Assembly (NCBI RefSeq): GCF_017348835.2
Contig: NZ_CP071375.1
Source of the DNA: Escherichia coli
Lineage (GTDB): Bacteria; Pseudomonadota; Gammaproteobacteria; Enterobacterales; Enterobacteriaceae
Direction: 5' to 3' (one strand)
DNA: 64,000 nt
Shown here: piece after piece, positions 1 through 64,000 of the stretch
Position numbering within the stretch: position 1 is the stretch's first letter
How the letters are laid out: the number at the start of each line of letters is the position of its first letter
Made by a program: the position numbers and the translations under genes
The notes under the pieces: generated by a model
Databases searched by the model: none
What the model was told of the DNA's origin: nothing
Seen by the model: the letters and a program-made list of their open reading frames with translations, nothing else

Positions 1-148
1 AATTTACTTTTCTTTAACAGTTGATTCGTTAGTCGCCGATTACGACGGCATTAATGCGCAAATAAGTCGCTATACTTCGGATTTTTGCCATGCTATTTCT
101 TTACATCTCTAAAACAAAACATAACGAAACGCACTGCCGGACAGACAA

Positions 149-1336
149 ATGAACTTATCCCTACGACACTCTACCAGCGCCCTTCTTGCCTCGTCGTTGT
201 TATTAACCATCGGACGCGGCGCTACGCTGCCATTTATGACCATTTACTTGAGTCGCCAGTACAGCCTGAGTGTCGATCTAATCGGTTATGCGATGACAAT
301 TGCGCTCACTATTGGCGTCGTTTTTAGCCTTGGTTTTGGTATCCTGGCGGATAAGTTCGACAAGAAACGCTATATGTTACTGGCAATTACGGCCTTCGCC
401 AGCGGTTTTATTGCTATTCCCCTGGTGGACAGCGTCACGCTGGTGGTACTTTTTTTCGCACTCATCAACTGCGCCTATTCCGTTTTTGCCACAGTGTTGA
501 AAGCCTGGTTTGCCGACAATCTTTCATCCACCAGCAAAACGAAGATCTTCTCGATCAACTACACCATGCTCAATATTGGCTGGACCGTCGGCCCGCCACT
601 CGGCACGCTGTTGGTCATGCAGAGCATCAATCTGCCCTTTTGGCTGGCCGCTATCTGCTCTGCGTTTCCCATGTTTTTCATTCAAATTTGGGTAAAGCGC
701 AGCGAGAAAATCATCGCCACGGAAACAGGCAGTGTCTGGTCGCCGAAAGTTTTATTACAAGATAAAGCACTGTTGTGGTTTACCTGCTCTGGTTTTCTGG
801 CTTCCTTTGTTAGCGGCGCATTTGCATCATGCATTTCACAATATGTGATGGTGATTGCTGATGGGGATTTTGCCGAAAAGGTGGTCGCGGTTGTTCTTCC
901 GGTGAATGCTGCCATGGTGGTTACGTTGCAATATTCCGTGGGCCGCCGACTTAACCCGGCTAACATCCGCGCGCTGATGACAGCAGGCACCCTCTGTTTC
1001 GTCATCGGTCTGGTCGGTTTTATTTTTTCCGGCAACAGCCTGCTATTGTGGGGTATGTCAGCTGCGGTATTTACTGTCGGTGAAATCATTTATGCGCCGG
1101 GCGAGTATATGTTGATTGACCATATTGCGCCGCCAGGAATGAAAGCCAGCTATTTTTCCGCCCAGTCTTTAGGCTGGCTTGGTGCCGCGATTAACCCATT
1201 AGTGAGTGGCGTAGTGCTAACCAGCCTGCCGCCTTCCTCGCTGTTTATCATCTTAGCATTGGTGATCATTGCTGCGTGGGTGCTGATGTTAAAAGGTATT
1301 AACGCCAGACCCCAGAGGCAACCAGCACTCTGTTGA
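149..1336 (+). CDS. ydeE: MFS family transporter (12-TM-like hydrophobic profile)
   Basis: 395 aa ORF; MFS-like sequence; position upstream of mgtS/dgcZ as in K-12. Confidence 0.7.
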   Translation: MNLSLRHSTSALLASSLLLTIGRGATLPFMTIYLSRQYSLSVDLIGYAMTIALTIGVVFSLGFGILADKFDKKRYMLLAITAFASGFIAIPLVDSVTLVVLFFALINCAYSVFATVLKAWFADNLSSTSKTKIFSINYTMLNIGWTVGPPLGTLLVMQSINLPFWLAAICSAFPMFFIQIWVKRSEKIIATETGSVWSPKVLLQDKALLWFTCSGFLASFVSGAFASCISQYVMVIADGDFAEKVVAVVLPVNAAMVVTLQYSVGRRLNPANIRALMTAGTLCFVIGLVGFIFSGNSLLLWGMSAAVFTVGEIIYAPGEYMLIDHIAPPGMKASYFSAQSLGWLGAAINPLVSGVVLTSLPPSSLFIILALVIIAAWVLMLKGINARPQRQPALC

Positions 1337-1376
1337 CGTTCGTGCCGTTCCACTACTGGCACGGCTTCGCTAATCA

Positions 1377-1772
1377 TTATTCTGAGGCAAAGGCATAGCC
1401 TTCATCTTCCCAGCCGGTTATCCCGCCGAGCATGATTTTAACCGGCTTTCCGAGTCGAGCCAGTTTGAGTGCCGCACGGTCTGCACCGTTACAATGTGGC
1501 CCCGCGCAATACACCACAAATAGCGTATCGTCGGGCCATTCGGCCATTCTTTCTGCGGTCATTTGCTTATGGGGTAAATGGAGAGCGCCTGGGATATGCC
1601 GACGCGCGAAGTCCTCTTCACGTCCAACCACATGAAGTAAAACGAAATCATCGCCAATATAAGCCAGAGAGTCATGAACATCGGCGCAATCTGTTTCGAC
1701 ACTCAAGCGCGCGAGAAAATGCGCCTCAGCAACTTCTGGCTTCGCTGTGGTAAATTCAGTGACATAACGCAT
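1377..1772 (-). CDS. Rhodanese-domain sulfurtransferase-like protein
   Basis: 131 aa ORF with rhodanese-like motifs including an active-site Cys context (VVYCAGPHCNGA). Confidence 0.65.
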   Translation of the reverse strand: MRYVTEFTTAKPEVAEAHFLARLSVETDCADVHDSLAYIGDDFVLLHVVGREEDFARRHIPGALHLPHKQMTAERMAEWPDDTLFVVYCAGPHCNGADRAALKLARLGKPVKIMLGGITGWEDEGYAFASE

Positions 1773-1845
1773 ATTGCTTTGTCCTTTTGGTTTGTTGTGT
1801 TAACAATAATGTAACTAATCTACCTTTCACTGACCGCCTCTCGAT

Positions 1846-2838
1846 ATGCCAGAAATGAGCAAAATGATGACAACGTTACAACGTCCGCTGGTCATTGCAC
1901 TGGCATATGACGGGCTATGTACTTTTGAATTTGGCGTTGCCGTTGAAATATTCGGCCTGCCACGACCGGAACTGGGCGATAATTGGTATCGTTTTGCTGT
2001 TGCTGCGGTAGAACCTGGTGCGCTACAAGCCACCGGGGGGATCCACGTGGTTGCAGATGGTGGACTGGAGTTATTGCCCAACGCCGATATGATTATTATT
2101 CCTGGCTGGCGCGGAATAGATGCCAAAGTGCCGGAGATGCTATGCCAGTCATTGCGCGAGGCACACCAGCGCGGTACTCGCCTGGTATCAATATGCTCTG
2201 GCGTGTTTGTCCTTGCTGCTGCGGGCCTTCTTCATCAGCGAAAAGCAACCACCCACTGGCGCTACACTGAACAACTCCAGCACCGTTACCCTTCAATCAG
2301 CGTAAGTGACAATGTGTTATATCAGGATGAAGGACAAGTGATGACCTCCGCCGGAAGCGCCGCGGGGATCGATCTGTGTTTACATATCGTGCGCAAAGAT
2401 TTTGGTCATGAGATTGCTAATAATGTCGCCCGGCGACTGGTCATTCAGCCACATCGCCAGGGGGATCAACCACAAAATCTGACGCGCCCAATGGCCTCAC
2501 CGCGTGAAAGCCAGACGTTAGGTGCCTTATTCGACTTTTTGCAGCAGAATCTGGCACAAACACATACTGTGTCTTCCCTCGCCGAACGGGTAAATATGAG
2601 TCCGCGCACTTTTTTAAGACGTTTTGAGGCGTTAACTGGCATGACGCCCGCCCGCTGGCTGCTCAATGAGCGCTTAATACGAGTACAGGATTATCTGCAA
2701 AATTCGGTTTTTAACATCGAGAAAATTGCCGAGCTGACGGGTTTTGGCAATTCAGCGTTATTGCGTCATCACTTTCACCAACGTTTTTTATTATCTCCTT
2801 CGCAATATCGCAAAAACAGCCGTTCCCCATCACAATAA
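1846..2838 (+). CDS. GlxA-type transcriptional regulator (DJ-1/PfpI N-domain + AraC-type HTH C-domain)
   Basis: 330 aa ORF; N-terminal DJ-1/PfpI-like region (ICSGVFVLAAAGLL) and C-terminal AraC-type HTH. Confidence 0.65.
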   Translation: MPEMSKMMTTLQRPLVIALAYDGLCTFEFGVAVEIFGLPRPELGDNWYRFAVAAVEPGALQATGGIHVVADGGLELLPNADMIIIPGWRGIDAKVPEMLCQSLREAHQRGTRLVSICSGVFVLAAAGLLHQRKATTHWRYTEQLQHRYPSISVSDNVLYQDEGQVMTSAGSAAGIDLCLHIVRKDFGHEIANNVARRLVIQPHRQGDQPQNLTRPMASPRESQTLGALFDFLQQNLAQTHTVSSLAERVNMSPRTFLRRFEALTGMTPARWLLNERLIRVQDYLQNSVFNIEKIAELTGFGNSALLRHHFHQRFLLSPSQYRKNSRSPSQ

Positions 2839-2843
2839 TCGCC

Positions 2844-2879
2844 TGATTCAGCCTTTGTTTAGATAACCTCTGCTAATAT
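2844..2879 (+). promoter_or_regulatory. Candidate PhoP-box-like direct repeat (TGATTCA N4 TTGTTTA) plus -10 TAATAT upstream of mgtS
   Basis: Direct repeat 12 bp upstream of a TAATAT hexamer, about 65 bp before the mgtS ATG. Confidence 0.3.
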
Positions 2880-2945
2880 CTTTCTCATTGAGATGAAAAT
2901 TAAGGTAAGCGAGGAAACACACCACACCATAAACGGAGGCAAATA

Positions 2946-3041
2946 ATGCTGGGTAATATGAATGTTTTTATGGCCGTACTGGGAATAATTTTATTTTCTG
3001 GTTTTCTGGCCGCGTATTTCAGCCACAAATGGGATGACTAA
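2946..3041 (+). CDS. mgtS: Small membrane protein MgtS (31 aa)
   Basis: Translation MLGNMNVFMAVLGIILFSGFLAAYFSHKWDD; below the 60 aa cut-off of the ORF track. Confidence 0.85.
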   Translation: MLGNMNVFMAVLGIILFSGFLAAYFSHKWDD

Positions 3042-3068
3042 TGAACGGAGATAATCCCTCACCTAACC

Positions 3069-3108
3069 GGCCCCTTGTTACAGTTGTGTACAAGGGGCCT
3101 GATTTTTA
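3069..3108 (+). terminator. Rho-independent terminator after mgtS
   Basis: 10 bp perfect stem (ggccccttgt / acaaggggcc) followed by a T-run. Confidence 0.7.
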
Positions 3109-3116
3109 TGACGGCG

Positions 3117-3230
3117 AAAAAAAACCGCCAGTAAACCGGCGGTGAATGCTTGCATGGATAGATTTGTGTTTTGCTTTTACGCTAACAGGCATTTTCCTGC
3201 ACTGATAACGGATCGTTGACACAGTAGCAT
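3117..3230 (-). ncRNA. mgrR: Candidate MgrR-like PhoP-regulated sRNA (ends approximate)
   Basis: Minus-strand hairpin plus U7 terminator at 3117-3143 and PhoP-box-like repeat at 3250-3266; exact MgrR sequence not recalled. Confidence 0.4.
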
Positions 3231-3249
3231 CAGTTTTCTCAATGAATGT

Positions 3250-3266
3250 TAAACGGAGCTTAAACT
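3250..3266 (-). promoter_or_regulatory. PhoP-box-like direct repeat (AGTTTA N5 CGTTTA) on minus strand
   Basis: Two hexamers separated by 5 nt, overlapping the dgcZ stop codon. Confidence 0.4.
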
Positions 3267-4150
3267 CGGTTAATCACATTTTGTTCGTCAATAAACATGC
3301 AGCGATTTCTTCCGGTTTGCTTACCCTCATACATTGCCCGGTCTGCTCTTCCAATGACCACATCCAGAGGCTCTTCAGGAAATGCGCGACTCACACCTGC
3401 TGTCACGGTAATGTTGATATGCCCTTCAGAATGTGTGATGGCATGGTTATCGACTAACTGGCAAATTCTGACACCTGCACGACATGCTTCTTCATCATTA
3501 GCCGCTTTAACAATAATGATAAATTCTTCGCCCCCGTAGCGATAAACCGTTTCGTAATCACGCGTCCAACTGGCTAAGTAAGTTGCCAGGGTGCGTAATA
3601 CTACATCGCCGATTAAATGCCCGTAGGTATCATTAACCAATTTAAATCGGTCAATATCCAACAACATTAAATAAAGATTCAGAGGATCAGTGTTGCGTAA
3701 CTGATGATCAAAGGATTCATCAAGAACCCGACGCCCCGGCAATCCCGTCAAAACATCCATATTGCTACGGATCGTCAGCAAATAAATTTTGTAATCGGTT
3801 AATGCCGCAGTAAAAGAAAGCAACCCCTCCTGAAAGGAGTCGAAATGCGCGTCCTGCCAGTGATTTTCAACAATAGCCAGCATTAATTCCCGACCACAGT
3901 TATGCATATGTTGATGGGCAGAATCCATTAGCCGAACGTAAGGTAATTCATCGTTATCGAGTGGCCCCAGATGATCAATCCACCGACCAAACTGGCACAG
4001 TCCATAAGAATGGTTATCCGTTATTTCTGGCTTACTGGCATCTCTCGCGACCACGCTGTGAAACATACTCACCAGCCACTGGTAGTGGGCATCGATAGCC
4101 TTATTGAGATTTAACAAGATGGCATCAATTTCCGTTGTCTTCTTGATCAT
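3260..4150 (-). CDS. dgcZ: Diguanylate cyclase DgcZ (zinc-sensing domain + GGDEF)
   Basis: ORF with GGEEF motif; start taken at MIKKTTEID. Confidence 0.85.
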   Translation of the reverse strand: MIKKTTEIDAILLNLNKAIDAHYQWLVSMFHSVVARDASKPEITDNHSYGLCQFGRWIDHLGPLDNDELPYVRLMDSAHQHMHNCGRELMLAIVENHWQDAHFDSFQEGLLSFTAALTDYKIYLLTIRSNMDVLTGLPGRRVLDESFDHQLRNTDPLNLYLMLLDIDRFKLVNDTYGHLIGDVVLRTLATYLASWTRDYETVYRYGGEEFIIIVKAANDEEACRAGVRICQLVDNHAITHSEGHINITVTAGVSRAFPEEPLDVVIGRADRAMYEGKQTGRNRCMFIDEQNVINRV

Positions 4151-4404
4151 TGCCACTCCTTTTTCACAGTTCCTTGTGCGCGCTATTCTAACGAGAGAAA
4201 AGCAAAATTACGTCAATATTTTCATAGAAATCCGAAGTTATGAGTCATCTCTGAGATAACATTGTGATTTAAAACAAAATCAGCGGATAAAAAAGTGTTT
4301 AATTCTGTAAATTACCTCTGCATTATCGTAAATAAAAGGATGACAAATAGCATAACCCAATACCCTAATGGCCCAGTAGTTCAGGCCATCAGGCTAATTT
4401 ATTT

Positions 4405-4797
4405 TTATTTCTGCAAATGAGTGACCCGAACGACGGCCGGCGCGCTTTTCTTATCGAGACTGCCGCTAATGTTGATCATCTGGTCCGGCTGAACTTCTCG
4501 TCCATCAAAGACGGCCGCAGGAATCACGACATTAATTTCACCGCTCTTATCGCGAAAAACGTAACGGTCCTCTCCTTTGTGAGAAATCAAATTACCGCGT
4601 AGTGAAACCGAAGCGCCATCGTGCATGGTTTTTGCGAAATCAACGGTCATTTTTTTTGCATCATCGGTTCCGCGATAGCCATCTTCTATTGCATGAGGCG
4701 GCGGTGGCGCTGCATCCTGTTTTAAACCGCCCTGGTCATCTGCCAACGCATAAGGCATGACAAGAAAACTTGCTAATACAATGGCCTGAAATTTCAT
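4405..4797 (-). CDS. ydeI: Periplasmic OB-fold (YgiW/BOF family) protein
   Basis: 130 aa with signal peptide; position between dgcZ and ydeJ. Confidence 0.75.
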
Positions 4798-5072
4798 ACT
4801 GACTCCTTAATTGCGTTTGGTTTGACTTATTAAGTCTGGTTGCTATTTTTATAATTGCCAAATAAGAATACTGCCAATTGTTATAAGGCATTTAAAATCA
4901 GCCAACTAGCTGTCAAATATACAGAGAATTTAACTCACTAAAGTTAAGAAGATTGAAGAGTCTTAAACATATTTTCAGAATAATCGGATTTATAAATTTG
5001 AATATTATTATAATGGAAGAGCATACAGAAAAAGCAAATCACCTTTACATATAATAGCGTGGACAAAAAACA

Positions 5073-5591
5073 GTGAACATTAATAAAGATAAAATTGTAC
5101 AACTCGCAGATACCGACACTATTGAAAACCTGACATCCGCGTTGAGTCAAAGACTTATCGCGGATCAATTACGCTTAACTACCGCCGAATCATGCACCGG
5201 CGGTAAGTTGGCTAGCGCCCTGTGTGCAGCTGAAGATACACCCAAATTTTACGGTGCAGGCTTTGTTACTTTCACCGATCAGGCAAAGATGAAAATCCTC
5301 AGCATAAGCCAGCAATCTCTTGAACGATATTCTGCGGTGAGTGAGAAAGTGGCAGCAGAAATGGCAACCGGTGCCATAGAGCGTGCGGATGCTGATGTCA
5401 GTATTGCCATTACCGGCTACGGCGGACCGGAGGGCGGTGAAGATGGTACGCCAGCGGGCACCGTCTGGTTCGCGTGGCATATTAAAGGCCAGAACTACAC
5501 TGCGGTTATGCATTTTGCTGGCGACTGCGAAACGGTATTAGCTTTAGCGGTGAGGTTTTCCCTCGCCCAGCTGCTGCAATTACTGCTATAA
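5073..5591 (+). CDS. ydeJ: CinA C-terminal domain (PncC-like) protein
   Basis: 172 aa ORF. Confidence 0.75.
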   Translation: MNINKDKIVQLADTDTIENLTSALSQRLIADQLRLTTAESCTGGKLASALCAAEDTPKFYGAGFVTFTDQAKMKILSISQQSLERYSAVSEKVAAEMATGAIERADADVSIAITGYGGPEGGEDGTPAGTVWFAWHIKGQNYTAVMHFAGDCETVLALAVRFSLAQLLQLLL

Positions 5592-5635
5592 CCAGGCTGG
5601 CCTGGCGATATCTCCAGGACAGCCATTGGTGGTGT

Positions 5636-7681
5636 TTATACGTTCAAGCCACGATGTTGCAGCATCGGCATAATCTGAGGTGCCTTACCGCGCCATTGTC
5701 GATACAGGCGTTCCAGATCTTCGCTGTTACCTCTGGAAAGGATCGCCTCGCGAAAACGCAGCCCATTTTCACGCGTTAGTCCGCCCTGCTCAACAAACCA
5801 CTGATAACCATCATCGGCCAACATTTGCGTCCACAGATAAGCGTAATAACCTGCGGCATATCCGCCACCAAAAATATGGGCGAAATAACTGCTGCGATAG
5901 CGTGGCGGTATAGCAGGAAGATCCATATTTTCCGCCACCAGCGCCCGCAATTCGAAATCATCGACATCCTGCATTGCTTCGTTTTCTTCCAGGCAATGCC
6001 AGCGCATATCGAGAAGTGCGGCGCTAAGCAGTTCGCTCATCTCATACCCTTTGTTGAACAGGCTGGCATTACGCATTTTCTGTTGCAGTTCGTCAGGCAT
6101 TGCTGCCCCGCTCTGATAATGCCGGGCGTAGCGAGCGAATACCTGCGGATGCGTTGCCCAGTGTTCGTTGATTTGCGAAGGAAATTCGACAAAATCACGC
6201 GGCGTGTTGGTGCCGGAAAGCGTGGCATAACGCTGGCGGGCAAAAAGGCCGTGCAGCGTATGACCAAATTCATGGAATAAGGTTATGACATCATCCCAGA
6301 GTAACAACGTAGGCTCACCGGCAGCAGGTTTCTGATAATTGCAGACGTTATAAATTACCGGATGCGTTTCATTAAGCGTTGATTGCTCAACAAAATTGCC
6401 CATCCATGCACCGCCGCTTTTTGAATCACGGGCGAAGAAATCACCGTAAAATAACGCCAGCCCCACGCCATTATGATCAAAAATTTCCCACACCCGAACG
6501 TCAGGATGGTAGACAGGAATATCAAAACGTTCGACAAACTTAATACCGAAGAGCTGATTCGCGGTCCAGAATACACCTTCATTCAACACCGTGTTTAATT
6601 CAAAATATGGCTTGAGCTGCGCCTCATCAAGATCAAATTTCTCCCGCCGTACCTGTTCGGCATAAAATGCCCAGTCCCACGGCTGCGCGCTAAACCCGCC
6701 TTGCTGCTTATCGATAACCGCCTGTATGGAGGCTAATTCATCGCTCGCACGTTGACGCGCCGCTGGAACAATTTCCCGCATAAAGTTAAGTGCTGCTTCA
6801 GGTGTTTTTGCCATCTGATCGGCGATTTTCCATGCGGCATAATGAGGAAAACCAAGTAATGTCGCCTGTTGTGCACGGATCTCCACCAGACGTTGAATGA
6901 TAGCGCGGGTATCATTGGCATCATTTTTTTCCGCTCGCGTCCAGCCCGCAATAAACAGTTTTTCACGCGTCGCACGATCGCGCATTTCGGCAAGCGCCGG
7001 TTGTTGGGTGGTATTCAGCAGCGGAATCAGCCATTTGTTATCCAGACCTTTCTCGCGAGCCGCCTCTGCCGCCAGCGCAATCTCTTGCTCACTCATTCCT
7101 GCCAGCTGCGCGATATCGTTCACAACCAGACCGCCGGATTTATTTGCTGCCAGTAATCGCTGGTTAAACTGGCTGGTCAGGGTCGCAGCTTCTGTATTCA
7201 GTACTTTTAATTTTGCTTTATCAGCTTGAGCAAGTTTGGCTCCGGCAAGGACAAAACGTTGATGAATCACCTCCACCAGGCGGATGGATTCACTATCAAG
7301 CCCCAGGGATTCACGGCGCTGCCAGACAGCATCTACCCGCGCGAATAATTCACCGTTCAGATAGATATCATTAGCAAGTTCCGCCAGTTCAGCGGAAAAC
7401 TGTTCATCAAGACGCTGTAATTCATCATTGGTATGCGCCGCAGTCATCGCAAAAAAGACGCTGGTAACGCGGGTAAGTAATTCTCCGCTTTGTTCCAGTG
7501 CCAGAATAGTATTGTTGAAATCAGGCGTTTGCGGGTTAAGCGCGATGGCAGCAATTTCTGCCCGCTTTTGCTGCATTCCCTCATCGAATGCCGGGCGATA
7601 GTGATGATTGGCAATTTGATCAAAATGAGGAGCCAGATACGGCAATGTGCTTTGCACAAGGAAAGGATTCATTGTTGTCAT
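5636..7681 (-). CDS. dcp: Peptidyl-dipeptidase Dcp (M3 zinc metallopeptidase)
   Basis: HEFGH zinc motif; start taken at MTTMNPF (681 aa). Confidence 0.9.
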   Translation of the reverse strand: MTTMNPFLVQSTLPYLAPHFDQIANHHYRPAFDEGMQQKRAEIAAIALNPQTPDFNNTILALEQSGELLTRVTSVFFAMTAAHTNDELQRLDEQFSAELAELANDIYLNGELFARVDAVWQRRESLGLDSESIRLVEVIHQRFVLAGAKLAQADKAKLKVLNTEAATLTSQFNQRLLAANKSGGLVVNDIAQLAGMSEQEIALAAEAAREKGLDNKWLIPLLNTTQQPALAEMRDRATREKLFIAGWTRAEKNDANDTRAIIQRLVEIRAQQATLLGFPHYAAWKIADQMAKTPEAALNFMREIVPAARQRASDELASIQAVIDKQQGGFSAQPWDWAFYAEQVRREKFDLDEAQLKPYFELNTVLNEGVFWTANQLFGIKFVERFDIPVYHPDVRVWEIFDHNGVGLALFYGDFFARDSKSGGAWMGNFVEQSTLNETHPVIYNVCNYQKPAAGEPTLLLWDDVITLFHEFGHTLHGLFARQRYATLSGTNTPRDFVEFPSQINEHWATHPQVFARYARHYQSGAAMPDELQQKMRNASLFNKGYEMSELLSAALLDMRWHCLEENEAMQDVDDFELRALVAENMDLPAIPPRYRSSYFAHIFGGGYAAGYYAYLWTQMLADDGYQWFVEQGGLTRENGLRFREAILSRGNSEDLERLYRQWRGKAPQIMPMLQHRGLNV

Positions 7682-7817
7682 TTTCTTCTCCTGAACGCGA
7701 GGTGTTCCATAGCGTAGGCTTACTGATAACGGAGTGCAATCTTGCAAACCAGTATTACCCGCTCTTAAGCATCACGTGCTATGTTATTGACACACAAAAG
7801 CGTTGAGGAACAGTGAG

Positions 7818-8564
7818 ATGATCGTTTTAGTAACTGGAGCAACGGCAGGTTTTGGTGAATGCATTACTCGTCGTTTTATTCAACAAGGGCATAAAGTTAT
7901 CGCCACTGGCCGTCGCCAGGAACGGTTGCAGGAGTTAAAAGACGAACTGGGAGATAATCTGTATATCGCCCAACTGGACGTTCGCAACCGCGCCGCTATT
8001 GAAGAGATGCTGGCATCGCTCCCTGCCGAGTGGAGCAATATTGATATCCTGGTAAATAATGCTGGCCTGGCGTTGGGCATGGAGCCTGCGCATAAAGCCA
8101 GCGTTGAAGACTGGGAAACGATGATTGATACCAACAATAAAGGCCTGGTATATATGACGCGCGCCGTCTTACCGGGTATGGTTGAACGTAATCATGGTCA
8201 TATTATTAACATTGGCTCAACGGCAGGTAGCTGGCCGTATGCCGGTGGTAACGTTTACGGTGCGACGAAAGCGTTTGTTCGTCAGTTTAGCCTGAATCTG
8301 CGTACGGATCTGCATGGTACGGCGGTGCGCGTCACCGACATCGAACCGGGTCTGGTGGGTGGCACCGAGTTTTCCAATGTCCGCTTTAAAGGCGATGACG
8401 GTAAAGCGGAAAAAACCTATCAAAATACCGTTGCATTGACGCCGGAAGATGTCAGCGAAGCCGTCTGGTGGGTGTCAACGCTGCCTGCTCACGTCAATAT
8501 CAATACCCTGGAAATGATGCCAGTTACCCAAAGCTATGCCGGGCTGAATGTCCACCGTCAGTAA
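7818..8564 (+). CDS. ydfG: NADP-dependent 3-hydroxy acid dehydrogenase (SDR family)
   Basis: TGATAGFG Rossmann motif; 248 aa from MIVLVTG. Confidence 0.85.
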   Translation: MIVLVTGATAGFGECITRRFIQQGHKVIATGRRQERLQELKDELGDNLYIAQLDVRNRAAIEEMLASLPAEWSNIDILVNNAGLALGMEPAHKASVEDWETMIDTNNKGLVYMTRAVLPGMVERNHGHIINIGSTAGSWPYAGGNVYGATKAFVRQFSLNLRTDLHGTAVRVTDIEPGLVGGTEFSNVRFKGDDGKAEKTYQNTVALTPEDVSEAVWWVSTLPAHVNINTLEMMPVTQSYAGLNVHRQ

Positions 8565-8652
8565 TTTTTATACCCGGCGTAACTGCCGGGTTATTGCTTG
8601 TCATAAAAAAGTGGTAGACTCATGCAGTTAACTCACTCACAAGCAAGAACGA

Positions 8653-9339
8653 ATGACCGTCGAAACGCAACTTAATCCCACACAGCCTGTCAATCAGCAG
8701 ATTTATCGTATCCTTCGTCGCGACATTGTCCATTGCCTGATTGCTCCAGGCACACCGTTGTCGGAAAAAGAAGTTTCTGTTCGTTTCAATGTGTCACGCC
8801 AGCCGGTTCGTGAAGCCTTTATTAAACTGGCGGAAAATGGTCTGATTCAAATTCGTCCGCAGCGTGGCAGCTACGTCAACAAAATTTCCATGGCCCAGGT
8901 GCGCAACGGCAGTTTTATCCGTCAGGCCATTGAGTGCGCGGTGGCGCGTCGGGCGGCGAGCATGATTACCGAAAGCCAGTGCTACCAACTGGAACAAAAT
9001 CTTCACCAGCAACGCATTGCCATTGAGCGCAAGCAACTGGATGATTTTTTTGAACTTGATGACAACTTCCATCAACTCCTGACGCAGATTGCCGACTGTC
9101 AACTGGCGTGGGATACCATTGAGAACCTGAAAGCGACCGTTGATCGCGTGCGCTATATGAGTTTCGACCATGTTTCTCCACCAGAAATGCTGTTACGCCA
9201 GCATCTTGATATTTTCTCTGCCCTGCAAAAACGTGATGGCGATGCGGTAGAACGTGCAATGACGCAACATTTGCAGGAAATCAGCGAATCCGTGCGCCAG
9301 ATCCGCCAGGAAAACAGCGACTGGTTTAGCGAAGAGTAA
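8653..9339 (+). CDS. ydfH: GntR-family transcriptional regulator
   Basis: 228 aa; N-terminal wHTH and FCD-like C-domain. Confidence 0.8.
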
Positions 9340-9515
9340 TTCATTTCCTCTCATCCCATCCGGGGTGAGAGTCTTTTCCCCCACCTTATGGCTCATGCAT
9401 GCATCAAAAAAGATGTGAGCTTGATCAAAAACAAAAAATATTTCACTCGACAGGAGTATTTATATTGCGCCCGTTACGTGGGCTTCGACTGTAAATCAGA
9501 AAGGAGAAAACACCT

Positions 9516-9719
9516 ATGACGACCTACGATCGTAACCGTAACGCAATCACCACTGGCAGCCGTGTTATGGTTAGCGGCACCGGTCACACTGGCAAGATCC
9601 TGTCGATTGATACTGAAGGTCTGACCGCTGAGCAAATCCGCCGCGGAAAAACCGTAGTTGTTGAAGGTTGTGAAGAGAAACTGGCACCTCTGGACCTGAT
9701 TCGTCTCGGCATGAACTAA
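9516..9719 (+). CDS. ydfZ: Small protein YdfZ (67 aa)
   Basis: ORF with RBS, followed by a strong terminator. Confidence 0.7.
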
Positions 9720-9726
9720 GCGTGTG

Positions 9727-9757
9727 AATGCCGCCGATGGCGGCATTGCTTTTTTTA
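9727..9757 (+). terminator. Rho-independent terminator after ydfZ
   Basis: aatgccgcc gatg ggcggcatt stem followed by T7. Confidence 0.7.
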
Positions 9758-11215
9758 CTTCACGGAATATTTCGCCGCGGTCGCTTTCGCGCCATGCGCT
9801 AATAAAGACAAGTACGCTTCCGTCACTTTTGCAGTAAACAAGCTATTGTCTGGCAAATCATCACCAAAGATTGCCTTAATCGCCAGCAATGACTGGACGC
9901 GCGCTTTACCTTCGGCACTACTTTGTACAGCCTTCTGAATAACAGGTAACAGTGGGTCACTGATTTCAATCGGATTTCCCTGTTCATCAACACCACCGAC
10001 ATAACGCATCCAACCCGCGACGCCCAGCGCCAGCAGATCGAACTTGCTGTCATGCGCCAGATGCCAGCGAACAGAATCCAACATCCGCTGTGGCAATTTC
10101 TGGCTGCCATCCATCGCAATCTGCCAGGTTCGATGGCGTAACGCCGGGTTGCTATAGCGTGCAATTAATCGGTTAGCGTAATCTTGCAAATCAACGCCCT
10201 TCACTTTCAGCGTCGGCGCTTGTTCCTGCAACATCAAGCCATACGCCGCATGACGATAATGTTCATCTTCCATACAGTCATTAATGTGCTGATATCCGCT
10301 AAGATAACCCAGATACGCCAGGAATGAATGACTGCCGTTGAGCATGCGCAACTTCATCTCTTCATAAGGCAGTACATCGCTAACCAGTTCTGCTCCCGCT
10401 TTTTCCCATTCCGGACGTCCGGCAACAAAATTATCTTCTATTACCCACTGGCGGAAAGGTTCACAGGCAACGCCAGCAGGATCGCGCACACCGGTAAGTT
10501 GTTCGATTTTCGCCAGCGTATCCTCTGTCACTGCGGGCACAATACGGTCCACCATTGTTGATGGGAAAGTCACGTTATCTTCGATCCATTGTGCCAGTTT
10601 TACATCAACGGCTTGTGCGTAAGAAGTGACAACGTCACGCGCAACATGACCGTTTTCTGGCATGTTGTCACATGACATGACGGTAAATGCGGGAAGTCCT
10701 GCCGCTTTACGGCGAGCCAGCGCCTCAACAATCACCCCTGTTGCTGTTTTCGGCTGGTGGGGATTTTGCACGTCGGCAGCGACCATCGGGTGATCGAGCA
10801 TTAACTGTCCGGTCGCCGGAGAGTGGAAATACCCTTTTTCGGTGATTGTCAGAGAGACAATCGCGATTTGTGGTTCACACATCGCAGCCAACACGGTTTC
10901 TAAGCCATCTATCTGTACGTGCAAGGCTTTTTTAACGACGCCAACGACGCGAGCCGTCCACGCATCGGCCGACATTTCCGCAACGGTATAAAGATTATCT
11001 TGCTGTTGTAAATCGGCAATTTGCTGTTCGCCACCGATTATGTTGACCTCATAATATCCCCAGTCACTGAAATGTTCTGTAGCAAGAATATCGGCATACA
11101 CGCCCTGATGCGCACGGTGAAATGCACCAAAGCCTAAATGAACAATTCTTGGGGCCAGGTTATTACGATCATAAACAGGGAGCGTCGCTTTTGCTGATAA
11201 CAAATTATTTCCCAT
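9755..11215 (-). CDS. ydfI: Mannitol/mannonate-dehydrogenase-family oxidoreductase
   Basis: 486 aa; long-chain mannitol dehydrogenase-like sequence. Confidence 0.8.
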
Positions 11216-11304
11216 AACTATTCCTTAAATATAAATATGGCAAGCTACATGTTTTGTTATATGAATAAAAAATCCCCTCTCCGGTAAGAGAAGGGATTGA
11301 GGAT

Positions 11305-12588
11305 TTACAGACTTCTGGAAGGTTGCGCAGCTCTTACAACACGCGGTTGATCTTCCGCGGCGTCTTCCAGCGCACTTAAATCACGGTCTTTCACTTCTGG
11401 CATTTTCAGCGCAGAGATTAAACCAATCACTGAATATGCCATGATCATAATGGCGATCGGATACCAGGATTCCGTCATGGTGCAGAAAATACCCGCCAGG
11501 ATAGGACCAAAACCGGAAGCGATAAGACCACCAATTTCTTTAGAAATAGCCATCCGGGTAAAGCGGTTTTTACAGCCGAACATTTCTGCCATGGTAATGT
11601 TTTCCAGAGCAAATAATCCCAGCACCGCACAGTTATGAATCACAATCAGTGCAACCATAATGGTGCTCGGGGCATAGCTTTTATCTACGATGATAGAAAG
11701 CATTGGCCATGCCAGCACAATCGCAGAGGTATTCATAATAATATACGGGATCCGGCGACCAATTTTATCGGATAACCAACCAAGGAACGGAATGGTCATA
11801 AAGCCGAGAATCGAACTGATCATCAATGCATCTGTTGGAATTGCTTTGTTAAACAATAACGTCTGTACTAAATAGCCTGCAAGGAAAGTCTGAATTAAAC
11901 CGGAGTTACCCGCCTGACCAAAACGCAGCCCTGTTGCCAGCCAGAAGGATTTGCTCTGGAACATGCTACCAGCAGGTGCAGGTTTTGCTGTCGGTTGGTT
12001 GCTGTCGTTAACCTTCTCAAAGACCGGGCTTTCTTTCAGATTCATACGCAACCAGATAGCAAAGACCATCACGACAACGCTCGCCAGGAACGGTATACGC
12101 CATCCCCACGCCAGCAGTTCCTCTTTACTGAGAATGAAGAACATAAAGGCCCAGATTGCCGTTGCGCTTAAGGTTCCGCAGTTAGTTCCCATAGCCACAA
12201 ATGAGGAGATAATTCCGCGCTTACCTTTTGGCGCATATTCCGCCAGCATCGTACCGGCACCGGAAATTTCCGCACCCGCACCCAACCCCTGAATAATACG
12301 CAGCGTCACCAGCAAGATGGGGGCAAAAACACCAATCTGTGCATAGGTCGGTAACACTCCAATTAAGGTGGTACAGATCCCCATCATGGTGATGGTAATA
12401 AAGAGCACTTTTTTACGCCCTATTCTGTCGCCCATTTTGCCGAAAATAAATGCTCCGACAATACGCGCCACATAACCTGCACCGCAGGTTCCCATTGCCA
12501 AAATTAACGCCATTGCCGTTGATGATTCAGGAAAAAATATTTCATGAAACACTAACGCAGCGCCGAGCGAATATAACTGGAAATCCAT
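11305..12588 (-). pseudogene. ydfJ: MFS metabolite transporter YdfJ, 5'-truncated by prophage insertion
   Basis: 427 aa ORF starts exactly at the prophage junction; the missing N-terminal 28 codons are at 33292-33374 on the other side of the prophage. Confidence 0.75.
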
Positions 12589-12594
12589 AATTCA
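12580..12594. repeat. Prophage att core copy (gaaatccataattca)
   Basis: Near-identical to 33292-33306; lies at the ydfJ junction. Confidence 0.55.
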
Positions 12595-13374
12595 CAGGTG
12601 TTTTTTCCCATCCTGTGGTTTCCTTGGCGTTTTCTAGGTTTTTTCAGATAGTTGCATTTTTTAAAAAGCATCCTAAGTTCGATCTCAGTGTCTATCTGGG
12701 GCCTATTTCTGTCCCATATATGCCCCAAAAAAAACTCCCCAACAGATAAGTAGTTTTTTCATGGATTTATGCGTAAAATCAAGAACGGCTGGAAATCATT
12801 CAATACTCACACTATCGAAAAATTTACCAGCCAACCGCAGCACGTTCTTGCATAAGGCGTGTCTGCGGTTTTTCAACTATTCAGATACATCACTCCCATC
12901 ACATTCATTCCTCCGCATCAAAGGCATATAGGCTATATCACCTTGATATTTTTATTTTTCAGATAAAAACTGTTATCTATGTATACTTTTAAACCCAATC
13001 CGTGTAGAGTCTCTGCATAAGATAGTTTGCAGTTGCCGCTTCAGCTTGCGCCATAAATCGCCTGATTTTTGCTGCCACCTGTTAGCATTCCTGTATACCT
13101 GAAACGACAATGTTTATCTACGAACTTTAAGAACACCCAAGATAAAAATTGTCAACTATATCATATATAACACATTACTAATTCGAGGCTATATGAACAG
13201 CATACTGATAATCACATCTCTCCTTATCATATTCAGCATTTTTAGTCATGCCCTAATAAAATTAGGGATTGGCATATCCAATAACCCAGACAAAACCGAT
13301 GTATAAGTCAACATATCCTGAATCAGACATACAATATCGCAATGAAAATCAATAATATTTTAAGGAATATCTTC

Positions 13375-13608
13375 ATGAAATCAAAAGACACCCTAAAGTG
13401 GTTCCCTGCGCAGCTTCCTGAAGTAAGAATTATCCTAGGGGATGCTGTAGTGGAAGTAGCAAAACAGGGAAGACCTATCAATACCAGAACATTGCTTGAT
13501 TACATTGAAGGAAACATAAAGAAAAAATCATGGCTGGATAACAAAGAATTATTACAAACAGCGATATCAGTTCTTAAAGACAACCAAAATTTAAATGGTA
13601 AAATGTAA
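13375..13608 (+). CDS. ydfK: Small prophage protein YdfK (77 aa)
   Basis: MKSKDTLKWFPAQLPEVRIILGD...; AT-rich upstream leader. Confidence 0.7.
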   Translation: MKSKDTLKWFPAQLPEVRIILGDAVVEVAKQGRPINTRTLLDYIEGNIKKKSWLDNKELLQTAISVLKDNQNLNGKM

Positions 13609-13924
13609 TATAATAAACTTACTTTTTTATCATTTTTCCACTTTAACAACATTTTGCTCCACTTTTCCACGACCAAACAACTTGAAATCTGGTTAAAATA
13701 ACACGCAACACTATTCTTCTTCCTTGAGTCCGCCCGGAACTCGAAAAACAAACCGAGTTAAAGCCATTTTTCACAAAATCGATTTTGGGTCTCACCAAAA
13801 TTACGGGGTTGCATACGCATTCGTTTATTTTCGAACGTGTACATACAAATATGCACAAAAATAATCAAAATTATTTTCTGAGATGCATTATGATATGAAC
13901 ACCAATTTCGTATAGAGTCTCACT

Positions 13925-14515
13925 ATGTCTCGAATTTTTGCTTACTGTCGGATATCAACGCTGGATCAGACCACCGAAAATCAACGCCGGGAAATCGAAA
14001 GTGCAGGTTTTAAAATCAAACCTCAGCAAATAATCGAAGAACACATTAGCGGCTCAGCAGCAACCAGTGAGCGTCCTGGTTTTAACCGGTTGCTTGCTCG
14101 CCTGAAATGTGGTGATCAATTGATTGTGACAAAACTGGATCGCCTTGGTTGTAATGCAATGGATATCAGGAAAACAGTGGAACAACTGACCGAAACAGGT
14201 ATCAGAGTGCATTGCTTAGCATTGGGGGGCATTGACCTGACCAGTCCAACAGGAAAAATGACGATGCAAGTAATTTCAGCAGTCGCTGAATTTGAACGAG
14301 ACCTTTTACTTGAACGCACTCATTCCGGGATAGTAAGAGCCCGGGGCGCAGGGAAACGTTTTGGTCGACCACCTGTGTTAAATGAAGAACAGAAACAGGT
14401 GGTATTCGAACGAATTAAGTCAGGTGTAAGTATAAGTGCCATTGCCCGGGAATTCAAAACCTCGCGGCAAACCATTTTAAGAGCCAAAGCAAAACTTCAG
14501 ACACCTGACATATAA
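13925..14515 (+). CDS. pinQ: Serine recombinase / DNA invertase Pin
   Basis: 196 aa; resolvase catalytic N-domain and C-terminal HTH. Confidence 0.85.
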
Positions 14516-14612
14516 AAAATAATCTCGGTGTGAGATGCTTTACGTCTTCCAAGCCACCTTCCTTGCCGTAAATGGAAAGATACATCTAATTATAGAATTT
14601 ATATGTTTTACC

Positions 14613-15188
14613 CTACGGCAGTGCTGGCCATTCAATATCCTGTGCAGTTGACGTATCAACACGGTTCAGCAATACCCGATACTTTTTCCATGCTTCCAGC
14701 AACGAGATTTCTTCCTCCGTTGCAATTTCCAGATCTGCAGCATCCTGAAGCGGCGCAATATGCTCACTGGCTACCTGCATCAGGCTGTTTTTTGTTTCTT
14801 CCGCCTCCCGGATCCGGAACAGTTTTTCTGCTTCCGTATCCTTCACCCAGGCTGTGCCGTTCCACTTCTGATATTCCCCTCCCGGCGATAACCAGGTAAC
14901 ATTTTCCGGTAACGGACCGAGTTCAGAAATAAATAACGCGTCGCCGGAAGCCACGTCATAAACCGTTTTACCCCGATGATCTTCAACGAGATGCCACGAT
15001 GCCTCATCACTGTTGAAAACAGCCACGAAGCCTGCCGGAATATCTGGCGGTGCAATATCGATACTGTTTGCTGGCAGACCTGTATGAGGCGGAATATATG
15101 CGTCACCTTCACCAATAAATTCATTAGTTCCGGCCAGCAGATTATAAATTTTTATGGTCCGTGGTTGTTCACTCATTCTGAATGCCAT
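14613..15188 (-). CDS. tfaQ: Tail fibre assembly protein
   Basis: 191 aa; adjacent to tail-fibre C-terminal module. Confidence 0.75.
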
Positions 15189-16741
15189 TATGCAAGCCTC
15201 ACAATATAGTTAAATGCGATGTTTTTGACGGTGTTTTCCGCGTTACCAGCAGCGTTAACGGTGATGGTATGTCCATGTGAACCAATCGCAACGGAGTGCG
15301 TATGAGCACCAATACCGACAGTATGTGCGTGTGCACCTGCGCTTGCAGCAGTACCCGATACAGAGTGCGTATGAGCGCCTGCAGAAGAAGTGTTAACACT
15401 GTATTTAGAGTAATCAGGTGATCCACTTCCCGGAGCACCACTGGAACCACCTGAAACAAATGTCATCGAATGGGTATGTGCACCGGCTGAAGCAGCCGTA
15501 CCGCTAACACTATGGGTATGCGCACCAGTGTTATTCGTGGATTTAGTGCCGTAATCAAACGACGATGTGGTTTTCGTCCCCAAATCCGTACTGGATACGC
15601 TGGCGCTGTGGGTGTGTGATTTAATGCCGTCCTGTTCCTGAGACAATACGGCTCGATCACTGGCGGGCTTGCCCTTAATCGTCCAGCCACGCATATCCCC
15701 TTTCGTTTTCATCCAGTCTTTGACAATCTGCACCCAGGTGGTGAACGGGCTGTACGCTGTCCAGATGTGAAAGGTCACACTGTCAGGTGGCTCAATCTCT
15801 TCACCGGATGACGAAAACCAGAGAATGCCATCACGGGTCCAGATCCCGGTCTTTTCGCAGATATAACGGGCATCAGTAAAGTCCAGCTCCTGCTGGCGGA
15901 TGACGCAGGCATTATGCTCGCAGAGATAAAACACGCTGGAGGGGTCATCCGGCGTCCATTTGAGGCCAAACGGCGTCTCTTTGTCGCCAAATTTAAGATA
16001 CTGCTCCTCCCCGCAGTGCGGGCAGGCAACATGAAAACGCATAAAATGCGGGGATTCACTGGCTGCACGCTCAATCTGGCAGGTGCCTCTCACTTTGGGC
16101 GTGGAGCCACGGATGGACTTTGGCCAGACCGAGCCTTCAATACGTTTGTCGCCAAGGAACGTCGGAGAGCCTTCCTGTTCAATATCCTCATCAAAGGCAG
16201 CAAGTTCATCATAACCCGCCACATCCACCGACTTTTCACGGTAGTTTTTTGCCGCTTTACCGCCCAGGCACCAGAAGCCACGACCATTGGAAAAACGCTT
16301 CATAGTGAGCGTGTTATCCCGGTGCTTTTTGCCATACCACGGAGCCAGCGCCAGCAGCGACGGAATATCGCGGATGGTCGGCTCAACGTGGGTTTTCATA
16401 AAGTTCTCGGCATCACCATCCGTCGGCAACCAGATAAGTGTGTTGCGCTGCTTATGCTCTATAAAGTAGACATAAACACCCAGCAGCATTTTGGAATAAC
16501 CGACACGGGCAGACTTCACCACATTCACCTCACGGATGTAGTCGCTGCCCATCGCATTCATGATGGCCCGCTGAAAGGGCAGTGTTTCCCAGCGCCCTTC
16601 CTGGTATGCGGATTCTTTCGGGAGATAGTAATTAGCATCCGCCCATTCAACGGCGGTCTGTGGCTCCGGCCTGAACAGTGAGCGAAGCCCGGCGCGGACA
16701 AAATGCCGCAGCCTGTTAACCTGACTGTTCGATATATTCAC
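15188..16741 (-). pseudogene. stfQ: Chimeric ORF: lambda gpA-like large terminase N-terminal region fused in frame to side-tail-fibre C-terminus
   Basis: N-terminal ~345 aa match lambda gpA from memory; C-terminus has GAHTHS repeats typical of lambda Stf; morphogenesis genes in between are absent. Confidence 0.75.
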
Positions 16742-17261
16742 TCAGCAACCCCGGTATCAGTTCATCCAGCGCGGCTGCTTTGTTCATGGCTTTGATGATA
16801 TCCCGTTTCAGGAAATCAACATGTCGGTTTTCCAGTTCCGGAAAACGCCGCTGCACCGACAGGGGGATCCCGTCGAGAATACTGGCAATTTCACCTGCGA
16901 TCCGCGACAGCACGAAAGTACAGAATGCGGTTTCCACCACTTCAGCGGAGTCTCTGGCATTTTTCAGTTCCTGTGCGTCGGCCTGCGCACGCGTAAGTCG
17001 ATGGCGTTCGTACTCAATAGTCCCTGGCTGGAGATCTGTCTCGCTGGCCTGCCGCAGTTCTTCAACTTCCCGGCGCAGCTTTTCGTTCTCAATTTCAGCA
17101 TCCCTTTCGGCATACCATCTTATAACGGCGGCAGAGTCATAAAGCACCTCATTACCCTTGCCACCGCCTCGCAGAACGGGCATTCCCTGTTCCTGCCAGT
17201 TCTGAATGGTACGGATACTCGCACCGAAAATGTCAGCCAGCTGCTTTTTGTTGACTTCCAT
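16716..17261 (-). CDS. nohA: Small terminase subunit, Nu1 homologue
   Basis: 181 aa, [29 protein letters not shown]...; lambda-type cos immediately upstream. Confidence 0.85.
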
Positions 17262-17438
17262 TGTTCATTCCACGGACAAAAACAGAGAAAGGAAACGACA
17301 GAGGCCAAAAAGCCCGTTTTCAGCACCTGTCGTTTCCTTTCTTTTCAGAGGGTATTTTAAATAAAAACATTAAGTTATGACGAAGAAGAACGGAAACGCC
17401 TTAAACCGGAAAATTTTCATAAATAGCGAAAACCCGCG

Positions 17439-17450
17439 AGGTCGCCGCCC
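17439..17450 (-). other. Lambda-type cosN cohesive-end sequence (GGGCGGCGACCT on minus strand) with lambda right-end-like flank
   Basis: Exact 12-mer; flanks resemble lambda left and right ends as recalled. Confidence 0.75.
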
Positions 17451-17649
17451 CGTAACCTGTCGGATCACCGGAAAGGACCCGTAAAGTGATAATGATTATC
17501 ATCTACATATCACAACGTGCGTGGAGGCCATCAAACCACGTCAAATAATCAATTATGACGCAGGTATCGTATTAATTGATCTGCATCAACTTAACGTAAA
17601 AACAACTTCAGACAATACAAATCAGCGACACTGAATACAGGGCAACCTC

Positions 17650-17844
17650 ATGTCAACGAAGAACAGAACCCGCAGAACAACAACCCGCAACATCCGCTTT
17701 CCTAACCAAATGATTGAACAAATTAACATCGCTCTTGATCAAAAAGGGTCCGGGAATTTCTCAGCCTGGGTCATTGAAGCCTGCCGCCGGAGACTAACGT
17801 CAGAAAAGAGAGCATATACATCAATCCAGAGTGATGATGGATGA
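17650..17844 (+). CDS. Small prophage protein (YnfO-like position)
   Basis: 64 aa ORF; function unknown. Confidence 0.4.
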   Translation: MSTKNRTRRTTTRNIRFPNQMIEQINIALDQKGSGNFSAWVIEACRRRLTSEKRAYTSIQSDDG

Positions 17845-18094
17845 ACATCCCGGTTTCTTTACCTTCCCTCCCTCCCCGCACAGAACTGGCGAGCGTGAGG
17901 GACCAATATGTGAGCCATAAATGCCTTATCTTCAGAAATGCAGTTGGTATCCGAACAGGACGATATTGTAAATTCACCTAAATACGAGGCATTGCTGTAG
18001 TTGAATTGCAGTACTGTATTAGCCTGACAGTGACAGAATACGATATTGACTCTGTCACTTGTGAAATGGTCAGAATGGTTAGCAGTTATGGTGA

Positions 18095-18301
18095 TCAGTC
18101 AACCAACAGGGAATAATCCTTCGTATTCTTATCGTGCTTTACTAACGCGGCCTCAATTGCCCTGAATGCTTCCAGAGATACTTGATGTTCTATACATGCA
18201 ATTACAACATCCGGGTAACCCATCGAAATGGTGCTATTAAGCATAGTTTTTACACGAACCTGCTCCTGGGAGGGGGCATCAATGTATTGATCTTTATGCA
18301 T
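18095..18301 (-). CDS. Hypothetical prophage protein
   Basis: 68 aa ORF only. Confidence 0.3.
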
Positions 18302-18596
18302 TTTGTCGCTCCATTCGTTTGCTCTTCACTTGCGGCTAAAAATATAACGTCAAATCACTCAGCATGAAAGAGTGAAAGTTTCAGCGCGTTTCCCTTACAT
18401 AATCTGTCGTTTGTATTCTCTTCAGGCATACCGGAAAGACTAGGTATTGTCACACAACCAATACCATCGACAATCGAGATTTATATCTATTCGGTAATGT
18501 TTAAATATAACAAAACCCCGTAAAAACGAGGTTTATGGGTAATTTGTATTGTTGAATAGCATCTGATGAGAAATTGATGCTAATACTATAAACATG

Positions 18597-18770
18597 CTAG
18601 ATTAAATCAATCTTGATATCATAGCTTTCAAGACCAGTCATTTTTTCCCGTGCAGTAAACTGGATACTGGTAACTTCTTTCCCGGTCTTTTTCTTAAGCT
18701 CAATGATTTTTTTTGTTATATATTCAGAAATATCTGCTTCTGTTTTTGTTTTTAACTCTTCAATGTTCAT
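18597..18770 (-). CDS. gnsB: GnsA/GnsB-family small protein (57 aa)
   Basis: MNIEELKTKTEADISEYITKKIIELKKKTGKEV...; start at the internal Met of the 88 aa ORF. Confidence 0.7.
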   Translation of the reverse strand: MNIEELKTKTEADISEYITKKIIELKKKTGKEVTSIQFTAREKMTGLESYDIKIDLI

Positions 18771-18942
18771 CATTTCCTCTTTTAGTCTGTTATGACTGTC
18801 CTGGTACACAGTAGTGTCAATTATATGGAGCAAACGTATAAAAGATAAGATGAAACATCGCAATAATCAACATACGACGGTCTAAATTTCACACAAACAG
18901 ATAAAAATGATTATCATTTATTATCAATGCATTAGAATCAAA

Positions 18943-19212
18943 TCAATTCAAGAGTCTCATTGCTGCTTCCAGAATTTCTTCTGAAGTTACATGTCGATCC
19001 GCTGCTACATAAATGACTTTATGATCTCCGGTCAGAGATGGAAACCCTGCAGCCATTACAGTGAGGTGTGTTGTTTCGCCATTTGGATATTCACGCATGA
19101 TGGTGTTAACTCCGGTCATCACTGGCACTACCATTGCTGGTTCAGAGTTAAAAAAAACTATTATTTTTTTCATAATGTTACCGTAATATGTGAGTATCCA
19201 TCGACTAGACAC
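18943..19212 (-). CDS. Small prophage protein (YnfN-like position)
   Basis: ORF only; true start may be an internal Met. Confidence 0.4.
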   Translation of the reverse strand: MSSRWILTYYGNIMKKIIVFFNSEPAMVVPVMTGVNTIMREYPNGETTHLTVMAAGFPSLTGDHKVIYVAADRHVTSEEILEAAMRLLN

Positions 19213-19444
19213 TAAGCAAAAAAGCTCCCGAAGGAGCCTTCATTTTCACTTTCTTAAATCTAACGACAGATGGCTAACATTTAAGTATTGTGAAATATTA
19301 TCAAATGTAATCATCATTGATTTACAAAAGATACATTTTGCCCCGAAAGGATTTCTGTCAGAAACATCAAAAGATGATGTTCTATACTGAGAACCATGGC
19401 AACACGGGCATCTAAAGTGAATATGGTTTGTAATATTTTCTACC

Positions 19445-19657
19445 TCAAAGTGCCACTACATGAACAGCTGCAGGGCCTTTAGGTCCGTTCTCAATACCAA
19501 ATTCGACTTCCTGATTCTCAGTTAACGTTTTGAAATCGTTGCTCTGAATAGCTGAGAAATGCACAAACACATCTTTGCTACCATCTTTCGGCGTGATGAA
19601 ACCAAAACCTTTTTCAGGGTTAAACCATTTCACTAAACCAGTCATTTTGTTAGACAT
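19445..19657 (-). CDS. cspI: Cold-shock protein CspI
   Basis: 70 aa CSD protein ([21 protein letters not shown]...); long AT-rich leader. Confidence 0.85.
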
Positions 19658-20020
19658 CATTATTACCTTTTGAAGAAGTTAGCCCTTGGGCAGAATGGTC
19701 CGAAAAAAAATATCAGAGAGAAAAACCAACAAGGAAATCTCAAGAGGTACAAATAATAAAATTATAACAATGACTGCTTCAGATAATTTTGTAACAAACC
19801 AGAACACCATTAACGCATGATTAACCAACCATAGCAAGGATTACTTTTGTAAAGAAAAACACACGAATGAAACAATAGCTTTATTTATTAATAAAACGTG
19901 TCATTCTGTCTAATGACCTTTTATCTTACCCTTAAGATTTCAAGGATTTTGACTCATGGAAGAGTCCTTTTTATTTAAATTTCACATTCAGCGCTAAAAA
20001 TAATCCGATTTAATATTAAT

Positions 20021-21050
<1,030 letters not shown>

Positions 21051-21371
21051 GGATATTTATCAGGATTTATCGGCTTCAAATCCCCGGATATGTTAAATCT
21101 TACCTCACCAGTGATGGGCACTGGCGGGAGGAGGATGTCAATCTGATAAACACAGAGGTGACTATGGATTACACAAATCTACCAAAACAAACTTTTGCTG
21201 ATTTAATCGCACTCAGGCAAGCAGTCGTAGCTCTAATCAACTTGTTGCCGGAGAAGGAAAAGGAATTAGTTAAAGCGCTTCTTAACAGAACTGCCGCCGA
21301 TTTTTCATCATATCCACTGACAGATGACCTTGCGGACCTTCCTGAATTAATTGCAGCGTCCGCCATTAAGC

Positions 21372-21923
21372 TTACTGAAGAGATTTACCCTCCTCAAAAA
21401 TCTTCACAAAATTCCTGCGAGTAACTTCAATGCAATAATCGTAAAACGCCGCAAACTGCTCATCGCGGCGTTTTTTTTCATCTTCAGAAGGAATCAGCAC
21501 CGACAATTTTTTATTCAGATCAGCGACGCTGCCCTCCAGTTTTTCAATGGGCGATTCAATATCATCTTTTTCTGACCGCAATGCCGTCGGTGGCGTCTTC
21601 AGAGAACCAGTAATTCTTCCCGGTAGCTTTCCTTTGTAGGTTATCCACACATTCTGCGCCTCTAAAATTATGGGGCGCTTTTCCGGCGACTGCTCATCCC
21701 CTTCACATAACCCGGCAGCAACATCCAGGAAGACCTGTCTGATGCTCATTCTGGCTGCTGCCTCATAAAACTCCAGCGCGGCACCTTCAACACGGTCCAG
21801 CGAGATGTCCAGGTCAAAAATTTCACCGTCAAAGCGTTCTTTGTCCTGTAATGCTAAAGTTACCGTAACTTTATTCTCAAAATTGCGGATCCCTTTCACA
21901 ATCAGTTCATAGTTTTGAGTCAT
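21372..21923 (-). CDS. Prophage protein between holin and lysozyme (YdfR position; possibly DUF1327-like)
   Basis: 183 aa ORF; family assignment from memory only. Confidence 0.45.
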   Translation of the reverse strand: MTQNYELIVKGIRNFENKVTVTLALQDKERFDGEIFDLDISLDRVEGAALEFYEAAARMSIRQVFLDVAAGLCEGDEQSPEKRPIILEAQNVWITYKGKLPGRITGSLKTPPTALRSEKDDIESPIEKLEGSVADLNKKLSVLIPSEDEKKRRDEQFAAFYDYCIEVTRRNFVKIFEEGKSLQ

Positions 21924-21927
21924 TGAA

Positions 21928-22143
21928 TTACTCTCCTCTCGCAGCCTTACGCCTGTCTTCTTTAATCTTGAAATAAAGATTTGTCAGATACGTCAGCAGG
22001 CCAAAAACCAGGCTACCCAGCACACCGATTGCAGCCCACTGTGACGGAGTTACTTTATCGAGTAACTGCAATGCCCAGAAACCAGCATTACCCGCCGATG
22101 TGCCATAGGCAACACCTGTTGTTAACTTATCCATTGATTTCAT
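21928..22143 (-). CDS. essQ: Holin
   Basis: 71 aa from MKSMDKL with TM segments; upstream of the lysozyme gene. Confidence 0.7.
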
Positions 22144-22363
22144 ATCCTCACCCCGATGTACACGGATGGTGCAATATGTTTGAAAAGATCGGAGTCTACG
22201 GGGTAGTTTTGACAGCACACGTTGTTCTCAACGGCGCTAAAGAAACATACACATTAAAAATGTGAGTAATTATTTTTTAAAGAAAGTCATATATAAAATA
22301 ATAATACGAGAAATGTTTTCATATTTAGTGTACTGTATACGGCCATTTATACAGGAAAAGCCT

Positions 22364-22534
22364 ATGTCAGAACGTAAAGACTCAAAATCACGCCGTAATT
22401 ATCTCGTTAAATGTTCCTGCCCAAACTGCACCCAAGAGTCAGAACACAGTTTTTCAAGAGTACAAAAAGGTGCCCTTTTGATCTGCCCTCATTGCAACAA
22501 AGTATTCCAGACAAATCTTAAAGCTGTAGCCTGA
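22364..22534 (+). CDS. Small zinc-ribbon protein (CxxC...CxxC)
   Basis: CPNCTQ...CPHCNK motifs; start uncertain. Confidence 0.35.
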   Translation: MSERKDSKSRRNYLVKCSCPNCTQESEHSFSRVQKGALLICPHCNKVFQTNLKAVA

Positions 22535-22597
22535 TTGATTTTATTAGTAACAAGTATTTTTTATATTTTAATAATATATTTAAAGCAGATAATAAAA

Positions 22598-22615
22598 AAC
22601 CCGCCTGAGCGGGTT
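22598..22615. terminator. Bidirectional hairpin terminator (aacccgc ctga gcgggtt)
   Basis: Flanked by an A-run on plus and therefore a U-run on minus; downstream of cspB. Confidence 0.55.
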
Positions 22616-22897
22616 TGAGATTGTGGTGCTTTTTGTGGGAGTCATCCACTTACGCACTTTGTTTTGCCATGCCAGCAGTTAGCTTCTGCTGTAAAACTAT
22701 TCATGCAGCAAACCTGCACTTCACCACAATGGTTAGCATACTTTTCCTGATTAAGATTTTGCCAAATATGCTGGCCATTGTTTCATGTATTGGACCTCCT
22801 TAATTTTCATTAAAGAGATCCAATATTCACTACTCTGTCCGTATCTCTACTCAGGCATCAGCCTTCTTCGTTATCGTATACAGACGAGCGATGAATT

Positions 22898-23110
22898 TTA
22901 ATCAGTAATGATGACATTTGCTGCTGCAGGACCTTTAGCACCACTCTCTATAGAGAAGGTAACCTTTTGACCTTCAAATAAGGTTCGATAATTATCATTC
23001 TGAATCGCAGAAAAATGCACAAACACATCTTTACTACCATCAACAGGAGAAATAAAGCCGAAACCTTTATCAGCGTTAAACCATTTTACTAAACCAGTCA
23101 TTTTATTTGA
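22898..23110 (-). CDS. cspB: Cold-shock protein CspB
   Basis: [23 protein letters not shown]... CSD protein. Confidence 0.85.
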
Positions 23111-23433
23111 CATTCTACATTCCTTAACTTGAGCCTTTCGGCATAAATGGTTTGCATAACAGAAACGACTTCGTACTTAATTGGAGAGACTCAAAGAAGG
23201 AATAAGTGAATAACACCTGAAATGAGAACTGCTTTAGTAAACTACTTCGTATATCGTCTGTTCTTCAAACCGACGCAGTCATTAACTCATAGTTGAACAT
23301 ATGAAGCAATGTTTATTTTAGACATCCAGCCACCTTCAACCCTATCAAAAAAGTAGTTTTCTCCAGGAACGTGTGTATGGTGCACCAGGTTATCAGTATT
23401 AAGGAGTTTTTCTGTCCCCTAAAATGACAGGAA

Positions 23434-23650
23434 TTGTCAAAAACTTTGACTACAAAAGCAGCAAAGGTCTTATATTCCCATCCGATGGCGTATCGATGCC
23501 CAGCTTCACGTTTCAGCTCTCAATCTTCGAGATGCAGAAGAAATTACCACAGGATTACGCGTGGAATTTTGCCGGATAAATGGTTCGCGTGGACCTTCAA
23601 CTGCCAATGTTTATCCCGGGATGAGATTCAATATCTCTATTGCCCCATTT
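23434..23650 (+). pseudogene. cspF: CspF/CspH-like cold-shock gene remnant (frameshifted)
   Basis: N-terminus [22 protein letters not shown], then CSD C-terminus ([19 protein letters not shown]) in another frame. Confidence 0.6.
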
Positions 23651-23656
23651 AAAGCA

Positions 23657-23692
23657 CAAAAACCCGCTTATAAGCGGGTTTTCTACTTTTTT
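23657..23692. terminator. Bidirectional terminator (aaacccgcttataagcgggttt)
   Basis: Palindromic hairpin with T-runs on both strands, between the cspF remnant and quuQ. Confidence 0.6.
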
Positions 23693-23788
23693 CTAAACGT
23701 CGGATACACAAAGCCCATCGTTGAGAAAATCTTATCCATGTTTTTTGAAAAATGCAAACATCATGTCGCCATCTTCAGCAAAAATCAT

Positions 23789-24493
23789 TTATCTCGTCAC
23801 CTTCCTCAATTGCGCTTCCGCGTATGCTTCTTCCTGCCAGCACTTTGTTACCAGTTTACCAATGACGTCAGCATACCCCTTATACCACTGATAATCGGTC
23901 AGGTCTGGTACCAGCTTCTGGACATGACGTCGTGCCAGCGTGGTCGGTAAACGACTAAACCGGTTTCCATTACAACGCCCACAAATCTTATATACCGGTA
24001 CGCCATGAAACCGGGTTCTTTTTTCATCCAGAACAATCCCTTTACCCTTACACCCTCTGCACGCTGTGCTGACTTCGCCCTTACCATGGCAATGCTGACA
24101 TAGTTCCTTTACCCATTCTTCCTTGATTACAGATTCCCCGCGTCTGTAGTGTTTCACCACTTCGCGCAATACATTATAAAATCCCGTACCTGAACAATGC
24201 TCACAGCGAGCCTTACTTGCCGCAGACCTAGAGTAATCAGCAAAGGCAAAATTCACGAGGTAAGGAATAATCTGTAACCGGATTTCTTCACTCAATTTGT
24301 TCAATGTCGGGTTATCCAGTGCCATCGCGTAATTTAGCAGGCCTTCAATCGCAAACTGAGGGTCCTGAACACCAACTTTTGCCAGAAATAAGGCCAACCC
24401 AAGTGGTGCTTTCGACTGCACCATCCCCTGCGCTGCCATTACATCCGTAATTGTTAAACAACCGGTGCCTGTCGCTGGAGCGTCATCGCTCAA
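23789..24493 (-). CDS. quuQ: Q-like late-gene antiterminator
   Basis: 234 aa with Cys-rich zinc-finger region (CEHCSGTG...CQHCHGKG...CRGCKGKG). Confidence 0.75.
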
Positions 24494-24555
24494 TTTTGGA
24501 GATTTTGGGGAGTTGAACCGCCCCGGGTTTCCTGGAGAGTGTTTTATCTGTGAAC

Positions 24556-25443
24556 TCAGGCTGCCAGATCATTATTTCCGATGGAAGCATAATAAGCTTT
24601 TTCTGCTTCTGCCGGAGGAATATGGCCCAGCCTTTCCAGCAATCGTCGATTGTTATACCAGTCCACCCACGTTAGTGTGGCCAGTTCCACTTCTGTCCGG
24701 TTTTTCCAGCTCTTACGGTGTATTACCTCCGCTTTGTAAAGACCATTGATGCTCTCAGCCATCGCGTTGTCATACGAGTCGCCAGTACTCCCTGTTGATG
24801 CCAGTAATCCGGCTTCCTTAAGCCGCTGCGTGTAGGCCAGCGATACATACTGAGAACCTTTATCACTGTGATGGATTGTGCCGGACGGCCGACGGGCCCA
24901 CAACGCCTGCTCCAGTGCATCCAGCACGAATGTTGTTTCCATGGATGATGAGACCTGCCATCCCACGATGTATCCGGCGAACACATCAATGATGAACGCC
25001 ACATAAACGAAGCCCTGCCATGTGCTTACCCAGGTAAAATCAGCCACCCACAACTGGTCTGGACGTTCTGCCACGAACTGACGGTTTACGCGGTCGCATG
25101 CGGCAACGGCTTTCCGGCTGACGGTAGTGCGGACCTTTTTACCCCGGAGAACACCGGCAAGTCCCATAACTGCCATGAGACGTGCCACAGTGCATCTGGC
25201 CACTCTGATACCTTCCCGTAACAACTGACGCCAGACTTTACGCACACCGTATACCTGGTGATTTTCATCGTATACGCGCTGTATCTCTTTCTTCAGCCAG
25301 TCATCGTGCTGCGCACGGGCACTGCGTTTATCCGGATGATGTCGCTGTTGCTGACAATGGTAATACGTTGACGGGGCAATATGCAGTTCGCTGCATACCG
25401 GTCCGACCCCGTACTGCTCACGCAGCTTATCCAGCAGTGGCAT
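24556..25443 (-). CDS. IS3-family transposase OrfB (DDE catalytic domain)
   Basis: 295 aa integrase-core ORF. Confidence 0.85.
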   Translation of the reverse strand: MPLLDKLREQYGVGPVCSELHIAPSTYYHCQQQRHHPDKRSARAQHDDWLKKEIQRVYDENHQVYGVRKVWRQLLREGIRVARCTVARLMAVMGLAGVLRGKKVRTTVSRKAVAACDRVNRQFVAERPDQLWVADFTWVSTWQGFVYVAFIIDVFAGYIVGWQVSSSMETTFVLDALEQALWARRPSGTIHHSDKGSQYVSLAYTQRLKEAGLLASTGSTGDSYDNAMAESINGLYKAEVIHRKSWKNRTEVELATLTWVDWYNNRRLLERLGHIPPAEAEKAYYASIGNNDLAA

Positions 25444-25769
25444 TATTTTTTCCAGAGGCGGTCGAACTCCGCCTTCGCAAAATAAGCGGAAGCCTGGCGA
25501 AGGATATCGTTACTGCGGCGCAGTTCACGATTTTCACGTTCCAGCTCTTTCAGACGCTGACGTTCAGCGGTGGTGAGTCCACCATCACCACTCCCGGTAT
25601 CCCGCTCATGCTGGCGAACCCAGACACGCAGAGTCTCCGGCGTACAGCCAATCTTTGGGGCAATGGAACAAATTGCCGCCCACTGTGAGTCATATTCATC
25701 CTGACTTTCCAGAACCATACGAATCGCCCGCTGACGGACTTCGGGGGAAAAACGAGTATTTTTAGTCAT
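25443..25769 (-). CDS. IS3-family transposase OrfA (HTH + leucine zipper)
   Basis: 108 aa, [33 protein letters not shown]... Confidence 0.85.
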
Positions 25770-25874
25770 CCTGTTTACCTCTTTCTCAGGGAGTTTAGTC
25801 TCCAGGATTTCCGGGGCGGTTCATTAAAGATTTTTTTGTGCATGCCGATAGTGCTTTTTTAAAAGGAGAAATCT

Positions 25875-26207
25875 ATGTCTGTCACAATTCAGGGAAATAC
25901 CTCAACCGTTATTTCAAACAACTCCGCCCCGGAAGGAACATCAGAAATAGCCAAAATCACAAGACAAATTCAGGTGCTGACTGAAAAGCTTGGGAAAATC
26001 TCATCGGAAGAGGGGATGACGACACAGCAGAAAAAAGAAATGGCTGCATTGGTACAGAAGCAAATTGAAAGCCTCAGGGCTCAACTGGAGCAGTTGTTAA
26101 GGCAGCAGGCAGAGAAAAAGAATGAAGACGCGACAGTTCAGCCTGATAAAAAAGAAGAGAAAAAAGACGATACAAATACCGCTGGCACCATTGATATTTA
26201 CGTCTAA
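25875..26207 (+). CDS. flxA: FlxA-like protein (110 aa)
   Basis: Length and coiled-coil-like sequence; Qin context. Confidence 0.6.
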   Translation: MSVTIQGNTSTVISNNSAPEGTSEIAKITRQIQVLTEKLGKISSEEGMTTQQKKEMAALVQKQIESLRAQLEQLLRQQAEKKNEDATVQPDKKEEKKDDTNTAGTIDIYV

Positions 26208-26221
26208 GTGACAGCCGTATT

Positions 26222-26244
26222 GTGGCCCTCATCGGGCCACTTTT
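26222..26244 (+). terminator. Rho-independent terminator after flxA
   Basis: gtggccc tcatc gggccac followed by TTTT. Confidence 0.65.
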
Positions 26245-26643
26245 CGCCATCAGCCTTTTCTTTAAAGACATATTATCTTTGTATCATTTCTGATAGTTAA
26301 CATTACAAGATATAAGTAATGGACGCACTCCCAATTAGTCTATTTAAATCGCCACGAGTTTAACTGACAACCCATGATCAATTATGAATTGCAACTATTT
26401 CTGTAGTCACTTTTGTGGGGACAGTCCACAAAACTGCCAACTTCCGCTTCTTGCTCTTAGCGGACATTAGCATAGGCTATTTACCATAACGCCTCATTAC
26501 GCGCACCGCCCAGACTGACTCAGCGCGTTTCTGGCATATCCCCGGTAAAACAAGTAACAAACCACCCGAAAATGAACACCAGAAACGCGACTTAAGAATC
26601 TACCCTATGAATGGATATGCACTCAACCGAATCGATCTTGGTT

Positions 26644-27985
26644 TCAATCTTTTTTATCGGGATCAGGCTTCTTTTTAGGTAACTTCGGGGGCTTAACTTG
26701 CTGATGACTTTGCGTTCGGCGCGTAAGCCAGGGATGGTCAGCTTTAGGTTTAACATAGTATTTTGAGCGTAAATCAATACGGGCATTATCCACTCGTTCA
26801 TGGACACTCTTTTCATCATCCAGTGGTATAGGCTCCGGGCCATCAACATACTTTTCCCAGCCCAGCGCTTTCCCGTCATACAGAACGTTAATTTCACCGT
26901 CAAAGTTCTCGCATACAGTAACAACCGAATGCCTAAGTCGATATCCCCGGCCCTCACTGCGTACCTGAAACGCACTGCTTTTGTACTGGAAAGTGAGATT
27001 TTTAGACAGAACGCGCTTCGCCTGTAGGCTGAAGATATAACCCAGTTCCTCTTCAGAATGGTGCACATCAAGATGAGCATTATCAGTAGTACGAGGCGAC
27101 GTAGCGAACCGGTTGTTATAGGCTTCAATAAAGGTCGGCAACCATGCATTTGCTGTTTCAATATCACTGATATTCTGAAGCCGCATTTCTTTGACCAGCC
27201 TGTCCTGTAGTGTCTGATTGGCGCGCTCTACCCGCCCTTTTGCCTGCGGGCTGTTGGCATGGATTGGCTCGATGCCCAGTGTCTTTATCGCACGAGTGAA
27301 CTGGGTCAGCTCACCTTCCCGCTCTGGGTTATTTACCCTGAATATACTGTGTCTATCAGAGTAGAGAGCGAGCGGTACGCCATGATCATTAAGGTAACCC
27401 CGGAGGGTTTCCATGTAAGCCCGGGTTGTTTCAGCAGGCACAAAACGCAACGCCATCAACGCACTGGTGGCATCATCAATGAAAACGATCAGTGTACATC
27501 TGGGGCCTCGATTTTCAAACCAGTCATGAGGTGAGCCATCAATCTGGATCAGTTCACCGTAAGATGGTCGTCGCATGCGGCGTTGATATATACGGGCAAT
27601 TTTACGACGGCGTTCACGCCATACCCCCCTCTTCTATCATCCACTTTCTGAGAGTTTCAACGGATAAAGATAAACCGTGTATCTCGCGCAATTTTTCGCA
27701 CGCAAACGTAGGTCCAAAATCAGCGTAACGGCCTTTGAGGAGTGAAATTACTGTTGCTCTGAATTCAGTAGAAAAGGAATTATTAGGACGCTTTCCACGT
27801 CGGTGGGAAACCAGACCAGAAGGCCCTTCATTTCTATACCGTTGCACCAGACGTTTAACCTGCCGAATAGAAATGCCAATGCGTGCCGCAGCTTGTTCCT
27901 GAGTAATATGTCGATTAATTGACTCCTGAATAATCTGAAGTCGGTGGAGTTCCTTATGACTCATCGTAACAGTTTCTTTGGTCAT
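26644..27985 (-). pseudogene. DDE transposase (integrase-core; IS481/ISNCY-like) split by a frameshift
   Basis: N-terminal HTH part 27614-27985 and catalytic part 26644-27576 are in different frames; junction at a C6/G6 run around 27624-27629. Confidence 0.65.
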
Positions 27986-29651
27986 GAAAAATCCCCCAGA
28001 GAATTGTCTGGGGACATTTTAGAATGGTTCAAAGGGGACATTACAGCTTGGTGTTAACAATAGCCTGCTTCTCCTTGCCTTTCGGCACGTAAGAGGCTAA
28101 CCTACATGTGTCTGGCATGAAATTGGCCTCAGATTAATGTTAAGCGTCTTGCAGGACGCGTAATGTTAACTGGGGCTTTTCTCTACCTGCCGTTGGTGTT
28201 CGTGCCCGAGGCAGATAGCCTCAAGCACCCGCAGTCATTCTACTTAACTAAGATTTCCCCGCAAACCGTTTTTGTCCAGCACAGTAAATATCCAACTAAA
28301 CCAATGGAGTTCGCTGTATTTACCGCCAGTATTCAATGCACATGACCGCCATGAACACCCCTAAAAAAAGGGCATTTATATATCCAAATATTAATATCAA
28401 AACATCAACTTTTTCCATATACCTTGCTGTGAAGATGATGGGCATACATGATGCGAACAACCAGAACGCAACAAACAAAAACTGCAATGCGTTTTTCATT
28501 ATTCCTCCTACAATCAATGTGCAATTACATTTAAACACACCTCAATTTGGCCGGACATATAAATATCTAAACCAGAAAAAATCACTTACATAGCGTTACA
28601 AACTCTTTAGTCTAAAGGTTCATCGTAAAACATTCCCCATACTTATCAGTCCGTTCCGCGCCAGGTAGCTCATTGCCTTATCTGGCAACCTGTAATCAGG
28701 TTTCCGCTTTTTCAGTTGGCTGGTCGTTTAACCGACATAGTTAACCCATTAATCTAGTTGCCGGATGTTGGTGGATTTTCGCGTTTTAGTTGTTCATAAA
28801 AGTGCACAGCTTTAACCAATTCTTCTGATGTAACCGGGACTGGTGAGGCAGTGAATAAGGCCTGAATTTGATAGTTCGGCCTGTCGTTACAATCCTCTTT
28901 TTTCGGTACATATTTCCAGTCACCAGACCACTACTTCCCCTGAAAGTCCGTAACGCCTTTTTTCACGTAGCGATATCGCCATGTCACTGGTTTTGCTTGC
29001 CCCGCCGTTTCATGCCCTTCCTGATAATTAATCTCGCTCATTCATCGCCCCACTCATCACAATATGCTTCGACCGGAGTTTTTCCCGCTTCATAGTCATC
29101 ACGCTAGGATTCGACATCAGCAGCACTTCCACCGCGTAACTCACCATAGTCCATTAATAGTTCATCCCGCTCTTCAAAACTGATGTTATATTTAGCTGAA
29201 CAAAAATCAGCCACTTTGTTCTTCCTCATCGTCTTTTATTTCGTGGTATGAGTAATTGCAGTAGTTAAAGAAAATTTCTTATGCTCCGTCATGAATTTCA
29301 TCAGGTGTTGCGTCATCGTCCACTTCGAATACATCCTCAAAATCTCCACCAGCTATTCCCGTTTCAATAATAATTTTGAACTTTCGCATTTCACTACCGC
29401 CCTTTCGGGCGGCCTCCTGATGTTCTGAGGGTGCAGAAATCCATCCGGTTAAGGATTAAGTTTTATTTACAGAACTGAATTTAATTATTCAGATATACGT
29501 ATCTGTAACCTTACGAATCTACTCACTGGATGCCTCTTTCATAAAAATAATCCAGTGGGTTTTATCGTTTTTTCCCTGTTCGTTGACAGATAACAGGCTT
29601 TCTATCTGTCAGTGCCAGAATCTGGCTTACCGGTATTTGCGTTTCATTCCA

Positions 29652-30008
29652 TTAAAAAATCAGAACGCCGTGCGGCCTCAACACCCGAAAAGCTTCTTTA
29701 AATCTCTGTCGCAAATCATCACGCCAGGCATCTTTATTCAGCCGTCCATATTTCTTTCCCATCCAGGCGTTATCACCAACACGCTCAAGATGCGGAGGGT
29801 CTAATACAACCATCGAAAAAGATGCGTCTGCAAATGATAATGCACGAAAATCTGCGATAATGTCAGGGCTGATAATCAAGCGTCTCCCATTGCGTAATGT
29901 GTATCCTTCTTTTCTGATATCGCTAAATATCGCCCGTTCGTCAGACTTATCGAACCAGAACATGCGGCTGCCACAGCACATATCAAGAATGGTTGCCGGT
30001 GCACTCAC
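29652..30008 (-). CDS. DNA methyltransferase fragment (DPPH-type motif)
   Basis: 118 aa with VVLDPPHL motif; short for a complete MTase. Confidence 0.45.
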   Translation of the reverse strand: MSAPATILDMCCGSRMFWFDKSDERAIFSDIRKEGYTLRNGRRLIISPDIIADFRALSFADASFSMVVLDPPHLERVGDNAWMGKKYGRLNKDAWRDDLRQRFKEAFRVLRPHGVLIF

Positions 30009-30535
30009 TGCGCCACGTCCTGAAAATTACCCTGATAGAAAGCCAGTATGCGCTGCATAACTTCGCTCTTCCGGCACTCGCGACAGATTATGTTTAGGCG
30101 ACTGTCGTAGCGACGTATTTCTCCGTCAGGTGATGACCAGATAAGGTCCGGATCAACCACAGCAGGTTTCTTCACCTTTGCCCTCGAGAGTTTTTTGCGG
30201 GCGTTTTGCCAGTCCTTACGCGCCTGTTCAGAGGGGAATAACCCGTATCTGATATCCCAAAAAATGAAACCGCACCGGAAGCTGAACCATCTGTAGAGCG
30301 TGAGGGGCCGTTCTATTTCCTCTTCGCAGATAAGGACGGAGAAAAATACGGTCGCGCAAACAAACTTTCTGGTCTGGATAAGGCACTGGCTGCTGGCGCC
30401 ACTGAAATCACAAAAGAAGAATATTTTGCCCGAAAAAATGGCACATACACGGGCTTACCGCAAAATGTAGATACCGCTGAAGATTCAGAACAACCAGAGC
30501 CGATAAAAGTTACCGCTGACGAAGTAAACAAAATT

Positions 30536-31615
30536 ATGCAGGCAGCCAATATCAGCCAGCCTGACGCCGATAAGTTGCTTGCTGCATCACGTGGTGAATT
30601 TGTTGAAGGGATTAGTGACCCGAATGATCCGAAATGGGTTAAGGGGATCCAGACCCGCGATTCTGTGAACCAGAACCAGCATGAATCGGAACGGAACTAC
30701 CAAAAAGCGGAACAAAACAGCCCAAATGCGTTACAAAACGAGCCAGAAACGAAACAGCCTGAATCAGTGGCGCAACAGGAAGTGGAAAAAGTCTGCACCG
30801 CCTGCGGTCAGACCGGCGGCGGCAACTGCCCTGATTGTGGCGCGGTGATGGGCGACGCAACATACCAAGAAACATTCGATGAAGAGTATCAGGTTGAAGT
30901 TCAGGAAGATGATCCGGAGGAAATGGAAGGCGCTGAACATCCACACAAGGAGAACGCTGGCGGCAATCAGCATCACGATAGCGATAATGAAACTGGCGAG
31001 ACGGCAGATCACTCAATTAAGGTGAACGGTCATCACGAAATCACATCCACCAGCAGGACGTGTGACCATCTAATGATCGACCTTGAAACCATGGGAAAAA
31101 ATCCTGATGCCCCGATCATCTCAATAGGTGCAATATTTTTCGATCCGCAAACCGGAGATATGGGACCGGAATTTAGTAAGACTATCGATCTGGAAACTGC
31201 TGGCGGAGTCATTGATCGGGACACCATTAAATGGTGGCTTAAGCAATCACGCGAAGCGCAATCGGCCATTATGACCGATGAAATCCCGTTAGATGATGCA
31301 CTGTTACAATTGCGGGAATTTATCGACGAAAACTCCGGTGAATTTTTTGTTCAGGTTTGGGGAAATGGAGCCAACTTCGACAACACGATTTTGCGCCGTT
31401 CATACGAACGGCAGGGGATCCCCTGCCCGTGGCGTTACTACAACGATCGCGATGTACGCACAATCGTTGAGCTGGGGAAAGCCATAGACTTCGATGCCAG
31501 AACGGCTATTCCATTCGAAGGTGAGCGCCATAATGCACTTGATGACGCCCGTTACCAGGCAAAATACGTTTCAGTTATCTGGCAAAAACTGATCCCGAGT
31601 CAGGCTGATTCTTAA
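30536..31615 (+). CDS. Prophage protein with C-terminal DEDDh-type 3'-5' exonuclease domain
   Basis: MIDLETMG... and HNALDDARY motifs; acidic low-complexity N-region; the frame is open upstream without an ATG. Confidence 0.6.
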
Positions 31616-31687
31616 TGTTCAACTGTCGCCGGTTGTGACTGGTATTCTGCAACCGGCGCTCGTCTGATGTAAGAGATAAAGAAATCG

Positions 31688-31939
31688 ATGAGCGAAGTAA
31701 TCATGATTGTCTCTCCCGGCAAATGGGTATCCGAAGAGCAGTTAATTGCGCTGAAAGGAATAAAAAAAGGTACGTTAAAAAAGGCCCGGGAAAAATCGTT
31801 TATGGAAGGAAGGGAATATAAGCATGTCGCTCATGACGGTATGCCATGGGATAACAGTCCATGCTTTTACAACCTGGAAGAAATTGATCGCTGGATTGAG
31901 CGCCAGGCATCAGCAAGACCAAGACGTCATCTTACTTGA
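31688..31939 (+). CDS. Excisionase-like protein
   Basis: 83 aa basic ORF immediately upstream of the integrase. Confidence 0.55.
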   Translation: MSEVIMIVSPGKWVSEEQLIALKGIKKGTLKKAREKSFMEGREYKHVAHDGMPWDNSPCFYNLEEIDRWIERQASARPRRHLT

Positions 31940-31958
31940 CTAAAAGCCACACTAACTA

Positions 31959-33254
31959 ATGAGAGAAGTTGAAATGAAATATCCGACAGGCGTGGAAAAC
32001 CATGGAGGGAAATTACGTATCTGGTTTGTTTATAAAGGCGTAAGAGTCAGGGAAAACCTGGGGGTTCCTGACACAGCAAAAAACAGGCGCGTTGCAGGTG
32101 AGCTACGCGCCTCTGTTTGTTACGCAATAAAAACTGGTGTTTTCGACTATGCAAAACAGTTTCCCTCCTCACGCAATCTGGAAAAATTTGGTGAGACTCG
32201 ACAAGATTTAACCATAAAAGAACTGGCTGAAAAATTTCTGGCACTGAAAGAAACTGAAGTCGCAAAAACATCACTCAACACATACCGTGCCGTCATCAAA
32301 AATATCCTGAGCATAATCGGTGAAAAAAATCTTGCCTCATCGATTAATAAAGAAAAATTACTGGAGGTTCGTAAAGAGCTACTGACTGGATACCAGATCC
32401 CCAAAAGTAACTATATTGTTACACAACCAGGGAGATCGGCTGTAACTGTAAATAATTACATGACAAATCTTAACGCCGTGTTCCAGTTTGGTGTTGATAA
32501 CGGTTACCTGGCAGATAACCCGTTTAAGGGGATCTCGCCATTAAAGGAATCAAGAACCATTCCGGATCCTCTTTCGCGGGAGGAATTCATCCGTCTTATC
32601 GATGCGTGCAGAAATCAGCAAGCCAAAAATTTATGGTGTGTTTCTGTTTATACTGGCGTTCGCCCTGGTGAGCTGTGTGCACTTGGATGGGAGGACATAG
32701 ATCTGAAAAATGGAACAATGATGATCAGGAGAAATTTAGCAAAAGACCGTTTCACGGTACCAAAAACACAGGCGGGAACCAATCGGGTCATTCATCTTAT
32801 TAAGCCAGCAATCGACGCTCTCCGGAGTCAGATGACATTAACGAGACTGAGCAAAGAGCATATCATTGATGTTCACCTCAGAGAGTATGGCAGAACAGAA
32901 AAACATAAATGCACCTTTGTTTTTCAACCTGAAGTGTCAGCGAGAGTAAAAAATTATGGTGACCATTTTACCGTTGACTCAATAAGGCAGATGTGGGACG
33001 CAGCGATAAAACGTGCCGGACTCCGCCATCGAAAATCATATCAGTCGAGACATACTTATGCCTGCTGGTCGCTGACAGCTGGTGCTAATCCGGCATTTAT
33101 AGCAAACCAGATGGGCCATGCAGATGCGCAAATGGTATTTCAGGTATACGGAAAATGGATGTCTGAAAACAATAATGCACAGGTAGCTTTGTTAAATACA
33201 CAGTTAAGCGAGTTTGCCCCAACCATGCCCCATAACGAAGCAATGAAAAATTAA
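31959..33254 (+). CDS. Tyrosine-type site-specific integrase (apparently intact)
   Basis: 431 aa; C-terminal catalytic region with R...HxxR...Y context; ~40 bp from the att repeat. Confidence 0.85.
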   Translation: MREVEMKYPTGVENHGGKLRIWFVYKGVRVRENLGVPDTAKNRRVAGELRASVCYAIKTGVFDYAKQFPSSRNLEKFGETRQDLTIKELAEKFLALKETEVAKTSLNTYRAVIKNILSIIGEKNLASSINKEKLLEVRKELLTGYQIPKSNYIVTQPGRSAVTVNNYMTNLNAVFQFGVDNGYLADNPFKGISPLKESRTIPDPLSREEFIRLIDACRNQQAKNLWCVSVYTGVRPGELCALGWEDIDLKNGTMMIRRNLAKDRFTVPKTQAGTNRVIHLIKPAIDALRSQMTLTRLSKEHIIDVHLREYGRTEKHKCTFVFQPEVSARVKNYGDHFTVDSIRQMWDAAIKRAGLRHRKSYQSRHTYACWSLTAGANPAFIANQMGHADAQMVFQVYGKWMSENNNAQVALLNTQLSEFAPTMPHNEAMKN

Positions 33255-33291
33255 TTTAATATTTATCAAATAGTTGACACGTATGACTCTT

Positions 33292-33306
33292 GAAATCCAT
33301 AAATTC
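33292..33306. repeat. Prophage att core copy (gaaatccataaattc)
   Basis: Direct repeat of 12580-12594. Confidence 0.55.
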
Positions 33307-33374
33307 AAGCGCAGTGCCCAGCCATCCCGATACTGCTGCTTTCACCAAATCCTTAGTGCTTCTTTCGTGTTTTT
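33292..33374 (-). pseudogene. 5' fragment of ydfJ (N-terminal 28 codons) separated from the gene body by the prophage
   Basis: Minus-strand MTIEKHERSTKDLVKAAVSGWLGTALEFMDF runs into the att repeat; continues logically into MDFQLYSLG at 12588. Confidence 0.55.
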
Positions 33375-33441
33375 CTATTGTCATAATGGTTATCTCTAAA
33401 AAAGAGGTAAGATGCGTACTACTTACTCGCAGTTATTGGTA

Positions 33442-34461
33442 TTATTCAGAAAAAGTGAGTAAGACTTTGCAGCAATGTTTTTGATCCTGTTCAAATAAAC
33501 TAATGGCATCAGCAACATGCTGGAAATCAAACGTATGGGTAATTAATTTTTCTGGTTTAATTAACCCTTTACTTAACCAGTCGATAACGACCGGAAATTT
33601 ATTTGCATTTAAGCGTGAAGAGAAAATAGAGAGTTCTTTTCCGGTAATTCCTTGCTGAATCACTTCAGACGGTTCACTGGAGAACCCCATCAATACAATA
33701 CGTGCCGCTGGAGAAGCCAGCGTTACGGCCTCTTTCAGGATAGAAGGATGACAAGCCGCATCGATAATTAATGTCGGCTTGATGCCTTTTTCAGTGAAAA
33801 TCTCGCCAAGCGGTGTCTGGCTGTTATTAATCGCCCAGTCAGCCCCGCTCTCTTTCGCTTTTTCCAGTCGTTCATCAATGCGATCGGCAACAATCACATT
33901 TTTAACGTTATAGACGCCTTTTAATACCTGAACGATCGTCAGGCCGATTGGACCGGCACCGTAAACCAGAACGGTATCATTTTCAGTCGGTTGACCATGA
34001 CCGGTTACGTTAGCCGCAATGGTAAAAGGTTCGATCATCACCGCATATTGATCGGCCACTGCTTCAGGAATTTTCCACGCATTTTTTGCCGGAACCACAG
34101 CATATTCACTGAAACCACCGTCAACGTGCACACCTAATACAGCGAGTGTCGTACAAACGTTCGGCTTACCTATAGAGCACGGATAGCAATGACCACAGCT
34201 GACCACCGGATCGACAGCAACACGTTCACCGACTCTGGTGCTTTCCACACCTTCACCCACCGCATCAATGACGCCAAAGAATTCATGTCCAATGACGCGC
34301 GGATATTTCGCAAAAGGATTATGCCCACGATAAATATGGCTATCTGAACCACAAATTCCGGCAAGTTTTACTTTTACTCGTACTTCACCCGCTGACGGGG
34401 TGGGTATTTCACGTTCGACAATCGCCAGTTGATTCGGTTTTTCAATTAATATGCTTTTCAT
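33442..34461 (-). CDS. rspB: Zn-dependent alcohol-dehydrogenase-like starvation-sensing protein RspB
   Basis: GHE...C zinc-ADH signature; 339 aa from MKSIL. Confidence 0.85.
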   Translation of the reverse strand: MKSILIEKPNQLAIVEREIPTPSAGEVRVKVKLAGICGSDSHIYRGHNPFAKYPRVIGHEFFGVIDAVGEGVESTRVGERVAVDPVVSCGHCYPCSIGKPNVCTTLAVLGVHVDGGFSEYAVVPAKNAWKIPEAVADQYAVMIEPFTIAANVTGHGQPTENDTVLVYGAGPIGLTIVQVLKGVYNVKNVIVADRIDERLEKAKESGADWAINNSQTPLGEIFTEKGIKPTLIIDAACHPSILKEAVTLASPAARIVLMGFSSEPSEVIQQGITGKELSIFSSRLNANKFPVVIDWLSKGLIKPEKLITHTFDFQHVADAISLFEQDQKHCCKVLLTFSE

Positions 34462-34472
34462 TATCTTACTCC

Positions 34473-35687
34473 TTACCAGTTCCACAGCGTGCCATCTTCC
34501 AGACGTGCGACTGGCAGATAAGCAGGTTCATAGGGATATTTCGCCGCCAGCTTTTCATCGAATTCGATGCCAAGACCCGGTTTGTCTCCCGGATGCATAT
34601 AGCCGTTATCGAAAGTCCAGTTGTGCGGGAAGACTTCGAGCATTTGTTCGGAATAACCCATGTATTCCTGGACACCGAAATTGGGGACCCACAGATCAAA
34701 GTGCAGCGCCGCAGCCATGCAGACTGGTGACAAATCGGAAGGACCGTGTGAGCCAGTACGTACCTGATACAGCGAAGCAAAATCGGCAATCCGGCGCATA
34801 CCGGTAATTCCGCCTGCATGGGTCAGCGTGGTGCGGATATAATCGATAAGTTGCTCTTCAATCAGTTGCTTGCAGTCCCAGATGCTGTTGAAGACTTCAC
34901 CCACTGCGATGGGTGTGACGGTATGTTGGCGAATGAGACGGAAGCATTCCTGGTTTTCCGCAGGCGTCGGGTCTTCCATCCAGAACATGCGATAATCTTC
35001 AATGCTTTTACCAAAGCGCGCCGCTTCAATAGGCGTTAAGCGATGGTGCATGTCATGCAGCAAATGTTCATTAAAACCAAACTTGTTACGTACCGCGTCA
35101 AACAATTTCGGCATGAAATCGAGGTATTTCTCCGTCGACCACAGCTGCTCTTCCGGCCACTGTCCTTTGGTTGCGGGTTCATAAGCCAGACCTTTACCTT
35201 TCGACATGCCGTAGGTGGTTTTCATACCAGGGATTCCGCACTGCACGCGGATGGCTTTGAATCCAAGCTCCTGATGACGGGCATAATCATCCAGAGCTTC
35301 ATCAATACTGTGACCGGTGGTATGGCAATAAACCATCCCCCCTTCACGAGACGCGCCGCCGAGTAACTGGTAAAGCGGCATGTTGGCAGCTTTGGCTTTA
35401 ATATCCCACAGCGCCATATCAACCGCTGAAATGGCCGACATCGTAACCGGACCGCGACGCCAGTAAGCACCTTTATAGAAAAACTGCCAGATATCTTCGA
35501 TACGGTGCGCATCGCGACCAATAAGCTGCGGACAAAGGTGATCCTGCAAATAAGAGGCCACGGAAAGCTCACGTCCATTGAGGGTGGCATCCCCAAGGCC
35601 CGTAATACCGTCCTCAGTGGTGATTTTTAATGTGACGAAATTACGTCCCGGACAGGTAACAAAAACTTCAGCCTTTACGATCTTCAT
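34473..35687 (-). CDS. rspA: Enolase-superfamily mannonate dehydratase RspA
   Basis: 404 aa from [10 protein letters not shown]. Confidence 0.85.
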
Positions 35688-35892
35688 GTTCGATTCCTTG
35701 CATCGCTTGTCGTGATGCATGAAATCTACGCAACTGAGCTACTACCATACAAGTATGAAGATCGAAAAAAGCCGGAGTGATCGCAAAAAAAGGCGTATAT
35801 TTGCGCTGTGAATGGTTGACAAAAGATGAAATAGAATACCTTTTGTCAGCTGACACTTCCTCGTATCTTATTGATAAAATGGATTTATGTTC

Positions 35893-36219
35893 CTACGTGC
35901 GCCCCCAGCCCGCAACAATGATCAACATGCCGCAAAGCGCAATCAACGCCCCCGTCCAGTCATAAAGAGTCAGTTTCACGCCATCCACAACGCGCAGCCA
36001 AATCAACGCAGTGCAGACATAAACGCCACCATAAGCCGCGTAAACACGCCCACTCGCCGCAGGATGCAACGTTAACAACCAGACAAACAGCGCCAGTGAA
36101 ATTCCCGCCGGAAGCAACAGCCAGATACTGGCGTTTCGTTTTAACCACAACCAGGGCAGAAAGCATCCAATAATTTCACACAGCGCAGTAGCAAAAAATA
36201 GTAACGTTGTTTTAATCAT
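35893..36219 (-). CDS. ynfA: UPF0060 small membrane protein
   Basis: 108 aa, 4-TM-like profile. Confidence 0.8.
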
Positions 36220-36353
36220 CTTTGTCTCTTATTGACATCATGTATAGTTATAGGGCGACATAATATCATCAATATAAACACCCTCCTGGTACGTTTTGCG
36301 TTCGCAGTGGATGGTGTAGAATCACCTTTAATCATTCATACAGGGAATGAATT

Positions 36354-36695
36354 ATGAAAATCACTCTCAGCAAACGAATCGGCCTGCTCGCTTTTCTGCT
36401 GCCTTGCGCACTGGCATTGAGCACAACTGTTCATGCCGAAACTAACAAACTGGTGATTGAGTCTGGCGACAGTGCACAAAGCCGCCAGCACGCCGCTATG
36501 GAAAAAGAGCAATGGAATGACACGCGCAATCTGCGCCAGAAAGTGAATAAACGCACTGAAAAAGAGTGGGATAAAGCCGACGCCGCTTTTGATAACCGCG
36601 ATAAATGTGAGCAAAGCGCCAACATCAATGCCTACTGGGAGCCCAATACTTTGCGCTGCCTGGACCGTCGAACTGGCCGCGTTATTACCCCCTAA
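36354..36695 (+). CDS. ynfB: Secreted protein YnfB
   Basis: 113 aa with signal peptide. Confidence 0.75.
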
Positions 36696-36729
36696 CCTGT
36701 TATTGATTTAAGGAATGTAAGGACACGTT

Positions 36730-37290
36730 ATGCCAAGCGCCCACAGTGTTAAGCTACGCCCGCTGGAGCGTGAAGATTTACGCTATGTACATCAACTCGA
36801 CAATAACGCCAGTGTGATGCGTTACTGGTTTGAGGAACCCTACGAAGCCTTTGTTGAACTCTCTGATCTGTATGATAAGCATATTCACGATCAGAGCGAA
36901 CGGCGCTTTGTGGTGGAATGTGACGGCGAAAAAGCCGGTCTGGTGGAGCTGGTGGAAATTAACCATGTTCATCGCCGCGCAGAATTTCAGATAATTATCT
37001 CCCCGGAGTATCAGGGGAAAGGTCTGGCAACCCGTGCCGCCAAATTAGCAATGGACTATGGCTTCACCGTTCTCAATCTCTATAAGCTGTATCTGATCGT
37101 TGATAAAGAGAATGAAAAAGCGATTCACATTTACCGCAAGCTTGGCTTTTCGGTTGAAGGTGAATTGATGCACGAGTTCTTTATTAATGGTCAATATCGT
37201 AATGCCATTCGCATGTGTATATTCCAGCATCAGTATCTGGCAGAGCACAAAACACCGGGTCAGACTCTCCTGAAGCCGACCGCACAATAG
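36730..37290 (+). CDS. speG: Spermidine N1-acetyltransferase
   Basis: 186 aa GNAT-family sequence. Confidence 0.9.
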
Positions 37291-37292
37291 CA

Positions 37293-38039
37293 TTAATAAT
37301 AATCGATTGTATTTTTGATGGTGTAAACCCGTTCAACGGCGGGTTTTACTCCTTCATCAACAATGATCAGCTGACAGTCCACCGGATTGGCGTGACTGTC
37401 ATATTCACAGCTCTGTTTTACATTACCAACTCGTTGATTATTCAGTAAAGTAACCGCTGTGTAATCTAATTTTTTGATCGGGTCCGTTGATGGCGTGGCG
37501 CTGACAGATAATGTTTTGTCGTTACTTTTCGTGGTTTTACCCAGTGGATAACCCTGATCATCATAGCGATATTCCATCTGCATTTGTTTGCTGCTGGCTT
37601 TAATCACGAAGCCATTATCATCGGTTTCCCAACTCACCCCGGCAGAAGGTAATTCTGCTAGCTGGCATTTTCCCTGTAAACGTACTCTCTTCTCCAGCGT
37701 CTCGGCATCACGGTAATAATTGGCGTCCAGTACCAGAGCGACCACGGTATTATTTTCCAGATCCAGTAATTCGAGTGAATCAAAACAGCCTTCTTCCGAC
37801 AAAGTCCCCGAAACACGTTTCGTCACTTCACCTTGCTCATCCATTAATGTCTGAGTGAAATCTTTTACCGGACCACGCAGCGGATCAAAATCGAATTCAT
37901 TAGAGAAACTGGCCATCTCAGGAGTAAATGAAAGTGTTACCTCTGTGCGGTCACATCCTGTGAGGAATATCGCGAGTAAGCATGGTAGTAATTTGTATTT
38001 CACAACAGTCACCAGAGAGTAGAGATGATTCTCAATCAT
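37293..38039 (-). CDS. ynfC: Lipoprotein YnfC
   Basis: Lipobox LTGC; the true start may be a GTG downstream of the ORF-track Met. Confidence 0.7.
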   Translation of the reverse strand: MIENHLYSLVTVVKYKLLPCLLAIFLTGCDRTEVTLSFTPEMASFSNEFDFDPLRGPVKDFTQTLMDEQGEVTKRVSGTLSEEGCFDSLELLDLENNTVVALVLDANYYRDAETLEKRVRLQGKCQLAELPSAGVSWETDDNGFVIKASSKQMQMEYRYDDQGYPLGKTTKSNDKTLSVSATPSTDPIKKLDYTAVTLLNNQRVGNVKQSCEYDSHANPVDCQLIIVDEGVKPAVERVYTIKNTIDYY

Positions 38040-38107
38040 AGTAGCAAATACAGTACTTTACACGTTAAATGCTATGCTTAAAGAAGTTATCTTCGCGTAA
38101 GGAGCTT

Positions 38108-38416
38108 ATGATGAAACTCTCAACCTGCTGTGCCGCGCTTCTGCTCGCCCTCGCCTCACCCGCGGTACTTGCCGCGCCGGGATCCTGTGAGCGCATACAG
38201 AGCGATATATCACAGCGCATTATCAATAATGGCGTACCCGAAAGCAGCTTCACGTTAAGTATTGTACCCAATGACCAGGTTGATCAGCCTGATTCCCAGG
38301 TCGTCGGGCATTGTGCTAATGATACGCATAAAATTCTCTACACCCGCACCACCAGCGGTAACGTCTCTGCTCCCGCGCAGTCTACCCAGGATGGCGCGCC
38401 TGCCGAACCGCAGTAA
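38108..38416 (+). CDS. ynfD: Secreted small protein YnfD
   Basis: Signal peptide; start at MMKLST. Confidence 0.7.
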   Translation: MMKLSTCCAALLLALASPAVLAAPGSCERIQSDISQRIINNGVPESSFTLSIVPNDQVDQPDSQVVGHCANDTHKILYTRTTSGNVSAPAQSTQDGAPAEPQ

Positions 38417-38614
38417 CACATTATCGACTGAACGCCGGATATGACACATCCGGCGATTTGAACATACAACATAATCCCACCATATTACTCATACCCTTCT
38501 ATTGATGTGGATTAATAATTCTTAACCCAAAATGGGTAGACTCCCTCTATTGTTAGCGCGCTAAATATTCAATATATAAACATTTATATAACGATAAAGA
38601 ACAGGGAGTGAGTT

Positions 38615-41041
38615 ATGTCCAAAAATGAACGAATGGTGGGCATCAGCCGCAGAACACTCGTTAAATCTACCGCGATAGGTTCTCTGGCGCTGGCTGCAGG
38701 CGGTTTTTCTTTGCCGTTTACCCTGCGCAGTGCAGCAGCAGCGGTACAACAGGCCCGCGAAAAAGTGGTCTGGGGTGCCTGTTCCGTCAACTGTGGTAGC
38801 CGCTGTGCACTTCGTCTACATGTTAAAGATAATGAAGTGACCTGGGTGGAAACTGACAATACCGGCAGCGATGAGTACGGCAACCATCAGGTACGCGCCT
38901 GTTTGCGCGGTCGCTCCATCCGCCGGCGTATTAATCATCCCGATCGCTTGAATTACCCAATGAAACGCGTGGGTAAACGCGGTGAAGGCAAATTCGAACG
39001 GATTAGCTGGGATGAAGCCCTGGATACTATCGCCAGTAGCCTGAAGAAAACCGTCGAACAATATGGCAATGAGGCTGTATATATTCAGTACTCTTCGGGG
39101 ATCGTTGGCGGCAATATGACCCGCTCTTCGCCATCAGCCTCGGCGGTCAAACGCCTGATGAACTGCTACGGCGGTTCACTCAATCAGTATGGTTCCTACA
39201 GCACCGCACAAATTTCCTGTGCCATGCCCTACACCTACGGCAGTAATGATGGCAACAGCACCACGGATATTGAAAACAGCAAGCTGGTCGTGATGTTTGG
39301 TAACAACCCGGCAGAAACCCGCATGAGCGGCGGTGGCATCACTTATCTTCTTGAAAAAGCGCGCGAGAAATCGAACGCCAAAATGATTGTTATCGATCCG
39401 CGATATACCGATACGGCTGCTGGTCGTGAAGATGAATGGCTTCCTATTCGCCCGGGCACCGATGCCGCGCTGGTTGCGGGGATTGCCTGGGTATTGATTA
39501 ACGAAAATCTCGTTGATCAACCTTTTCTCGATAAATACTGCGTCGGCTATGACGAAAAAACCTTACCCGCAGATGCACCCAAAAATGGTCACTATAAAGC
39601 CTATATTCTTGGTGAAGGTGACGATAAAACAGCGAAAACGCCGCAGTGGGCTTCGCAAATTACCGGTATCCCGGTGGACCGTATCATCAAACTGGCGCGT
39701 GAAATTGGCACAGCAAAACCCGCTTATATCTGCCAGGGCTGGGGGCCGCAACGCCAGGCAAACGGCGAGCTGACTGCACGCGCTATTGCTATGTTGCCTA
39801 TTTTGACGGGCAATGTCGGCATCAGCGGCGGAAATAGTGGCGCGCGTGAGTCGACCTATACCATTACCATAGAGCGACTGCCGGTGCTGGATAATCCGGT
39901 CAAAACGTCAATTTCCTGCTTCAGCTGGACAGATGCTATCGATCATGGTCCGCAAATGACGGCAATCCGCGACGGCGTCCGCGGCAAAGATAAACTGGAT
40001 GTACCCATTAAGTTCATCTGGAACTACGCGGGAAATACCCTGGTTAATCAGCATTCTGACATCAACAAAACGCATGAAATTCTGCAAGACGAATCGAAAT
40101 GCGAAATGATTGTGGTCATCGAAAACTTTATGACCTCATCGGCAAAATATGCCGACATTCTGCTGCCAGACCTGATGACCGTTGAGCAGGAAGATATTAT
40201 TCCTAACGACTACGCCGGTAACATGGGATATCTCATTTTCCTCCAGCCAGTCACCAGCGAAAAATTCGAACGTAAACCGATTTACTGGATCCTGAGTGAA
40301 GTCGCGAAACGTCTTGGACCTGACGTCTATCAAAAGTTCACTGAAGGTCGCACGCAGGAACAATGGTTACAACATCTGTACGCCAAAATGCTTGCCAAAG
40401 ATCCGGCGTTACCATCTTACGACGAACTGAAAAAAATGGGTATCTATAAGCGTAAAGATCCCAATGGTCATTTTGTCGCCTACAAAGCATTTCGTGACGA
40501 CCCCGAGGCAAATCCACTTAAAACACCTTCCGGTAAGATTGAAATTTATTCCAGCAGGCTGGCGGAAATTGCCCGTACCTGGGAACTGGAAAAAGATGAA
40601 GTGATAAGCCCACTGCCAGTTTATGCCTCTACCTTTGAAGGCTGGGACTCACCTGAACGTAGAACCTTCCCACTGCAACTGTTTGGTTTCCATTACAAAT
40701 CCCGTACTCACTCGACCTACGGCAACATTGATGTCCTGAAAGCAGCCTGCCGTCAGGAGGTGTGGATCAACCCTATAGATGCACAGAAACGTGGGATTGC
40801 CAACGGCGATATGGTGCGGGTGTTTAACCATCGTGGCGAAGTTCGGCTACCAGCCAAAGTGACACCACGTATTCTCCCTGGAGTTAGCGCTATGGGCCAG
40901 GGAGCCTGGCACGAGGCCAATATGTCTGGCGATAAAATCGACCATGGAGGCTGTGTGAATACGCTAACCACTCTGCGCCCTTCACCACTGGCGAAGGGAA
41001 ACCCGCAGCACACGAATCTGGTCGAGATCGAAAAAATATAA
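38615..41041 (+). CDS. ynfE: Molybdopterin oxidoreductase catalytic subunit (DMSO/selenate-reductase paralogue)
   Basis: 808 aa; twin-arginine signal (SRRTLVKS); N-terminal Cys cluster. Confidence 0.85.
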   Translation: MSKNERMVGISRRTLVKSTAIGSLALAAGGFSLPFTLRSAAAAVQQAREKVVWGACSVNCGSRCALRLHVKDNEVTWVETDNTGSDEYGNHQVRACLRGRSIRRRINHPDRLNYPMKRVGKRGEGKFERISWDEALDTIASSLKKTVEQYGNEAVYIQYSSGIVGGNMTRSSPSASAVKRLMNCYGGSLNQYGSYSTAQISCAMPYTYGSNDGNSTTDIENSKLVVMFGNNPAETRMSGGGITYLLEKAREKSNAKMIVIDPRYTDTAAGREDEWLPIRPGTDAALVAGIAWVLINENLVDQPFLDKYCVGYDEKTLPADAPKNGHYKAYILGEGDDKTAKTPQWASQITGIPVDRIIKLAREIGTAKPAYICQGWGPQRQANGELTARAIAMLPILTGNVGISGGNSGARESTYTITIERLPVLDNPVKTSISCFSWTDAIDHGPQMTAIRDGVRGKDKLDVPIKFIWNYAGNTLVNQHSDINKTHEILQDESKCEMIVVIENFMTSSAKYADILLPDLMTVEQEDIIPNDYAGNMGYLIFLQPVTSEKFERKPIYWILSEVAKRLGPDVYQKFTEGRTQEQWLQHLYAKMLAKDPALPSYDELKKMGIYKRKDPNGHFVAYKAFRDDPEANPLKTPSGKIEIYSSRLAEIARTWELEKDEVISPLPVYASTFEGWDSPERRTFPLQLFGFHYKSRTHSTYGNIDVLKAACRQEVWINPIDAQKRGIANGDMVRVFNHRGEVRLPAKVTPRILPGVSAMGQGAWHEANMSGDKIDHGGCVNTLTTLRPSPLAKGNPQHTNLVEIEKI

Positions 41042-41098
41042 CCCACGACAACCATAAATTCTGGCATGACATTTTGTTTGAAAAGCAATAAGTGAGTA

Positions 41099-43524
41099 AT
41101 GATGAAAATCCATACCACAGAGGCGCTCATGAAGGCTGAAATCAGCCGTAGAAGTCTGATGAAAACCTCCGCACTTGGCAGTCTTGCGCTGGCAAGCAGT
41201 GCTTTCACTCTGCCATTTTCCCAAATGGTCCGGGCGGCAGAGGCTCCGGTAGAAGAGAAAGCGGTCTGGAGTTCCTGCACCGTTAACTGCGGGAGCCGCT
41301 GTCTGTTACGTTTGCATGTGAAAGATGACACCGTGTACTGGGTGGAGTCTGATACGACAGGTGACGACGTCTACGGTAATCATCAGGTTCGAGCGTGTTT
41401 ACGCGGTCGCTCTATCCGCCGACGGATGAATCATCCTGATAGGTTGAAATATCCCATGAAGCGCGTCGGCAAGCGCGGTGAAGGTAAATTTGAACGGATA
41501 AGTTGGAACGAAGCCCTGGATACCATCAGTGATAATCTTCGGCGGATCCTAAAAGATTACGGCAATGAGGCTGTACATGTCCTGTACGGAACAGGTGTAG
41601 ATGGCGGAAACATCACCAACTCAAACGTCCCGTACCGTCTGATGAACTCTTGCGGTGGTTTTCTCAGTCGCTATGGCAGCTACAGTACCGCACAGATCAG
41701 TGCCGCATGAGTTATATGTTCGGTGCCAATGATGGCAACAGCCCGGATGATATCGCCAATACGAAACTGGTCGTTATGTTCGGAAATAACCCGGCAGAAA
41801 CACGGATGAGCGGCGGTGGTGTCACTTACTACGTCGAGCAAGCCCGCGAACGTTCAAACGCACGCATGATCGTCATCGATCCACGTTATAACGACACAGC
41901 TGCCGGGCGTGAAGATGAATGGCTGCCCATTCGCCCTGGCACCGATGGCGCACTGGCCTGTGCGATTGCCTGGGTACTGATTACTGAAAACATGGTCGAA
42001 CAGCCATTTCTCGACAAATATTGTGTTGGTTATGATGAAAAAACGCTGCCCGCCAACGCACCACGTAACGCGCATTATAAAGCCTATATTCTGGGCGAAG
42101 GGCCTGACGGCATAGCTAAAACGCCGGAATGGGCAGCAAAAATCACCAGCATCCCGGCAGAAAAAATTATCCAGTTGGCGCGAGAGATCGGTTCAGCAAA
42201 ACCTGCTTATATTTGTCAGGGTTGGGGGCCACAACGACACTCCAACGGCGAACAAACATCCCGCGCTATTGCCATGCTTTCCGTTCTCACCGGTAACGTC
42301 GGCATAAACGGCGGCAACTCAGGCGTACGCGAAGGTAGCTGGGATCTGGGGGTAGAATGGTTTCCGATGCTCGAGAATCCTGTTAAAACGCAGATTTCCG
42401 TCTTTACATGGACAGATGCCATCGACCATGGTAAGGAAATGACCGCGACCCGTGATGGTGTTCGTGGAAAAGAAAAACTGGATGTCCCCATCAAGTTTTT
42501 ATGGTGCTACGCCAGTAACACATTGATCAATCAACATGGTGACATCAATCACACCCATGAGGTGCTTCAGGATGACAGCAAGTGCGAGATGATTGTTGGC
42601 ATTGACCACTTCATGACTGCCTCGGCTAAGTATTGCGATATCCTGTTGCCCGACCTGATGCCAACAGAGCAAGAAGACCTTATCTCTCATGAATCTGCCG
42701 GGAATATGGGCTATGTGATCCTCGCCCAACCCGCAACCTCAGCAAAATTTGAACGCAAACCCATCTACTGGATGCTGAGTGAAGTCGCCAAACGCTTAGG
42801 ACCGGACGTTTATCAAACCTTTACTGAAGGTCGCAGTCAGCATGAATGGATCAAATATCTCCATGCGAAAACGAAGGAACGTAACCCTGAGATGCCCGAC
42901 TACGAGGAGATGAAAACAACCGGGATCTTTAAGAAAAAATGCCCGGAAGAACACTACGTCGCTTTCCGCGCATTCCGTGAAGATCCACAGGCAAACCCGT
43001 TGAAAACACCTTCGGGGAAAATCGAAATTTATTCTGAACGACTGGCGAAGATTGCAGATACCTGGGAATTGAACAAAGATGAAATTATTCATCCCCTTCC
43101 TGCGTATACCCCAGGTTTTGATGGCTGGGACGATCCCCTGCGGAAAACCTATCCACTGCAGTTAACGGGCTTCCACTACAAAGCGCGTACCCACTCCAGC
43201 TACGGCAATATTGATGTGTTACAGCAGGCCTGCCCACAAGAGGTGTGGATCAACCCCATTGATGCTCAGGCTCGCGGTATCCGTCATGGCGATACCGTAC
43301 GGGTATTTAACAATAATGGAGAAATGCTGATTGCCGCAAAAGTGACTCCGCGTATTCTGCCTGGCGTTACCGCCATCGGGCAAGGTGCGTGGCTTAAAGC
43401 AGATATGTTTGGTGACCGGGTCGATCACGGCGGCAGTATCAATATTCTGACCTCTCACCGCCCTTCACCGCTGGCAAAGGGAAACCCGTCGCACAGCAAT
43501 CTTGTCCAGATCGAAAAGGTTTAA
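41099..43524 (+). pseudogene. ynfF: Second DMSO-reductase-family catalytic subunit, split by a frameshift near 41706
   Basis: ORFs 41099-41710 and 41650-43524 are N- and C-parts of one ynfE paralogue; stop TGA at 41708-41710. Confidence 0.75.
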
Positions 43525-43534
43525 GGAGTAGCCC

Positions 43535-44152
43535 ATGACCACACAATATGGATTTTTTATCGATTCCAGCCGCTGTACTGGCTGTAAAACCTGCGAACTG
43601 GCGTGCAAAGATTTTAAAGATCTTGGCCCGGAAGTCAGTTTCCGCCGTATTTATGAATATGCTGGCGGCGACTGGCAGGAAGATAATGGCGTCTGGCACC
43701 AGAACGTGTTCGCTTATTATCTCTCCATCTCCTGTAACCATTGCGATGACCCCGCATGTACAAAAGTCTGCCCCAGCGGCGCAATGCATAAGCGTGAAGA
43801 TGGCTTTGTGGTGGTTGATGAAGATGTTTGTATCGGCTGCCGCTACTGCCACATGGCTTGTCCGTACGGCGCACCACAGTACAATGCTGAAAAAGGGCAC
43901 ATGACGAAGTGCGATGGTTGTTATTCGCGCGTCGCCGAGGGGAAACAACCCATATGTGTCGAATCCTGCCCGCTGCGTGCACTTGAGTTCGGTCCAATTG
44001 AAGAGCTGCGCCAGAAGCACGGCACTCTTGCTGCCGTCGCGCCACTGCCGCGCGCGCATTTCACAAAACCCAATATCGTTATCAAACCTAACGCCAACAG
44101 CCGCCCGACCGGCGATACCACTGGTTATCTGGCTAATCCGGAGGAAGTGTAA
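43535..44152 (+). CDS. ynfG: Fe-S subunit (4x[4Fe-4S] ferredoxin-like)
   Basis: 205 aa with four Cys clusters. Confidence 0.85.
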   Translation: MTTQYGFFIDSSRCTGCKTCELACKDFKDLGPEVSFRRIYEYAGGDWQEDNGVWHQNVFAYYLSISCNHCDDPACTKVCPSGAMHKREDGFVVVDEDVCIGCRYCHMACPYGAPQYNAEKGHMTKCDGCYSRVAEGKQPICVESCPLRALEFGPIEELRQKHGTLAAVAPLPRAHFTKPNIVIKPNANSRPTGDTTGYLANPEEV

Positions 44153-44153
44153 A

Positions 44154-45008
44154 ATGGGAAATGGATGGCATGAATGGCCACTGGTTATCTTTACCGTATT
44201 GGGTCAATGCGTAGTAGGCGCGCTGATTGTTAGCGGAATTGGCTGGTTCGCCGCCAAAAATGACGCAGACCGTCAGCACATTGTTCGTGGCATGTTTTTC
44301 CTCTGGCTGTTGATGGGCATCGGGTTTATTGCCTCTGTCATGCACCTGGGATCGCCACTGCGGGCGTTTAACTCGCTGAATCGAATCGGAGCTTCTGGTC
44401 TGAGTAACGAGATTGCTGCCGGTTCCATATTTTTTGCCGTTGGCGGACTATGGTGGCTGGTGGCGGTCATCGGTAAAATGCCGCAAGCGTTGGGGAAACT
44501 CTGGTTACTTGTCAGCATGGCGCTCGGCGTCATTTTCGTCTGGATGATGACCTGCGTTTATCAAATCGACACTGTGCCAACCTGGCATAACGGTTACACT
44601 ACGCTGGCTTTCTTCCTGACGGTATTGTTGAGTGGTCCAATACTTGCTGCCGCAATTCTGCGGGCAGCCCGCGTTACATTTAATACCACACCATTTGCCA
44701 TCATTAGCGTTCTGGCGCTGATCGCTTGTGCCGGGGTGATTGTGCTGCAAGGTTTGTCTCTGTCGTCTATTCACTCATCCGTGCAACAAGCCAGCGCACT
44801 GGTACCAGATTACGCCTCCTTACAGGTCTGGCGTGTGGTATTGTTATGCGCAGGTCTAGGATGCTGGCTTTGTCCGCTCATACGTCGCCGTGAACCTCAC
44901 GTTGCCGGACTTATTCTGGGGTTAATCCTCATTCTTGGCGGTGAGATGATCGGGCGTGTGCTCTTTTATGGCCTGCACATGACGGTAGGAATGGCTATTG
45001 CAGGTTAA
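44154..45008 (+). CDS. ynfH: DmsC-like membrane anchor subunit
   Basis: 284 aa from MGNGWHEW; the ORF-track entry is over-extended upstream. Confidence 0.8.
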   Translation: MGNGWHEWPLVIFTVLGQCVVGALIVSGIGWFAAKNDADRQHIVRGMFFLWLLMGIGFIASVMHLGSPLRAFNSLNRIGASGLSNEIAAGSIFFAVGGLWWLVAVIGKMPQALGKLWLLVSMALGVIFVWMMTCVYQIDTVPTWHNGYTTLAFFLTVLLSGPILAAAILRAARVTFNTTPFAIISVLALIACAGVIVLQGLSLSSIHSSVQQASALVPDYASLQVWRVVLLCAGLGCWLCPLIRRREPHVAGLILGLILILGGEMIGRVLFYGLHMTVGMAIAG

Positions 45009-45050
45009 CAAATTGGTGCGGGGCAACCCGCACATTTCAGGATGTTAGGA

Positions 45051-45665
45051 ATGACCCATTTTTCACAGCAAGATAATTTTTCTGTCGCGGCGCGCGTGTT
45101 GGGCGCGCTGTTTTATTACGCTCCAGAGAGTGCTGAAGCCGCACCTCTGGTTGCGGTACTCACCAGTGACGGCTGGGAAACTCAGTGGCCTCTACCAGAA
45201 GCGTCATTAGCGCCGCTGGTGACGGCTTTTCAGACACAGTGTGAAGAGACTCACGCCCAGGCCTGGCAGCGTTTGTTTGTCGGCCCGTGGGCACTGCCGT
45301 CTCCGCCGTGGGGGTCGGTCTGGCTGGATCGCGAATCTGTGCTGTTTGGCGATTCAACATTGGCACTTCGTCAGTGGATGCGCGAGAAAGGCATTCAGTT
45401 TGAAATGAAGCAAAACGAACCGGAAGATCATTTTGGTTCACTGCTGTTGATGGCTGCGTGGTTGGCGGAGAATGGTCGCCAGACAGAATGCGAAGAATTG
45501 CTGGCATGGCACCTTTTTCCGTGGTCAACACGTTTTCTTGATGTTTTTATCGAAAAAGCAGAACACCCTTTCTACCGTGCACTGGGTGAACTGGCTCGCT
45601 TAACGCTGGCGCAATGGCAATCACAACTGTTAATTCCTGTCGCGGTTAAACCGCTGTTTCGATAG
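45051..45665 (+). CDS. dmsD: Tat proofreading chaperone DmsD
   Basis: 204 aa from MTHFSQQDNF. Confidence 0.85.
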   Translation: MTHFSQQDNFSVAARVLGALFYYAPESAEAAPLVAVLTSDGWETQWPLPEASLAPLVTAFQTQCEETHAQAWQRLFVGPWALPSPPWGSVWLDRESVLFGDSTLALRQWMREKGIQFEMKQNEPEDHFGSLLLMAAWLAENGRQTECEELLAWHLFPWSTRFLDVFIEKAEHPFYRALGELARLTLAQWQSQLLIPVAVKPLFR

Positions 45666-45859
45666 GATCACCGTAATATTGCCGGATGGTGACGATTACG
45701 CGCAATCCGGCAATAATAGGTTACAGTGTCACGTTTTTTTATCTCTTAAAGCACGCACTGCTTTTGCGGCTGGCCTCTTTTGCCGCAAAATAGTCGCCCG
45801 TGTTTCATTGCCCATTTCTGCTCATGCATCATCTACACATCTATCCGGATCTGCGCACT

Positions 45860-47116
45860 ATGTTCCGCCGTCTGCTTATCGCAACAGTCGTCGGTATTCT
45901 CGCGGCCTTTGCCGTTGCCGGGTTTCGTCATGCGATGCTGCTACTGGAGTGGTTATTCCTCAATAATGACTCCGGCAGTCTGGTCAATGCAGCGACAAAC
46001 CTTTCCCCCTGGCGACGGCTGCTAACTCCGGCGCTCGGCGGACTGGCGGCGGGTTTGTTGCTGATGGGCTGGCAGAAATTTACCCAGCAACGCCCTCATG
46101 CGCCGACCGATTATATGGAAGCGTTGCAAACCGAGGGTCAGTTTGATTACGCAGCAAGCCTGGTTAAATCGCTTGCCTCTCTGCTGGTAGTAACCAGCGG
46201 CAGTGCAATTGGTCGCGAAGGTGCGATGATTCTTTTAGCTGCCCTTGCCGCCTCCTGTTTTGCCCAACGTTTTACGCCACGCCAGGAGTGGAAATTATGG
46301 ATCGCCTGTGGGGCCGCGGCGGGAATGGCTGCGGCCTATCGTGCCCCGCTTGCTGGCAGTTTATTTATAGCCGAAGTGCTGTTTGGCACTATGATGTTGG
46401 CCTCTCTCGGCCCGGTGATTATTTCCGCCGTCGTGGCATTGCTGGTTAGCAATCTGATTAATCATAGCGACGCGTTACTCTACAGCGTACAACTCTCAGT
46501 GACGGTTCAGGCTCGTGACTATGCGCTGATTATCAGTACAGGTGTGCTGGCAGGTCTGTGCGGACCACTGTTGTTAACGTTAATGAACGCCTGTCATCGT
46601 GGATTTGTGAGTCTCAAACTTGCGCCGCCCTGGCAACTGGCACTAGGCGGGTTGATCGTGGGTCTGCTTTCCCTGTTCACACCTGCAGTGTGGGGCAACG
46701 GCTATAGCACCGTACAATCCTTTTTAACCGCCCCGCCACTGTTAATGATCATTGCCGGGATCTTCCTTTGTAAACTGTGTGCCGTGCTGGCGAGTAGCGG
46801 TTCCGGCGCACCCGGTGGTGTCTTTACACCGACGCTATTTATCGGTCTTGCCATTGGCATGTTGTATGGTCGTAGCCTGGGATTATGGTTCCCTGATGGC
46901 GAAGAAATTACGCTTTTACTCGGATTGACCGGGATGGCGACACTGTTGGCGGCAACCACGCACGCGCCGATTATGTCGACGTTGATGATATGTGAAATGA
47001 CCGGGGAGTATCAGCTACTCCCCGGTTTATTGATTGCCTGCGTAATTGCGTCGGTAATCTCGCGGACGTTACACCGTGACTCTATCTACCGCCAGCACAC
47101 TGCGCAGCATAGCTAA
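45860..47116 (+). CDS. clcB: ClC-family voltage-gated chloride channel
   Basis: GREG-type selectivity motif ([11 protein letters not shown]); start taken at MFRRLL. Confidence 0.8.
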
Positions 47117-47764
47117 GCGGATGTATTGCCCCAGTTCACGCTGTTCGGCGCGCGGCAGATAAGGCAGTTCACCAATGAGCGGTGCCGGAAGTTTTTTACC
47201 GAGCACATCAATGATTTCCGCATAATGCGCAAGTCCTGGGTTGATTCGGTTAGCCACCCAGCCAATGAGCGGCAGCCCGTCGTTGGCGATCGCCTGAGCT
47301 GTTAGCAGTGCATGGTTAATGCAACCTTCCTGAATACCGACAACCATCAACACCGGCAGTTGTTCCTGCACCACCCATTCAGAGAGTGGACGCAAATCAT
47401 TCATCAGACTGCGCCAGCCGCCAGTCCCTTCTACCACGACATGATCGACTTTTTCGGTCAGGTTTGCCAGGCCGTTTGAAATGAGGGTGTAATTGATTGG
47501 GCAACTGTGCGCCACGCTACTTTCTTCTTCGCTTAACGCGATAGGATTAACTGCTTCATAAGGCAGTTCGATGGTTGAAACACTCTGCAACACCAGGGCA
47601 TCTTTATTACGCAGCCCTTCGGGTGTCTCTTTGCTCCCCTTCGCTACGGGTTTATATCCCGCAACCGTTTTTCCCTGGGAGGCTAACGCTTGTAGCAATG
47701 CGCGGGAAACCACCGTTTTCCCTACAGAAGTGTCTGTACCGGTAATAAAGAAACGCTTCAGCAT
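47069..47764 (-). CDS. bioD2: Dethiobiotin-synthetase paralogue
   Basis: P-loop GTDTSVGKT; 231 aa from MLKRFF. Confidence 0.8.
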
Positions 47765-47888
47765 CACTAACTCCACCGTTATGCTTCACAAATATAAACC
47801 AGGAAAATAATTAACCTTGAAAGTCTAAGTTATGCTTTCCTGGCCCAAATTGAGATAGCGCAAATTTTGGTAGAACAGTTAAAAAATG

Positions 47889-49109
47889 TTAACCCTGCAA
47901 CAGACGAATCAACAAAGAACCGTTATACATCGCGTCTTTTACCAGCGCAGCCCCTGCCATCGTGCCCTGGTTAGAAAACTGAGTACTCTCAACGCTAATG
48001 TGCTGACTATACGCAGGAAGGGCCTGCTGACGGATGCTGTCCGAGATGACCGGGAAGAGGATATCTGCCGCTTTACTTAACGGTGAGCCAATCAGTATTT
48101 TTTGTGGGTTAAATAAATTCACCATGATGGCAAGAATGCGCCCTACATGCGCGCCCACCCCGGTAATGATGTCTTTTGCCAGCAGATCGCCGCGCAATGC
48201 CGCCTGACACAATGAGTCCACGGTTAACGGTTGCCCATGTAACATTGAGCTCATGGATTGATTAAGACGCAGCTGTGCCAGCTCAAGAATACTGTCCACA
48301 CTGGCGATGGTTTCGAGGCAGCCGTGGTTCCCGCAATAACAGCGTTTACCATATGGGTCTACCTGTGTGTGACCTATTTCCACGAGGCTACTGCTGCCTG
48401 CGTGTAGCAGATGACCATCGGTAATGACGCCCGCCCCCACGTTGTGATCGATAACCACCTGAATCACATCGCGCGCCCCGCGTGAGGCACCAAACAAGGC
48501 CTCTGCCATCGTCCATGCGCTGATATCATGCTGAATATAAACCGGAACGCCGGTATGCTGCTCCAGAGCCTCGCCGAGCGGCATCTCTTTTACATCCTCG
48601 TAGAACGGCATGCGATGTACAATGCCATTTTCCGTATCAATAATTCCCGGCAGGGTTATGGCAATCGAAGTTAGACGCTCAAGTTTTTTCTGGTGGCGGA
48701 TAAAAAACTGATCGATATGGGAAATGATACGATCCAGCAATGGCGAGTCATCTTTTAACGCCAGTTCCTGCGACTCTTCCACCACCAGTTTGCTGCTCAG
48801 ATCGCGCAGAGCAAGGAAAATCTCCCCGCGACTAATGCGCAGAGAAAGATAGTGCCAGGCTTCAGTTTCAACCACCAGCCCCACCGCCGGACGGCCACGG
48901 TTCCCCGCTTCTTTGATTTCCAGCTCTTGCACCAGGTGTGCTTCGAGCATCTCACGGACAATTTTAGTGATACTGGCAGGAGCCAGCTGCGCCAGACGGG
49001 AAAGATCGATACGCGAGACTGGACCAAGCTGATCAATCAGGCGATAAACCGCGCCCGCGTTGGTCTGCTTTATTTGATCAATGTGCCCAGGCTGGTTTTC
49101 AGCAACCAC
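47889..49109 (-). CDS. mlc: ROK-family repressor Mlc (DgsA)
   Basis: 406 aa; N-terminal HTH and ROK motifs. Confidence 0.9.
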   Translation of the reverse strand: MVAENQPGHIDQIKQTNAGAVYRLIDQLGPVSRIDLSRLAQLAPASITKIVREMLEAHLVQELEIKEAGNRGRPAVGLVVETEAWHYLSLRISRGEIFLALRDLSSKLVVEESQELALKDDSPLLDRIISHIDQFFIRHQKKLERLTSIAITLPGIIDTENGIVHRMPFYEDVKEMPLGEALEQHTGVPVYIQHDISAWTMAEALFGASRGARDVIQVVIDHNVGAGVITDGHLLHAGSSSLVEIGHTQVDPYGKRCYCGNHGCLETIASVDSILELAQLRLNQSMSSMLHGQPLTVDSLCQAALRGDLLAKDIITGVGAHVGRILAIMVNLFNPQKILIGSPLSKAADILFPVISDSIRQQALPAYSQHISVESTQFSNQGTMAGAALVKDAMYNGSLLIRLLQG

Positions 49110-49243
49110 CGCATACTCCCTATATTTTCGCGCTCCGAAATAATCTGTAGGCTATGGTGAAGCACTTCAATACGTGTCGTCAAATTTTTACTTAGGCATG
49201 TGATTAACAGCACATTTTTCGGGCTTTTTCGCTGAAATTTCCC

Positions 49244-50137
49244 TCACCTGAGAGCATTCAGCAGATGAATACGAAAGTTACGCGCAGCTGGACTTTGTTC
49301 ATGATGTTTCGGCCAGACCAACCACATTTCAGAAACCGCATCCTCTTCAGCAATCGGCACCCAGCGCATTTCGTTGAGCTGAACACGTTTAAATGACGCA
49401 GGCAAAATTGAAACACCCAGACCGGCGGAAACCAGACCGATGATGGTCATTGCCTCGCCCACCTCCTGAGTGATGACGGGCGTCAAATGGTAACGTCGCA
49501 TCAGCCCGAGAATATCGTCATACAGCCCTGTCCCGACGTGCGGATCAAAAAAGACAAAGGGTTCTTTCGCCAGTTCAGCCAGCGTTACATTCGGGTTATT
49601 TGCCAGGGGATGATCGTGCGGGATCATCGCCATAAGCGGTTCATGGACGATGACTGCGTGTTCAAGCGTCTCCGGTAACGCTGTGTTACGCAGCAATCCC
49701 ATATCCAGCGTTCCTTCAATGAGCGGAACGATTTGCTCGCGAGTGTTCATTTCGCGGGTTTGTAAATGGACATCAGGATAATCACGGCGAAACAGCGATA
49801 ACGTATCGGACACCGCCCGAATAAAAGGAGCCGACGAAGTAAAACCAATGCGCAACTCCCCCGCTTCACCCTGATGCAGTCTTTCAGCGCGAGCGGCAGC
49901 GTCATCCACCATAGACAGGATTTGCCGACTATCTGCAAGAAACTGTTTTCCTGCTGCCGTCAGCAATACACTGCGATTGGTTCGTGCCAGCAGTCGGGCA
50001 CCAATTTGTTGCTCCAGCGCCTGAATCTGCTGACTTAGCGGCGGTTGCGAAATATTCAGGCGGGCAGCGGCGCGCCCGAAATGCAGCTCTTCCGCAACAG
50101 CAACAAAGTAACGCAGATGACGAAGTTCAATATTCAT
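49244..50137 (-). CDS. ynfL: LysR-family transcriptional regulator
   Basis: 297 aa; N-terminal LysR HTH. Confidence 0.8.
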   Translation of the reverse strand: MNIELRHLRYFVAVAEELHFGRAAARLNISQPPLSQQIQALEQQIGARLLARTNRSVLLTAAGKQFLADSRQILSMVDDAAARAERLHQGEAGELRIGFTSSAPFIRAVSDTLSLFRRDYPDVHLQTREMNTREQIVPLIEGTLDMGLLRNTALPETLEHAVIVHEPLMAMIPHDHPLANNPNVTLAELAKEPFVFFDPHVGTGLYDDILGLMRRYHLTPVITQEVGEAMTIIGLVSAGLGVSILPASFKRVQLNEMRWVPIAEEDAVSEMWLVWPKHHEQSPAARNFRIHLLNALR

Positions 50138-50243
50138 ATTTAAAACATCTTATTTGAGATTATTAATATATTAGACAGAACAATTCGATTTTCCTAACCT
50201 ATGTATAAGCCTGATCCACAGGCATATTTAGCAAGGATTTCAA

Positions 50244-51496
50244 GTGAGCCGTACTACAACTGTTGATGGCGCTCCGGCAAGCGACACTGACAAGCAAAGC
50301 ATTTCTCAGCCAAATCAATTTATTAAACGCGGTACGCCGCAATTTATGCGCGTTACCCTGGCGCTGTTCTCTGCCGGACTGGCAACATTTGCACTTCTCT
50401 ATTGTGTACAGCCTATCCTTCCGGTGCTTTCGCAGGAGTTTGGCTTAACGCCCGCGAACAGTAGTATTTCACTGTCCATTTCCACGGCGATGTTGGCTAT
50501 TGGTTTGCTGTTTACTGGCCCCCTATCCGATGCCATTGGTCGCAAACCAGTGATGGTCACGGCGCTACTGTTGGCCTCCATTTGTACGTTACTTTCGACA
50601 ATGATGACCAGCTGGCACGGCATTTTGATTATGCGCGCCTTGATTGGGCTTTCGTTAAGTGGCGTGGCAGCTGTTGGCATGACTTATCTTAGCGAGGAAA
50701 TCCACCCCAGTTTCGTGGCCTTTTCGATGGGGTTGTATATCAGCGGCAACTCAATTGGCGGCATGAGCGGACGCTTAATTAGCGGTGTCTTCACGGACTT
50801 TTTCAACTGGCGAATTGCTCTGGCGGCAATCGGTTGTTTCGCGCTGGCCTCGGCGTTGATGTTCTGGAAAATCCTCCCGGAATCACGCCATTTTCGCCCG
50901 ACTTCGCTGCGCCCTAAGACGTTATTTATCAACTTTCGTCTGCACTGGCGTGACCGGGGATTACCGTTATTGTTCGCAGAAGGCTTTTTGCTGATGGGGT
51001 CGTTCGTCACGCTGTTTAATTACATCGGCTATCGGTTGATGCTCTCCCCCTGGCATGTCAGTCAGGCCGTGGTTGGCTTATTATCGCTGGCTTATTTGAC
51101 CGGTACATGGAGCTCACCCAAAGCCGGAACCATGACCACCCGCTATGGGCGTGGTCCAGTGATGTTGTTTTCGACGGGGTTATGCTGTTTGGTTTACTGA
51201 TGACCTTATTCAGCTCGCTGTGGCTGATCTTTGCCGGAATGTTACTCTTCTCAGCAGGATTCTTCGCAGCCCACTCAGTTGCCAGCAGCTGGATCGGCCC
51301 CCGCGCAAAACGCGCTAAAGGCCAGGCCTCCTCGCTGTATCTGTTCAGTTACTATCTGGGGTCGAGTATTGCCGGGACGCTGGGTGGTGTTTTCTGGCAT
51401 AACTATGGCTGGAACGGCGTCGGCGCATTTATTGCTCTGATGCTGGTCATTGCTCTGCTGGTCGGGACGCGTTTGCATCGTCGTCTGCACGCCTGA
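50244..51496 (+). pseudogene. ynfM: MFS transporter YnfM split by a frameshift near 51176-51179
   Basis: ORFs 50244-51200 and 51107-51496 are contiguous parts of one MFS protein in different frames; junction at a G4 run. Confidence 0.7.
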
Positions 51497-51919
51497 AAAA
51501 TAAGTCCGGACTGCGGTAAATACCCGTCCGGACTTATTGCCTACTCAAACCAACGTTAATAGCCATCCTAAAATAGACGAAGCGCCAGCCAATTCCCGCA
51601 GCGCGTCTAGCGTCATCAGGATTATAAGTACCCAAATAAACGGATTCATTTTGCTGTGTGTCATTTATTACTGATGCGCAGTTATTCTACCGCTTTGTAA
51701 GTAGTAAAATAGTTAACCCGATCAAGACTACTATTATTGGTAGCTAAATTTCCCTTAAGTCACAATACGTTATTATCAACGCTGTAATTTATTCAGCGTT
51801 TGTACATATCGTTACACGCTGAAACCAACCACTCACGGAAGTCTGCCATTCCCAGGGATATAGTTATTTCAACGGCCCCGCAGTGGGGTTAAATGAAAAA
51901 ACAAATTGAGGGTATGACA

Positions 51920-52228
51920 ATGAAAAAAGTATTAGCTCTGGTTGTTGCCTCTGCTATGGGTCTGTCTTCTGCCGCCTTTGCTGCAGAGACTGCGACCACA
52001 CCTGCTCCGACTGCGACGACCACCAAAGCAGCGCCGGCGAAAACTACACATCATAAAAAACAGCATAAAGCAGCACCTGCCCAGAAAGCGCAGGCGGCTA
52101 AAAAGCATCATAAAAAAACGAAAGCTGAACAGAAAGCCCCTGAACAAAAAGCGCAGGCAGCGAAGAAACACGCCAAGAAACACAGCCATCAGCAACCGGC
52201 AAAACCTGCTGCACAACCCGCAGCGTAA
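51920..52228 (+). CDS. asr: Acid shock protein Asr (low-complexity K/H/A-rich)
   Basis: Signal peptide plus repetitive KKHHKK / [10 protein letters not shown] units. Confidence 0.85.
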
Positions 52229-52320
52229 GTTTTCAACAGTAATGCTGGCGCGCCCCCTCGCGCCTGAAAATTACGGTGCTAAGCGGGTAACGTTTAGCAC
52301 CGCCTTTAGCGGAGGGTAGT

Positions 52321-52404
52321 ATGGTGGGCCGTTATCGCTTTGAGTTCATTCTTATCATTCTTATTTTATGCGCACTGATTGCCGCCCGTTTTTATCTTTC
52401 CTGA
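52321..52404 (+). CDS. ydgU: Small membrane protein YdgU (27 aa)
   Basis: MVGRYRFEFILIILILCALIAARFYLS; below the ORF-track cut-off. Confidence 0.7.
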   Translation: MVGRYRFEFILIILILCALIAARFYLS

Positions 52405-52503
52405 CTGTAGTTATCTGATTTTACTCCCACTTTCATCCCGTCCCGTCTATAGTATTTATGAGGGTTTGCTTTTAATAATCATAATTACCCACCAGAGTGT
52501 GAT

Positions 52504-53325
52504 ATGCGTACAACCATTGCTGTAGTGTTGGGTGCAATTAGTTTGACGTCTGCTTTTGTGTTTGCAGATAAACCAGACGTTGCCAAATCGGCAAACGATG
52601 AGGTCAGCCCCCTGTTTTTTGGTCATGATGATCGTGTGCCAGTGAATGACACGACCCAATCACCGTGGGATGCGGTTGGGCAACTGGAAACGGCCAGCGG
52701 CAATTTATGTACGGCGACGCTGATTGCACCCAATCTGGCATTAACGGCAGGACACTGTTTATTGACGCCGCCTAAGGGTAAAGCGGATAAGGCGGTAGCA
52801 CTGCGTTTTGTGTCAAATAAAGGTCTTTGGCGCTATGAGATCCACGACATAGAAGGCCGCGTTGATCCGACACTGGGAAAGCGGTTAAAAGCAGATGGGG
52901 ATGGTTGGATTGTTCCTCCCGCAGCTGCACCGTGGGACTTCGGATTGATTGTGCTACGTAATCCCCCTTCTGGCATTACACCGTTGCCGTTATTTGAGGG
53001 AGATAAAGCCGCGCTTACTGCCGCATTAAAATCGGCTGGTCGTAAAGTGACTCAGGCGGGATACCCTGAAGATCATCTCGATACGTTATACAGTCATCAA
53101 AACTGTGAAGTGACTGGCTGGGCGCAAACGTCGGTGATGTCACATCAGTGCGATACCTTGCCGGGTGACAGCGGTTCGCCTCTGATGTTGCATACCAATG
53201 ACGGCTGGCAATTAATTGGGGTGCAAAGTTCGGCTCCTGCCGCGAAAGATCGCTGGCGCGCCGATAACCGGGCCATTTCTGTTACCGGTTTTCGCGACAA
53301 GTTGGATCAACTGTCGCAAAAATAA
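52504..53325 (+). CDS. ydgD: Secreted trypsin-like serine protease family protein
   Basis: 273 aa; signal peptide; TAGHC and GDSGSP motifs. Confidence 0.8.
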
Positions 53326-53363
53326 TGTTCAAACGCTGCCCGACAGCGCGGGCAGCGTCTTCA

Positions 53364-53693
53364 TCAGGCAAGTTTCACCATGATCATTCCAGCCAACAGC
53401 AAGACCAGGCCAATCCAGCCTTTACGATTTAACCGTTGACCAAACAAGATCCAACCTGCGGCTAACGTGGCGGCAATACCAAACCCGCCCCACAATGCAT
53501 AAGCGACAGACAAGTCGATCCCTTTAACGGCCTGAGAAAGCGCACTAAAGGCAGCCAGCACCGCCGCCAGGGAGAGCAAGCCAAATATTTTGCGACGAAA
53601 GCCGTCAGAAAATTTCAAAAAGACGTTAGCAACGATTTCCAGCACGATTGCCAATGCCAGCCAGGCGGCGTGAACCCATTCAAACTGCGCCAT
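53364..53693 (-). CDS. mdtI: SMR-family spermidine exporter subunit MdtI
   Basis: 109 aa, 4-TM. Confidence 0.85.
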
Positions 53694-54045
53694 GGTTCAC
53701 CTCCAGTTCAGGTTTACGCGCTTTACGGGTACCTGATTTTATCAACACAATCCCGGCGACCAGGGTGGTTAACCCGGCAATTTTCATCAGCGATAAACTT
53801 TCGTCGAATAACAAAACGCTAAACAAGGTAATAAATAAAATACCGATACCTTCCCACAGCGCATAAGCCACACCTAAGGCTATTTTTTTAACAGCGAAAG
53901 AGAGAAATATATACGACAGAGAAATCATCACCAGCATTAAAATAAAGCCGCCATTTCCCTCACTGACGCTCGCCCATTTCATAGACAGCGTACCGGTAAT
54001 TTCTGTAGCAATAGCCAGACCTAATAAAATCCAATAAATATACAT
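53680..54045 (-). CDS. mdtJ: SMR-family spermidine exporter subunit MdtJ
   Basis: 121 aa, 4-TM; overlaps the mdtI start. Confidence 0.85.
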
Positions 54046-54456
54046 TGTCCTTCTCCTGCAAGAGAATTATTTTAATTTTCGCTTAATTCAGCGAAACCAA
54101 AGTAAAGTGGTCAAGCCCCGCGCTTAGCGCAAGCTTTGGCAGAAGAAAGGACTAAAGCGCGTTGCGCCAGTGCTGCTCACCTACGAGCAAGATAGTGGAT
54201 GAGGTACGAAGATGGGTAAATGTAGAAAATAACGTCCTGAACAAATTGTCCATAATATTACAATTATCCGCAGTGTTGCTTCTCGTCATCGCGGATGATA
54301 ATTGTCCTCGGTAGTTGAACACGCCTGATTTGTATCATAGCTTAAGAATTAACTCAAAATATTTTCACTTCTTTACCTGAGCGGTTTGATTTTCGTTATG
54401 ATGACGGAGCGAAAAAGACATTATTATTAGCAAAGGAAGAAAAAACGGGGACAAGC

Positions 54457-54621
54457 ATGGCAAAGCCGATCATCACGCTCAATGGCCTAAAAATCGTCAT
54501 TATGTTGGGAATGCTGGTCATTATTCTCTGCGGTATCCGTTTTGCCGCCGAGATCATCGTGCCGTTTATTCTCGCATTATTTATTGCTGTTATATATAAC
54601 TTATTTCACTTAACGCATTGA
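54457..54621 (+). pseudogene. tqsA: tqsA (AI-2 exporter) 5' fragment, truncated after codon 46 by an inserted element
   Basis: [46 protein letters not shown], then 8 unrelated codons and a stop; phage-like DNA follows. Confidence 0.8.
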
Positions 54622-55045
54622 TTTAATTAAATAATTTGCACCACAAAAAGTGCCAAAAATCGCAAAATGACTACACCAGTGACTACACCGTTCGGTGCAC
54701 CGTATGAAACAACGTGGAACAAATAGACACAAGAAATATACAGGCGGATCATCTTTCCAGGGGGAAGCGCACCAATTCATGAGGGGCGTTAATGTCGATA
54801 TGGGGATCCCCACCTACCGGAATTTTTTTCCGGTTAAACGTTAATCAGGCTGGTGGGCTTTACCTGTTCGGTAGGTGTTATGATTATCGTAATACCTTTC
54901 CCCCAATGGGGTAAAAGCATCAACCGTAACGAAAGTCGTTATGGTTGCCACCGATACCCCAAATTTGGGTATCACGAGTAAGCCCCAAAATCTGGGTGTT
55001 ACTCTTACTACCCAAACTACGGGTAGTTTCCGTAGTTTCATGGTC

Positions 55046-55065
55046 GAGTTGCAGATCTGCAACTC
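55046..55065. repeat. 20 bp perfect palindrome (gagttgcagatctgcaactc) within a repeat-rich stretch
   Basis: Read directly; neighbouring CCCAAA(N)GGGT-type repeats at 54957-55030. Confidence 0.6.
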
Positions 55066-55319
55066 CCCCATTAACCACAGGCGAATTTCCGCCTTCGGTC
55101 ATTCCTTAATCATCTGCGTAATCATAATGATTATTCAGCAAGCGCAATTTTGCGCTTTGCTTAAAGTTCAGCGAGTTACCGCGCCGACTTCCTCAAATTG
55201 AGGTTTCCGAAAATATCAGCGGGTTAGCGATTAAGCTGACCATTAATTAAACTGCGAAAATGTCGTAGTTGTGAGGGGTGTAGCCAACCCATTTTTGGGC
55301 CGTCGGGAATATCAACCAG

Positions 55320-55601
55320 TTACCGCCGCAACCGCTCCGGCTTCTTCCAGTGGTACGTTATTTTCTCCTTCTCCCGATACATCTCCACGCGGCGACGGTA
55401 GGCCAGCAACTCAAGAACTCTGGTTCGTATGTTGCGCATATCCACGGCATTAAGTTCTATACCATCACGGCGCATCACCTCCGCAACAACACGCGCATAA
55501 TTTTCAGCGGTCACGCTGTCCGGCTGCATGGCCTGTTCGTCAACCTGCTGGCTGATTCCGGCAACGCGGCGGATTAATCCCAGTATTTCGGCTTCTATCA
55601 T
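55320..55601 (-). CDS. Hypothetical protein (93 aa)
   Basis: ORF only. Confidence 0.3.
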   Translation of the reverse strand: MIEAEILGLIRRVAGISQQVDEQAMQPDSVTAENYARVVAEVMRRDGIELNAVDMRNIRTRVLELLAYRRRVEMYREKEKITYHWKKPERLRR

Positions 55602-55665
55602 TGTGCCCCCATCGTTCTGAAAGTCTGGTGTCGTCGGGTCCTTCCTGGAATTATGGCCCGTTACG

Positions 55666-55677
55666 GGGCGGCGACCT
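55666..55677 (+). other. Lambda-type cosN sequence GGGCGGCGACCT (plus orientation) with lambda-like cosB-type flank
   Basis: Exact 12-mer; downstream flank resembles the lambda left end as recalled (TTTATGAAAATTTT..., AAAAGAAACGACA). Confidence 0.7.
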
Positions 55678-55856
55678 CGCGGTTTTTATCTGTTTATGAA
55701 AATTTTTCTGGAAAAAGCATGTCGGTACTTCTCGAACATAACTATTTGTTTTTAAATAGATACACAATAAAAAGAAACGACACGGTAATCATCTAAAATG
55801 GCGATTTATGACGCTTTCATGTCGTTTCTCAGTTTTGTTCAATAATTGCGCGTCTG

Positions 55857-56369
55857 TTACTCGCCTTTCTTCTGTAGCAACTTTTCCGGTACGTTTCCGG
55901 TTGTTTCTTTCAAGTAATCAGCCAGTATCTGTGGGAGGTTGTCGGCAACTCTGGCACTGGCATTACAGGCTTTAACCACTTCCCTTTTAAGCCTATCCAG
56001 CATGGCGTGGGTAATCTGTGGGAAGCTCCTTTGCATAGTAAGCGGGAGGCTGTCCATGATTGATGAAATCTGACTCGCCAGCTTTGAAAGCGCGTACAGG
56101 CAAAACTCAGTATCAATCACGTCACCGCGATCGCGCTCGTTTTTAAGTTCCTGCGCCTCCGCCTGTGCTGTCAGTAATCTGATCCTGACTCGTAAGAGTT
56201 CATCATCATCAATATCGCCTTTGTCGTTTGTAAGCTGGCTAATTGCATTGTTAACCCTATTGTCTATCACGCTGGCAACATCGTAAAACGCCTCACGGCC
56301 TTTACGTTCAACGGGAGTCACTCCCCACTTGTCGAACGCTGTCGCACTTACACGGCAGCTTTTCGCCAT
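55857..56369 (-). CDS. Small-terminase (Nu1)-like protein with diverged N-terminal DNA-recognition region
   Basis: 170 aa; central/C-terminal region closely resembles NohA at 16716-17261 (LTAQAEAQELKNERD...); N-terminal ~45 aa diverged and shortened. Confidence 0.7.
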   Translation of the reverse strand: MAKSCRVSATAFDKWGVTPVERKGREAFYDVASVIDNRVNNAISQLTNDKGDIDDDELLRVRIRLLTAQAEAQELKNERDRGDVIDTEFCLYALSKLASQISSIMDSLPLTMQRSFPQITHAMLDRLKREVVKACNASARVADNLPQILADYLKETTGNVPEKLLQKKGE

Positions 56370-56399
56370 GTTTTTTTGTTCATCAGGTGCGATTTCATT

Positions 56400-56437
56400 A
56401 ATACACCAACTTAATTACTGCTTCAGGTTGGTGTATT
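56400..56437. repeat. 11 bp inverted repeat (AATACACCAAC N16 GTTGGTGTATT) between cos and the terS-like start
   Basis: Read directly; lies in the terS-like leader. Confidence 0.55.
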
Positions 56438-56531
56438 GTTTGCATCTTTCCCTTTTCATTCATAAAGATAGAGCAAACAACAAAACCACCACCACCCCCC
56501 TGAAAAGGCTCATAAATAGCGAAAAACCGCG

Positions 56532-56543
56532 AGGTCGCCGCCC
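56532..56543 (-). other. Second lambda-type cosN sequence (minus orientation), about 165 bp upstream of the terS-like gene
   Basis: Exact 12-mer AGGTCGCCGCCC on the plus strand; inverted relative to 55666-55677. Confidence 0.7.
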
Positions 56544-56604
56544 CGTAACGGGTCCATATGCCGGAAAGGTCCCGTAAAAAAAGCCGGATTTCTCCGGCCT
56601 TGTC

Positions 56605-57018
56605 TCAGATGGTTTTCAGTATGCGATCGATGTCGCCGTCATCGCCCTGGTTTCTGCCATCGTATGCCATGCCAGCTGATACGGCTTGCGGGCTGTGCAT
56701 GTCCATAAAGTTTTCAAAGGCTGCGGTAAGCTCTGGTGCAACCTTTGGGCGCTCCTGCTCTATGGTCATGTTCAGGATTTCACGAGCATTATCGACGCTA
56801 ATACATGGCACGTTTGCCATTGCACGTAACAGCGGCTGATAGTCTTTATGCTCATGAAGCGCCATAATCGCATCAGCGCGCGGCTTGTCCTGCTCTTCCA
56901 GTTTGTTTAGTTGATATACGGCCTCATAGGTTGATAAACCTCTGTCAGCCATTGCCCGCGCTTCGGCTTTAAATTTACTCGCCAGCGGTAGCGTCATGAT
57001 GCTTTCATTCGTTGCCAT
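56605..57018 (-). CDS. Hypothetical head-module protein (137 aa)
   Basis: ORF between the gpD-like and terS-like genes; no recognisable motif. Confidence 0.3.
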   Translation of the reverse strand: MATNESIMTLPLASKFKAEARAMADRGLSTYEAVYQLNKLEEQDKPRADAIMALHEHKDYQPLLRAMANVPCISVDNAREILNMTIEQERPKVAPELTAAFENFMDMHSPQAVSAGMAYDGRNQGDDGDIDRILKTI

Positions 57019-57030
57019 CGTTCCCCCTGC

Positions 57031-57430
57031 TTATCGGGCCAGCGGCTGAACGGATACGCCGGAACCCGCAAAGGCGGCGCATTTTTTCGCATCGGTGTCG
57101 ACGCTCTCAGGCCAGTTAACGGCGGCAATATTGAATATCCCCGTCTTGTAACACTGTGCTGATTTCTGCTTTGACGTGTCCACAGGATACGAAGTCAGAT
57201 AAACAGCCTTGCCAGATTCCTGACCATCCCACGGCTTAAACTCGCCATTGTCCGCCAGCATCAGCGGGGTAAATTCCTGAATAACGCCAGCATCAGCGGG
57301 GTAAATTCCTGAATAACGCCAGCATCAGCGGGGTAAATTCCTGAATAACGCCAGCATCAGCGGCAAAATGTACCAGCGTCGTGGCGACCTGCTGACTGCC
57401 TGCAAATAACTCAATGTATGGAGTGTCCAT
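57031..57430 (-). pseudogene. Lambda gpD-like head decoration gene disrupted by a 64 bp tandem duplication
   Basis: 5' part (MDTPYIELFAG...TPLML) and 3' part (ADNGEFKPWDG...YKTGIF...AFAG) resemble lambda gpD; frame is restored by removing two 32 bp repeat copies. Confidence 0.65.
57254..57363. repeat. Tandem repeat: 32 bp unit (gccagcatcagcggggtaaattcctgaataac) x3 plus a 14 bp partial copy
   Basis: Perfect copies at 57254-57285, 57286-57317, 57318-57349; partial at 57350-57363. Confidence 0.9.
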
Positions 57431-57441
57431 AGAATCCCCCG

Positions 57442-58497
57442 TTAAGCAATTTTGACAGTAACAAATTTGCGAATATCTGCCGGAACCGGCTGCGGTGCGC
57501 TGTGCGTCTGCACGTACTCAATCGCCGGATCTCCGTCCTCAATCCAGTTTTTCGGGTAGTACATGTTTTGCGTTGCCCCCGTTCTTACTGCGTCCTGATC
57601 CATAATCGCACCATAGGCCACCAGCCCTTTATTGTTGGTGTTGCCCAGGACAAGCAAATCAGGCTCAAGGAAATATTTTTCTGTGCCGTCGCTGTCAGTG
57701 TATTTGCCGGAATAGACGATAAGGGCCAGATCACCAAGATAGCCTTTAAAGCTCACCACTTCGCCCAGGTTTTTACATGCCAGCTCTGCGGCGGATTCTG
57801 AACCACGGGAGAGATCGTACAGTTCACGGAATTTTTTAAAGCTGCGTAACATGCGCCATACATCAACGCCCATAATCATGACGTTGGCGGGGCAACCTGC
57901 CTGATCTGCGTATAGTTCAATGTCATATATTGGGTCGTGTATGTCTTTATCCTGCTCAGACCATTTTTTACCGTCGGCCTGCTCTATGATGTTTTTTTCC
58001 GGTATCTTCCAGTCGATTTCATAGCGTTCTATGCCTTCGCCCTCAATGATGTTTTTTCCGGTCGTTACCGCATTCACCGCCAGCCATTCAACGTGTGCCT
58101 TAATGGCGTTTATCTGGCGGCGCATGTTGCCAGTAATCAGGCGCATACGGCGGTAGGTAGGATCGTTAAGCTGTGCCGGATCTTCTCCAGCCATGCGCAT
58201 TATTGTTTTTAATGGATCGATTTCGTGTTTTGGCTTCATGTAGCCAGGGCGGATAATGCTGGTTTCGTACCCTTTATCGCGCTGAACCTGGCTGCCAACC
58301 ATAGGCGAACAAAACGCCGACATAGTGACTTCTTCAATATCCAGGTTATCTAACATGATGTCCTGCGTGTTGAATGTCGCCACGTTCGGGAAAAACAGCG
58401 CGGTAAACAGCGGACTAAATTTAAATTCCGCAATATCCTCGCGATTCAGGTACGCGAAAAGCTGGTGTGTGTTAAGTGCTATTGCTTTGACTGCCAT
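57442..58497 (-). CDS. Major capsid protein, lambda gpE homologue
   Basis: 351 aa; shared blocks KFxPLF..LFF, PGYxKPKHE, DPxYRR, SxKGxxGDxAIVVYSG, YPKNW..GDPA, SAP with lambda gpE as recalled. Confidence 0.8.
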   Translation of the reverse strand: MAVKAIALNTHQLFAYLNREDIAEFKFSPLFTALFFPNVATFNTQDIMLDNLDIEEVTMSAFCSPMVGSQVQRDKGYETSIIRPGYMKPKHEIDPLKTIMRMAGEDPAQLNDPTYRRMRLITGNMRRQINAIKAHVEWLAVNAVTTGKNIIEGEGIERYEIDWKIPEKNIIEQADGKKWSEQDKDIHDPIYDIELYADQAGCPANVMIMGVDVWRMLRSFKKFRELYDLSRGSESAAELACKNLGEVVSFKGYLGDLALIVYSGKYTDSDGTEKYFLEPDLLVLGNTNNKGLVAYGAIMDQDAVRTGATQNMYYPKNWIEDGDPAIEYVQTHSAPQPVPADIRKFVTVKIA

Positions 58498-58736
58498 TAT
58501 TCGCCCCCATAATTTTTGTGCATCCCAAGCGCCGCAAGTAAATAAGATCGCACAAGTGAACCTATCGACGGCTCCGGCGTCATCAGCGGATCCAGTCCAG
58601 CCGCAACGCCAGCTTCATAGTTTTTTTTGTGGCGCTGCTTGAGCACCTCCACGATTTCGGGGCTTATGTACACCGAAACACCGCCTTTTTTCTCTTCAGC
58701 CATAGTAAGAAATTCCTCTTCGACTAAAAAAATCAT
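58497..58736 (-). CDS. Hypothetical protein
   Basis: ORF only; start may be an internal Met (MAEEKK). Confidence 0.3.
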   Translation of the reverse strand: MIFLVEEEFLTMAEEKKGGVSVYISPEIVEVLKQRHKKNYEAGVAAGLDPLMTPEPSIGSLVRSYLLAALGMHKNYGGE

Positions 58737-58954
58737 AACTGGATGTTTATCCAGTCCTGATTATAATCAGAATTGCATTTTATGCAATGATATTGAGTTA
58801 TGTTGCAAATTATGAAATGATTATCCCGATCACGAACGCCAGTGCATCCAAAAACCTCATATGCAAAAGCCCGATAAGAACCCTCTGACCTTATCGGGCT
58901 TTTTTTGGGCGCAAAAAAGCCGGATTGCTCCGGCTATGTGTGCTGTGTGCTGGC

Positions 58955-59179
58955 TCAGTCTCTGATCTCTTTCAGAAATTCTATCAATGCATCTATCTGT
59001 TCAGGATTTACCGCCAGCATTTCACCGGATAGAGCACATCTCACAAAACCATGCTGATCCTTTTCAATCAGTGCGCCCGTCTCCAGGAATGCGCGGTAAT
59101 CATTGATGCTCATCGTCTCCATGTTGTCAGCATGGTATTTATCACGCTGTTTTAATATCTCATCAAATTTCATCGGCAT
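58955..59179 (-). CDS. Hypothetical protein (74 aa)
   Basis: ORF only. Confidence 0.3.
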   Translation of the reverse strand: MPMKFDEILKQRDKYHADNMETMSINDYRAFLETGALIEKDQHGFVRCALSGEMLAVNPEQIDALIEFLKEIRD

Positions 59180-59305
59180 TGTTTTTTTCCTCTGTTGTGT
59201 CTGTTTGTTTCAGATAGTAACTATGCCTGACCGTGACGAAAACCCGGTAATGCGCCATACCGTTTCAACTGGTGCAAAAAAAGCCGTATTTCTCCGGCTG
59301 TTTGA

Positions 59306-59578
59306 TTAGCTGTCCTGGTAATTGCGCCATATTTCATCACCAGCACCATCTATACCCATTTCGGCATAAGTGCGATCGACTGCCTTTTTCAGGTCTCCGA
59401 AATTATCCGGCGGCTCCGGTGCCCTCTGTGCCTTCCTTGAACATTCCAGCCGTCGCATCGTGATGTGATGCCGTTCCTTGTCTGTCTCCACCAGCTGCAT
59501 GACTTCACCCCATCGCGCCGCCGCCCTCCGGTAAAAGCCTTTCGCCTCCAGTTCCTCCGCTATGCGGTCATGTACCAT
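59306..59578 (-). CDS. PerC-family transcriptional activator-like protein (Pch-like)
   Basis: MVHDRIAEELEAKGFYRRAAARWGEVM... resembles the PerC/Pch N-terminal signature from memory; start at the internal Met of the ORF. Confidence 0.6.
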   Translation of the reverse strand: MVHDRIAEELEAKGFYRRAAARWGEVMQLVETDKERHHITMRRLECSRKAQRAPEPPDNFGDLKKAVDRTYAEMGIDGAGDEIWRNYQDS

Positions 59579-59588
59579 CGTCACCCCC

Positions 59589-59999
59589 TCAGAACGAAAT
59601 ATCATCACCGTAAGGGTCATCGCCTCCCGCTGGTGGCTGATTACCCTGTGTGCCTGTGGTTTTGCGTCTGTTCCCGCCAGGAAGTGCCGCACGGGCACTG
59701 ATTACGCTGTCTGCAATAACCTGATAACCCTGCCGCGTTTCCCCATTCTGTCCGGTCCACTGGCTGACCTGCATCGTGCCGGATACGCTGGCAACGTCGC
59801 CTTTTTGATGTTTAGCCAGGAAGTCGGCCTGCTTACCAAATGCGATGACCGATAGCCATAACGTCGCCTGCCCATCCTGCGCCTGACTACATGGCAGCGA
59901 TACCGCCATACGCGCCAGCGTCATCGGTGTACCCTTGCTGGTCTGTTTTACCTGCTGGTCGTCCACCAGCCGCCCGTAAGCCGCTATCTGTGCTGTCAT
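59589..59999 (-). CDS. SSB-like single-stranded DNA-binding protein
   Basis: 136 aa with Gly/Pro-rich tail ending in the acidic DDISF (compare SSB DDIPF). Confidence 0.55.
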   Translation of the reverse strand: MTAQIAAYGRLVDDQQVKQTSKGTPMTLARMAVSLPCSQAQDGQATLWLSVIAFGKQADFLAKHQKGDVASVSGTMQVSQWTGQNGETRQGYQVIADSVISARAALPGGNRRKTTGTQGNQPPAGGDDPYGDDISF

Positions 60000-60304
60000 G
60001 CCGTCTGCTCTCCGGTTTTAACGTTGATGGTTGTTACCTGTTCCGCTTCGGCAATCTCCCGTTCTGTCAACGTGGCAAAGTTTGCCGCTGCTGTGGTCAT
60101 GAATGCGCTTATCAGTTCGGGATGCTCCTTCGCGTATCCTTCCCCCGCGTGGCGGTCTATCGTTCTGATTGCCACCTTTAAAGCCAGTTCAGCCATATCT
60201 AACGCCTTATATTTCGGCTCTGTTCTGTCTCTGCGTTTTTGGGTCATTTCTCGCAACCTCTCACTTTTTCGCCTCACTTTTTCAAGCGTCTCACTTCGTC
60301 GCAA
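59996..60304 (-). CDS. Hypothetical protein
   Basis: ORF overlaps the SSB-like start by 4 bp. Confidence 0.3.
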   Translation of the reverse strand: MRRSETLEKVRRKSERLREMTQKRRDRTEPKYKALDMAELALKVAIRTIDRHAGEGYAKEHPELISAFMTTAAANFATLTEREIAEAEQVTTINVKTGEQTA

Positions 60305-60447
60305 TTGGGATTTTTGGTTTTTCTATGTGTGTGTTTCATAAGTATTTTTTTACCCCTCACTTTTGAGGATGTATACAGGTAAAAAAGTGAGGGAGAGCAG
60401 GCTAATTTTGGCCCTCTTTCTATCCACCTCGCTTTTGCTCCTCACTT

Positions 60448-61854
60448 TTATAGCGGCGCTACATCATCCCCATCGATACGAATAACCCCATCTTTTTCCA
60501 GCTTGTACAGCCAGCGCCGGAAGTTTTTCATTTCATACCCCAGTTTTTTCATGTCATCACGTAACAGCGGGATCGTGCACTTGTCGCCGTTCTGTGTGCG
60601 TGAACGGATGCACCCCCATAGCGCGGTATGGTTTTCCGTCTTGTTCCCTGCCTCCTCGATGCGCTCCAGTTCTGCCGGTTCGCGTGGGATGTCAATCACC
60701 ACCATGGACACGATTTCTTCACCCTCAGGATCCGTAAATACCTCCACGCTCTTAAGGTCGTAGGCACTTTCTTTTGGCTCCTCCGCGTCCTTCATCTTCG
60801 TACATGCTGCAACCAGCGCCGTAGCCTCTGAATGTTCCCGACTGATTCGGAACTCAGCATCAAGCGCCGCACGGAATGCACTGGAACCCCGCGCCCCTTT
60901 CGTCTCATCCTTGCCGGAATGATGCACAACCAGAACCGTGGCCCCCGTGGCCTGCTTTATCGCGTCACACCCCTGGATAAACGCCCCCATGTCGCGGGAG
61001 TCATTTTCATCATGACCACCAAAGCAACGGGCCAGCGTGTCAATGACAATCATCCGCACCCTTTCGCCCGTTCTGTCCTGCACTAATCCGGCGGTCCTGA
61101 TAACCTGTTCCACATAGTCCGGCGATGCGGGGAATACTGGCGAATTGACGATACACAAATCAGTAACCGCCTTACCGTGGGTTATTTCCCATGCCTTAAC
61201 GCGGCGCTTTACGCCCATACTTCCTTCACCAGCAACATAGATAACCGCGCCTTTACACACCCTGCGGCCTCCCCATTTCATTCCAGTGGCAACATGACAC
61301 GCCCACGAAATGGCAAGGAACGACTTATAGGAACCGCTCGCCCCGTAGGTGCTGCATAATGCTTCCGCCGGAATAAGCCCCTTAATCACGTAGCTTTGCT
61401 GCGCGTCGAACCCTTCCGATCCCCATGAAATCGGTAGCGTGATTTTTTGTTTTCCTCCGTTCATGATCAGGCTTTCCCCTCTCTCCCATGTCTCCCGTAG
61501 CCGTGGAAGCTGGTCGGTCCATTTCTCCAGTAATTCGAAGTTTTCAGAAAGCAGCCGCGCTTCATGGACTCCGGCGATCGCCAGTTTTGTCGCTATGGTT
61601 AACAGCTGCGCTTCGTCAATATTTCCGGCGCGTATCACCGTTACCCTGTATCGCCCCTCATCAACAATCTGCAGGTTGTCCAGTTCGCTTAACTGATAAC
61701 GCCCCAGGTAAACGGGAGGCGTGGAGTCTCCCGCCTTTTTGGCCTGTGCAATGATGTAGTGCTCTGCAAATGAGTGCGCATCATTCCCCGCGAAAATAAT
61801 TGCTTCGGTGTGTTTGTCTTTCGGTAATAGTTTTACGTTCGGTGCCAGTTTCAT
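60448..61854 (-). CDS. RecA-fold AAA ATPase (RepA/DnaB-like replication protein)
   Basis: 468 aa; Walker A GASGSYKS; Walker-B-like MIVIDTL; C-terminal wHTH-like region. Confidence 0.7.
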   Translation of the reverse strand: MKLAPNVKLLPKDKHTEAIIFAGNDAHSFAEHYIIAQAKKAGDSTPPVYLGRYQLSELDNLQIVDEGRYRVTVIRAGNIDEAQLLTIATKLAIAGVHEARLLSENFELLEKWTDQLPRLRETWERGESLIMNGGKQKITLPISWGSEGFDAQQSYVIKGLIPAEALCSTYGASGSYKSFLAISWACHVATGMKWGGRRVCKGAVIYVAGEGSMGVKRRVKAWEITHGKAVTDLCIVNSPVFPASPDYVEQVIRTAGLVQDRTGERVRMIVIDTLARCFGGHDENDSRDMGAFIQGCDAIKQATGATVLVVHHSGKDETKGARGSSAFRAALDAEFRISREHSEATALVAACTKMKDAEEPKESAYDLKSVEVFTDPEGEEIVSMVVIDIPREPAELERIEEAGNKTENHTALWGCIRSRTQNGDKCTIPLLRDDMKKLGYEMKNFRRWLYKLEKDGVIRIDGDDVAPL

Positions 61855-62150
61855 TTTTTACCCCTGAATACGTTAAGCATCTTTTTTATTTCCTGAATAT
61901 TGGCGCGTGCTTTCTCCCTGCTGGTTGGAACGTTACGCGGTACAGCCTGCACCAGAGAAAAATCACGGTCGAACTGATAAACAGGCATCACGCAATCATA
62001 TTCGTAGCCTTCACGACGGTAGGTTACGCGCCGTTCCTCCACGCCCTTAATCATTACCGTGCCGCCGTACTGGTCGCGGTAAATATCACCGCGCATGAAT
62101 TTAGTGCGAGTTTTGCCACTGGCAGTTAAGCCAGAATATTTAAGTTTCAT
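61851..62150 (-). CDS. Hypothetical protein (99 aa), translationally coupled to the ATPase gene
   Basis: Stop overlaps the ATPase start (ATGA). Confidence 0.3.
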   Translation of the reverse strand: MKLKYSGLTASGKTRTKFMRGDIYRDQYGGTVMIKGVEERRVTYRREGYEYDCVMPVYQFDRDFSLVQAVPRNVPTSREKARANIQEIKKMLNVFRGKK

Positions 62151-62155
62151 TATTT

Positions 62156-62389
62156 TTATTCTCCGGTGTGCTGTTCTTTATATCTGTCGTGCAATAGATC
62201 TATTTCTTGCAGTTCCATTATTACATGCTCAAGAATCGTTATTAATGCCGTGGCAATTCTTGATTTTTGTTTGTCGCGTTCATTGTCGCCAAGTGTTTCA
62301 AGCCATATGCGCAATATTTCCAGCATGTTTTCACTGTGAGAAAGTGCAAGAAATGCGCGGTCTATTGTTTCGAGGTAAATATCACGCAT
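62156..62389 (-). CDS. Hypothetical small helical protein (77 aa)
   Basis: ORF; starts MRDI. Confidence 0.3.
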   Translation of the reverse strand: MRDIYLETIDRAFLALSHSENMLEILRIWLETLGDNERDKQKSRIATALITILEHVIMELQEIDLLHDRYKEQHTGE

Positions 62390-62390
62390 A

Positions 62391-62612
62391 TTAATCCCCG
62401 TCCGTTGTTTTTCTTAAAATAACTTCTGTCACGAAATCAGCATAGTTAGCGGCAATATCAAGAATATTTAGCCCTGTATCTCTGTGCTCATCAGTGCAAA
62501 GAAAGAAAAAAGCCACCCGCATAATTTCAGATATTGACGAAAGCGCATCAGCCGCATCATCAGGAACGCCGGAAAATTCTTGTTTCAGGGAATTAAAACG
62601 ATCATCACGCAT
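62391..62612 (-). CDS. Hypothetical small protein (73 aa from MRDD)
   Basis: ORF; possible paralogue of neighbours. Confidence 0.3.
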   Translation of the reverse strand: MRDDRFNSLKQEFSGVPDDAADALSSISEIMRVAFFFLCTDEHRDTGLNILDIAANYADFVTEVILRKTTDGD

Positions 62613-62877
62613 AACCCCCCCCATTTTCATAATCTGCAACAAGAATATTTTTAGCGTCATTCAGCGACCGCGTGGCGGTGTATCGGATACATTCCAGGGC
62701 GAACAATGTGTATTCCTCCCGTTCTTCCTTTTGTGCAAGCTCTGCCGTGCATTCAATATCAATAAGCGCGTGCATCAGCGTAGTGAGTGCGGCTGCGTCC
62801 GGACGGATGTTATTGCACATGGTGTACCCCTCCGCATTTTTTTTCGTTAGAAATAAGCGTTCTTCTTTCCTGTTCAT
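62605..62877 (-). CDS. Hypothetical small protein
   Basis: ORF; start uncertain. Confidence 0.25.
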   Translation of the reverse strand: MNRKEERLFLTKKNAEGYTMCNNIRPDAAALTTLMHALIDIECTAELAQKEEREEYTLFALECIRYTATRSLNDAKNILVADYENGGGYA

Positions 62878-63043
62878 CGCTCAGGAATACGCAGACCTCA
62901 CCGCTAAGGCGTTTAAGTAAGCCGATGATTGCCCCTGATTCGCTGTCGGTCATCATGCCAGGGTAATCCTCTGCCAGTGCGCAAATAACTTCGATTTGGT
63001 GGGCGCGTTCTGCTGCCTGTTGTAGTGTGATTTCCTGGCTCAT
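62810..63043 (-). CDS. Hypothetical small protein (77 aa from MSQEIT), first gene of the leftward operon
   Basis: ORF. Confidence 0.3.
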   Translation of the reverse strand: MSQEITLQQAAERAHQIEVICALAEDYPGMMTDSESGAIIGLLKRLSGEVCVFLSDEQERRTLISNEKKCGGVHHVQ

Positions 63044-63327
63044 AAGCCTACCCCCTGGCGAATACGGGCGGCGAATACAGCAACACAACCTGACGGGCAA
63101 CGGTTACGCGCTTCGCGTTCCGTCCAGGCGGTTACGTGGATTATTTGAGATTCTCCGGCACTCAGTGCCAGAAAACGCCACACAAAGGCCGTTTGTGTGT
63201 GTACAAGGTGTGGTATATGATTTACAGCAACCATAACGGCTCCTAGTTTACGTTGTTGGTTAGAAGCCCTGCGAGTGGTAACGACACTTGCGGGGCTTTG
63301 TCTTTTCATCGATTACCTTGATAAAGG

Positions 63328-63407
63328 TGTCAGCCACTATATTAGTAACGGGTGTCAGCCACGTCAATAGTGTTTTTCCGTTTTCTTGTGTGTATACTGT
63401 CAGCCAC
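63328..63407 (+). promoter_or_regulatory. Three direct repeats of TGTCAGCCAC with a TATACT -10-like hexamer: candidate operator/promoter
   Basis: Repeats at 63328-63337, 63353-63362 and 63398-63407; TATACT at 63392-63397. Confidence 0.55.
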
Positions 63408-63428
63408 CTAATAACGAGGAAATCAGAT

Positions 63429-63608
63429 ATGGCAACAAAAGCAGTTAATGCAAAATCCAAAAAGCTTGAGGCTCGAGTACCACACGCAATAGCTGATGCT
63501 GTAGAAAATTTAAAGGAAGATGGCGAAAGTACAGGGCAATTTATCGTTTCGGCACTTGAAGGCGAGATCAAACGCCGCCAGCGCCGCAAGGCCAAAGAAT
63601 CAGAATAA
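63429..63608 (+). CDS. Small basic DNA-binding-like protein (possible ribbon-helix-helix regulator)
   Basis: 59 aa from MATKAVNAKSKKLEARVPHAIADAVENLKEDGE... Confidence 0.45.
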   Translation: MATKAVNAKSKKLEARVPHAIADAVENLKEDGESTGQFIVSALEGEIKRRQRRKAKESE

Positions 63609-63650
63609 TCACTATCAGCGCCGTGGTGTGAGGTATTACGGCGCATTGCT

Positions 63651-63839
63651 ATGCAGGACAACACAATGACCGATAAAGAATTGACCAAAACATTATCACC
63701 GGCACGGAAAAGACGGCGCAGAAAGATAGAACATGAATCAGAAAGATTCGCGCCATGTGCTTTTGCCCTTGAGCAATTCCTTAAAGAGTACAGGGAAAAG
63801 CGCTCATTGCAGGTATGGCAACGAACTGAACCAGACTGA
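63651..63839 (+). CDS. Hypothetical small basic protein
   Basis: ORF with RRRRK stretch. Confidence 0.3.
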   Translation: MQDNTMTDKELTKTLSPARKRRRRKIEHESERFAPCAFALEQFLKEYREKRSLQVWQRTEPD

Positions 63840-63935
63840 TTGCATTGCCCACCAGCCTGATAGCGGCTATCATCCCCGTGCTTATGTTTGGGATCACACA
63901 CACAAACGGCGCAGCGGGTTATCTGTTCAGAAAGG

Positions 63936-63962
63936 CGGCTCCATTTCGGGGCCGCTTTTTTT
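63936..63962 (+). terminator. Rho-independent terminator
   Basis: cggctcc atttc ggggccg stem followed by T7. Confidence 0.55.
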
Positions 63963-64000
63963 ATGCCTGAAAAACCCCAATTTTGTGGTTTTCCAGTCTC

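What the first reader, a model, noticed from the sequence alone, without database searches (positions are those of the whole stretch)
21158..21923. Extra ORF between holin and lysozyme, longer than the K-12 counterpart as recalled
A 183 codon ORF lies between essQ and the lysozyme gene; the K-12 gene at this position (ydfR) is recalled as about 103 aa. This may be the full-length ancestral form of a moron. An 88 codon antisense ORF (21158-21424) partly overlaps it.
Basis: partly seen in the sequence, partly recalled or inferred. Interest (0 to 1): 0.25.

Follow-up and report, generated by a model that had tools for sequence, protein, structure and literature searches.

The report
Long YdfR gene in prophage lysis cassette
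The 183-codon gene between the holin and lysozyme genes is an intact, already catalogued long version of the prophage protein YdfR, whose function is still unknown; the shorter E. coli K-12 copy is a deletion-shortened relative of a different long version, so the finding is real but ordinary.

Summary
A 183-codon ORF (21372-21923, minus strand) lies 4 nt after a phage-21-type holin gene and 321 nt before a lysozyme gene. An 88-codon ORF on the other strand (21158-21424; more likely 86 codons from ATG 21164) overlaps its 3' end by 53 nt. K-12 YdfR is 103 aa.

The ORF is a YdfR/DUF1327 protein (Pfam E 4e-42). It matches PHROG 2091 end to end, and the exact protein is already on 379 public contigs. 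It is a mosaic of three parts:
- an N-terminal core (aa 1-~72), the only part shared with K-12 YdfR;
- a linker (aa ~73-112);
- a two-helix C-terminal module (aa 113-183), which also occurs on its own next to holin genes in Stx2a phages.

K-12 ydfR is indeed shortened, by a 360-bp deletion that makes it read into the lysozyme leader. But that deletion is relative to other long alleles (174 and 206 aa), not this one. "Full-length" is fair; "ancestral form of the K-12 gene" and "moron" are not supported.

The opposite-strand ORF is a real conserved gene (PHROG 2572). A 38%-identical homologue sits at the same position in another cassette (dN/dS 0.34).

Function is unknown. The only experimental lead is that K-12 YdfR residues 1-72 bind the RNase E catalytic half. 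Interest is low.

The parts
21372..21923 (-). Long-form YdfR-family gene, 183 aa, intact
   Evidence: One search lists the ORF. Pfam DUF1327 E 4e-42. PHROG 2091 matched 1-183/183, E 1e-110. The exact protein is on 379 public contigs as 'YdfR family protein'. It is 173/183 identical to gp52 of phage 2H10.
21708..21923 (-). N-terminal core (aa 1-~72). This is the only part shared with K-12 YdfR and corresponds to the region of K-12 YdfR reported to bind RNase E.
   Evidence: DNA similarity to K-12 (95.5%) ends at window 21718. The proteins are 61/74 identical. The AF2 model gives three strands plus a helix at pLDDT 65-84. dN/dS is 0.20-0.25 against divergent alleles. PMC13232886 reports that residues 1-72 of K-12 YdfR suffice for the interaction.
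21588..21707 (-). Linker module B (aa ~73-112). Shared with the 114/116-aa alleles and predicted disordered.
   Evidence: Similarity to the 114-aa allele (L003) ends at window 21587. The alignment is A1. pLDDT is below 50 for residues 75-122.
21372..21587 (-). C-terminal extension (aa 113-183): a coiled-coil helix plus a second helix carrying the DEQFAAFYDYC motif. This is a portable module.
   Evidence: Helices at 123-143 and 147-182. In-frame indels keep the module in the 171-, 176-, 180- and 211-aa alleles. It occurs without DUF1327 directly after the holin in an Stx2a phage (L008 1544-2185) and in P0178, and behind a different N-terminus in P0152. dN/dS is 0.39-0.89.
21164..21424 (+). Convergent small gene, 86 aa from ATG 21164 (88 aa from GTG 21158). 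Acidic and helical, function unknown.
   Evidence: PGAP CDS WP_001306174.1 in an identical strain. PHROG 2572 matched 1-86/86, E 1e-53. On at least 1000 contigs. A 38%-identical homologue sits at the same position in another cassette, BLASTP E 3e-17, with dN/dS 0.34 and second codon positions changed least. GAGG lies 5 nt upstream of the ATG.
21443..21482 (.). GC-rich hairpin followed by T8 on the + strand, about 20 nt after the stop of the small gene and inside the 183-aa coding sequence (codons KKRRDEQFAAF). Terminator-like in both directions.
   Evidence: + strand -15.4 kcal/mol, z -3.2, 10-bp stem then U8; - strand -22.1 kcal/mol, z -4.15. The consensus scan did not report it because the loop is 12 nt. 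It is degraded in the Stx2a copy (L008, z +0.39).
21928..22143 (-). Class II (phage-21-type) holin gene essQ/essD, immediately upstream of the 183-aa ORF
   Evidence: Pfam PF04971 E 4e-34. PGAP assigns WP_000839590.1 both here and in K-12.
20515..21050 (-). Lysozyme gene rrrQ, inactivated by a 2-bp TA duplication near window 20719-20720
   Evidence: Split into ORFs 20619-21050 and 20515-20790. Both halves hit Phage_lysozyme. The alignment with intact copies shows the duplication. PGAP marks it 'frameshifted' in strain PE164.

Best explanation
The 552-nt ORF is an intact long allele of the YdfR (DUF1327) family, an accessory gene of the late lysis operon of Qin-like lambdoid prophages and phages. 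It sits directly behind the pinholin gene.

It is a recombination mosaic of three parts:
- an N-terminal beta3-alpha core (aa 1-~72);
- a disordered linker (aa ~73-112);
- a C-terminal two-helix coiled-coil module (aa 113-183), which moves between lysis-region genes as a unit.

K-12 YdfR shares only the core. Its own short length comes from a separate 360-bp deletion in a different long allele.

Mechanism, inferred rather than shown: the product is a soluble, acidic cytoplasmic protein (pI 4.9, no transmembrane segment) made together with the holin. Its core docks on the catalytic N-terminal half of host RNase E and perhaps on RNA, as reported for K-12 YdfR residues 1-72. The C-terminal coiled coil oligomerises it or recruits a second partner. 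It is dispensable for lysis itself.

The convergent 86-aa gene is a separate real gene of unknown function, and its terminator-like hairpin is embedded in the YdfR coding sequence.
For: Identity (shown):
- Pfam DUF1327 E 4e-42.
- PHROG 2091 matched end to end.
- The exact protein is on 379 contigs.
- The same 552-nt CDS is annotated in phages 2H10 and PhiR63_1, and related 169- and 211-aa forms occur in phages whose records name K-12 or E. coli C as host.
- The cassette is present at >=80% coverage in 280 of 5426 complete E. coli genomes.

Mosaic structure (shown):
- Breakpoints lie at window 21718 against K-12 and 21587 against the 114-aa allele.
- Alignment A1 shows alleles of 103 to 296 aa built from shared blocks.
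- The C-terminal module occurs alone and behind another N-terminus.

Translation of the extension (shown indirectly):
- Indels of 21 and 84 nt and a 12-residue gap in the 171-aa form all keep the frame.
- The protein motif is conserved at 72% DNA identity.

K-12 deletion (shown).

Operon membership (read from the sequence): 4-nt gap to the holin stop, with GAGGAG inside the end of the holin gene.

RNase E binding (literature, K-12 allele only): PMC13232886, by two-hybrid and pull-down, with residues 1-72 sufficient and RNA co-purifying.

Soluble and acidic.
Against: - No experiment addresses this allele. The RNase E interaction was shown only for the K-12 protein (82% identical over the core), and overproducing that protein changed few transcripts.
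- Selection on the extension looks weak (dN/dS 0.39-0.89 against 0.2 for the core).
- The model of the extension is only moderately confident (pLDDT 55-67), and the overall model is poor (mean 58).
- Fold and sequence searches against solved and viral structures gave nothing informative.
- PGAP annotates the long form as a pseudogene 'missing C-terminus'.
- In this window the prophage is decaying (lysozyme frameshift; IS3 next to the Q gene), so the gene may not be expressed here at all.
Confidence: 0.55

Rival explanations
1. Only the first ~112 codons are a functional YdfR. The 71-codon tail would be accidental read-through, created when recombination placed the small convergent gene and its terminator behind a YdfR gene that had lost its stop codon. 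On this view the 183-aa length has no biological meaning, which is in effect PGAP's 'pseudogene' reading.
For: - PGAP marks the long form 'incomplete; missing C-terminus' in several genomes.
- The 114/116-aa alleles end right after residue 112.
- The tail has high dN/dS (0.66-0.89 against L005, L008 and L009).
- The tail contains a hairpin that looks as if it belongs to the other strand's gene.
- In an Stx1a phage, the far end of a 263-aa YdfR ORF runs antisense through a 233-codon + strand ORF, so tails can be spurious.
Against: - The tail keeps its frame through independent in-frame indels in the 171-, 176-, 180- and 211-aa forms.
- It is conserved as protein at 72% DNA identity (dN/dS 0.39 against L007).
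- It starts its own ORF right after the holin in Stx2a phages (L008; P0178) and is fused to an unrelated N-terminus in P0152.
- PHROGs holds a 183-position family for it.
Confidence: 0.15
2. The protein, or at least its C-terminal two-helix module, is a cytoplasmic regulator of lysis timing. It would act on the pinholin or on the signal-anchored lysozyme, in the manner of small soluble lysis regulators such as T4 RIII, rather than on RNase E.
For: The evidence is position only. DUF1327 genes always follow a class II holin gene in the loci examined. The C-terminal module recurs next to holin genes in three different cassette types, including one with a holin_8 / holin_3_7 / GH108 set. The gene appears translationally coupled to the holin gene.
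Against: - No similarity to any known lysis regulator in Pfam, PHROGs, NCBIfam or solved structures.
- Phage 21 and lambda lyse without such a gene (established knowledge).
- Alleles lacking the module (103 and 114 aa) are far more common.
- The one experimental report points to RNase E (PMC13232886).
Confidence: 0.12
3. The long YdfR gene and the convergent 86-aa gene form a functional pair. The pair could be a two-protein module, or the overlapping 3' ends could give mutual antisense control, with the pair carried as cargo that benefits the lysogen.
For: The convergent arrangement, with 53-59 nt of 3' overlap, recurs with a 38%-identical small protein in a different cassette (L019). The small gene has its own Shine-Dalgarno sequence and a hairpin plus U8. 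Other cassettes carry different + strand ORFs at the same place (PHROG 2411, PHROG 1853).
Against: - No match to known defence or toxin-antitoxin families (PADLOC).
- The small gene pairs with YdfR tails that are not detectably related to each other.
- No consensus promoter was found for it.
- The small gene's start codon is lost in some genomes that keep the long YdfR (L013).
Confidence: 0.1

Closest known systems
E. coli K-12 YdfR (P76160, Qin prophage, 103 aa; Pfam DUF1327 / PF07041)
   Same: It has the same position between the same holin (identical protein accession) and rrrQ in the same Qin-like prophage. The N-terminal core is 61/74 identical (95.5% DNA identity). That core is the part reported to bind the RNase E catalytic half (PMC13232886).
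   Different: Nothing is alignable after about aa 74. K-12 has a different short middle block and then ends by reading into the lysozyme leader after a 360-bp deletion. It has no linker module B, no coiled-coil module and no convergent small gene; 92 nt in K-12 replace 657 nt here.
PHROG 2091, e.g. gp52 of Escherichia phage 2H10 (YP_009909759.1) and the YdfR-family CDS of phage PhiR63_1
   Same: Same length (183 aa), 173/183 identical, and the same flanking holin, small convergent ORF and lysozyme. The profile matches end to end.
   Different: There are only point differences, concentrated in the N-terminal core. In those phage records the lysozyme gene is intact, whereas here it is frameshifted.
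Long Stx-phage relatives (PHROG 1085, 296/287/268 aa; standalone 213/209-aa forms)
   Same: They share the coiled-coil / DEQFAAFYDYC module and the position directly after the holin gene.
   Different: They carry a further ~110-aa C-terminal block that is absent here. Some lack the DUF1327 core altogether.
Morons of lambdoid phages (a promoter-gene-terminator unit inserted between phage genes)
   Same: The segment between S and R is a variable insertion site that holds different cargo in different phages. The 86-aa + strand gene has its own ribosome-binding site and a terminator-like hairpin.
   Different: The 183-aa ORF itself is co-oriented and contiguous with the late operon and has no promoter of its own. 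A promoter for the small gene was not demonstrated.

Membership tests
YdfR / DUF1327 (Pfam PF07041) | Score above the Pfam gathering threshold | tested here: met
   142.8 bits against a cut-off of 25, E 4e-42, residues 1-112 on profile positions 1-92 of 93. The match after about residue 70 is to a K-12-like model and includes a ~20-residue insertion.
YdfR / DUF1327 (Pfam PF07041) | Gene lies directly downstream of a class II (phage-21-type) holin gene and upstream of the endolysin gene | tested here: met
   The holin gene (PF04971) ends 4 nt upstream and the lysozyme gene starts 321 nt downstream. The same order is seen in every related locus fetched.
YdfR / DUF1327 (Pfam PF07041) | N-terminal ~72 residues bind the RNase E N-terminal catalytic half (reported for K-12 YdfR) | not testable with these tools
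   Only sequence conservation of that region could be checked: 61/74 identical. The binding data are in PMC13232886.
PHROG 2091 (183-aa YdfR-like phage proteins, unknown function) | End-to-end profile match | tested here: met
   1-183 of 183, E 1.2e-110, 368 bits.
Moron (autonomous promoter-gene-terminator insertion) | Own promoter and terminator, transcribed independently of the flanking operon | tested here: not met
   This applies to the 183-aa ORF. It has the same orientation as the late operon, a 4-nt gap to the holin stop and no room for a promoter. The scan found only one weak - strand promoter-like site, and that lies inside the ORF.
Moron (autonomous promoter-gene-terminator insertion) | The same criteria applied to the 86-aa + strand gene | tested here: inconclusive
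   A terminator-like hairpin plus U8 is present and a Shine-Dalgarno sequence is present. No promoter passed the consensus scan. By eye there is only a weak TTTATC-N17-TATGTT, conserved in L019.
DUF1823 (label given to the 86-aa ORF in some phage records) | Score above the Pfam gathering threshold | tested here: not met
   13.2 bits against a cut-off of 25, E 0.11.
Core lysis proteins (holin, antiholin, endolysin, spanin) | Transmembrane segment, signal or lipobox, or a muralytic domain | tested here: not met
   The maximum 19-residue Kyte-Doolittle mean is 1.03. The only Pfam hit is DUF1327.
Known anti-phage defence systems (PADLOC-DB) | Match to any defence-system protein model | tested here: not met
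   No hit for the 183-aa protein, the 86-aa protein or their relatives.

The most novel reading that the evidence does not exclude
The C-terminal two-helix module (aa 113-183) is a portable, holin-adjacent cytoplasmic regulator that sets lysis timing. Alternatively, together with the convergent 86-aa gene, it forms a two-gene cargo unit exchanged among lysis cassettes. Either way the S-R gap of lambdoid phages would be a hotspot for a so far undescribed class of lysis or host-takeover accessory proteins linked to RNase E.
Probability: 0.1. Interest if true: 0.5.

Novelty: already known. Interest (0 to 1): 0.15.

Why it matters
It matters only modestly, in three ways.

1. Annotation. NCBI's pipeline calls this widespread long allele a pseudogene 'missing C-terminus', although phage records annotate it whole and evolution keeps its frame. 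Conversely, the reference K-12 YdfR, on which the Pfam model is centred, is itself a deletion product whose last four codons come from the lysozyme leader.

2. Follow-up of the RNase E report. Anyone pursuing the recent report that K-12 YdfR binds RNase E should know that natural alleles carry extra modules (coiled coil, ~110-aa domains). The K-12 protein lacks these, and they may hold the missing activity.

3. Recombination hotspot. The gap between the holin and lysozyme genes turns out to be a recombination hotspot. It carries a conserved convergent small gene that has no annotation beyond 'hypothetical'.

Tried and rejected
- **Codon-position counts against close relatives.** There were too few substitutions to decide coding status. 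The only hints were 10 of 15 changes at third positions for the + ORF and 4 of 5 for the extension, both against L010.
- **Structure prediction and fold searches.** The model was weak (mean pLDDT 58). Foldseek against the PDB and against viral models gave nothing below E 0.04, only generic curved beta-sheets and coiled coils.
- **Profile searches of PDB sequences.** Only coiled-coil noise (GCN4, tetherin).
- **NCBIfam and PADLOC.** No hits.
- **The 'DUF1823' label on the small ORF.** Rejected: 13 bits against a cut-off of 25.
- **Relatedness of other + strand ORFs at this position.** The ORFs in L003 and L008 show no similarity to the window's small ORF. Only the L019 ORF is related.
- **Relatedness of the window's C-terminal tail to the L019 174-aa tail.** Not significant: BLASTP found nothing and hhalign gave E 0.13.
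- **A weak hit of the core to a 3128-aa protein with G2F repeats (E 2e-6, six stretches).** Not pursued, and treated as uninformative.
- **Literature searches for ydfR, DUF1327 and essQ.** They yielded one relevant functional paper, PMC13232886.
- **The idea that K-12 ydfR is a nonsense or frameshift truncation of this allele.** Rejected, because the sequences are unrelated after about aa 74.

Full report
**What is in the sequence**

Window 19.4-24.5 kb is the late (lysis) region of a Qin-like lambdoid prophage, read on the minus strand. In order it contains:
- an antiterminator Q gene (23789-24493);
- cspB with its cspA-type leader;
- a phage-21-type class II holin gene (21928-22143, 71 aa);
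- a 183-codon ORF (21372-21923);
- a lysozyme gene starting at 21050;
- Rz and Rz1-like genes;
- cspI.

An 88-codon ORF on the plus strand (21158-21424) converges on the 183-codon ORF and overlaps it by 53 nt.

The 183-codon ORF starts 4 nt after the holin stop codon, with GAGGAG inside the last holin codons. It is thus part of the late operon and not a separate transcription unit.

**Identity**

The ORF is not a chance ORF.
- It hits Pfam DUF1327, the YdfR family, at E 4e-42.
- It matches PHROG 2091, a 183-position family of unknown function, end to end at E 1e-110.
- The exact protein is already on 379 public contigs under the name 'YdfR family protein'.
- The same 552-nt CDS is annotated whole in Escherichia phage 2H10 (gp52, 173/183 identical) and in phage PhiR63_1.
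- The DNA between the lysozyme gene and YdfR residue 112 (21095-21590) is present at >=80% coverage in 280 of 5426 complete E. coli genomes.
- NCBI's pipeline nevertheless labels the gene 'incomplete; missing C-terminus' and annotates only its first 336 nt in several genomes.

**Comparison with K-12**

In a K-12 derivative, ydfR is 103 aa and sits between the same holin (same protein accession) and rrrQ.

Similarity to the window is 95.5% at the DNA level, but it stops at window 21718. The proteins are 61/74 identical and nothing aligns after residue 74. In K-12, 92 nt take the place of 657 nt in the window.

K-12 is therefore not a nonsense or frameshift truncation of this allele.

It is shortened in another way, however. 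A 206-aa allele (metagenome contig L014, identical in E. coli LR-45) matches K-12 on both sides of a 360-bp segment that K-12 lacks. The last four K-12 codons (HKYL, then stop) are read from the conserved lysozyme leader ATAAATATCTATGA. A second allele of 174 aa (strain AR_0089) also continues past the K-12 breakpoint.

A deletion in the K-12 lineage is the more parsimonious reading, though this is an inference.

**A modular family**

Database relatives have lengths of 103, 112-116, 162-183, 196, 211, 268 and 296 aa. Aligned, they resolve into blocks:
- a core of about 70 residues, which exists in several allelic versions;
- a linker block (aa ~73-112 here), which is where the 114/116-aa alleles end;
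- a block of about 70 residues with a heptad-like helix and the motif DEQFAAFYDYC (aa 113-183 here);
- an optional 28-residue insert (the 211-aa form);
- an optional block of about 110 residues (the 268-296-aa forms, PHROG 1085).

The block corresponding to aa 113-183 also occurs without any DUF1327 core. It starts a 213-aa ORF right after the holin gene in an Stx2a phage, and it starts P0178. It also occurs behind an unrelated N-terminus in P0152, encoded upstream of a different holin/endolysin set.

The family is narrow: only 76 clusters at 50% identity among 1.84 billion representatives.

**Is the extension translated?**

Evidence for translation:
- Independent indels of 21 and 84 nt, and a 12-residue gap in the 171-aa form, all preserve the frame.
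- The protein motif survives at 72% DNA identity.
- The block is reused in other genes, as described above.

Evidence against, or weak:
- dN/dS is 0.39-0.89 for the extension, compared with 0.20-0.25 for the core. Synonymous change there may, however, be held down by the overlap and the hairpin.
- AlphaFold confidence is modest.
- In one Stx1a phage, the distal tail of a 263-aa YdfR ORF runs antisense through a 233-codon plus-strand ORF, so some tails in this family may be spurious.

On balance I take the 183-aa product to be real.

**The plus-strand ORF**

PGAP annotates it from ATG 21164 (86 aa, WP_001306174.1). It matches PHROG 2572 end to end, and the exact protein is on at least 1000 contigs.

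A word-based homology search found only close E. coli relatives. However, strain AR_0089 carries a 93-aa ORF at the same convergent position in a different cassette:
- It is 38% identical (BLASTP E 3e-17).
- Aligned-codon DNA identity is 57%.
- dN/dS is 0.34.
- Second codon positions changed least: 25, against 41 and 45 at positions 1 and 3, over 86 codons.

That pattern is what a protein-coding gene under purifying selection shows.

The 'DUF1823' label found in some phage records is not supported (13 bits against a cut-off of 25).

About 20 nt after its stop codon lies a 10-bp GC-rich hairpin followed by T8. The hairpin sits inside the YdfR coding sequence (codons KKRRDEQFAAF) and folds well on both strands (z -3.2 and -4.2). 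No consensus promoter was detected.

**Structure and function**

The model has three strands and a long helix for residues 1-74 (pLDDT 65-84), a disordered stretch at 75-122, and helices at 123-143 and 147-182 (pLDDT 55-67); the mean is 58.

Searches for related structures or families gave nothing informative:
- Fold searches against the PDB and viral models.
- Sequence-profile searches of the PDB, which returned only coiled-coil noise.
- NCBIfam and PADLOC, which have no match.

The protein is acidic (pI 4.9) and has no hydrophobic segment. It is therefore not a holin, antiholin, spanin or endolysin.

The only experimental lead is PMC13232886. That paper reports that:
- K-12 YdfR binds the catalytic N-terminal half of RNase E in two-hybrid and pull-down assays;
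- residues 1-72 are sufficient for the interaction;
- RNA co-purifies with the protein;
- overproduction has little effect on the transcriptome.

Residues 1-72 are exactly the block the window ORF shares with K-12.

My working mechanism is a late-expressed cytoplasmic protein that docks on RNase E or RNA through its core and is oligomerised, or given a second partner, by the C-terminal coiled coil. This is inferred, not shown. The rivals are a meaningless read-through tail, a lysis-timing regulator, and a functional pair with the small gene.

**State of this copy**

The prophage in the window is decaying. The lysozyme gene carries a 2-bp TA duplication. An IS3-family element, with its frameshift pseudoknot at 25372-25488, lies right next to the Q gene. 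Expression of the late operon here is doubtful.

**Verdict**

It is wrong in its specifics: this ORF is not the ancestor of the K-12 allele and not a moron.

The gene and its neighbour are already catalogued sequence families of unknown function. Interest is low.

Noticed in passing
window 20515-21050 (about 20719-20720): The lysozyme gene rrrQ carries a 2-bp TA duplication (CCCTATATAAC against CCCTATAAC in phage 2H10 and K-12). This splits it into two ORFs, so the endolysin of this prophage is inactivated.
   Followed up: yes
window 24556-25488, next to the Q gene at 23789-24493: An IS3-family element lies immediately upstream of the late antiterminator gene: a 295-aa ORF on the - strand, with an Rfam ALIL frameshift pseudoknot at 25372-25488. 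The longest Q ORF here is 234 aa from TTG, against 250 aa in K-12. The late operon may have lost its normal control.
   Followed up: partly
L002 2895-3000 (K-12 ydfR) against L014 914-1275: The reference K-12 YdfR (103 aa) appears to be a 360-bp deletion product. Its last four codons are read from the untranslated leader of the lysozyme gene. The Pfam DUF1327 model (93 positions) matches K-12 YdfR end to end (1-93 of 93), i.e. the shortened form.
   Followed up: yes
L001 3539-3874, L010 1988-2323, L013 1973-2308, L019 1238-1534: NCBI PGAP systematically labels the long YdfR alleles (174-183 aa) as pseudogenes 'missing C-terminus', although their reading frames are intact and phage records annotate them whole.
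   Followed up: partly
L007 1209-1910 (+) against 1659-2450 (-): In an Stx1a-converting phage, a 233-codon + strand ORF with a protein-like sequence and no family match overlaps about 250 nt of the annotated 263-aa YdfR-like CDS. One of the two is probably mis-annotated.
   Followed up: no
window 21472-21479 (A8/T8 run inside the 183-aa ORF): The homopolymer that forms the U-tract of the hairpin is a slippage site. One database variant (P0077, 172 aa) changes frame exactly there (EDEKNTAMSS...).
   Followed up: no
window 22364-22534 (+): The small zinc-ribbon gene ynfU (Pfam YnfU, E 7e-31) lies between the holin gene and cspB, on the opposite strand.
   Followed up: no
P0194 (3128 aa; hit to residues 7-62 of the query): A giant protein with 14 G2F-domain repeats gave six weak matches (31% identity, E 2e-6) to the strand-rich YdfR core. 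This may hint at the fold, or it may be noise.
   Followed up: partly
window 3035-3248, 14647-14845, 28059-28230: Rfam matches elsewhere in the window: STnc560 sRNA, IS009, and the sok antitoxin RNA of the hok/sok locus. These are consistent with a Qin-like prophage neighbourhood.
   Followed up: no

Follow-up and report, generated by a model that had tools for sequence, protein, structure and literature searches.

An intact IS629 copy without a target-site duplication at the site of a 3,139-bp deletion in a Qin-like prophage of Escherichia coli

Results

A deletion marked by an intact IS element

In the analyzed E. coli DNA (a single stretch of 64 kb, called the window in the following), one intact IS629 copy was found in place of 3,139 bp that reach from the 5′ end of ydfT to the flxA promoter in related Qin-like prophages, and it is not flanked by a target-site duplication. 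A preliminary description had proposed an IS-associated deletion or recombination instead of a simple insertion at this site, and this was borne out by the combination of an intact IS629 without duplication and the loss of 3,139 bp. The mechanism that we regard as the most likely, with about an even chance of being correct, is the insertion of IS629 followed by a transposase-dependent adjacent deletion.

The element is a complete copy of IS629

The following features of the element were identified:

24514–25823, minus strand: complete IS629 (direct reading; 100% identity to E. coli copies; OrfB equal to the IS629 OrfB of Sakai)
24514–24538: IRR, the orfB-distal terminal inverted repeat, abutting the ydfT remnant (alignment of the IS ends)
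25799–25823: IRL, the terminal inverted repeat upstream of orfA, abutting the flxA promoter (alignment of the IS ends)
25443–25769, minus strand: orfA, 108 aa (ORF list; exact protein in the public collection; N-terminal match to the IS3 transposase model)
24556–25443, minus strand: orfB, 295 aa, the DDE catalytic part, reached via a −1 frameshift from orfA (ORF list; NCBIfam; Sakai match)
25372–25488, minus strand: ALIL frameshift-stimulating pseudoknot, spanning the A6 run (Rfam RF01497, 120.3 bits versus a gathering score of 50)
25446–25451, minus strand: A6 slippery run (read from the sequence)

The coordinates of the 1310-bp element are exact and were read directly. The copy starts with TGAACCGCCCCGG and ends with CCGGGGCGGTTCA, and end-to-end alignment revealed that its termini form an imperfect inverted repeat, in which the 13 outermost bases are identical, followed by 9 identities in the next 12. 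Elements of the IS3 family have a length of about 1.3 kb and imperfect terminal inverted repeats of the form 5′-TG...CA-3′, and both features are present here. The two reading frames orfA and orfB are intact and overlap at the A6 run, so that the family's organization of two frames, a slippery run, and a stimulating structure is also complete. OrfB scored 311.8 bits with the NCBIfam IS3 transposase model NF033516 (cut-off 160), and OrfA covers positions 1–86 of the same profile. The preliminary description of a 1310-bp element with both terminal inverted repeats and intact OrfA and OrfB was confirmed.

At the protein level, OrfB is identical, residue for residue, to the protein named “IS629 transposase OrfB” in strain O157:H7 Sakai, and several complete E. 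coli genomes contain copies that match the whole element at 100% of the nucleotides. RefSeq copies labelled IS1203 are about 95–96% identical to it. The length, the terminal repeats, and the arrangement of orfA and orfB with the A run and the ALIL pseudoknot are the same as in the known IS629, a member of the IS3 family with the isoforms IS1203 and IS3411 that is found in E. coli O157:H7 and Shigella. The element itself does not differ from known IS629; only its context, the lack of a duplication, is unusual. Judged by its sequence, the element is IS629 itself, of the ordinary kind, and the copy is apparently functional. The earlier designation “IS629-like” was too weak, as the element is IS629 proper. 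It is the only IS629 copy in the 64-kb window.

The flanks carry no duplication and 3,139 bp are missing

The two junctions were compared with those of strain F2_81, which has the uninterrupted locus:

24511–24516: left junction, ..AGT/TGA..; the native continuation is AATATTTTGG
25821–25826: right junction, ..TCA/TTA..

The element is flanked by ..GATTTTGGGGAGT on the left and by TTAAAGATTTTTTT.. on the right. The left junction reads GGGGAGT followed by TGAACCGCC, and the right junction reads GGCGGTTCA followed by TTAAAGATT. The terminal A of IS629 at the right junction may belong to the IS or to the native DNA, and the breakpoint is therefore ambiguous by 1 nt. A simple insertion is recognized by a direct duplication of 3–4 bp; here, AGT (GAGT) on the left faces TTA (TTAA) on the right, and no repeat occurs in any register of 3–4 bp. 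That the flanking triplets agt and tta differ had been noticed before and was confirmed. As a positive control, six other full-length IS629 copies were inspected in fetched loci. Clean 3-bp duplications (CTT, AAG, AAC, AAA) were present in four cases, and the two copies without a duplication were both situated at obvious rearrangements. The absence of a 3–4 bp duplication is a property of the insertion event and not of the IS629 element. In four O157 genomes, matching duplications have been found at just 21 of 47 IS629 sites (PMC3271280).

A comparison with Qin-like prophages without the IS had been chosen beforehand as the way to define the deletion, and F2_81 and K-12 served this purpose. 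The flanks of the element align to both genomes across a gap of 3,139 bp in each, which comprises positions 10515–13653 of the F2_81 locus and 1,643,214–1,646,352 of K-12 MG1655. The flanks are identical in F2_81, and thus an intact IS is located at a novel joint, with a one-sided contiguous loss relative to an isogenic empty site. The lost DNA contains the first 28 nt of ydfT, ydfU, an ORF of 92 aa, rem, hokD, relE, relB, ydfV, and 150 bp of spacer. The segment has no match elsewhere in the 64-kb window, and a translocation instead of a loss was rejected for this reason. With mismatched flanks and 3,139 bp gone, neither the identical 3–4 bp repeats nor the complete gene content that would have spoken for a simple insertion was found.

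The genes of the K-12 Qin map between the Q antiterminator gene and flxA are therefore missing, as had been proposed, and the loss extends further than described, because the Q gene itself has been shortened by its first 9 codons (28 nt), and ydfU, rem, and ydfV are gone as well. The earlier claim that a hokD-relBE-dicB segment is absent at the IS site could be retained for hokD, relE, and relB but not for dicB, which lies outside the interval, about 2.9 kb beyond flxA in K-12. The window has no equivalent of the K-12 block ydfX-dicC-dicA-ydfABC-dicF-dicB-ydfD-ydfE, and no dic genes are annotated in the IS-free relative F2_81. That dicB is missing is therefore a mosaic difference of the prophage lineage in its own right and not an effect of IS629. 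The cryptic prophage Qin of K-12 is collinear with the window from essD through cspB-cspF-ydfT and again from flxA to ydfW, with 97–99.9% identity. Beyond ydfW, K-12 Qin has ydfX, dicC, dicA, dicF, dicB, and ydfE, whereas the lineage of the window has other genes, an ISEsa1-like transposase pseudogene, and an intact integrase. This replacement of the early region is independent of IS629.

The flanks of the element are intact in many complete E. coli genomes, but the arrangement of the window, or either of its junctions, was found in none of 5,426 complete E. coli genomes. Three E. coli matches that apparently shared the junctions turned out to contain IS629-like copies elsewhere (in ydfW, in ydfU, and further right), which had been merged by the search tool.

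Near-clonal relatives with an empty site and with a larger deletion

Two near-clonal relatives were informative. Strain F2_81 (pig, Australia) has the full ydfT-ydfU-rem-hokD-relE-relB-ydfV-flxA segment and no IS within 10 kb. It does not differ from the window at a single position in 18247–24513 and 25824–37820. All 28 substitutions between the two are confined to 13058–18246 (pinQ-tfaQ-terminase-nohA), with none in the other approximately 33 kb compared. From this distribution, the region 13058–18246 is a recombined patch, in which the alleles of the window are common to PE164.

Strain PE164 (pig, China; NZ_CP114128.1) differs from the window by 2 SNPs in 48 kb, one of them in the 24.5 kb to the left of the element and the other in the 23.8 kb to its right. 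It also carries an IS629 at this place (PE164 locus 10511–11820, equivalent to 24510 and 27107 of the window), in the orientation opposite to that of the window copy. The left junction, ..GATTTTGGG followed by TGAACC.., is 4 bp short of the window junction, and the right junction, at 27107 of the window, is inside the ISEsa1-like transposase pseudogene. The flanks are GGG and AAC, and thus a duplication is missing here as well. The deletion in PE164 corresponds to 10511–14937 of the F2_81 locus, has a size of 4,427 bp, and wholly contains the deletion of the window. The two elements differ at four clustered positions (160, 183, 184, and 244), and PE164 holds copies identical to that of the window elsewhere. 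Because of the four clustered differences, the PE164 element is a different IS629 copy and not the window copy inverted. Given the inverted orientation, the offset of 4 bp, and the different variant, the PE164 structure is more than a lengthened deletion beside one shared insertion. PE164 and the window have the ydfT end in common while their far ends differ, which makes the ydfT side the shared anchor.

The chromosomes of the two strains contain 26 (F2_81) and 32 (PE164) IS629 matches, and IS629 is clearly active in this clone. In F2_81, IS629 is found near ynfC/ynfE at positions 1226–2535 and 8950–10259 of the F2_81 locus and as a partial copy at the start of the locus, so that three lie within 12 kb. 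One of them is a simple insertion in ynfC (duplication AAA), and the remaining ones are found together with a truncated ynfE and foreign genes. Each strain thus shows its own, independent remodelling of this region by IS629.

PE164 also bears on the question of whether the arrangement in the window might be an assembly artefact, in which two real IS629 copies that bracket the 3.1-kb segment were collapsed into one. IS copies are the commonest cause of misjoins, and the window junction occurs in only one independent assembly, GCA_019365205.1, whose contig ends after 76 nt of IS629 and thus leaves the right-hand join unconfirmed. However, the complete genome of the near-clonal PE164 has a comparable IS-bounded deletion at the same place, and the 3.1-kb segment is absent from the whole window. 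An artefact is thus highly improbable.

Insertion, adjacent deletion, and competing routes

The history that we favor would have started with an insertion of IS629 into the defective Qin-like prophage, most likely into the 5′ end of ydfT. By the usual copy-out-paste-in reaction, a duplication of 3–4 bp would have been generated, and the intact right side of such a simple insertion would read GGCGGTTCA followed by (G)AGTAATATTTTGG. In a later, transposase-dependent step, an adjacent deletion on the IRL side would have removed the 3,139 bp and, with them, the duplicated bases at the right-hand end. IS629 would have remained intact, fused to the DNA 1 nt upstream of the FliA promoter of flxA. The IS-excision enhancer IEE may have promoted the deletion. 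We infer that the insertion preceded the deletion, that the ydfT junction is the original one, and that the loss was driven by the transposase and not by homologous recombination.

Several published observations provide precedents for this order of events. All 14 duplication-less deletions next to IS150, another IS3-family element, in the Lenski lines arose where the IS was already at the position, and they often grew with time (PMC11708052). The IS3 transposase led to adjacent deletions in a plasmid assay, and more of them were observed with IEE (PMC8860574). Next to IS629, IEE-dependent deletions range in size between a few nt and more than 40 kb (PMC9943667). Adjacent deletions by IS150 in the Lenski lines and by IS3 and IS629 with IEE share an intact IS, a missing duplication, and a one-sided loss with the case described here, and a further parallel is the larger deletion of PE164 that includes that of the window. 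In contrast to these deletions, the ancestral simple insertion is undocumented at the window site, and the simple extension of one deletion does not predict the inverted copy of PE164 with its offset of 4 bp. Published models are at odds on how copy-out-paste-in elements make adjacent deletions (bioRxiv 10.1101/2023.06.07.543989).

The main rival is a route that starts from two independent IS629 insertions of the same orientation, in the 5′ end of ydfT and directly in front of the flxA promoter. RecA-dependent recombination between them would have deleted one copy together with the 3.1 kb. The left and right flanks of the surviving IS629 would then stem from different copies, and the left side of the hypothetical insertion at the flxA site would read AATACGA(TTA) followed by TGAACCGCC. 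Such recombination gives exactly the intact IS, the mismatched flanks, and the collinear flanks that were observed, and recombination between IS copies is a recognized cause of missing duplications (PMC11708052). In addition, the lineage has about 30 IS629 copies, and the three near ynfC/ynfE within 12 kb in F2_81 show that dense local insertion occurs. Against this, neither parental insertion was seen among the 5,426 complete genomes, although a short-lived intermediate could escape such sampling. When PE164 is included, two near-clonal strains must have received four insertions within 4.4 kb, with a distance of 4 bp between two of these sites. Moreover, every such case in one time-resolved data set on the IS3 family was an adjacent deletion (PMC11708052). 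Adjacent deletion and two-copy recombination are indistinguishable by sequence, because both leave exactly this structure. Adjacent deletion is favored because the ydfT end is shared in the sister strains while the far ends differ, and because one IS and one deletion per strain suffice, compared with two insertions and a recombination per strain. The two-copy route is the less probable of the two.

An intermediate, that is, IS629 at either junction with a duplication and with intact neighbors, was not found in the 5,426 complete E. coli genomes and the draft contigs examined, in which this clone is thinly sampled. Look-ups of exact proteins were also used: YdfU of F2_81 led to intact loci only, and the ydfT product of PE164 was absent from the record. 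FlxA was rejected as a route to intermediates, as the exact protein is far too common. The unfound intermediate would be expected if the arrival of IS629 and the loss of the 3.1 kb had occurred in the same reaction and a simple insertion had never existed, either by insertion into a break formed during the deletion or by an attack of the IS ends on two separated sites. For some IS movements that are coupled to large rearrangements, it has been argued that no duplication is made (PMC11708052). However, this proposal rests on IS5 and IS481, and the IS3-family cases of the same study are all two-step; furthermore, little weight attaches to an intermediate that was not found among sparsely sampled relatives. 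We consider a one-step event unlikely, and less probable than either of the two routes above.

Junctions 4 bp apart in two strains

The junctions of the window and PE164 are offset by 4 bp, which is the length of an IS629 duplication. It is unlikely that chance alone placed IS629 junctions of opposite orientation 4 bp apart in two near-clonal strains. The 5′ end of ydfT might be a preferred docking point of IS629 ends, or IS629 might insert beside the end of a resident copy; we regard this as a rather doubtful conjecture. Targeted insertion beside IS ends has been described for IS911, as cited in PMC7986276. If it applied here, an inverted second copy that landed 4 bp beyond the end of the resident one would give rise to a palindrome of 2.6 kb, and the resolution of this palindrome could yield the PE164 form from a window-like form. 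A single canonical IS3-family strand transfer (an attack of IRL 3–4 nt outside IRR) was also considered as the step that leads from the window form to the PE164 junction, but it fails. Such an attack gives no simple deletion, because the ends are in direct orientation and the attack is between strands.

Consequences for ydfT and flxA

The genes and the promoter next to the element are as follows:

23789–24513, minus strand: remnant of ydfT (Q antiterminator), minus the first 28 nt (9 codons) and the upstream region (translation; alignment to intact ydfT, including F2_81 and K-12)
25825–25852, plus strand: FliA (sigma-28) promoter of flxA, TAAAGATTTTTTTGTGCATGCCGATAGT, intact, starting 1 nt past the IS end (motif match; string identity to a table in PMC4183435)
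25875–26207, plus strand: flxA, 110 aa, intact (ORF list; flxA annotation in relatives)

The ydfT remnant has lost its start codon, 9 codons, and all upstream sequence. On the other side, flxA retains its whole FliA promoter, which has been mapped experimentally, because IS629 ends 1 nt before TAAAGATTTTTTTGTGCATGCCGATAGT. The sigma-28-type motif has one match only in the window, at 25825–25852, and the table of FliA binding sites of Fitzgerald et al. lists the same exact string for flxA (PMC4183435). A sigma-70 hybrid promoter at the IS junctions was not predicted above the expectation from shuffled sequences.

A Q protein of 216 aa, named in O26:H11 11368, reflects a short start-site call, and intact ydfT genes receive the same call. 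Database entries for “partial” YdfT proteins (239 and 240 aa) seemed to indicate further IS junctions at the same two positions; they are assembly ends, because the contigs have scattered starts (ACTCCCC, CTCCCC, TCCCC, CCCC, CCC) or follow scaffold gaps and contain no IS sequence. Many unrelated draft and metagenome assemblies break or have an N gap in the approximately 60 nt that separate codon 10 of ydfT from the 3′ end of ydfU. Situated where the IS junctions lie, this zone is probably a branch point of assembly graphs between prophage paralogues. In a contig from a human gut metagenome, the ydfT gene of another Qin-like prophage is interrupted about 55 nt further in by an unrelated sequence (contig positions 1–126), which may resemble the end of IS3.

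Significance and further features of the window

Both IS629 and this type of IS-associated deletion are already known, and no new kind of element is involved. A porcine E. coli clone has been deprived of its toxin modules hokD and relBE, and the late-gene antiterminator of Qin has been disabled, while flxA and its FliA promoter have been kept. This is one more natural case of IS629-associated genome reduction in cryptic prophages and has little import beyond annotation. Nevertheless, F2_81 with its intact locus, the window with a deletion of 3.1 kb, and PE164 with one of 4.4 kb and an inverted IS might represent a small natural series for the study of how deletions are made and extended by IS3-family elements.

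Several further features of the window were observed. At 28059–28230 (minus strand), a sok antitoxin RNA was predicted with Rfam (99.8 bits versus 59), and six-frame translation revealed no intact Hok frame. This is probably a decayed hok/sok locus that is distinct from hokD. The ISNCY/ISEsa1-like transposase gene at 26644–27985 (minus strand) is split into ORFs of 123 aa and 310 aa and is a pseudogene in the annotation of relatives. The ynfF gene at 41099–43524 is split into ORFs of 203 aa and 624 aa; the PE164 annotation lists it as frameshifted, which makes it a pseudogene in this clone. The cspF and rrrQ genes are frameshifted according to the annotation in relatives. Lastly, a cspA-type thermoregulator RNA (Rfam RF01766, 158.8 bits) was detected at 22882–23274 (minus strand), covering the cspB gene and its leader.

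What the first reader, a model, noticed from the sequence alone, without database searches (positions are those of the whole stretch)
28000..29650. Gene-poor 1.6 kb stretch inside the prophage with a 9 bp inverted repeat
No ORF above ~85 codons occurs for ~1.6 kb, and the MTase-like ORF after it is short. TGACAGATA N9 TATCTGTCA at 29585-29611 has no U-run on either side, so it looks more like a protein-binding site than a terminator. The region may be decayed early genes or may encode small RNAs.
Basis: seen in the sequence. Interest (0 to 1): 0.3.

Follow-up and report, generated by a model that had tools for sequence, protein, structure and literature searches.

The report
Decayed prophage genes beside a severed hok/sok locus
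The "empty" 1.6 kb is mostly dead prophage genes, and its inverted repeat is a by-product of old coding sequence, but its left edge holds the regulatory half of a hok/sok toxin-antitoxin locus cut off at the toxin's start codon by a relBE-carrying transposon that appears to target hok genes specifically.

Summary
The stretch is the segment between the replication genes and Q of a Qin-type defective prophage, read on the minus strand. It contains a SAM-methyltransferase pseudogene (Lys-to-stop plus a +1 A), three more pseudogenes, one intact but poorly supported 59-codon ORF, and a full-length hok mRNA leader with its sok antisense gene (Rfam RF01794, 99.8 bits). The repeat lies inside the dead methyltransferase (codons LTDRKPVICQ). 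In 82 homologous genes the arms pair at only 4-8 of 9 positions, so it is not a conserved binding site. The hok leader stops two bases into the hok start codon, where "ISEsa1" begins. Four complete copies elsewhere carry locus-specific 16-bp target duplications. They show that ISEsa1 is the left arm of a 3.3-12.8 kb IS1202-family transposon that ends in relBE and inserts at hok start codons. In Qin this insertion created the relB-relE-hokD arrangement seen in K-12. In this window the transposase is frameshifted and the right half, including hokD, has been deleted. The flagged features are ordinary; the transposon reading seems undescribed.

The parts
26439..28059 (-). Left arm of the transposon (the segment catalogued as ISEsa1, IS1202 family). 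Terminal inverted repeat at 28032-28059 (5'-TGTTAACACCAAGCTGTAATGTCCCCTT on the minus strand). Transposase gene 27985-26644, split into 123-aa and 310-aa ORFs by one extra G at 27629.
   Evidence: 99.5% identical over 1621 bp to plasmid copies that encode an intact 446-aa transposase. HTH and rve_3 domains. RefSeq labels it 'IS1202-like element ISEsa1 family transposase'.
28060..28075 (.). Left copy of the 16-bp target-site duplication: AGGAGAAGCAGGCTAT on the minus strand, i.e. the hok Shine-Dalgarno plus 'AT' of the start codon.
   Evidence: In IAI1, K-12 and L094 the same 16-mer recurs directly after the right inverted repeat and before the G of the hokD ATG. An uninterrupted phage locus (640R1) has it once.
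28060..28230 (-). hok mRNA leader, complete from its 5' end to the hok start codon, where it is severed (AT|TGTTAAC).
   Evidence: Rfam RF01794, 99.8 bits, E=1.7e-22, model positions 1-157 of 157, with the final AUG aligned to AUU. Homology to all intact hok loci ends at 28060.
28041..28118 (-). Truncated mok reading frame: the ATG at 28118-28116 is retained, the frame runs into the IS and stops at TAA 28043-28041 (25 codons).
   Evidence: Position corresponds to the mokW start annotated in phage 933W (alignment). Translation read from the sequence.
28075..28180 (+). sok antisense RNA gene: -35 TTGCCT 28075-28080, -10 TAACCT 28098-28103, and the transcript at about 28110-28180, ending in a long hairpin followed by a U-run.
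   Evidence: Coordinates transferred from the sokW feature of phage 933W (L004 851-921). The promoter segment is identical to 933W. Fold is -30.3 kcal/mol, z = -5.4. Transcription itself was not tested.
28237..28264 (-). Putative hok promoter (-35 TTGCGG 28264-28259, -10 TAGAAT 28242-28237), placed 7 nt upstream of the leader's 5' end.
   Evidence: Read from the sequence relative to position 1 of the Rfam model. This is an inference.
28320..28499 (-). Intact 59-codon ORF (MKNALQFLF...EYWR), hydrophobic, with AGGAGG 7 nt upstream of the ATG. Its status as a gene is uncertain.
   Evidence: One nucleotide (one residue, Ala to Val) different from the copy in phage 640R1. No Pfam or PHROG family. 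Only Escherichia/Shigella relatives at 74% identity or more, many of them truncated.
28620..29041 (-). Pseudogene of a hypothetical protein, with an internal TAG at 28933-28931 and a frame change in an A-run at about 28964. A 57-bp indel relative to 640R1 lies at 28707-28763.
   Evidence: RefSeq: 'frameshifted; internal stop'. Alignment and three-frame translation.
29038..29214 (-). Pseudogene of a phrog_519-type small protein: ATG changed to GTG at the start and TGG changed to TAG at 29107-29105.
   Evidence: The 640R1 homolog is an open 58-aa ORF matching phrog_519 (E=4.5e-23). Lesions.
29207..29389 (-). DUF7167 pseudogene: AAA changed to TAA at 29281-29279 (codon 37 of 60).
   Evidence: RefSeq: 'DUF7167 family protein; internal stop'. 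The intact 640R1 copy matches PF23768 (E=7.9e-15) and phrog_1997 (E=9e-31). Lesion.
29519..30008 (-). SAM-dependent (DNA) methyltransferase pseudogene: Lys codon changed to TAA at 29654-29652 (codon 119), one extra A in the A-run at 29568-29573, original stop at 29521-29519.
   Evidence: 82% identical over 142 aa to an intact 160-aa Klebsiella-phage enzyme, reading through the stop, with the last 16 aa in the +1 frame. phrog_954 DNA methyltransferase, E=3.8e-84 for the intact relative. RefSeq: 'frameshifted; internal stop'.
29584..29611 (.). The flagged inverted repeat TGACAGATA-N10-TATCTGTCA, which is codons L-T-D-R-K-P-V-I-C-Q of the dead methyltransferase.
   Evidence: Arms pair at 4-8 of 9 positions in 27 distinct homologous sequences from 82 loci, and at 9 of 9 only here.
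30005..30247 (-). C-terminal third of a DUF977/LygF gene (ORF 30005-30175), ending at a deletion junction (30245-30247) that joins it to the interior of the exonuclease gene.
   Evidence: PF06163 positions 82-134 of 134. BLAST against IAI1: window 25823-30247 matches L001 3834-8258, then window 30245-30437 matches L001 13479-13671.

Best explanation
The interval has no single function. It is the decaying segment between the replication genes and Q of a Qin/Kim-type defective lambdoid prophage, transcribed on the minus strand. Four genes (methyltransferase, DUF7167, a phrog_519-type gene and a hypothetical gene) are inactivated by point lesions. One 59-codon ORF is still open. The 9-bp inverted repeat is an accident of the methyltransferase's coding sequence. 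[quoted passage not shown] It was separated from its toxin gene when an IS1202-family transposon inserted at the hok Shine-Dalgarno/start codon and duplicated 16 bp. That transposon has the transposase segment known as ISEsa1 as its left arm, variable cargo in the middle, and relB-relE plus the other inverted repeat as its right arm. The insertion leaves the hok coding sequence, with its duplicated Shine-Dalgarno, directly downstream of relBE. This is the relB-relE-hokD (relBEF) arrangement of K-12. In this window the transposase then acquired a frameshift, and an IS3-family element replaced the right half (ydfV, relBE, hokD, rem, ydfU). Only the toxin-less sok/leader half remains. Shown by the data: the identities, lesions, junctions and duplications. 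Inferred: that sok and the leader are still transcribed, the order of events, and that the transposase itself recognises the hok initiation region.
For: Context and pseudogenes: the region is 100% identical to IAI1 and many other genomes, where RefSeq annotates three pseudogenes. Lesions were mapped against intact phage 640R1 and intact methyltransferases.

hok/sok: full-length RF01794 hit at 99.8 bits. Every intact hok-bearing phage starts matching at window 28060. The sok promoter segment is identical to the annotated sokW of 933W, and the Sok fold has z = -5.4.

Repeat: it lies in codons LTDRKPVICQ. It pairs 8 of 9 in PhiR42_1 and 4-8 of 9 in 82 homologs. The hexamers it shares with a nearby small repeat are lineage-specific.

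Transposon: the best match to the left end in 6 kb of IAI1 lies exactly at the hokD junction (21 of 28). Four complete elements have perfect 16-bp duplications that differ with the host hok locus: AGGAGAAGCAGGCTAT (Qin), AGGAGAAGTCAGCTAT (Phytobacter IncF plasmid), AGGAGAAAAAGGCTAT (Klebsiella IncHI1B plasmid) and AGGAGAAGAAGGCCAT (Enterobacter IncFII/R plasmid). Each is followed by a different Hok. Two further left junctions sit at hok ATGs in Kluyvera and Pseudocitrobacter. The three plasmid copies are all 12,842 bp. The Qin and plasmid versions share a 1621-bp left arm and a 711-bp right arm. K-12 retains the right junction and lacks the flagged stretch. relBE and relF/hokD are co-transcribed (PMC3598666).
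Against: No expression data were available, so activity of sok, the leader and the 59-codon ORF is unknown. One copy of the left end (Enterobacter sp. Ag1, L091) is not next to a hok leader, so targeting is not absolute, or that copy has been rearranged. Left junctions vary by one base (AT| versus ATG|, and one ATT|). The substitutions that made the repeat perfect include a both-arm change (C-G to A-T). That could hint at weak lineage-specific selection for pairing. ACAGATA is about 3-fold over-represented in the window. The published IS1202-family survey reports no duplication and no target for ISEsa1 (PMC10132070); I interpret this as a consequence of delimiting only the left arm.
Confidence: 0.88

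Rival explanations
1. The 9-bp inverted repeat is a functional protein-binding site (operator or recombination site).
For: It is a perfect 9-bp repeat with a 10-nt spacer and no terminator tail. Local chance expectation is only about 0.08. A second small repeat 90 bp away reuses CAGATA/TATCTG. The lineage shows a both-arm change that preserves pairing.
Against: It lies inside former coding sequence. The arms pair at 4-8 of 9 positions in 82 homologs, and the baseline complementarity follows from the conserved peptide T-D...I-x-Q. A 99.1%-identical phage already has a mismatch. In close relatives that keep the neighbouring intergenic repeat, the intragenic arms do not share its hexamers. Other ACAGATA copies in the window are never in inverted pairs. 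The feature was picked by eye because it is perfect, which is a selection bias.
Confidence: 0.04
2. The orphaned sok gene, with the toxin-less hok leader, is retained because it is useful. For example, it might neutralise hok mRNAs of incoming related phages or plasmids, or regulate transcription entering the transposase gene.
For: The sok promoter and the whole Sok hairpin are intact and identical or near-identical to an annotated functional-type locus. The insertion point is 15 bp outside the -35 element. The leader is full length, with no lesions relative to 933W or 640R1 beyond ordinary divergence. The hok promoter would read into the transposase gene.
Against: The 100% identity among genomes reflects recent common descent, not demonstrated selection. 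K-12 has lost the whole segment without known consequence. Neighbouring sequences are decaying. There are no expression data. Sok action is sequence-specific, and the Sok 5' region differs between loci.
Confidence: 0.15
3. The short ORFs are real, functional small genes (a micro-protein cluster) and not pseudogenes.
For: Several short minus-strand ORFs begin at the ancestral start codons. The 59-codon ORF is open, has a strong ribosome-binding site and is annotated as a hypothetical protein in some genomes.
Against: Each broken ORF aligns beyond its stop to a longer intact homolog. RefSeq calls them pseudogenes. The 59-codon ORF has no family, a narrow distribution and many truncated variants.
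Confidence: 0.07
4. ISEsa1 is a genuine 1.6-kb insertion sequence, and the flanking 16-bp repeats arise from homologous recombination between hok loci, not from transposition of a larger element.
For: ISfinder lists ISEsa1 as 1609 bp with 15/22 inverted repeats (PMC10132070). hok loci are repeated and could recombine. One copy is not at a hok site.
Against: The duplicated 16-mers are perfect within each element yet differ between elements, in step with the host hok allele on both sides. The three plasmid elements have identical length (12,842 bp) in three different hok loci and plasmid types. The right end forms a 21/28 inverted repeat with the left end, with TGT...ACA termini. The 1.6-kb segment has no detectable duplication of its own.
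Confidence: 0.05

Closest known systems
[quoted passage not shown]
   Same: Full-length hok mRNA leader by covariance model. mok start and sok promoter/hairpin at the positions annotated in 933W. The uninterrupted sister locus in phage 640R1 encodes a Hok that differs from HokD at one nucleotide (one residue).
   Different: There is no toxin gene. The leader ends two bases into the hok start codon, and mok is truncated to 25 codons that run into the IS. It is therefore a remnant and not a working toxin-antitoxin system.
relBEF (relB-relE-hokD) operon of the E. coli K-12 Qin prophage
   Same: Same prophage type. In IAI1, which is identical to the window over the flagged stretch, relBE-hokD lies 3.3 kb away at the other end of the same transposon. 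K-12 has the identical right junction.
   Different: The window has lost relBE and hokD to an IS3-associated deletion. K-12 has lost the half that the window retains. From my own recollection of Pedersen & Gerdes 1999 (not consulted here), hokD was known to lack sok, mok and the upstream elements. The cause proposed here, a transposon insertion with a 16-bp duplication, was not found in the searchable literature.
IS1202 family (ISNCY) insertion sequences, including ISEsa1 and the dif-targeting ISAjo2 group
   Same: A 446-aa transposase with N-terminal HTH domains and an rve-type catalytic domain. Termini 5'-TGT...ACA-3' and an imperfect terminal inverted repeat of about 28 bp. A long 16-bp duplication, as in the IS1202 subgroup that makes 16-28 bp duplications. 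Target specificity has a precedent in the ISAjo2 group (PMC10132070).
   Different: ISEsa1 is catalogued as 1609 bp with no duplication and no target. Here the mobile unit is 3.3-12.8 kb, carries cargo (flxA-ydfV, or nickel and chromate resistance) plus relBE, makes a 16-bp duplication and inserts at hok start codons, not at dif sites.
Tn7-like site-specific transposons
   Same: The transposase family is modelled on TnsB, with TGT/ACA ends (PMC10132070). The element carries cargo and inserts in one orientation at a defined conserved site.
   Different: A single transposase gene, with no TnsC/D/E-type partners seen in the 3.3-kb version. The duplication is 16 bp, not 5 bp. The target is a toxin gene's translation-initiation region, which is inactivated as a regulated unit, and not a neutral attachment site.
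Phage-encoded small SAM-dependent DNA methyltransferases (phrog_954)
   Same: 82% identity over 142 residues to an intact 160-aa Klebsiella-phage enzyme. Same position after DUF977/LygF.
   Different: Premature stop at codon 119 and a +1 frameshift, so it is non-functional here.

Membership tests
[quoted passage not shown] | hok mRNA 5' leader with the conserved fold | tested here: met
   RF01794, 99.8 bits against a gathering score of 59, model positions 1-157 of 157.
[quoted passage not shown] | Antisense sok gene with its own promoter and terminator hairpin | tested here: met
   Promoter segment identical to phage 933W, where sokW is annotated. Hairpin at -30.3 kcal/mol, z = -5.4, followed by a U-run. 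Expression was not tested.
[quoted passage not shown] | Hok toxin coding sequence (about 50 aa) downstream of the leader | tested here: not met
   Homology ends at AT| of the start codon. No hokD is present at the position it occupies in IAI1, and BLAST against IAI1 shows that segment is deleted from the window.
[quoted passage not shown] | mok reading frame overlapping hok | tested here: not met
   The start codon is retained at 28118, but the frame runs into the IS and stops after 25 codons.
IS1202 family transposable element | Large DDE transposase (about 440-460 aa) with N-terminal HTH domains | tested here: met
   Intact copies encode 446 aa. The window copy is 99.7% identical to them but frameshifted at 27629. 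HTH_28/HTH_32 and rve_3 domains.
IS1202 family transposable element | Imperfect terminal inverted repeats with outer 5'-TGT ... ACA-3' | tested here: met
   Left end TGTTAACACC...; right end ...GCGTTGAC(A). 21 of 28 bases match, and the best hit in 6 kb falls exactly at the junction. The window itself has only the left end.
IS1202 family transposable element | Flanking target-site duplication | tested here: met
   Perfect 16-bp duplications in four complete copies, each matching its own hok locus. This contrasts with 'none detected' for the 1609-bp ISEsa1 entry. In the window only the left copy survives.
Site-specific (target-selecting) transposon | Independent insertions at the same position of a conserved target | tested here: met
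   Six different hok leaders are interrupted within 0-1 nt of the start codon. One exception (L091) is at a non-hok site. The mechanism of recognition cannot be tested with these tools.
Intrinsic (Rho-independent) terminator, for the 29584-29611 repeat | G+C-rich stem followed by a U-run | tested here: not met
   The stem has 3 G-C pairs out of 9, the loop is 10 nt, and no T-run follows on either strand.
Operator or protein-binding palindrome, for the 29584-29611 repeat | Conservation of the dyad symmetry among related elements and location in a regulatory region | tested here: not met
   It lies inside coding sequence. It pairs 4-8 of 9 in 82 homologs and 8 of 9 in a 99%-identical phage. Binding itself cannot be tested here.
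SAM-dependent DNA methyltransferase (phrog_954 / Methyltransf_11) | Uninterrupted reading frame of about 155-160 aa | tested here: not met
   Stop at codon 119 and a +1 frameshift. RefSeq marks it as a pseudogene.
DUF7167 (PF23768) | Uninterrupted reading frame of about 60 aa | tested here: not met
   AAA changed to TAA at codon 37. The intact 640R1 copy matches at E=7.9e-15.

The most novel reading that the evidence does not exclude
'ISEsa1' is not a 1.6-kb insertion sequence. It is the left arm of a family of cargo-carrying IS1202-family transposons (3.3 kb with flxA-ydfV; 12.8 kb with nickel and chromate resistance). These insert in one orientation at the Shine-Dalgarno/start codon of hok toxin genes and duplicate 16 bp. 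They carry relBE at the right end, so the captured hok coding sequence becomes the third gene of a relBE operon while its own promoter, leader and sok antitoxin are stranded on the other side. On this reading the classical relBEF operon of E. coli K-12 is the right junction of such an insertion into the Qin prophage. The flagged stretch holds the left junction, which K-12 has lost. The element would be a transposon that disarms one addiction module and substitutes its own.
Probability: 0.55. Interest if true: 0.65.

Novelty: new variant of a known kind. Interest (0 to 1): 0.45.

Why it matters
The flagged features themselves (a gene-poor stretch and an inverted repeat) are ordinary prophage decay. 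They would not matter beyond correcting the annotation, since sok and the hok leader are not annotated in RefSeq here.

The left junction matters more, for four reasons.

- It gives a concrete origin for the long-known oddity that hokD/relF lacks sok, mok and its upstream control elements and is co-transcribed with relBE.
- It suggests that ISEsa1, reported as having no duplication and no target, has been mis-delimited. It would belong to the long-duplication, target-selecting part of the IS1202 family.
- It identifies a mobile element that spreads nickel and chromate resistance among IncF, IncHI1B and IncR plasmids by homing to hok/sok loci, which nearly all large enterobacterial plasmids carry.
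- It offers a testable case of one mobile element replacing the addiction system of its carrier with its own.

Tried and rejected
1. I expected the missing hok coding sequence to be on the other side of the IS or near relBE in the window. The alignment failed, and the ORF list showed that the window has an IS3-family element and a Q fragment there instead. The test was moved to IAI1, where it succeeded.

2. A permissive Rfam scan (E<=1) of 26000-31000 found no RNA family other than sok. The only other hit was a chance snoRNA match below threshold.

3. The promoter-like scan was not enriched (4 found against 5.1 expected). It does not detect the sok promoter, whose -10 matches the consensus at only 3 of 6 positions. 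Terminator-like hits (5 against 1.9 expected) include one on the plus strand at 28687-28712 that is not conserved in 640R1.

4. The 59-aa ORF and the 85-aa ORF gave no Pfam or PHROG family.

5. I considered whether the repeat plus the nearby CAGATA-N4-TATCTG form an operator cluster. I rejected this because relatives that keep the intergenic repeat lack the hexamers in the gene, and no other inverted ACAGATA pairs occur in the window.

6. A literature search combining ncrA, chrA, relE, hok and ISNCY returned only irrelevant papers because of prefix matching. Searches on ISEsa1 and on hokD/relBEF found no description of hok targeting. Pedersen & Gerdes 1999 is not in the library, and what I say about it rests on my own recollection.

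7. The species-representative genome scan for the exact left end returned only four loci. That was too few for statistics, and their stored flanks were too short to reach the right ends in Kluyvera and Pseudocitrobacter.
Full report
**Observation.** The stretch 28000-29650 is ORF-poor. The longest ORFs are 85, 75, 73 and 72 codons, on mixed strands. The inverted repeat is real, but it sits at 29584-29592 and 29603-29611 with a 10-nt spacer, not N9 from 29585. It has no T-run on either side and is not picked up by the terminator scan. A perfect repeat of this kind is expected about 0.08 times in 1.65 kb (P about 0.07). The whole window has 17 against 3 expected. The repeat is therefore only mildly unusual, and it was selected by eye.

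**Where this is.** The segment is 100% identical to E. coli IAI1 and many other genomes; 1213 genomes carry a match covering at least 80% of it. It lies in a Qin/Kim-type defective lambdoid prophage. It sits between the replication-region genes (DUF977/LygF, an O-like gene, ydaT, dicC) and flxA, relBE, hokD, rem, ydfU and ydfT(Q). All of the operon in question is read on the minus strand. It is therefore the segment between the replication genes and Q, not the early-left region. RefSeq already marks three pseudogenes in identical genomes:

- a hypothetical protein, window 28620-29041
- DUF7167, window 29207-29389
- a SAM-dependent methyltransferase, window 29519-29963

**Gene remnants.** Phage vB_EcoS-640R1 carries a largely intact version of the segment, in this order: LygF, a 137-aa ORF, ORFs of 60, 58 and 85 aa, mok/hok, a rem-like gene, ydfU, rusA, Q. 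Aligning it with the window and translating locates the lesions.

- The methyltransferase has AAA changed to TAA at 29654-29652 (codon 119) and one extra A in the run at 29568-29573. Its original stop is at 29521-29519. Intact relatives are 155-160 aa, and the window copy is 82% identical to one of them when read through the stop.
- DUF7167 has AAA changed to TAA at 29281-29279.
- The phrog_519-type ORF has ATG changed to GTG at the start and TGG changed to TAG at 29107-29105.
- The next gene has an internal TAG (28933-28931) and a frame change in an A-run near 28964.
- The ORF at 30005-30175 is only the C-terminal third of DUF977.
- One ORF of 59 codons (28499-28320) is open and has an AGGAGG ribosome-binding site. 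It has no Pfam or PHROG family, and its only relatives are in Escherichia and Shigella, many of them truncated. I leave its status open.

**The inverted repeat.** It spells codons L-T-D-R-K-P-V-I-C-Q of the dead methyltransferase. In 82 homologous genes (27 distinct sequences) the two arms pair at 4-8 of 9 positions, and that baseline follows from the conserved peptide. The 99.1%-identical phage PhiR42_1 has 8 of 9. Only this lineage has 9 of 9, through ACC to ACA, GGT to TGT (Gly to Cys) and GAC to GAT.

A second small repeat (CAGATA-N4-TATCTG, 29490-29505) reuses the same hexamers. However, relatives that keep that intergenic repeat have TGACCGACA/TATCGGTCA in the gene, so the sharing is lineage-specific. 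ACAGATA is about 3-fold over-represented window-wide, but it forms no other inverted pairs. I conclude the repeat is a by-product of coding sequence. A lineage-specific role cannot be strictly excluded, and I put it at about 4%.

**The small-RNA part.** Rfam places a full-length match to RF01794 (sok/hok leader; 99.8 bits, E=1.7e-22) at 28059-28230 on the minus strand. By transfer from the annotated hokW/mokW/sokW of phage 933W:

- the mok start is at 28118
- the sok promoter is TTGCCT (28075-28080) and TAACCT (28098-28103)
- Sok spans about 28110-28180 on the plus strand

Sok folds into a long hairpin followed by a U-run (-30.3 kcal/mol, z = -5.4). A plausible hok promoter lies at 28237-28264. 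No other RNA family matched at E<=1.

**The severed toxin.** All hok-bearing phages begin to match at window 28060. The alignment shows the leader running to ...AAGGAGAAGCAGGCTAT and then switching to TGTTAACACC..., where intact loci continue G-AAG-CAG... (Hok). The new sequence is the end of 'ISEsa1', an IS1202-family element.

In IAI1 the hokD gene, 3.3 kb away and just after relBE, is preceded by ...GCGTTGAC|AGGAGAAGCAGGCTAT|G. This is the same 16-mer. The bases before it are the best match in 6 kb to the left end in inverted orientation, 21 of 28 starting at base 1. The unit bounded by these ends is 3,301 bp. It contains the transposase, flxA, ydfV, relB and relE.

**Independent insertions.** Three plasmids carry a 12,842-bp version. 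It has the same 1,621-bp left arm (99.5% identical) and 711-bp right arm (relB-relE plus the inverted repeat; 98.7%), with nickel (ncrABCY) and chromate (chrBA) resistance genes between them. Each is inserted in a different hok locus, with a perfect 16-bp duplication that matches that locus:

| Host | 16-bp duplication | Hok begins |
|---|---|---|
| Phytobacter IncF plasmid | AGGAGAAGTCAGCTAT | MKLPRST... |
| Klebsiella IncHI1B plasmid | AGGAGAAAAAGGCTAT | MKLPPSN... |
| Enterobacter IncFII/R plasmid | AGGAGAAGAAGGCCAT | MKLPRNT... |

The Phytobacter leader is an independent, divergent hok leader (Rfam 106.5 bits). Two more left junctions lie directly after the ATG of yet other hok leaders, in Kluyvera and Pseudocitrobacter. 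One copy, in Enterobacter sp. Ag1, is not at a hok site.

The published IS1202-family survey lists ISEsa1 as 1609 bp with 15/22 inverted repeats, no duplication and no known target (PMC10132070). The data here indicate that entry describes only the left arm of a larger, hok-targeting transposon. I found no description of this in the searchable literature. That search cannot cover subscription journals, ISfinder or TnCentral.

**Consequences.** The insertion strands the hok promoter, leader, mok start and sok on the left. It places the hok coding sequence, with its duplicated Shine-Dalgarno, directly downstream of relBE on the right. This matches the relBEF operon, in which relF/hokD is co-transcribed with relBE (PMC3598666). 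It also matches the absence of sok, mok and upstream elements at hokD, which I recall from Pedersen & Gerdes 1999 (not consulted here). K-12 MG1655 has the identical right junction but lacks the equivalent of window 26829-31655, so it has lost the entire flagged stretch and the left junction. ydfW is the C-terminal 49 codons of the transposase.

**State in this window.** The transposase carries one extra G at 27629, which splits it into 123-aa and 310-aa ORFs. An IS3-family element (24514-25822) replaces ydfV, relBE, hokD, rem, ydfU and the 5' part of Q. A second deletion (junction at 30245-30247) removes everything from the N-terminus of DUF977 to the interior of the exonuclease gene, including the dicA/dicC immunity region. 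What remains between these scars is the flagged stretch: a toxin-less sok/leader half and a row of dead genes.

**Verdict.** It is wrong about the repeat. The flagged features are ordinary and largely already annotated. The added value is the recognition of the orphan sok/hok leader and of the hok-targeting, relBE-bearing IS1202-family transposon whose left junction lies at 28059/28060.

Noticed in passing
window 23820-25822: An IS3-family element (orfA 25443-25769, orfB 24556-25443; about 1309 bp, 24514-25822) abuts a 3' fragment of the Q antiterminator gene ydfT (23820-24513). Relative to IAI1 it replaces ydfV, relB, relE, hokD, rem, ydfU and the 5' part of ydfT.
   Followed up: partly
window 30245-30247 and 30536-31615: A deletion junction joins the DUF977 fragment to the interior of the long exonuclease gene. 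The 359-aa ORF at 30536-31615 is therefore only its C-terminal part. The prophage here lacks the O-like gene, ydaT, dicC, dicA, ydfABC, dicF, dicB and ydfD, so it has no immunity region.
   Followed up: partly
window 29397-29412 (minus strand): A G+C-rich hairpin GCCGCCC-GAAA-GGGCGG(T), with a GAAA loop and no U-run, lies just upstream of the DUF7167 start. It is conserved in 640R1 and in many related loci. Its function is unknown; it could be an RNA-stability or processing element.
   Followed up: no
window 29475-29508: A conserved intergenic module after the methyltransferase stop contains two small inverted repeats: CTGAAT-N6-ATTCAG and CAGATA-N4-TATCTG. It is present in about 18 close relatives.
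   Followed up: partly
whole window: The heptamer ACAGATA occurs 16 times against 5.5 expected, and none of 100 shuffles reached 16. Apart from the three copies at 29500-29609, the copies are dispersed and not in inverted pairs. The cause is unknown; it may be oligonucleotide or codon bias.
   Followed up: partly
window 28687-28763: A plus-strand terminator-like hairpin (AACCTGTAATCAGGTT followed by TCCGCTTTTT) overlaps a 57-bp segment (28707-28763) that is absent from phage 640R1. The indel is bounded by short CGG(C/A)AAC repeats.
   Followed up: no
L003 3171-3428 (phage vB_EcoS-640R1): The annotated 85-aa ORF of the 'intact' comparator is basic and of low complexity, and it differs in frame from the more protein-like frame of the window copy. 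The comparator may itself be frameshifted there, so the ancestral reading frame of this gene is uncertain.
   Followed up: no
L006 (Enterobacter asburiae plasmid pEnt261) 1457-4479: This plasmid carries the short, Qin-type cargo (ydfV-relB) behind ISEsa1. Its hok leader is plasmid-type (AGGAGAAGAAGGCCAT) and is cut down to about 70 nt by ISKpn8. This may be a further insertion event or a recombinant.
   Followed up: partly
L091 (Enterobacter sp. Ag1) 3765: Here the left end of the element abuts a non-hok sequence (after a terminator-like hairpin, near dnaX). It is an exception to hok targeting, or a rearranged copy.
   Followed up: no
L094 (JAIJJM010000167.1, labelled 'MAG: Collinsella sp.'): This 5.5-kb contig holds the Qin-type hok leader, the complete transposon (3,273 bp here) and the start of hokD, all closely matching the IAI1 Qin prophage. 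The contig is very probably mis-binned Escherichia DNA.
   Followed up: no
L096 17017 / L092 / L093 left junctions: The left junction varies by one base between insertions...TAT|TGTT in Qin, Phytobacter and Klebsiella...CATT|TGTT in E. hormaechei...ATG|TGTT in Kluyvera and Pseudocitrobacter. This may reflect 16-bp versus 17-bp duplications or small changes after insertion.
   Followed up: no

Follow-up and report, generated by a model that had tools for sequence, protein, structure and literature searches.

The two open reading frames without start codons that meet near position 30245 of the window, the 64,000-nt stretch of Escherichia coli DNA analyzed here, are almost certainly the 3' parts of two divergent genes in a decayed Qin-type cryptic lambdoid prophage, joined at the scar of a deletion. 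The initial annotation had considered that they might mark a rearrangement that removed 5' ends, and this was borne out: one deletion, of 5,233 bp relative to phage PhiR42_1 (PV340562.1; a relative about 0.7% diverged in the flanks, and not the direct ancestor), took the 5' ends of both genes. The features concerned are listed below with their window coordinates.

29652..30008, minus strand: SAM-dependent methyltransferase ORF, 118 aa; its GTG start overlaps the lygF stop (GTGA)
30005..30247, minus strand: lygF / DUF977 remnant, codons 61-140 and stop; the start and the N-terminal 60 codons are deleted
30248..30454, minus strand: fortuitous extension of the lygF frame past the junction, 69 noncoding codons lying antisense to the exonuclease remnant
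30245..30247, no strand: deletion junction, GTA common to both parental sequences (3-bp microhomology)
30242..30535, plus strand: start-less stretch, 98 codons; bases 30245-30535 encode residues 368-464 of the 823-aa protein
30245..31615, plus strand: remnant of the gene for an 823-aa phage protein, residues 368-823 and stop; the N-terminal 367 codons are deleted
31067..31582, plus strand: Rv2179c-like 3'-5' exoribonuclease domain (Pfam PF16473), complete, inside the remnant

Full-length relatives of both genes were found by tblastn against phage genomes, and both conceptual translations matched only the C-terminal parts of longer phage proteins. The plus-frame translation was identical at 451 of 456 positions to residues 368-823 of the PhiR42_1 protein XSB42569.1, with 100% identity to residues 368-464 across the start-less stretch. 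The alignment starts at residue 368, the native start and the N-terminal 367 residues being absent, and the ATG at 30536, which opens an ORF of 359 aa (30536..31615, plus strand), corresponds to the internal Met465 of the full-length 823-aa protein. The PF16473 match (227.8 bits) covered profile positions 2-177 of 177 and residues 276-447 of the 457-aa translation; in the 823-aa protein this domain is C-terminal and is preceded by a 640-residue N-terminal part. The 823-aa protein is called 'exodeoxyribonuclease VIII' in several phage records. A Pfam scan of the full protein (E<=0.01) for a RecE-type C-terminal nuclease domain, which we take to be Exonuc_VIII in Pfam, returned only PF16473 and a weak RNase_T match, and domain content therefore does not support the 'ExoVIII' label. 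In strain PE164, which is 100% identical to the window over 27107-35952 and 99.97% identical over 24.5 kb upstream, the NCBI annotation pipeline PGAP annotates 30275-31615 (plus strand) as '3'-5' exoribonuclease domain-containing protein, incomplete, missing N-terminus'.

The minus-frame translation was identical to residues 61-140 of the 140-aa LygF of PhiR42_1 at 80 of 80 positions, and matched Pfam PF06163 over profile positions 62-134 of 134 with 55.2 bits (Pfam gathering cut-off 22.1). It is not a complete DUF977 protein: only positions 62-134 of the profile are represented and the homologous start codon is absent. PGAP on PE164 likewise describes 30005-30247 (minus strand) as 'DUF977 family protein, incomplete, missing N-terminus'. 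A literature search for 'LygF' gave nothing relevant, the matches being lysozyme g genes. In the phage early-right operon the methyltransferase ORF follows lygF; its length and 4-nt overlap with lygF equal those of PhiR42_1 9544-9900. Its weak Pfam matches (Methyltransf_11 and Methyltransf_25) extend to the C-terminus, and the 118-aa form may therefore be a truncated class I methyltransferase even where it counts as 'intact'. PGAP flags the methyltransferase of this haplotype as 'frameshifted; internal stop' (29519-29963); in other haplotypes the 118-aa protein is accepted as intact (WP_001310834.1).

Comparison with the intact phage located the scar to the nucleotide. Window positions 29001-30247 align to PhiR42_1 10551-9305 and positions 30245-32000 to 4074-2319; the two flank blocks are collinear, have the same relative orientation, show about 99.2-99.3% identity to the phage, and meet in an overlap of 3 bp, the window aligning only outside PhiR42_1 4075-9304. 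With a slash marking the breakpoint, the parental lygF side reads ...AACCCGTA/GCCGGAG and the parental exonuclease side ...GAGGTA/TCTGATATCC, and the window reads ...AACCCGTATCTGATATCC, with one copy of GTA kept. The endpoint sequence at the lygF site is CAGAGGGGAATAACCCGTAH, immediately before the base that is G in the parent. Side-by-side comparison with PhiR42_1 revealed no IS element, filler or foreign DNA at the junction.

The gene order of PhiR42_1 is int, xis, the 823-aa gene (2704-5175, minus strand), ydfD, the ydfC/B/A homologues, cI, cro/DicC, cII, O, lygF (9125-9547, plus strand) and the methyltransferase (9544-9900, plus strand). The full-length lygF and exonuclease-domain genes are thus divergent in the phage; about 4 kb separates their starts, and the immunity and replication genes occupy the interval. 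PhiR42_1 resembles the window in flank identity (99.2-99.3% at the DNA level), gene order and the 4-nt lygF-methyltransferase overlap, and differs from it in carrying the 5,233 bp with the full 823-aa gene, the segment from ydfD to O and the full lygF. The lost segment comprises codons 1-367 of the exonuclease-domain gene, ydfD, dicB, the DicF RNA gene, ydfC, ydfB, ydfA, both repressor genes (cI and cro), the cII-like gene, the replication gene O and lygF codons 1-60. DicF (Rfam RF00039, 76.7 bits) is located at PhiR42_1 5819-5870, inside the missing interval, and an Rfam search of window 28000-33500 found no DicF.

Within the window, the plus frame of the ORF at 30536..31615 is open back to a TAA at 30239-30241, giving 98 sense codons (30242-30535). 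This agrees with the roughly 100 open codons upstream of the first ATG given in the initial annotation; the limit of about 30220 assigned to the stretch was inexact, the true edge at 30242 lying about 20 nt further downstream. The peptide quoted for this frame was located from 30314 onward. On the minus strand, the peptide ...RYDSRLNIICRECRKSEVMQRILAFYQGNFQDVAQ was located in a frame that stops at TGA 30005-30007 and is open for 149 codons (30008-30454), bounded by TAA 30455-30457. The description of this frame as being without ATG is nearly correct, save for one late ATG in the codon ending at 30058; GTG codons occur at 30175, 30160 and 30016, and none at the true-start position. It was also rightly said to abut the methyltransferase fragment, as the lygF TGA overlaps the methyltransferase GTG by 4 nt (GTGA), and to overlap the plus frame, since it extends 69 codons past the junction, antisense to the exonuclease remnant. 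For these 69 codons upstream of LygF residue 61, BLASTP detected no homology. That the frames are open is more than chance: they consist of genuine coding sequence, with 99% and 100% identity to internal segments of full-length phage proteins, and both would remain open only since this coding sequence is recent and little mutated.

The use of a non-ATG start, which had been proposed as the alternative to a scar, is contradicted by the homologues, which reach 367 residues further upstream and place ATG 30536 at Met465; they do not start at that ATG, and the frame upstream of it is conserved among them. A search for ATG, GTG or TTG across all 98 codons of 30242-30535 found none. The open stretch does contain ATC, CTG, ATA and ATT codons and the catalytic domain is complete, so that one might picture an intact exonuclease gene with a CTG/ATT/ATC-type start within 30242-30535 and a longer functional product. 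We regard this as extremely improbable, given that intact phages and many E. coli prophages have the true start 367 codons before this stretch, that homology ends exactly at the DNA deletion junction, that a consensus scan showed no promoter-like site nearby, and that PGAP calls the gene a pseudogene. The head-to-head layout could also suggest an inversion breakpoint, or another complex rearrangement in place of a simple deletion, the two remnants being on opposite strands and both lacking 5' ends. However, lygF and the exonuclease-domain gene are natively divergent, already lying on opposite strands and pointing away from the immunity region in the intact phage, and an inversion is therefore unnecessary; the two collinear, same-orientation blocks with a single gap, and a junction without IS or foreign DNA, make such an event hardly credible.

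Under the simple deletion, which we prefer, neither remnant is expected to be active. A promoter and terminator scan of 29400-31800 yielded three promoter-like sites, a count no higher than in shuffled sequence; none was near the junction, and hence there is no support for expression of either remnant. Inspection by eye of the 15 nt before ATG 30536 showed no Shine-Dalgarno-like sequence. We infer from the sequence that both remnants are silent pseudogenes, because the deletion took both operon promoters and both starts, although the truncated exonuclease with its complete domain could be translated from an internal start if a read-through transcript exists. This is ordinary prophage decay, and both pseudogenes are already marked in the public annotation (PGAP). 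The start-less frames should consequently be treated as pseudogene remnants, and neither annotated as genes nor taken as evidence of unusual initiation.

The early-left operon of the intact phage comprises ydfA-C, dicF, dicB, ydfD, the 823-aa exonuclease-domain gene, xis and int, and the early-right operon cro/dicC, the cII-like gene, O, lygF and the methyltransferase; transcription of the two diverges from the immunity region. In the proposed course of events, microhomology-mediated loss of 5,233 bp left the two truncated genes head to head at GTA 30245-30247, and may have come about stepwise, via less-deleted alleles with one endpoint in common. DicB and DicF are toxic on overexpression and DicA and DicC behave like CI and Cro (PMC10448788), and ydfD is a lysis gene (PMC8835842). 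For these reasons, loss of the toxic dicB/dicF/ydfD cassette together with replication and immunity functions was plausibly neutral or favored for the host.

An excisionase gene (31688-31939, plus strand) and a tyrosine integrase gene (31959 or 31974 to 33254, plus strand), both apparently intact, adjoin rspB (33442-34485, minus strand), with rspA next in the PE164 annotation; xis-int beside rspB show this to be where a prophage inserted at the Qin attachment site has its int end. The prophage is integrated in ydfJ, which PGAP shows as a pseudogene at the opposite end in PE164, and the PE164 annotation contains the Qin late and accessory set of ydfK, pinQ, tfaQ, nohA, cspI/B/F, rzpQ, rrrQ, essD and ydfT; this wider annotation identifies the element as a Qin-type cryptic prophage. 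The dicA-dicC-dicBF immunity region of Qin is missing from the window, as it lies in the deleted segment. The window thus shares with K-12 Qin the split ydfJ site, an int gene beside rspB, the same late and accessory genes and the character of a defective lambdoid remnant. K-12 Qin has retained its dicA-dicC-dicBF immunity region, and its integrase is disrupted; in the window, by contrast, int and xis are apparently intact and the whole dicA/dicC/dicBF/O segment is deleted. A cryptic prophage can therefore lose O, dicA/dicC, dicB, DicF and ydfD yet keep int, xis and the cold-shock and lysis cassettes.

Several further features were observed in this prophage. An 11-bp exact repeat, GAAATCCATAA, is present at both prophage ends (33292-33302 and 12580-12590), inside the split ydfJ. 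It is part of an imperfect inverted repeat (CTTGAAAT...AATTCAAG) and a candidate for the attachment core. A Sok antitoxin RNA (Rfam RF01794, 99.8 bits) at 28059-28230 (minus strand), just upstream of the methyltransferase region, implies a putative hok/sok-type toxin-antitoxin locus in the prophage remnant. In the identical strain, PGAP lists two more pseudogenes on the minus strand, one (29207-29389) for a DUF7167 family protein interrupted by an internal stop and one (28620-29041) for a frameshifted hypothetical protein; the whole nin-like region is decaying. The stretch at 24513-27985 is rich in IS elements; it contains an IS3-family element together with a truncated IS1202-like (ISEsa1) transposase. 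Upstream of 27107 the window and PE164 differ only in IS arrangement, the IS3 copy being inverted or placed differently, and the window therefore comes from a close relative of PE164 and not from PE164 itself.

To place the allele among its relatives, 29600-31700 was compared by megablast with 5,426 complete E. coli genomes. Two strains, PE164 and F2_81, both from pigs, were identical across the query, and about 87 further genomes covered it in two pieces with an extra 613 bp between them. Junction counts from 120-nt probes across three junctions in the same genomes were 2/5,426 for the window junction (allele C), 90/5,426 for allele B, in which the lygF remnant is joined to the exonuclease remnant at PhiR42_1 4687, and 1/5,426 for allele A, in which an O remnant is joined to the exonuclease remnant at the same position. 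Allele B (e.g. VG48B2, NZ_CP128584.1) has the same head-to-head pair of truncated lygF and exonuclease genes as the window, both labeled 'missing N-terminus' by PGAP, and a lygF endpoint identical to the nucleotide; it differs in retaining 613 bp more of the exonuclease-domain gene and in its haplotype on the methyltransferase side. Its junction, GTA/TCCGGAG, arose at the direct repeat GTAKCCGGAG (9/10 match). At this chromosomal site, alleles with smaller deletions keep progressively more of the missing segment. Among the alleles of this common Qin-type prophage, the one in the window is accordingly rare and more eroded.

Eleven more alleles from other multi-piece matches were mapped on PhiR42_1. 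They are listed together with the window, each pair of numbers giving the phage bases at which retention ends on the exonuclease side and resumes on the lygF side.

KL53: 5728, 8727
PSJ-16: 5728, 9243
MB19: 5728, 9300
strain 1303 (4 genomes): 5728, 9568
PSJ-12: 5579, 8835
allele A: 4687, 8835
allele B: 4687, 9300
window, allele C: 4074, 9300
GF31: 6778, 8727
S1-CAM-01-C: 6776, 7892
ETEC group (17 genomes): 7803, 9408
MB06021: 9408 on the lygF side

With these alleles at hand, the window scar can also be read as a second, one-sided deletion at GTATC that removed 613 bp from allele B or 1.65 kb from an MB19-type allele. The window, allele B (90 genomes) and MB19 have the same lygF endpoint to the nucleotide, sharing of one endpoint recurs over the 12 alleles, and the microhomology is longer from B or MB19 than from the intact phage (5 bp, GTATC, against 3 bp, GTA): measured against the common sister allele B, the shared stretch is 30245-30249, and the B and C junctions differ across this 5-bp repeat. 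The flank SNPs, on the other hand, do not nest the window in B, and group it with A and MB19 on the methyltransferase side, outside B. Moreover, MB19 is sister to A, in which lygF is intact, so that the lygF endpoint would have arisen more than once if the SNP tree is trusted. Gene conversion could have scrambled these SNPs, since a genome contains a median of 2-3, and at most 16, places that match these prophage modules. On balance, we consider a second, one-sided step a serious possibility that falls only a little short of probable.

Endpoints were re-used among the alleles: at least 12 IS-free junction types use about 14 distinct endpoints instead of 24. In PhiR42_1 coordinates, 5728 was used four times, 9300 three times, and 4687, 6778, 8727, 8835 and 9408 twice each. 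The crossover contained TA in 11/11 junctions with both parents known, and the microhomology ranged from 2 to 8 bp. The hub sites 4687, 5728 and 9300 have GTAKCCGG in common. This motif accounts for pairs such as MB19 and B through repeat-mediated deletion, but not for the re-use of hubs with unrelated partners. Deletions between short direct repeats are classically described for E. coli lacI; the alleles here resemble those deletions in that the junction keeps one copy of a short repeat (2-8 bp across alleles), and depart from a simple random-repeat model in that endpoints are re-used with different partners and TA is found at every checkable junction. Two readings of this pattern are possible: deletions may grow one-sidedly from an existing junction, or certain TA sites may be intrinsically hot. 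The flank SNPs pair A with MB19 on both flanks, though neither junction can be derived from the other, and provide weak evidence in favor of recurrent use of the same sites; the evidence is weak because the repeated modules can exchange sequence. That the deletions stem from a site-preferring process, in which specific TA sites undergo breakage or strand exchange or erosion restarts exactly at an existing junction, seems to us unlikely. If true, a process of this kind would gradually rid Qin-type prophages of the toxic immunity and dicBF region, and the endpoint re-use could modestly inform how prophages are disarmed, provided that a specific mechanism lies behind it.

Candidate causes of the re-use were examined individually. 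A search for repeats and palindromes around three junctions found only short repeats at chance level and no large palindrome. The 8-mer GGCGTTAA, present near three endpoints, was unexceptional, as about 100 different 8-mers occur at least three times in these 6 kb. Folding of single-stranded DNA in 71-nt windows at 13 endpoints gave Z values from -2.1 to +2.0 and no consistent hairpin, and placement of endpoints at hairpin bases was not supported. Int-mediated recombination at secondary att sites is unlikely, the core GAAATCCATAA being unrelated to GTAKCCGGAG. The site consensus of the DNA invertase PinQ is AAACC-NN-GGTTT, and no such site was noticed by eye at the endpoints. No IS element was present at the junction of the window or of the 11 other alleles. 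A separate case was observed in NT1N31 (NZ_CP075480.1, locus 2553-3314). There, IS1 lies exactly between PhiR42_1 positions 8206 and 5240, with a nearly complete O on one side (8206) and sequence from upstream of the exonuclease-domain gene on the other (5240); this strain lost the same immunity and dicBF segment independently, in an event associated with IS1.

What the first reader, a model, noticed from the sequence alone, without database searches (positions are those of the whole stretch)
41650..41712. ynfF (second DMSO-reductase-like catalytic subunit) is split by a single-base frameshift
The ynfE paralogue downstream is in two frames: 41099-41710 ends with a TGA right after SYSTAQISAA, and the continuation (MSYMFGANDGN...) is in another frame. 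One extra base around 41706-41707 would restore an ~807 aa protein. ynfG, ynfH and dmsD are intact.
Basis: seen in the sequence. Interest (0 to 1): 0.45.

Follow-up and report, generated by a model that had tools for sequence, protein, structure and literature searches.

The report
Frameshifted ynfF pseudogene in E. coli
One missing base has broken ynfF, the second of two duplicate selenate-reductase genes, in a pig-associated E. coli lineage; the mutation is real, but it is an ordinary gene loss that public annotation already records.

Summary
ynfF (window 41099/41102-43524, + strand) lacks one A. Other E. coli read GCC GCA ATG AGT; the window reads GCC GCA TGA at 41702-41710. This leaves a 203-aa ORF and, in the -1 frame, a 605-aa ORF whose ATG (41707) overlaps the stop as ATGA. 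Restoring the A gives an 807-aa YnfF identical to a protein found intact on 36 public contigs.

It is not an assembly error. The same deletion is in two complete genomes, PE164 (pig, China) and F2_81 (pig, Australia). It is also on at least 24 other contigs, including assemblies made directly from SRR, ERR and DRR read sets. The allele is rare: 2 of 5292 complete E. coli genomes. RefSeq already annotates it as "ynfF, frameshifted".

No recoding signal is present, so this is a recent, lineage-specific pseudogene. ynfE, ynfG, ynfH and dmsD are intact, so the enzyme probably still works through YnfE.

Two minor points stand out. The split loses no residue. The closest intact-ynfF relatives carry a stop in ynfE instead, so the two copies were lost reciprocally. 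Interest is low.

The parts
38615..41041 (+). ynfE, the intact paralogous catalytic subunit (808 aa)
   Evidence: Full-length ORF, 4 aa different from K-12 YnfE, no internal stop. Annotated as ynfE in PE164.
41102..43524 (+). ynfF pseudogene, whole extent from the RefSeq start (an alternative ATG lies at 41099)
   Evidence: 100% identical over 2426 nt to the 'ynfF, frameshifted' pseudogenes of PE164 and F2_81.
41099..41710 (+). N-terminal fragment ORF (203 aa). It holds the Tat signal, the Fe4S4 domain and the first ~86 positions of the molybdopterin domain, including the predicted Mo-ligand Ser195.
   Evidence: Translation. Pfam: PF10518 weak, PF04879 and PF00384 model positions 1-86. Alignment to Rhodobacter DMSO reductase 1EU1 places its Ser147 on the S of GSYSTAQ.
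41707..41710 (+). Lesion site. The single A at 41707 stands where intact alleles have AA. The new stop TGA (41708-41710) overlaps the ATG (41707-41709) as ATGA.
   Evidence: Sequence. Comparison with K-12, RM12761, L013 and L014.
41707..43524 (+). C-terminal fragment ORF (605 aa, MSYMFG...). It holds the rest of the molybdopterin domain and the Molydop_binding domain, and has no Tat signal.
   Evidence: Pfam PF00384 model positions 102-353 and PF01568. The exact protein P0001 is called on 26 contigs. No Shine-Dalgarno match upstream (dG +0.4 kcal/mol).
43535..44152 (+). ynfG, Fe-S subunit, intact
   Evidence: 205 aa, identical to K-12 YnfG.
44154..45008 (+). ynfH, membrane anchor, intact
   Evidence: 284 aa, 4 aa different from K-12.
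45051..45665 (+). dmsD, Tat proofreading chaperone, intact
   Evidence: 204 aa, identical to K-12 DmsD.

Best explanation
ynfF in this E. coli lineage is a recent pseudogene. One of the two As at the Ala202-Met203 codon junction (GCA ATG) was deleted. That puts TGA in frame straight after Ala202, and the remaining 605 codons fall in the -1 frame. The full-length, Tat-exported molybdoenzyme subunit YnfF is therefore not made. The Ynf selenate/tellurate reductase most likely still works through the intact paralogue YnfE together with YnfG, YnfH and DmsD, so the loss is probably close to neutral. Shown: the lesion, its reality, its rarity, its inheritance within one lineage, and the absence of any other defect in the gene. 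Inferred: loss of YnfF function and compensation by YnfE.
For: Sequence and translations show the deletion relative to K-12 and RM12761. The same deletion allele is 100% identical in PE164 and F2_81, both annotated 'frameshifted' by PGAP. Only 2 of 5292 complete E. coli genomes match an 80-nt probe across the site exactly; the listed non-exact hits align over 81 bases, i.e. with the extra base. The exact C-fragment protein was read on 24 contigs (26 on record) from NCBI, ENA and Logan. All eight shown loci, four NCBI assemblies and four Logan read-set assemblies, carry the deletion and differ from the window by 0-5 mismatches over 7.5-9.8 kb. The window is not PE164 itself (SNP at 38570 and an IS3 rearrangement), so it is a further independent assembly. 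The repaired protein is exactly a known intact YnfF (P0016, 36 contigs). L013 and L014 are 99.92-99.93% identical to the window over 10.4 kb, and their only gap is the extra A. The four amino-acid variants therefore predate the frameshift, and the frameshift is the only lesion. The break falls inside PF00384, 7 residues after the predicted Mo-ligand Ser, and separates the Tat signal from three quarters of the protein. No slippery heptamer lies in frame, the site is not in a homopolymer, no Shine-Dalgarno sequence precedes the ATG, and Rfam gives no relevant hit. [quoted passage not shown]
Against: No expression or activity data exist for this strain. The split is unusually clean: the two ORFs together encode every residue of the intact protein, and stop and start overlap as ATGA, an arrangement that can allow termination-reinitiation. 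Production of both pieces, and some residual function, therefore cannot be excluded from sequence alone. There are too few substitutions since the frameshift (0-5 per 7.5-9.8 kb) to test for relaxed selection.
Confidence: 0.9

Rival explanations
1. Sequencing or assembly error: the genome really has GCAATG and ynfF is intact.
For: PE164 shows several other 'frameshifted' genes in the same 64 kb (rrrQ, ynfM, terminase small subunit, head decoration protein). That pattern can indicate long-read indel errors.
Against: The site is an AA dinucleotide, not a homopolymer. The identical deletion is in two complete genomes from different laboratories and countries. It is also in at least 24 further contigs, including Logan assemblies made from SRR9203409, ERR3970200, SRR11484303 and DRR634072. 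The window is a further assembly distinct from PE164.
Confidence: 0.02
2. A functional split gene. The 203-aa N-fragment carries the Tat signal, the FS0 cluster and the Mo-ligand Ser. The 605-aa C-fragment is made by termination-reinitiation at the ATGA overlap. The two pieces assemble, bind Mo-bisMGD and are exported together, so YnfF activity is retained.
For: No residue is lost: fragment 1 ends ...SAA and fragment 2 begins MSYMFG, exactly the intact sequence. Stop and start overlap as ATGA. Gene callers report both pieces in every assembly shown. Hitch-hiking on a partner's Tat signal is established for this enzyme class, as DmsB rides on DmsA (established knowledge). A sub-lineage that also has ynfE disrupted keeps both ynfF fragments open.
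Against: The cut lies in a strongly conserved active-site segment inside one domain, not at a domain boundary. No Shine-Dalgarno sequence precedes the ATG, so reinitiation would probably be inefficient. The allele is confined to one very young clade (2 of 5292 genomes; 0-5 mismatches per 7.5-9.8 kb), so intact ORFs carry no information about selection. ynfF is also lost in other ways in many E. coli, which suggests it is dispensable.
Confidence: 0.05
3. Programmed recoding: a -1 ribosomal frameshift, transcriptional slippage, or TGA read as selenocysteine restores full-length YnfF.
For: Some molybdopterin oxidoreductases (formate dehydrogenases) carry in-frame TGA-selenocysteine, and IS3 transposases nearby use programmed frameshifts. 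Nothing at this site itself supports the idea.
Against: No X XXY YYZ heptamer lies in frame anywhere in ORF1, and the site is not in a homopolymer run. Rfam finds no relevant RNA element. After the TGA the zero frame does not continue the protein, and the intact codon here is ATG (Met), not a Sec position. The frameshift is absent from 5290 of 5292 genomes, whereas programmed events are conserved.
Confidence: 0.01
4. Phase variation: a reversible on/off switch of ynfF by slipped-strand mispairing.
For: A one-base indel is the class of change seen in contingency loci.
Against: The tract is only two As in the intact allele. All members of the lineage examined carry the same state. The intact state occurs only in a sister lineage that is distinguishable by other SNPs.
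Confidence: 0.01

Closest known systems
E. coli K-12 YnfF (b1588), DmsA-paralogous Mo-bisMGD catalytic subunit of the YnfEFGH selenate/tellurate reductase
   Same: Same locus and synteny. The repaired protein is 803/807 identical. It has the same Tat signal, Fe4S4, Molybdopterin and Molydop_binding architecture.
   Different: The reading frame is broken after codon 202 by a 1-bp deletion, so no full-length product is encoded.
RefSeq pseudogenes LZG51_RS12830 (E. coli PE164) and CPH39_RS11380 (E. coli F2_81), 'ynfF, frameshifted'
   Same: 100% nucleotide identity over the whole gene, including the deletion. This is the same allele.
   Different: None in ynfF. F2_81 also has ynfE disrupted at the position matching window 40011. 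PE164 differs from the window by one SNP (38570) and an IS3 rearrangement.
Other ynfF inactivations in E. coli: IS3 insertion in many O145 genomes, and internally deleted ynfF in strains such as E138
   Same: The same gene is lost while ynfG, ynfH and dmsD are kept.
   Different: The lesions are independent and of different kinds (IS insertion, multi-hundred-base deletions). The window's lesion is a single-base deletion that loses no codons.
Sister allele with ynfE Gln45->stop and intact ynfF (L013 in GCA_025377845.1, L014 in GCA_002226495.1)
   Same: 99.92-99.93% identical to the window over 10.4 kb. The ynfF protein is identical once the missing A is restored.
   Different: The other paralogue is the one knocked out: CAA->TAA at the position matching window 38747.

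Membership tests
YnfF / DmsA-type Mo-bisMGD catalytic subunit (orthology) | Position in the ynfEFGH-dmsD operon between ynfE and ynfG | tested here: met
   The gene order in the window matches K-12 and PE164.
YnfF / DmsA-type Mo-bisMGD catalytic subunit (orthology) | Tat signal + Fe4S4 (PF04879) + Molybdopterin (PF00384) + Molydop_binding (PF01568) domains | tested here: met
   All are present but spread over two ORFs. The Tat_signal hit is weak (E = 0.027), with an SRRSLMK motif.
YnfF / DmsA-type Mo-bisMGD catalytic subunit (orthology) | High identity to the characterised K-12 YnfF | tested here: met
   The repaired translation is 803/807 identical.
YnfF / DmsA-type Mo-bisMGD catalytic subunit (functional gene) | Uninterrupted reading frame of ~807 codons | tested here: not met
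   TGA at 41708-41710, with the remainder in the -1 frame.
Genuine frameshift pseudogene, as opposed to an artefact | The lesion is reproduced in independent assemblies and read sets | tested here: met
   PE164, F2_81 and all eight shown loci (four NCBI assemblies, four Logan read-set assemblies), out of 24 contigs read, carry it.
Genuine frameshift pseudogene, as opposed to an artefact | An intact ancestral allele exists that differs only by the indel | tested here: met
   P0016 equals the repaired protein exactly. L013 and L014 differ in ynfF by the extra A plus 1-2 synonymous SNPs.
Programmed -1 ribosomal frameshift | Slippery heptamer X XXY YYZ at the shift site | tested here: not met
   None lies in frame in ORF1.
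Programmed -1 ribosomal frameshift | The frameshifted arrangement is conserved across homologues | tested here: not met
   Only 2 of 5292 genomes have it.
Selenocysteine (TGA) recoding | The protein continues in the same frame after TGA, at a position that is Sec or Cys in homologues | tested here: not met
   The continuation is in another frame, and the homologous codon is ATG (Met).
Phase-variable contingency locus | Simple-sequence or homopolymer tract at the indel | tested here: not met
   Only AA in the intact allele. The longest runs in the gene are A6 and lie elsewhere.
Translationally coupled split gene | Overlapping stop/start (ATGA) | tested here: met
   41707-41710.
Translationally coupled split gene | Both polypeptides are produced and assemble into an active enzyme | not testable with these tools
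   This needs proteomics or enzyme assays.

The most novel reading that the evidence does not exclude
The deletion converted ynfF into a naturally occurring two-piece molybdoenzyme. The N-fragment carries the Tat signal, FS0 and the Mo-ligand Ser. The C-fragment is made by termination-reinitiation at the ATGA overlap. Together the two pieces contain every residue of the intact protein, so they might assemble, bind cofactor and be co-exported, keeping activity. If so, activity would persist even in the sub-lineage whose ynfE is disrupted.
Probability: 0.05. Interest if true: 0.4.

Novelty: already known. Interest (0 to 1): 0.08.

Why it matters
It matters little beyond strain-level annotation. 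It documents decay of a redundant anaerobic reductase paralogue in a pig-associated E. coli lineage. Taken with the sister lineage's ynfE nonsense mutation and the many other ynfF lesions in E. coli, it supports the view that YnfE and YnfF are functionally redundant and that one copy is expendable. In practice, metabolic models and pangenome tables should treat ynfF as absent in this lineage. In the sub-lineage that also has ynfE disrupted, the whole Ynf reductase should be treated as absent.

Tried and rejected
Assembly error was rejected because many independent assemblies carry the same deletion.

Programmed frameshift was rejected. There is no slippery heptamer and the site is not in a homopolymer. 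Rfam gave only a chance sub-threshold snoRNA hit elsewhere in the gene.

Selenocysteine read-through was rejected because the continuation is in the wrong frame and the intact codon is Met.

A Shine-Dalgarno-driven restart was rejected: dG to the anti-SD is +0.4 kcal/mol, against -4.4 to -9.5 for the genuine starts in the operon.

A test for relaxed selection after the frameshift was considered. It has no power, because there are only 0-5 mismatches per 7.5-9.8 kb within the lineage, and the four amino-acid differences from K-12 predate the lesion.

Exact look-ups of the 202-aa and 203-aa N-fragments found nothing. The reason is that gene callers start that fragment at a later ATG, giving a 193-aa product.

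Full report
**Observation.** The window holds the E. coli operon ynfE-ynfF-ynfG-ynfH-dmsD on the + strand. ynfE (38615-41041) is an intact 808-codon ORF. The next gene is in two frames. ORF 41099-41710 encodes 203 aa ending ...YGSYSTAQISAA, followed by TGA at 41708-41710. ORF 41650-43524 carries the continuation MSYMFGANDGNS... from the ATG at 41707. Intact alleles in K-12 MG1655 and O145:H28 RM12761 read GCCGCAATGAGT where the window reads GCCGCATGAGT. One of the two As at the GCA|ATG codon junction (Ala202|Met203) is therefore missing. Restoring it gives an 807-aa protein with no stop.

**Is it real?**
- The 2426-nt gene is 100% identical, deletion included, in two complete RefSeq genomes: PE164 (pig, Nanjing) and F2_81 (pig, Australia).
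- An 80-nt probe across the site matches exactly in only those 2 of 5292 complete E. coli genomes. The listed non-exact hits align over 81 bases, i.e. with the extra base.
- The window is not PE164 itself. It differs by a SNP at 38570 and by an IS3 rearrangement at about 24.5-27.1 kb. It is otherwise 100% identical to PE164 over 25 kb.
- The exact 605-aa C-terminal product (P0001) is on record on 26 contigs from NCBI, ENA and Logan.
- Eight retrieved loci all contain the deletion. They include Logan assemblies of SRR9203409, ERR3970200, SRR11484303 and DRR634072. They differ from the window by 0-5 mismatches over 7.5-9.8 kb.

The site is an AA dinucleotide, not a homopolymer. An assembly artefact is therefore excluded for practical purposes. 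This is an inherited mutation of one young lineage.

**Ancestral state.** The repaired protein is exactly a known intact YnfF (P0016, 36 contigs). Two such loci, L013 and L014, are 99.92-99.93% identical to the window over 10.4 kb. Their only gap is the extra A, and ynfF otherwise differs by 1-2 synonymous SNPs. The four amino-acid differences from K-12 (N136, E300, K445, N658) therefore predate the frameshift, and the frameshift is the only lesion. This is a recent inactivation.

**What the break does.**
- The N-fragment holds the Tat signal (weak Pfam hit, RR motif), the Fe4S4 domain and the first 86 model positions of PF00384.
- The C-fragment holds PF00384 positions 102-353 and PF01568.
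- Alignment to Rhodobacter DMSO reductase (1EU1) puts its Ser147 on the Ser of GSYSTAQ, which is Ser195 of YnfF. Ser147 is the Mo ligand by established knowledge.

The cut is therefore seven residues past the predicted Mo ligand, in a conserved active-site segment rather than at a domain boundary.

**No recoding signal.** There is no in-frame X XXY YYZ heptamer, no relevant Rfam element and no Shine-Dalgarno sequence before the ATG at 41707 (dG +0.4 kcal/mol, against -4.4 to -9.5 for the real starts in the operon). The TGA is not a Sec codon, because the homologous codon is ATG and the zero frame does not continue the protein.

**Most likely consequence (inferred).** Full-length YnfF is not made. 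ynfE, ynfG, ynfH and dmsD are intact. In Salmonella, YnfF contributes little to selenate reduction, and a delta-ynfF strain relies on YnfE alone (PMC5203670). The reductase is therefore probably retained through YnfE, and the loss is probably near-neutral.

**A curiosity.** Stop and start overlap as ATGA, and the two ORFs together encode every residue of the intact protein. Termination-reinitiation could keep ribosomes on the mRNA, limiting polarity on ynfGH-dmsD, and could yield both fragments. A functional two-piece enzyme cannot be excluded, but it is unlikely given where the cut falls. I put it at about 5%.

**Context.** ynfF loss is common in E. coli.
- Many O145 genomes, among them O145:H28 strains, carry an IS3 inside the gene.
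- 577 of 5316 complete genomes lack 80% coverage of the gene in one place. One example is E138, whose ynfF is internally deleted and annotated as frameshifted, and whose ynfE is cut by ISEcp1.
- The closest relatives with intact ynfF (L013, L014) carry a CAA->TAA stop at ynfE codon 45 instead. That is a reciprocal loss of paralogues, which fits redundancy.
- Within the frameshift lineage, a sub-lineage (F2_81, L005, L009-L012) also has ynfE disrupted. Homology to the window ends at 40011, and DNA bearing an integrase or IS3 lies upstream. That leaves no intact catalytic gene in those strains.

**Verdict.** The feature is an ordinary lineage-specific pseudogene. RefSeq already annotates it as 'ynfF, frameshifted'. 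Novelty: already known. Interest: low.

Noticed in passing
window 50244-51496 (lesion at ~51176-51179): ynfM (MFS transporter) is also frameshifted: a G5 run in K-12 is G4 here. The sequence is identical in PE164 and F2_81, and both are annotated 'frameshifted'.
   Followed up: partly
L013 1646-1648 and L014 1646-1648 (matching window 38747-38749): The closest relatives with intact ynfF carry CAA->TAA at ynfE codon 45, soon after the Tat signal region. The two paralogues are therefore knocked out reciprocally in sister lineages.
   Followed up: partly
L002, L005, L009-L012, junction matching window 40011 inside ynfE: A sub-lineage with the ynfF frameshift also has ynfE disrupted at a single position. 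Upstream lies DNA carrying a phage-type integrase or IS3. The junction-proximal sequences are related but not identical between strains, which suggests site-specific integration of related elements.
   Followed up: partly
window 24513-27106: The IS3-family element lies in the opposite orientation to PE164, and about 1.28 kb of extra sequence follows it. The window's genome is therefore a distinct strain or assembly of the same lineage.
   Followed up: partly
window 38570: A C/T polymorphism 45 nt upstream of the ynfE start. It is T in PE164 and L007, and C in the window, L006, L008, L013, L014 and K-12.
   Followed up: no
window ~54457-64000: tqsA (AI-2 transporter) is reduced to a 144-nt N-terminal stub (~54457-54600). 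Beyond it lies a phage-like element (major capsid, RepA helicase, Icd-like, PerC) whose terminase-small and head-decoration genes are annotated as frameshifted in PE164. tqsA is annotated without a pseudogene flag at the corresponding place in F2_81, although only part of it fell inside the stretch viewed.
   Followed up: no
window ~13200-34000: A Qin-like defective prophage with several decayed genes as annotated in PE164: rrrQ frameshifted, cspF and ydfJ partial, and several internal-stop ORFs.
   Followed up: no
E. coli complete genomes (e.g. L019 = NZ_AP022351.1 2500738-2510310): About 11% of complete E. coli genomes (577 of 5316) lack 80% of ynfF in one place, and many O145 genomes, among them O145:H28 strains, have an IS3 in ynfF. 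In E138, ynfF is internally deleted and ynfE is cut by ISEcp1.
   Followed up: partly
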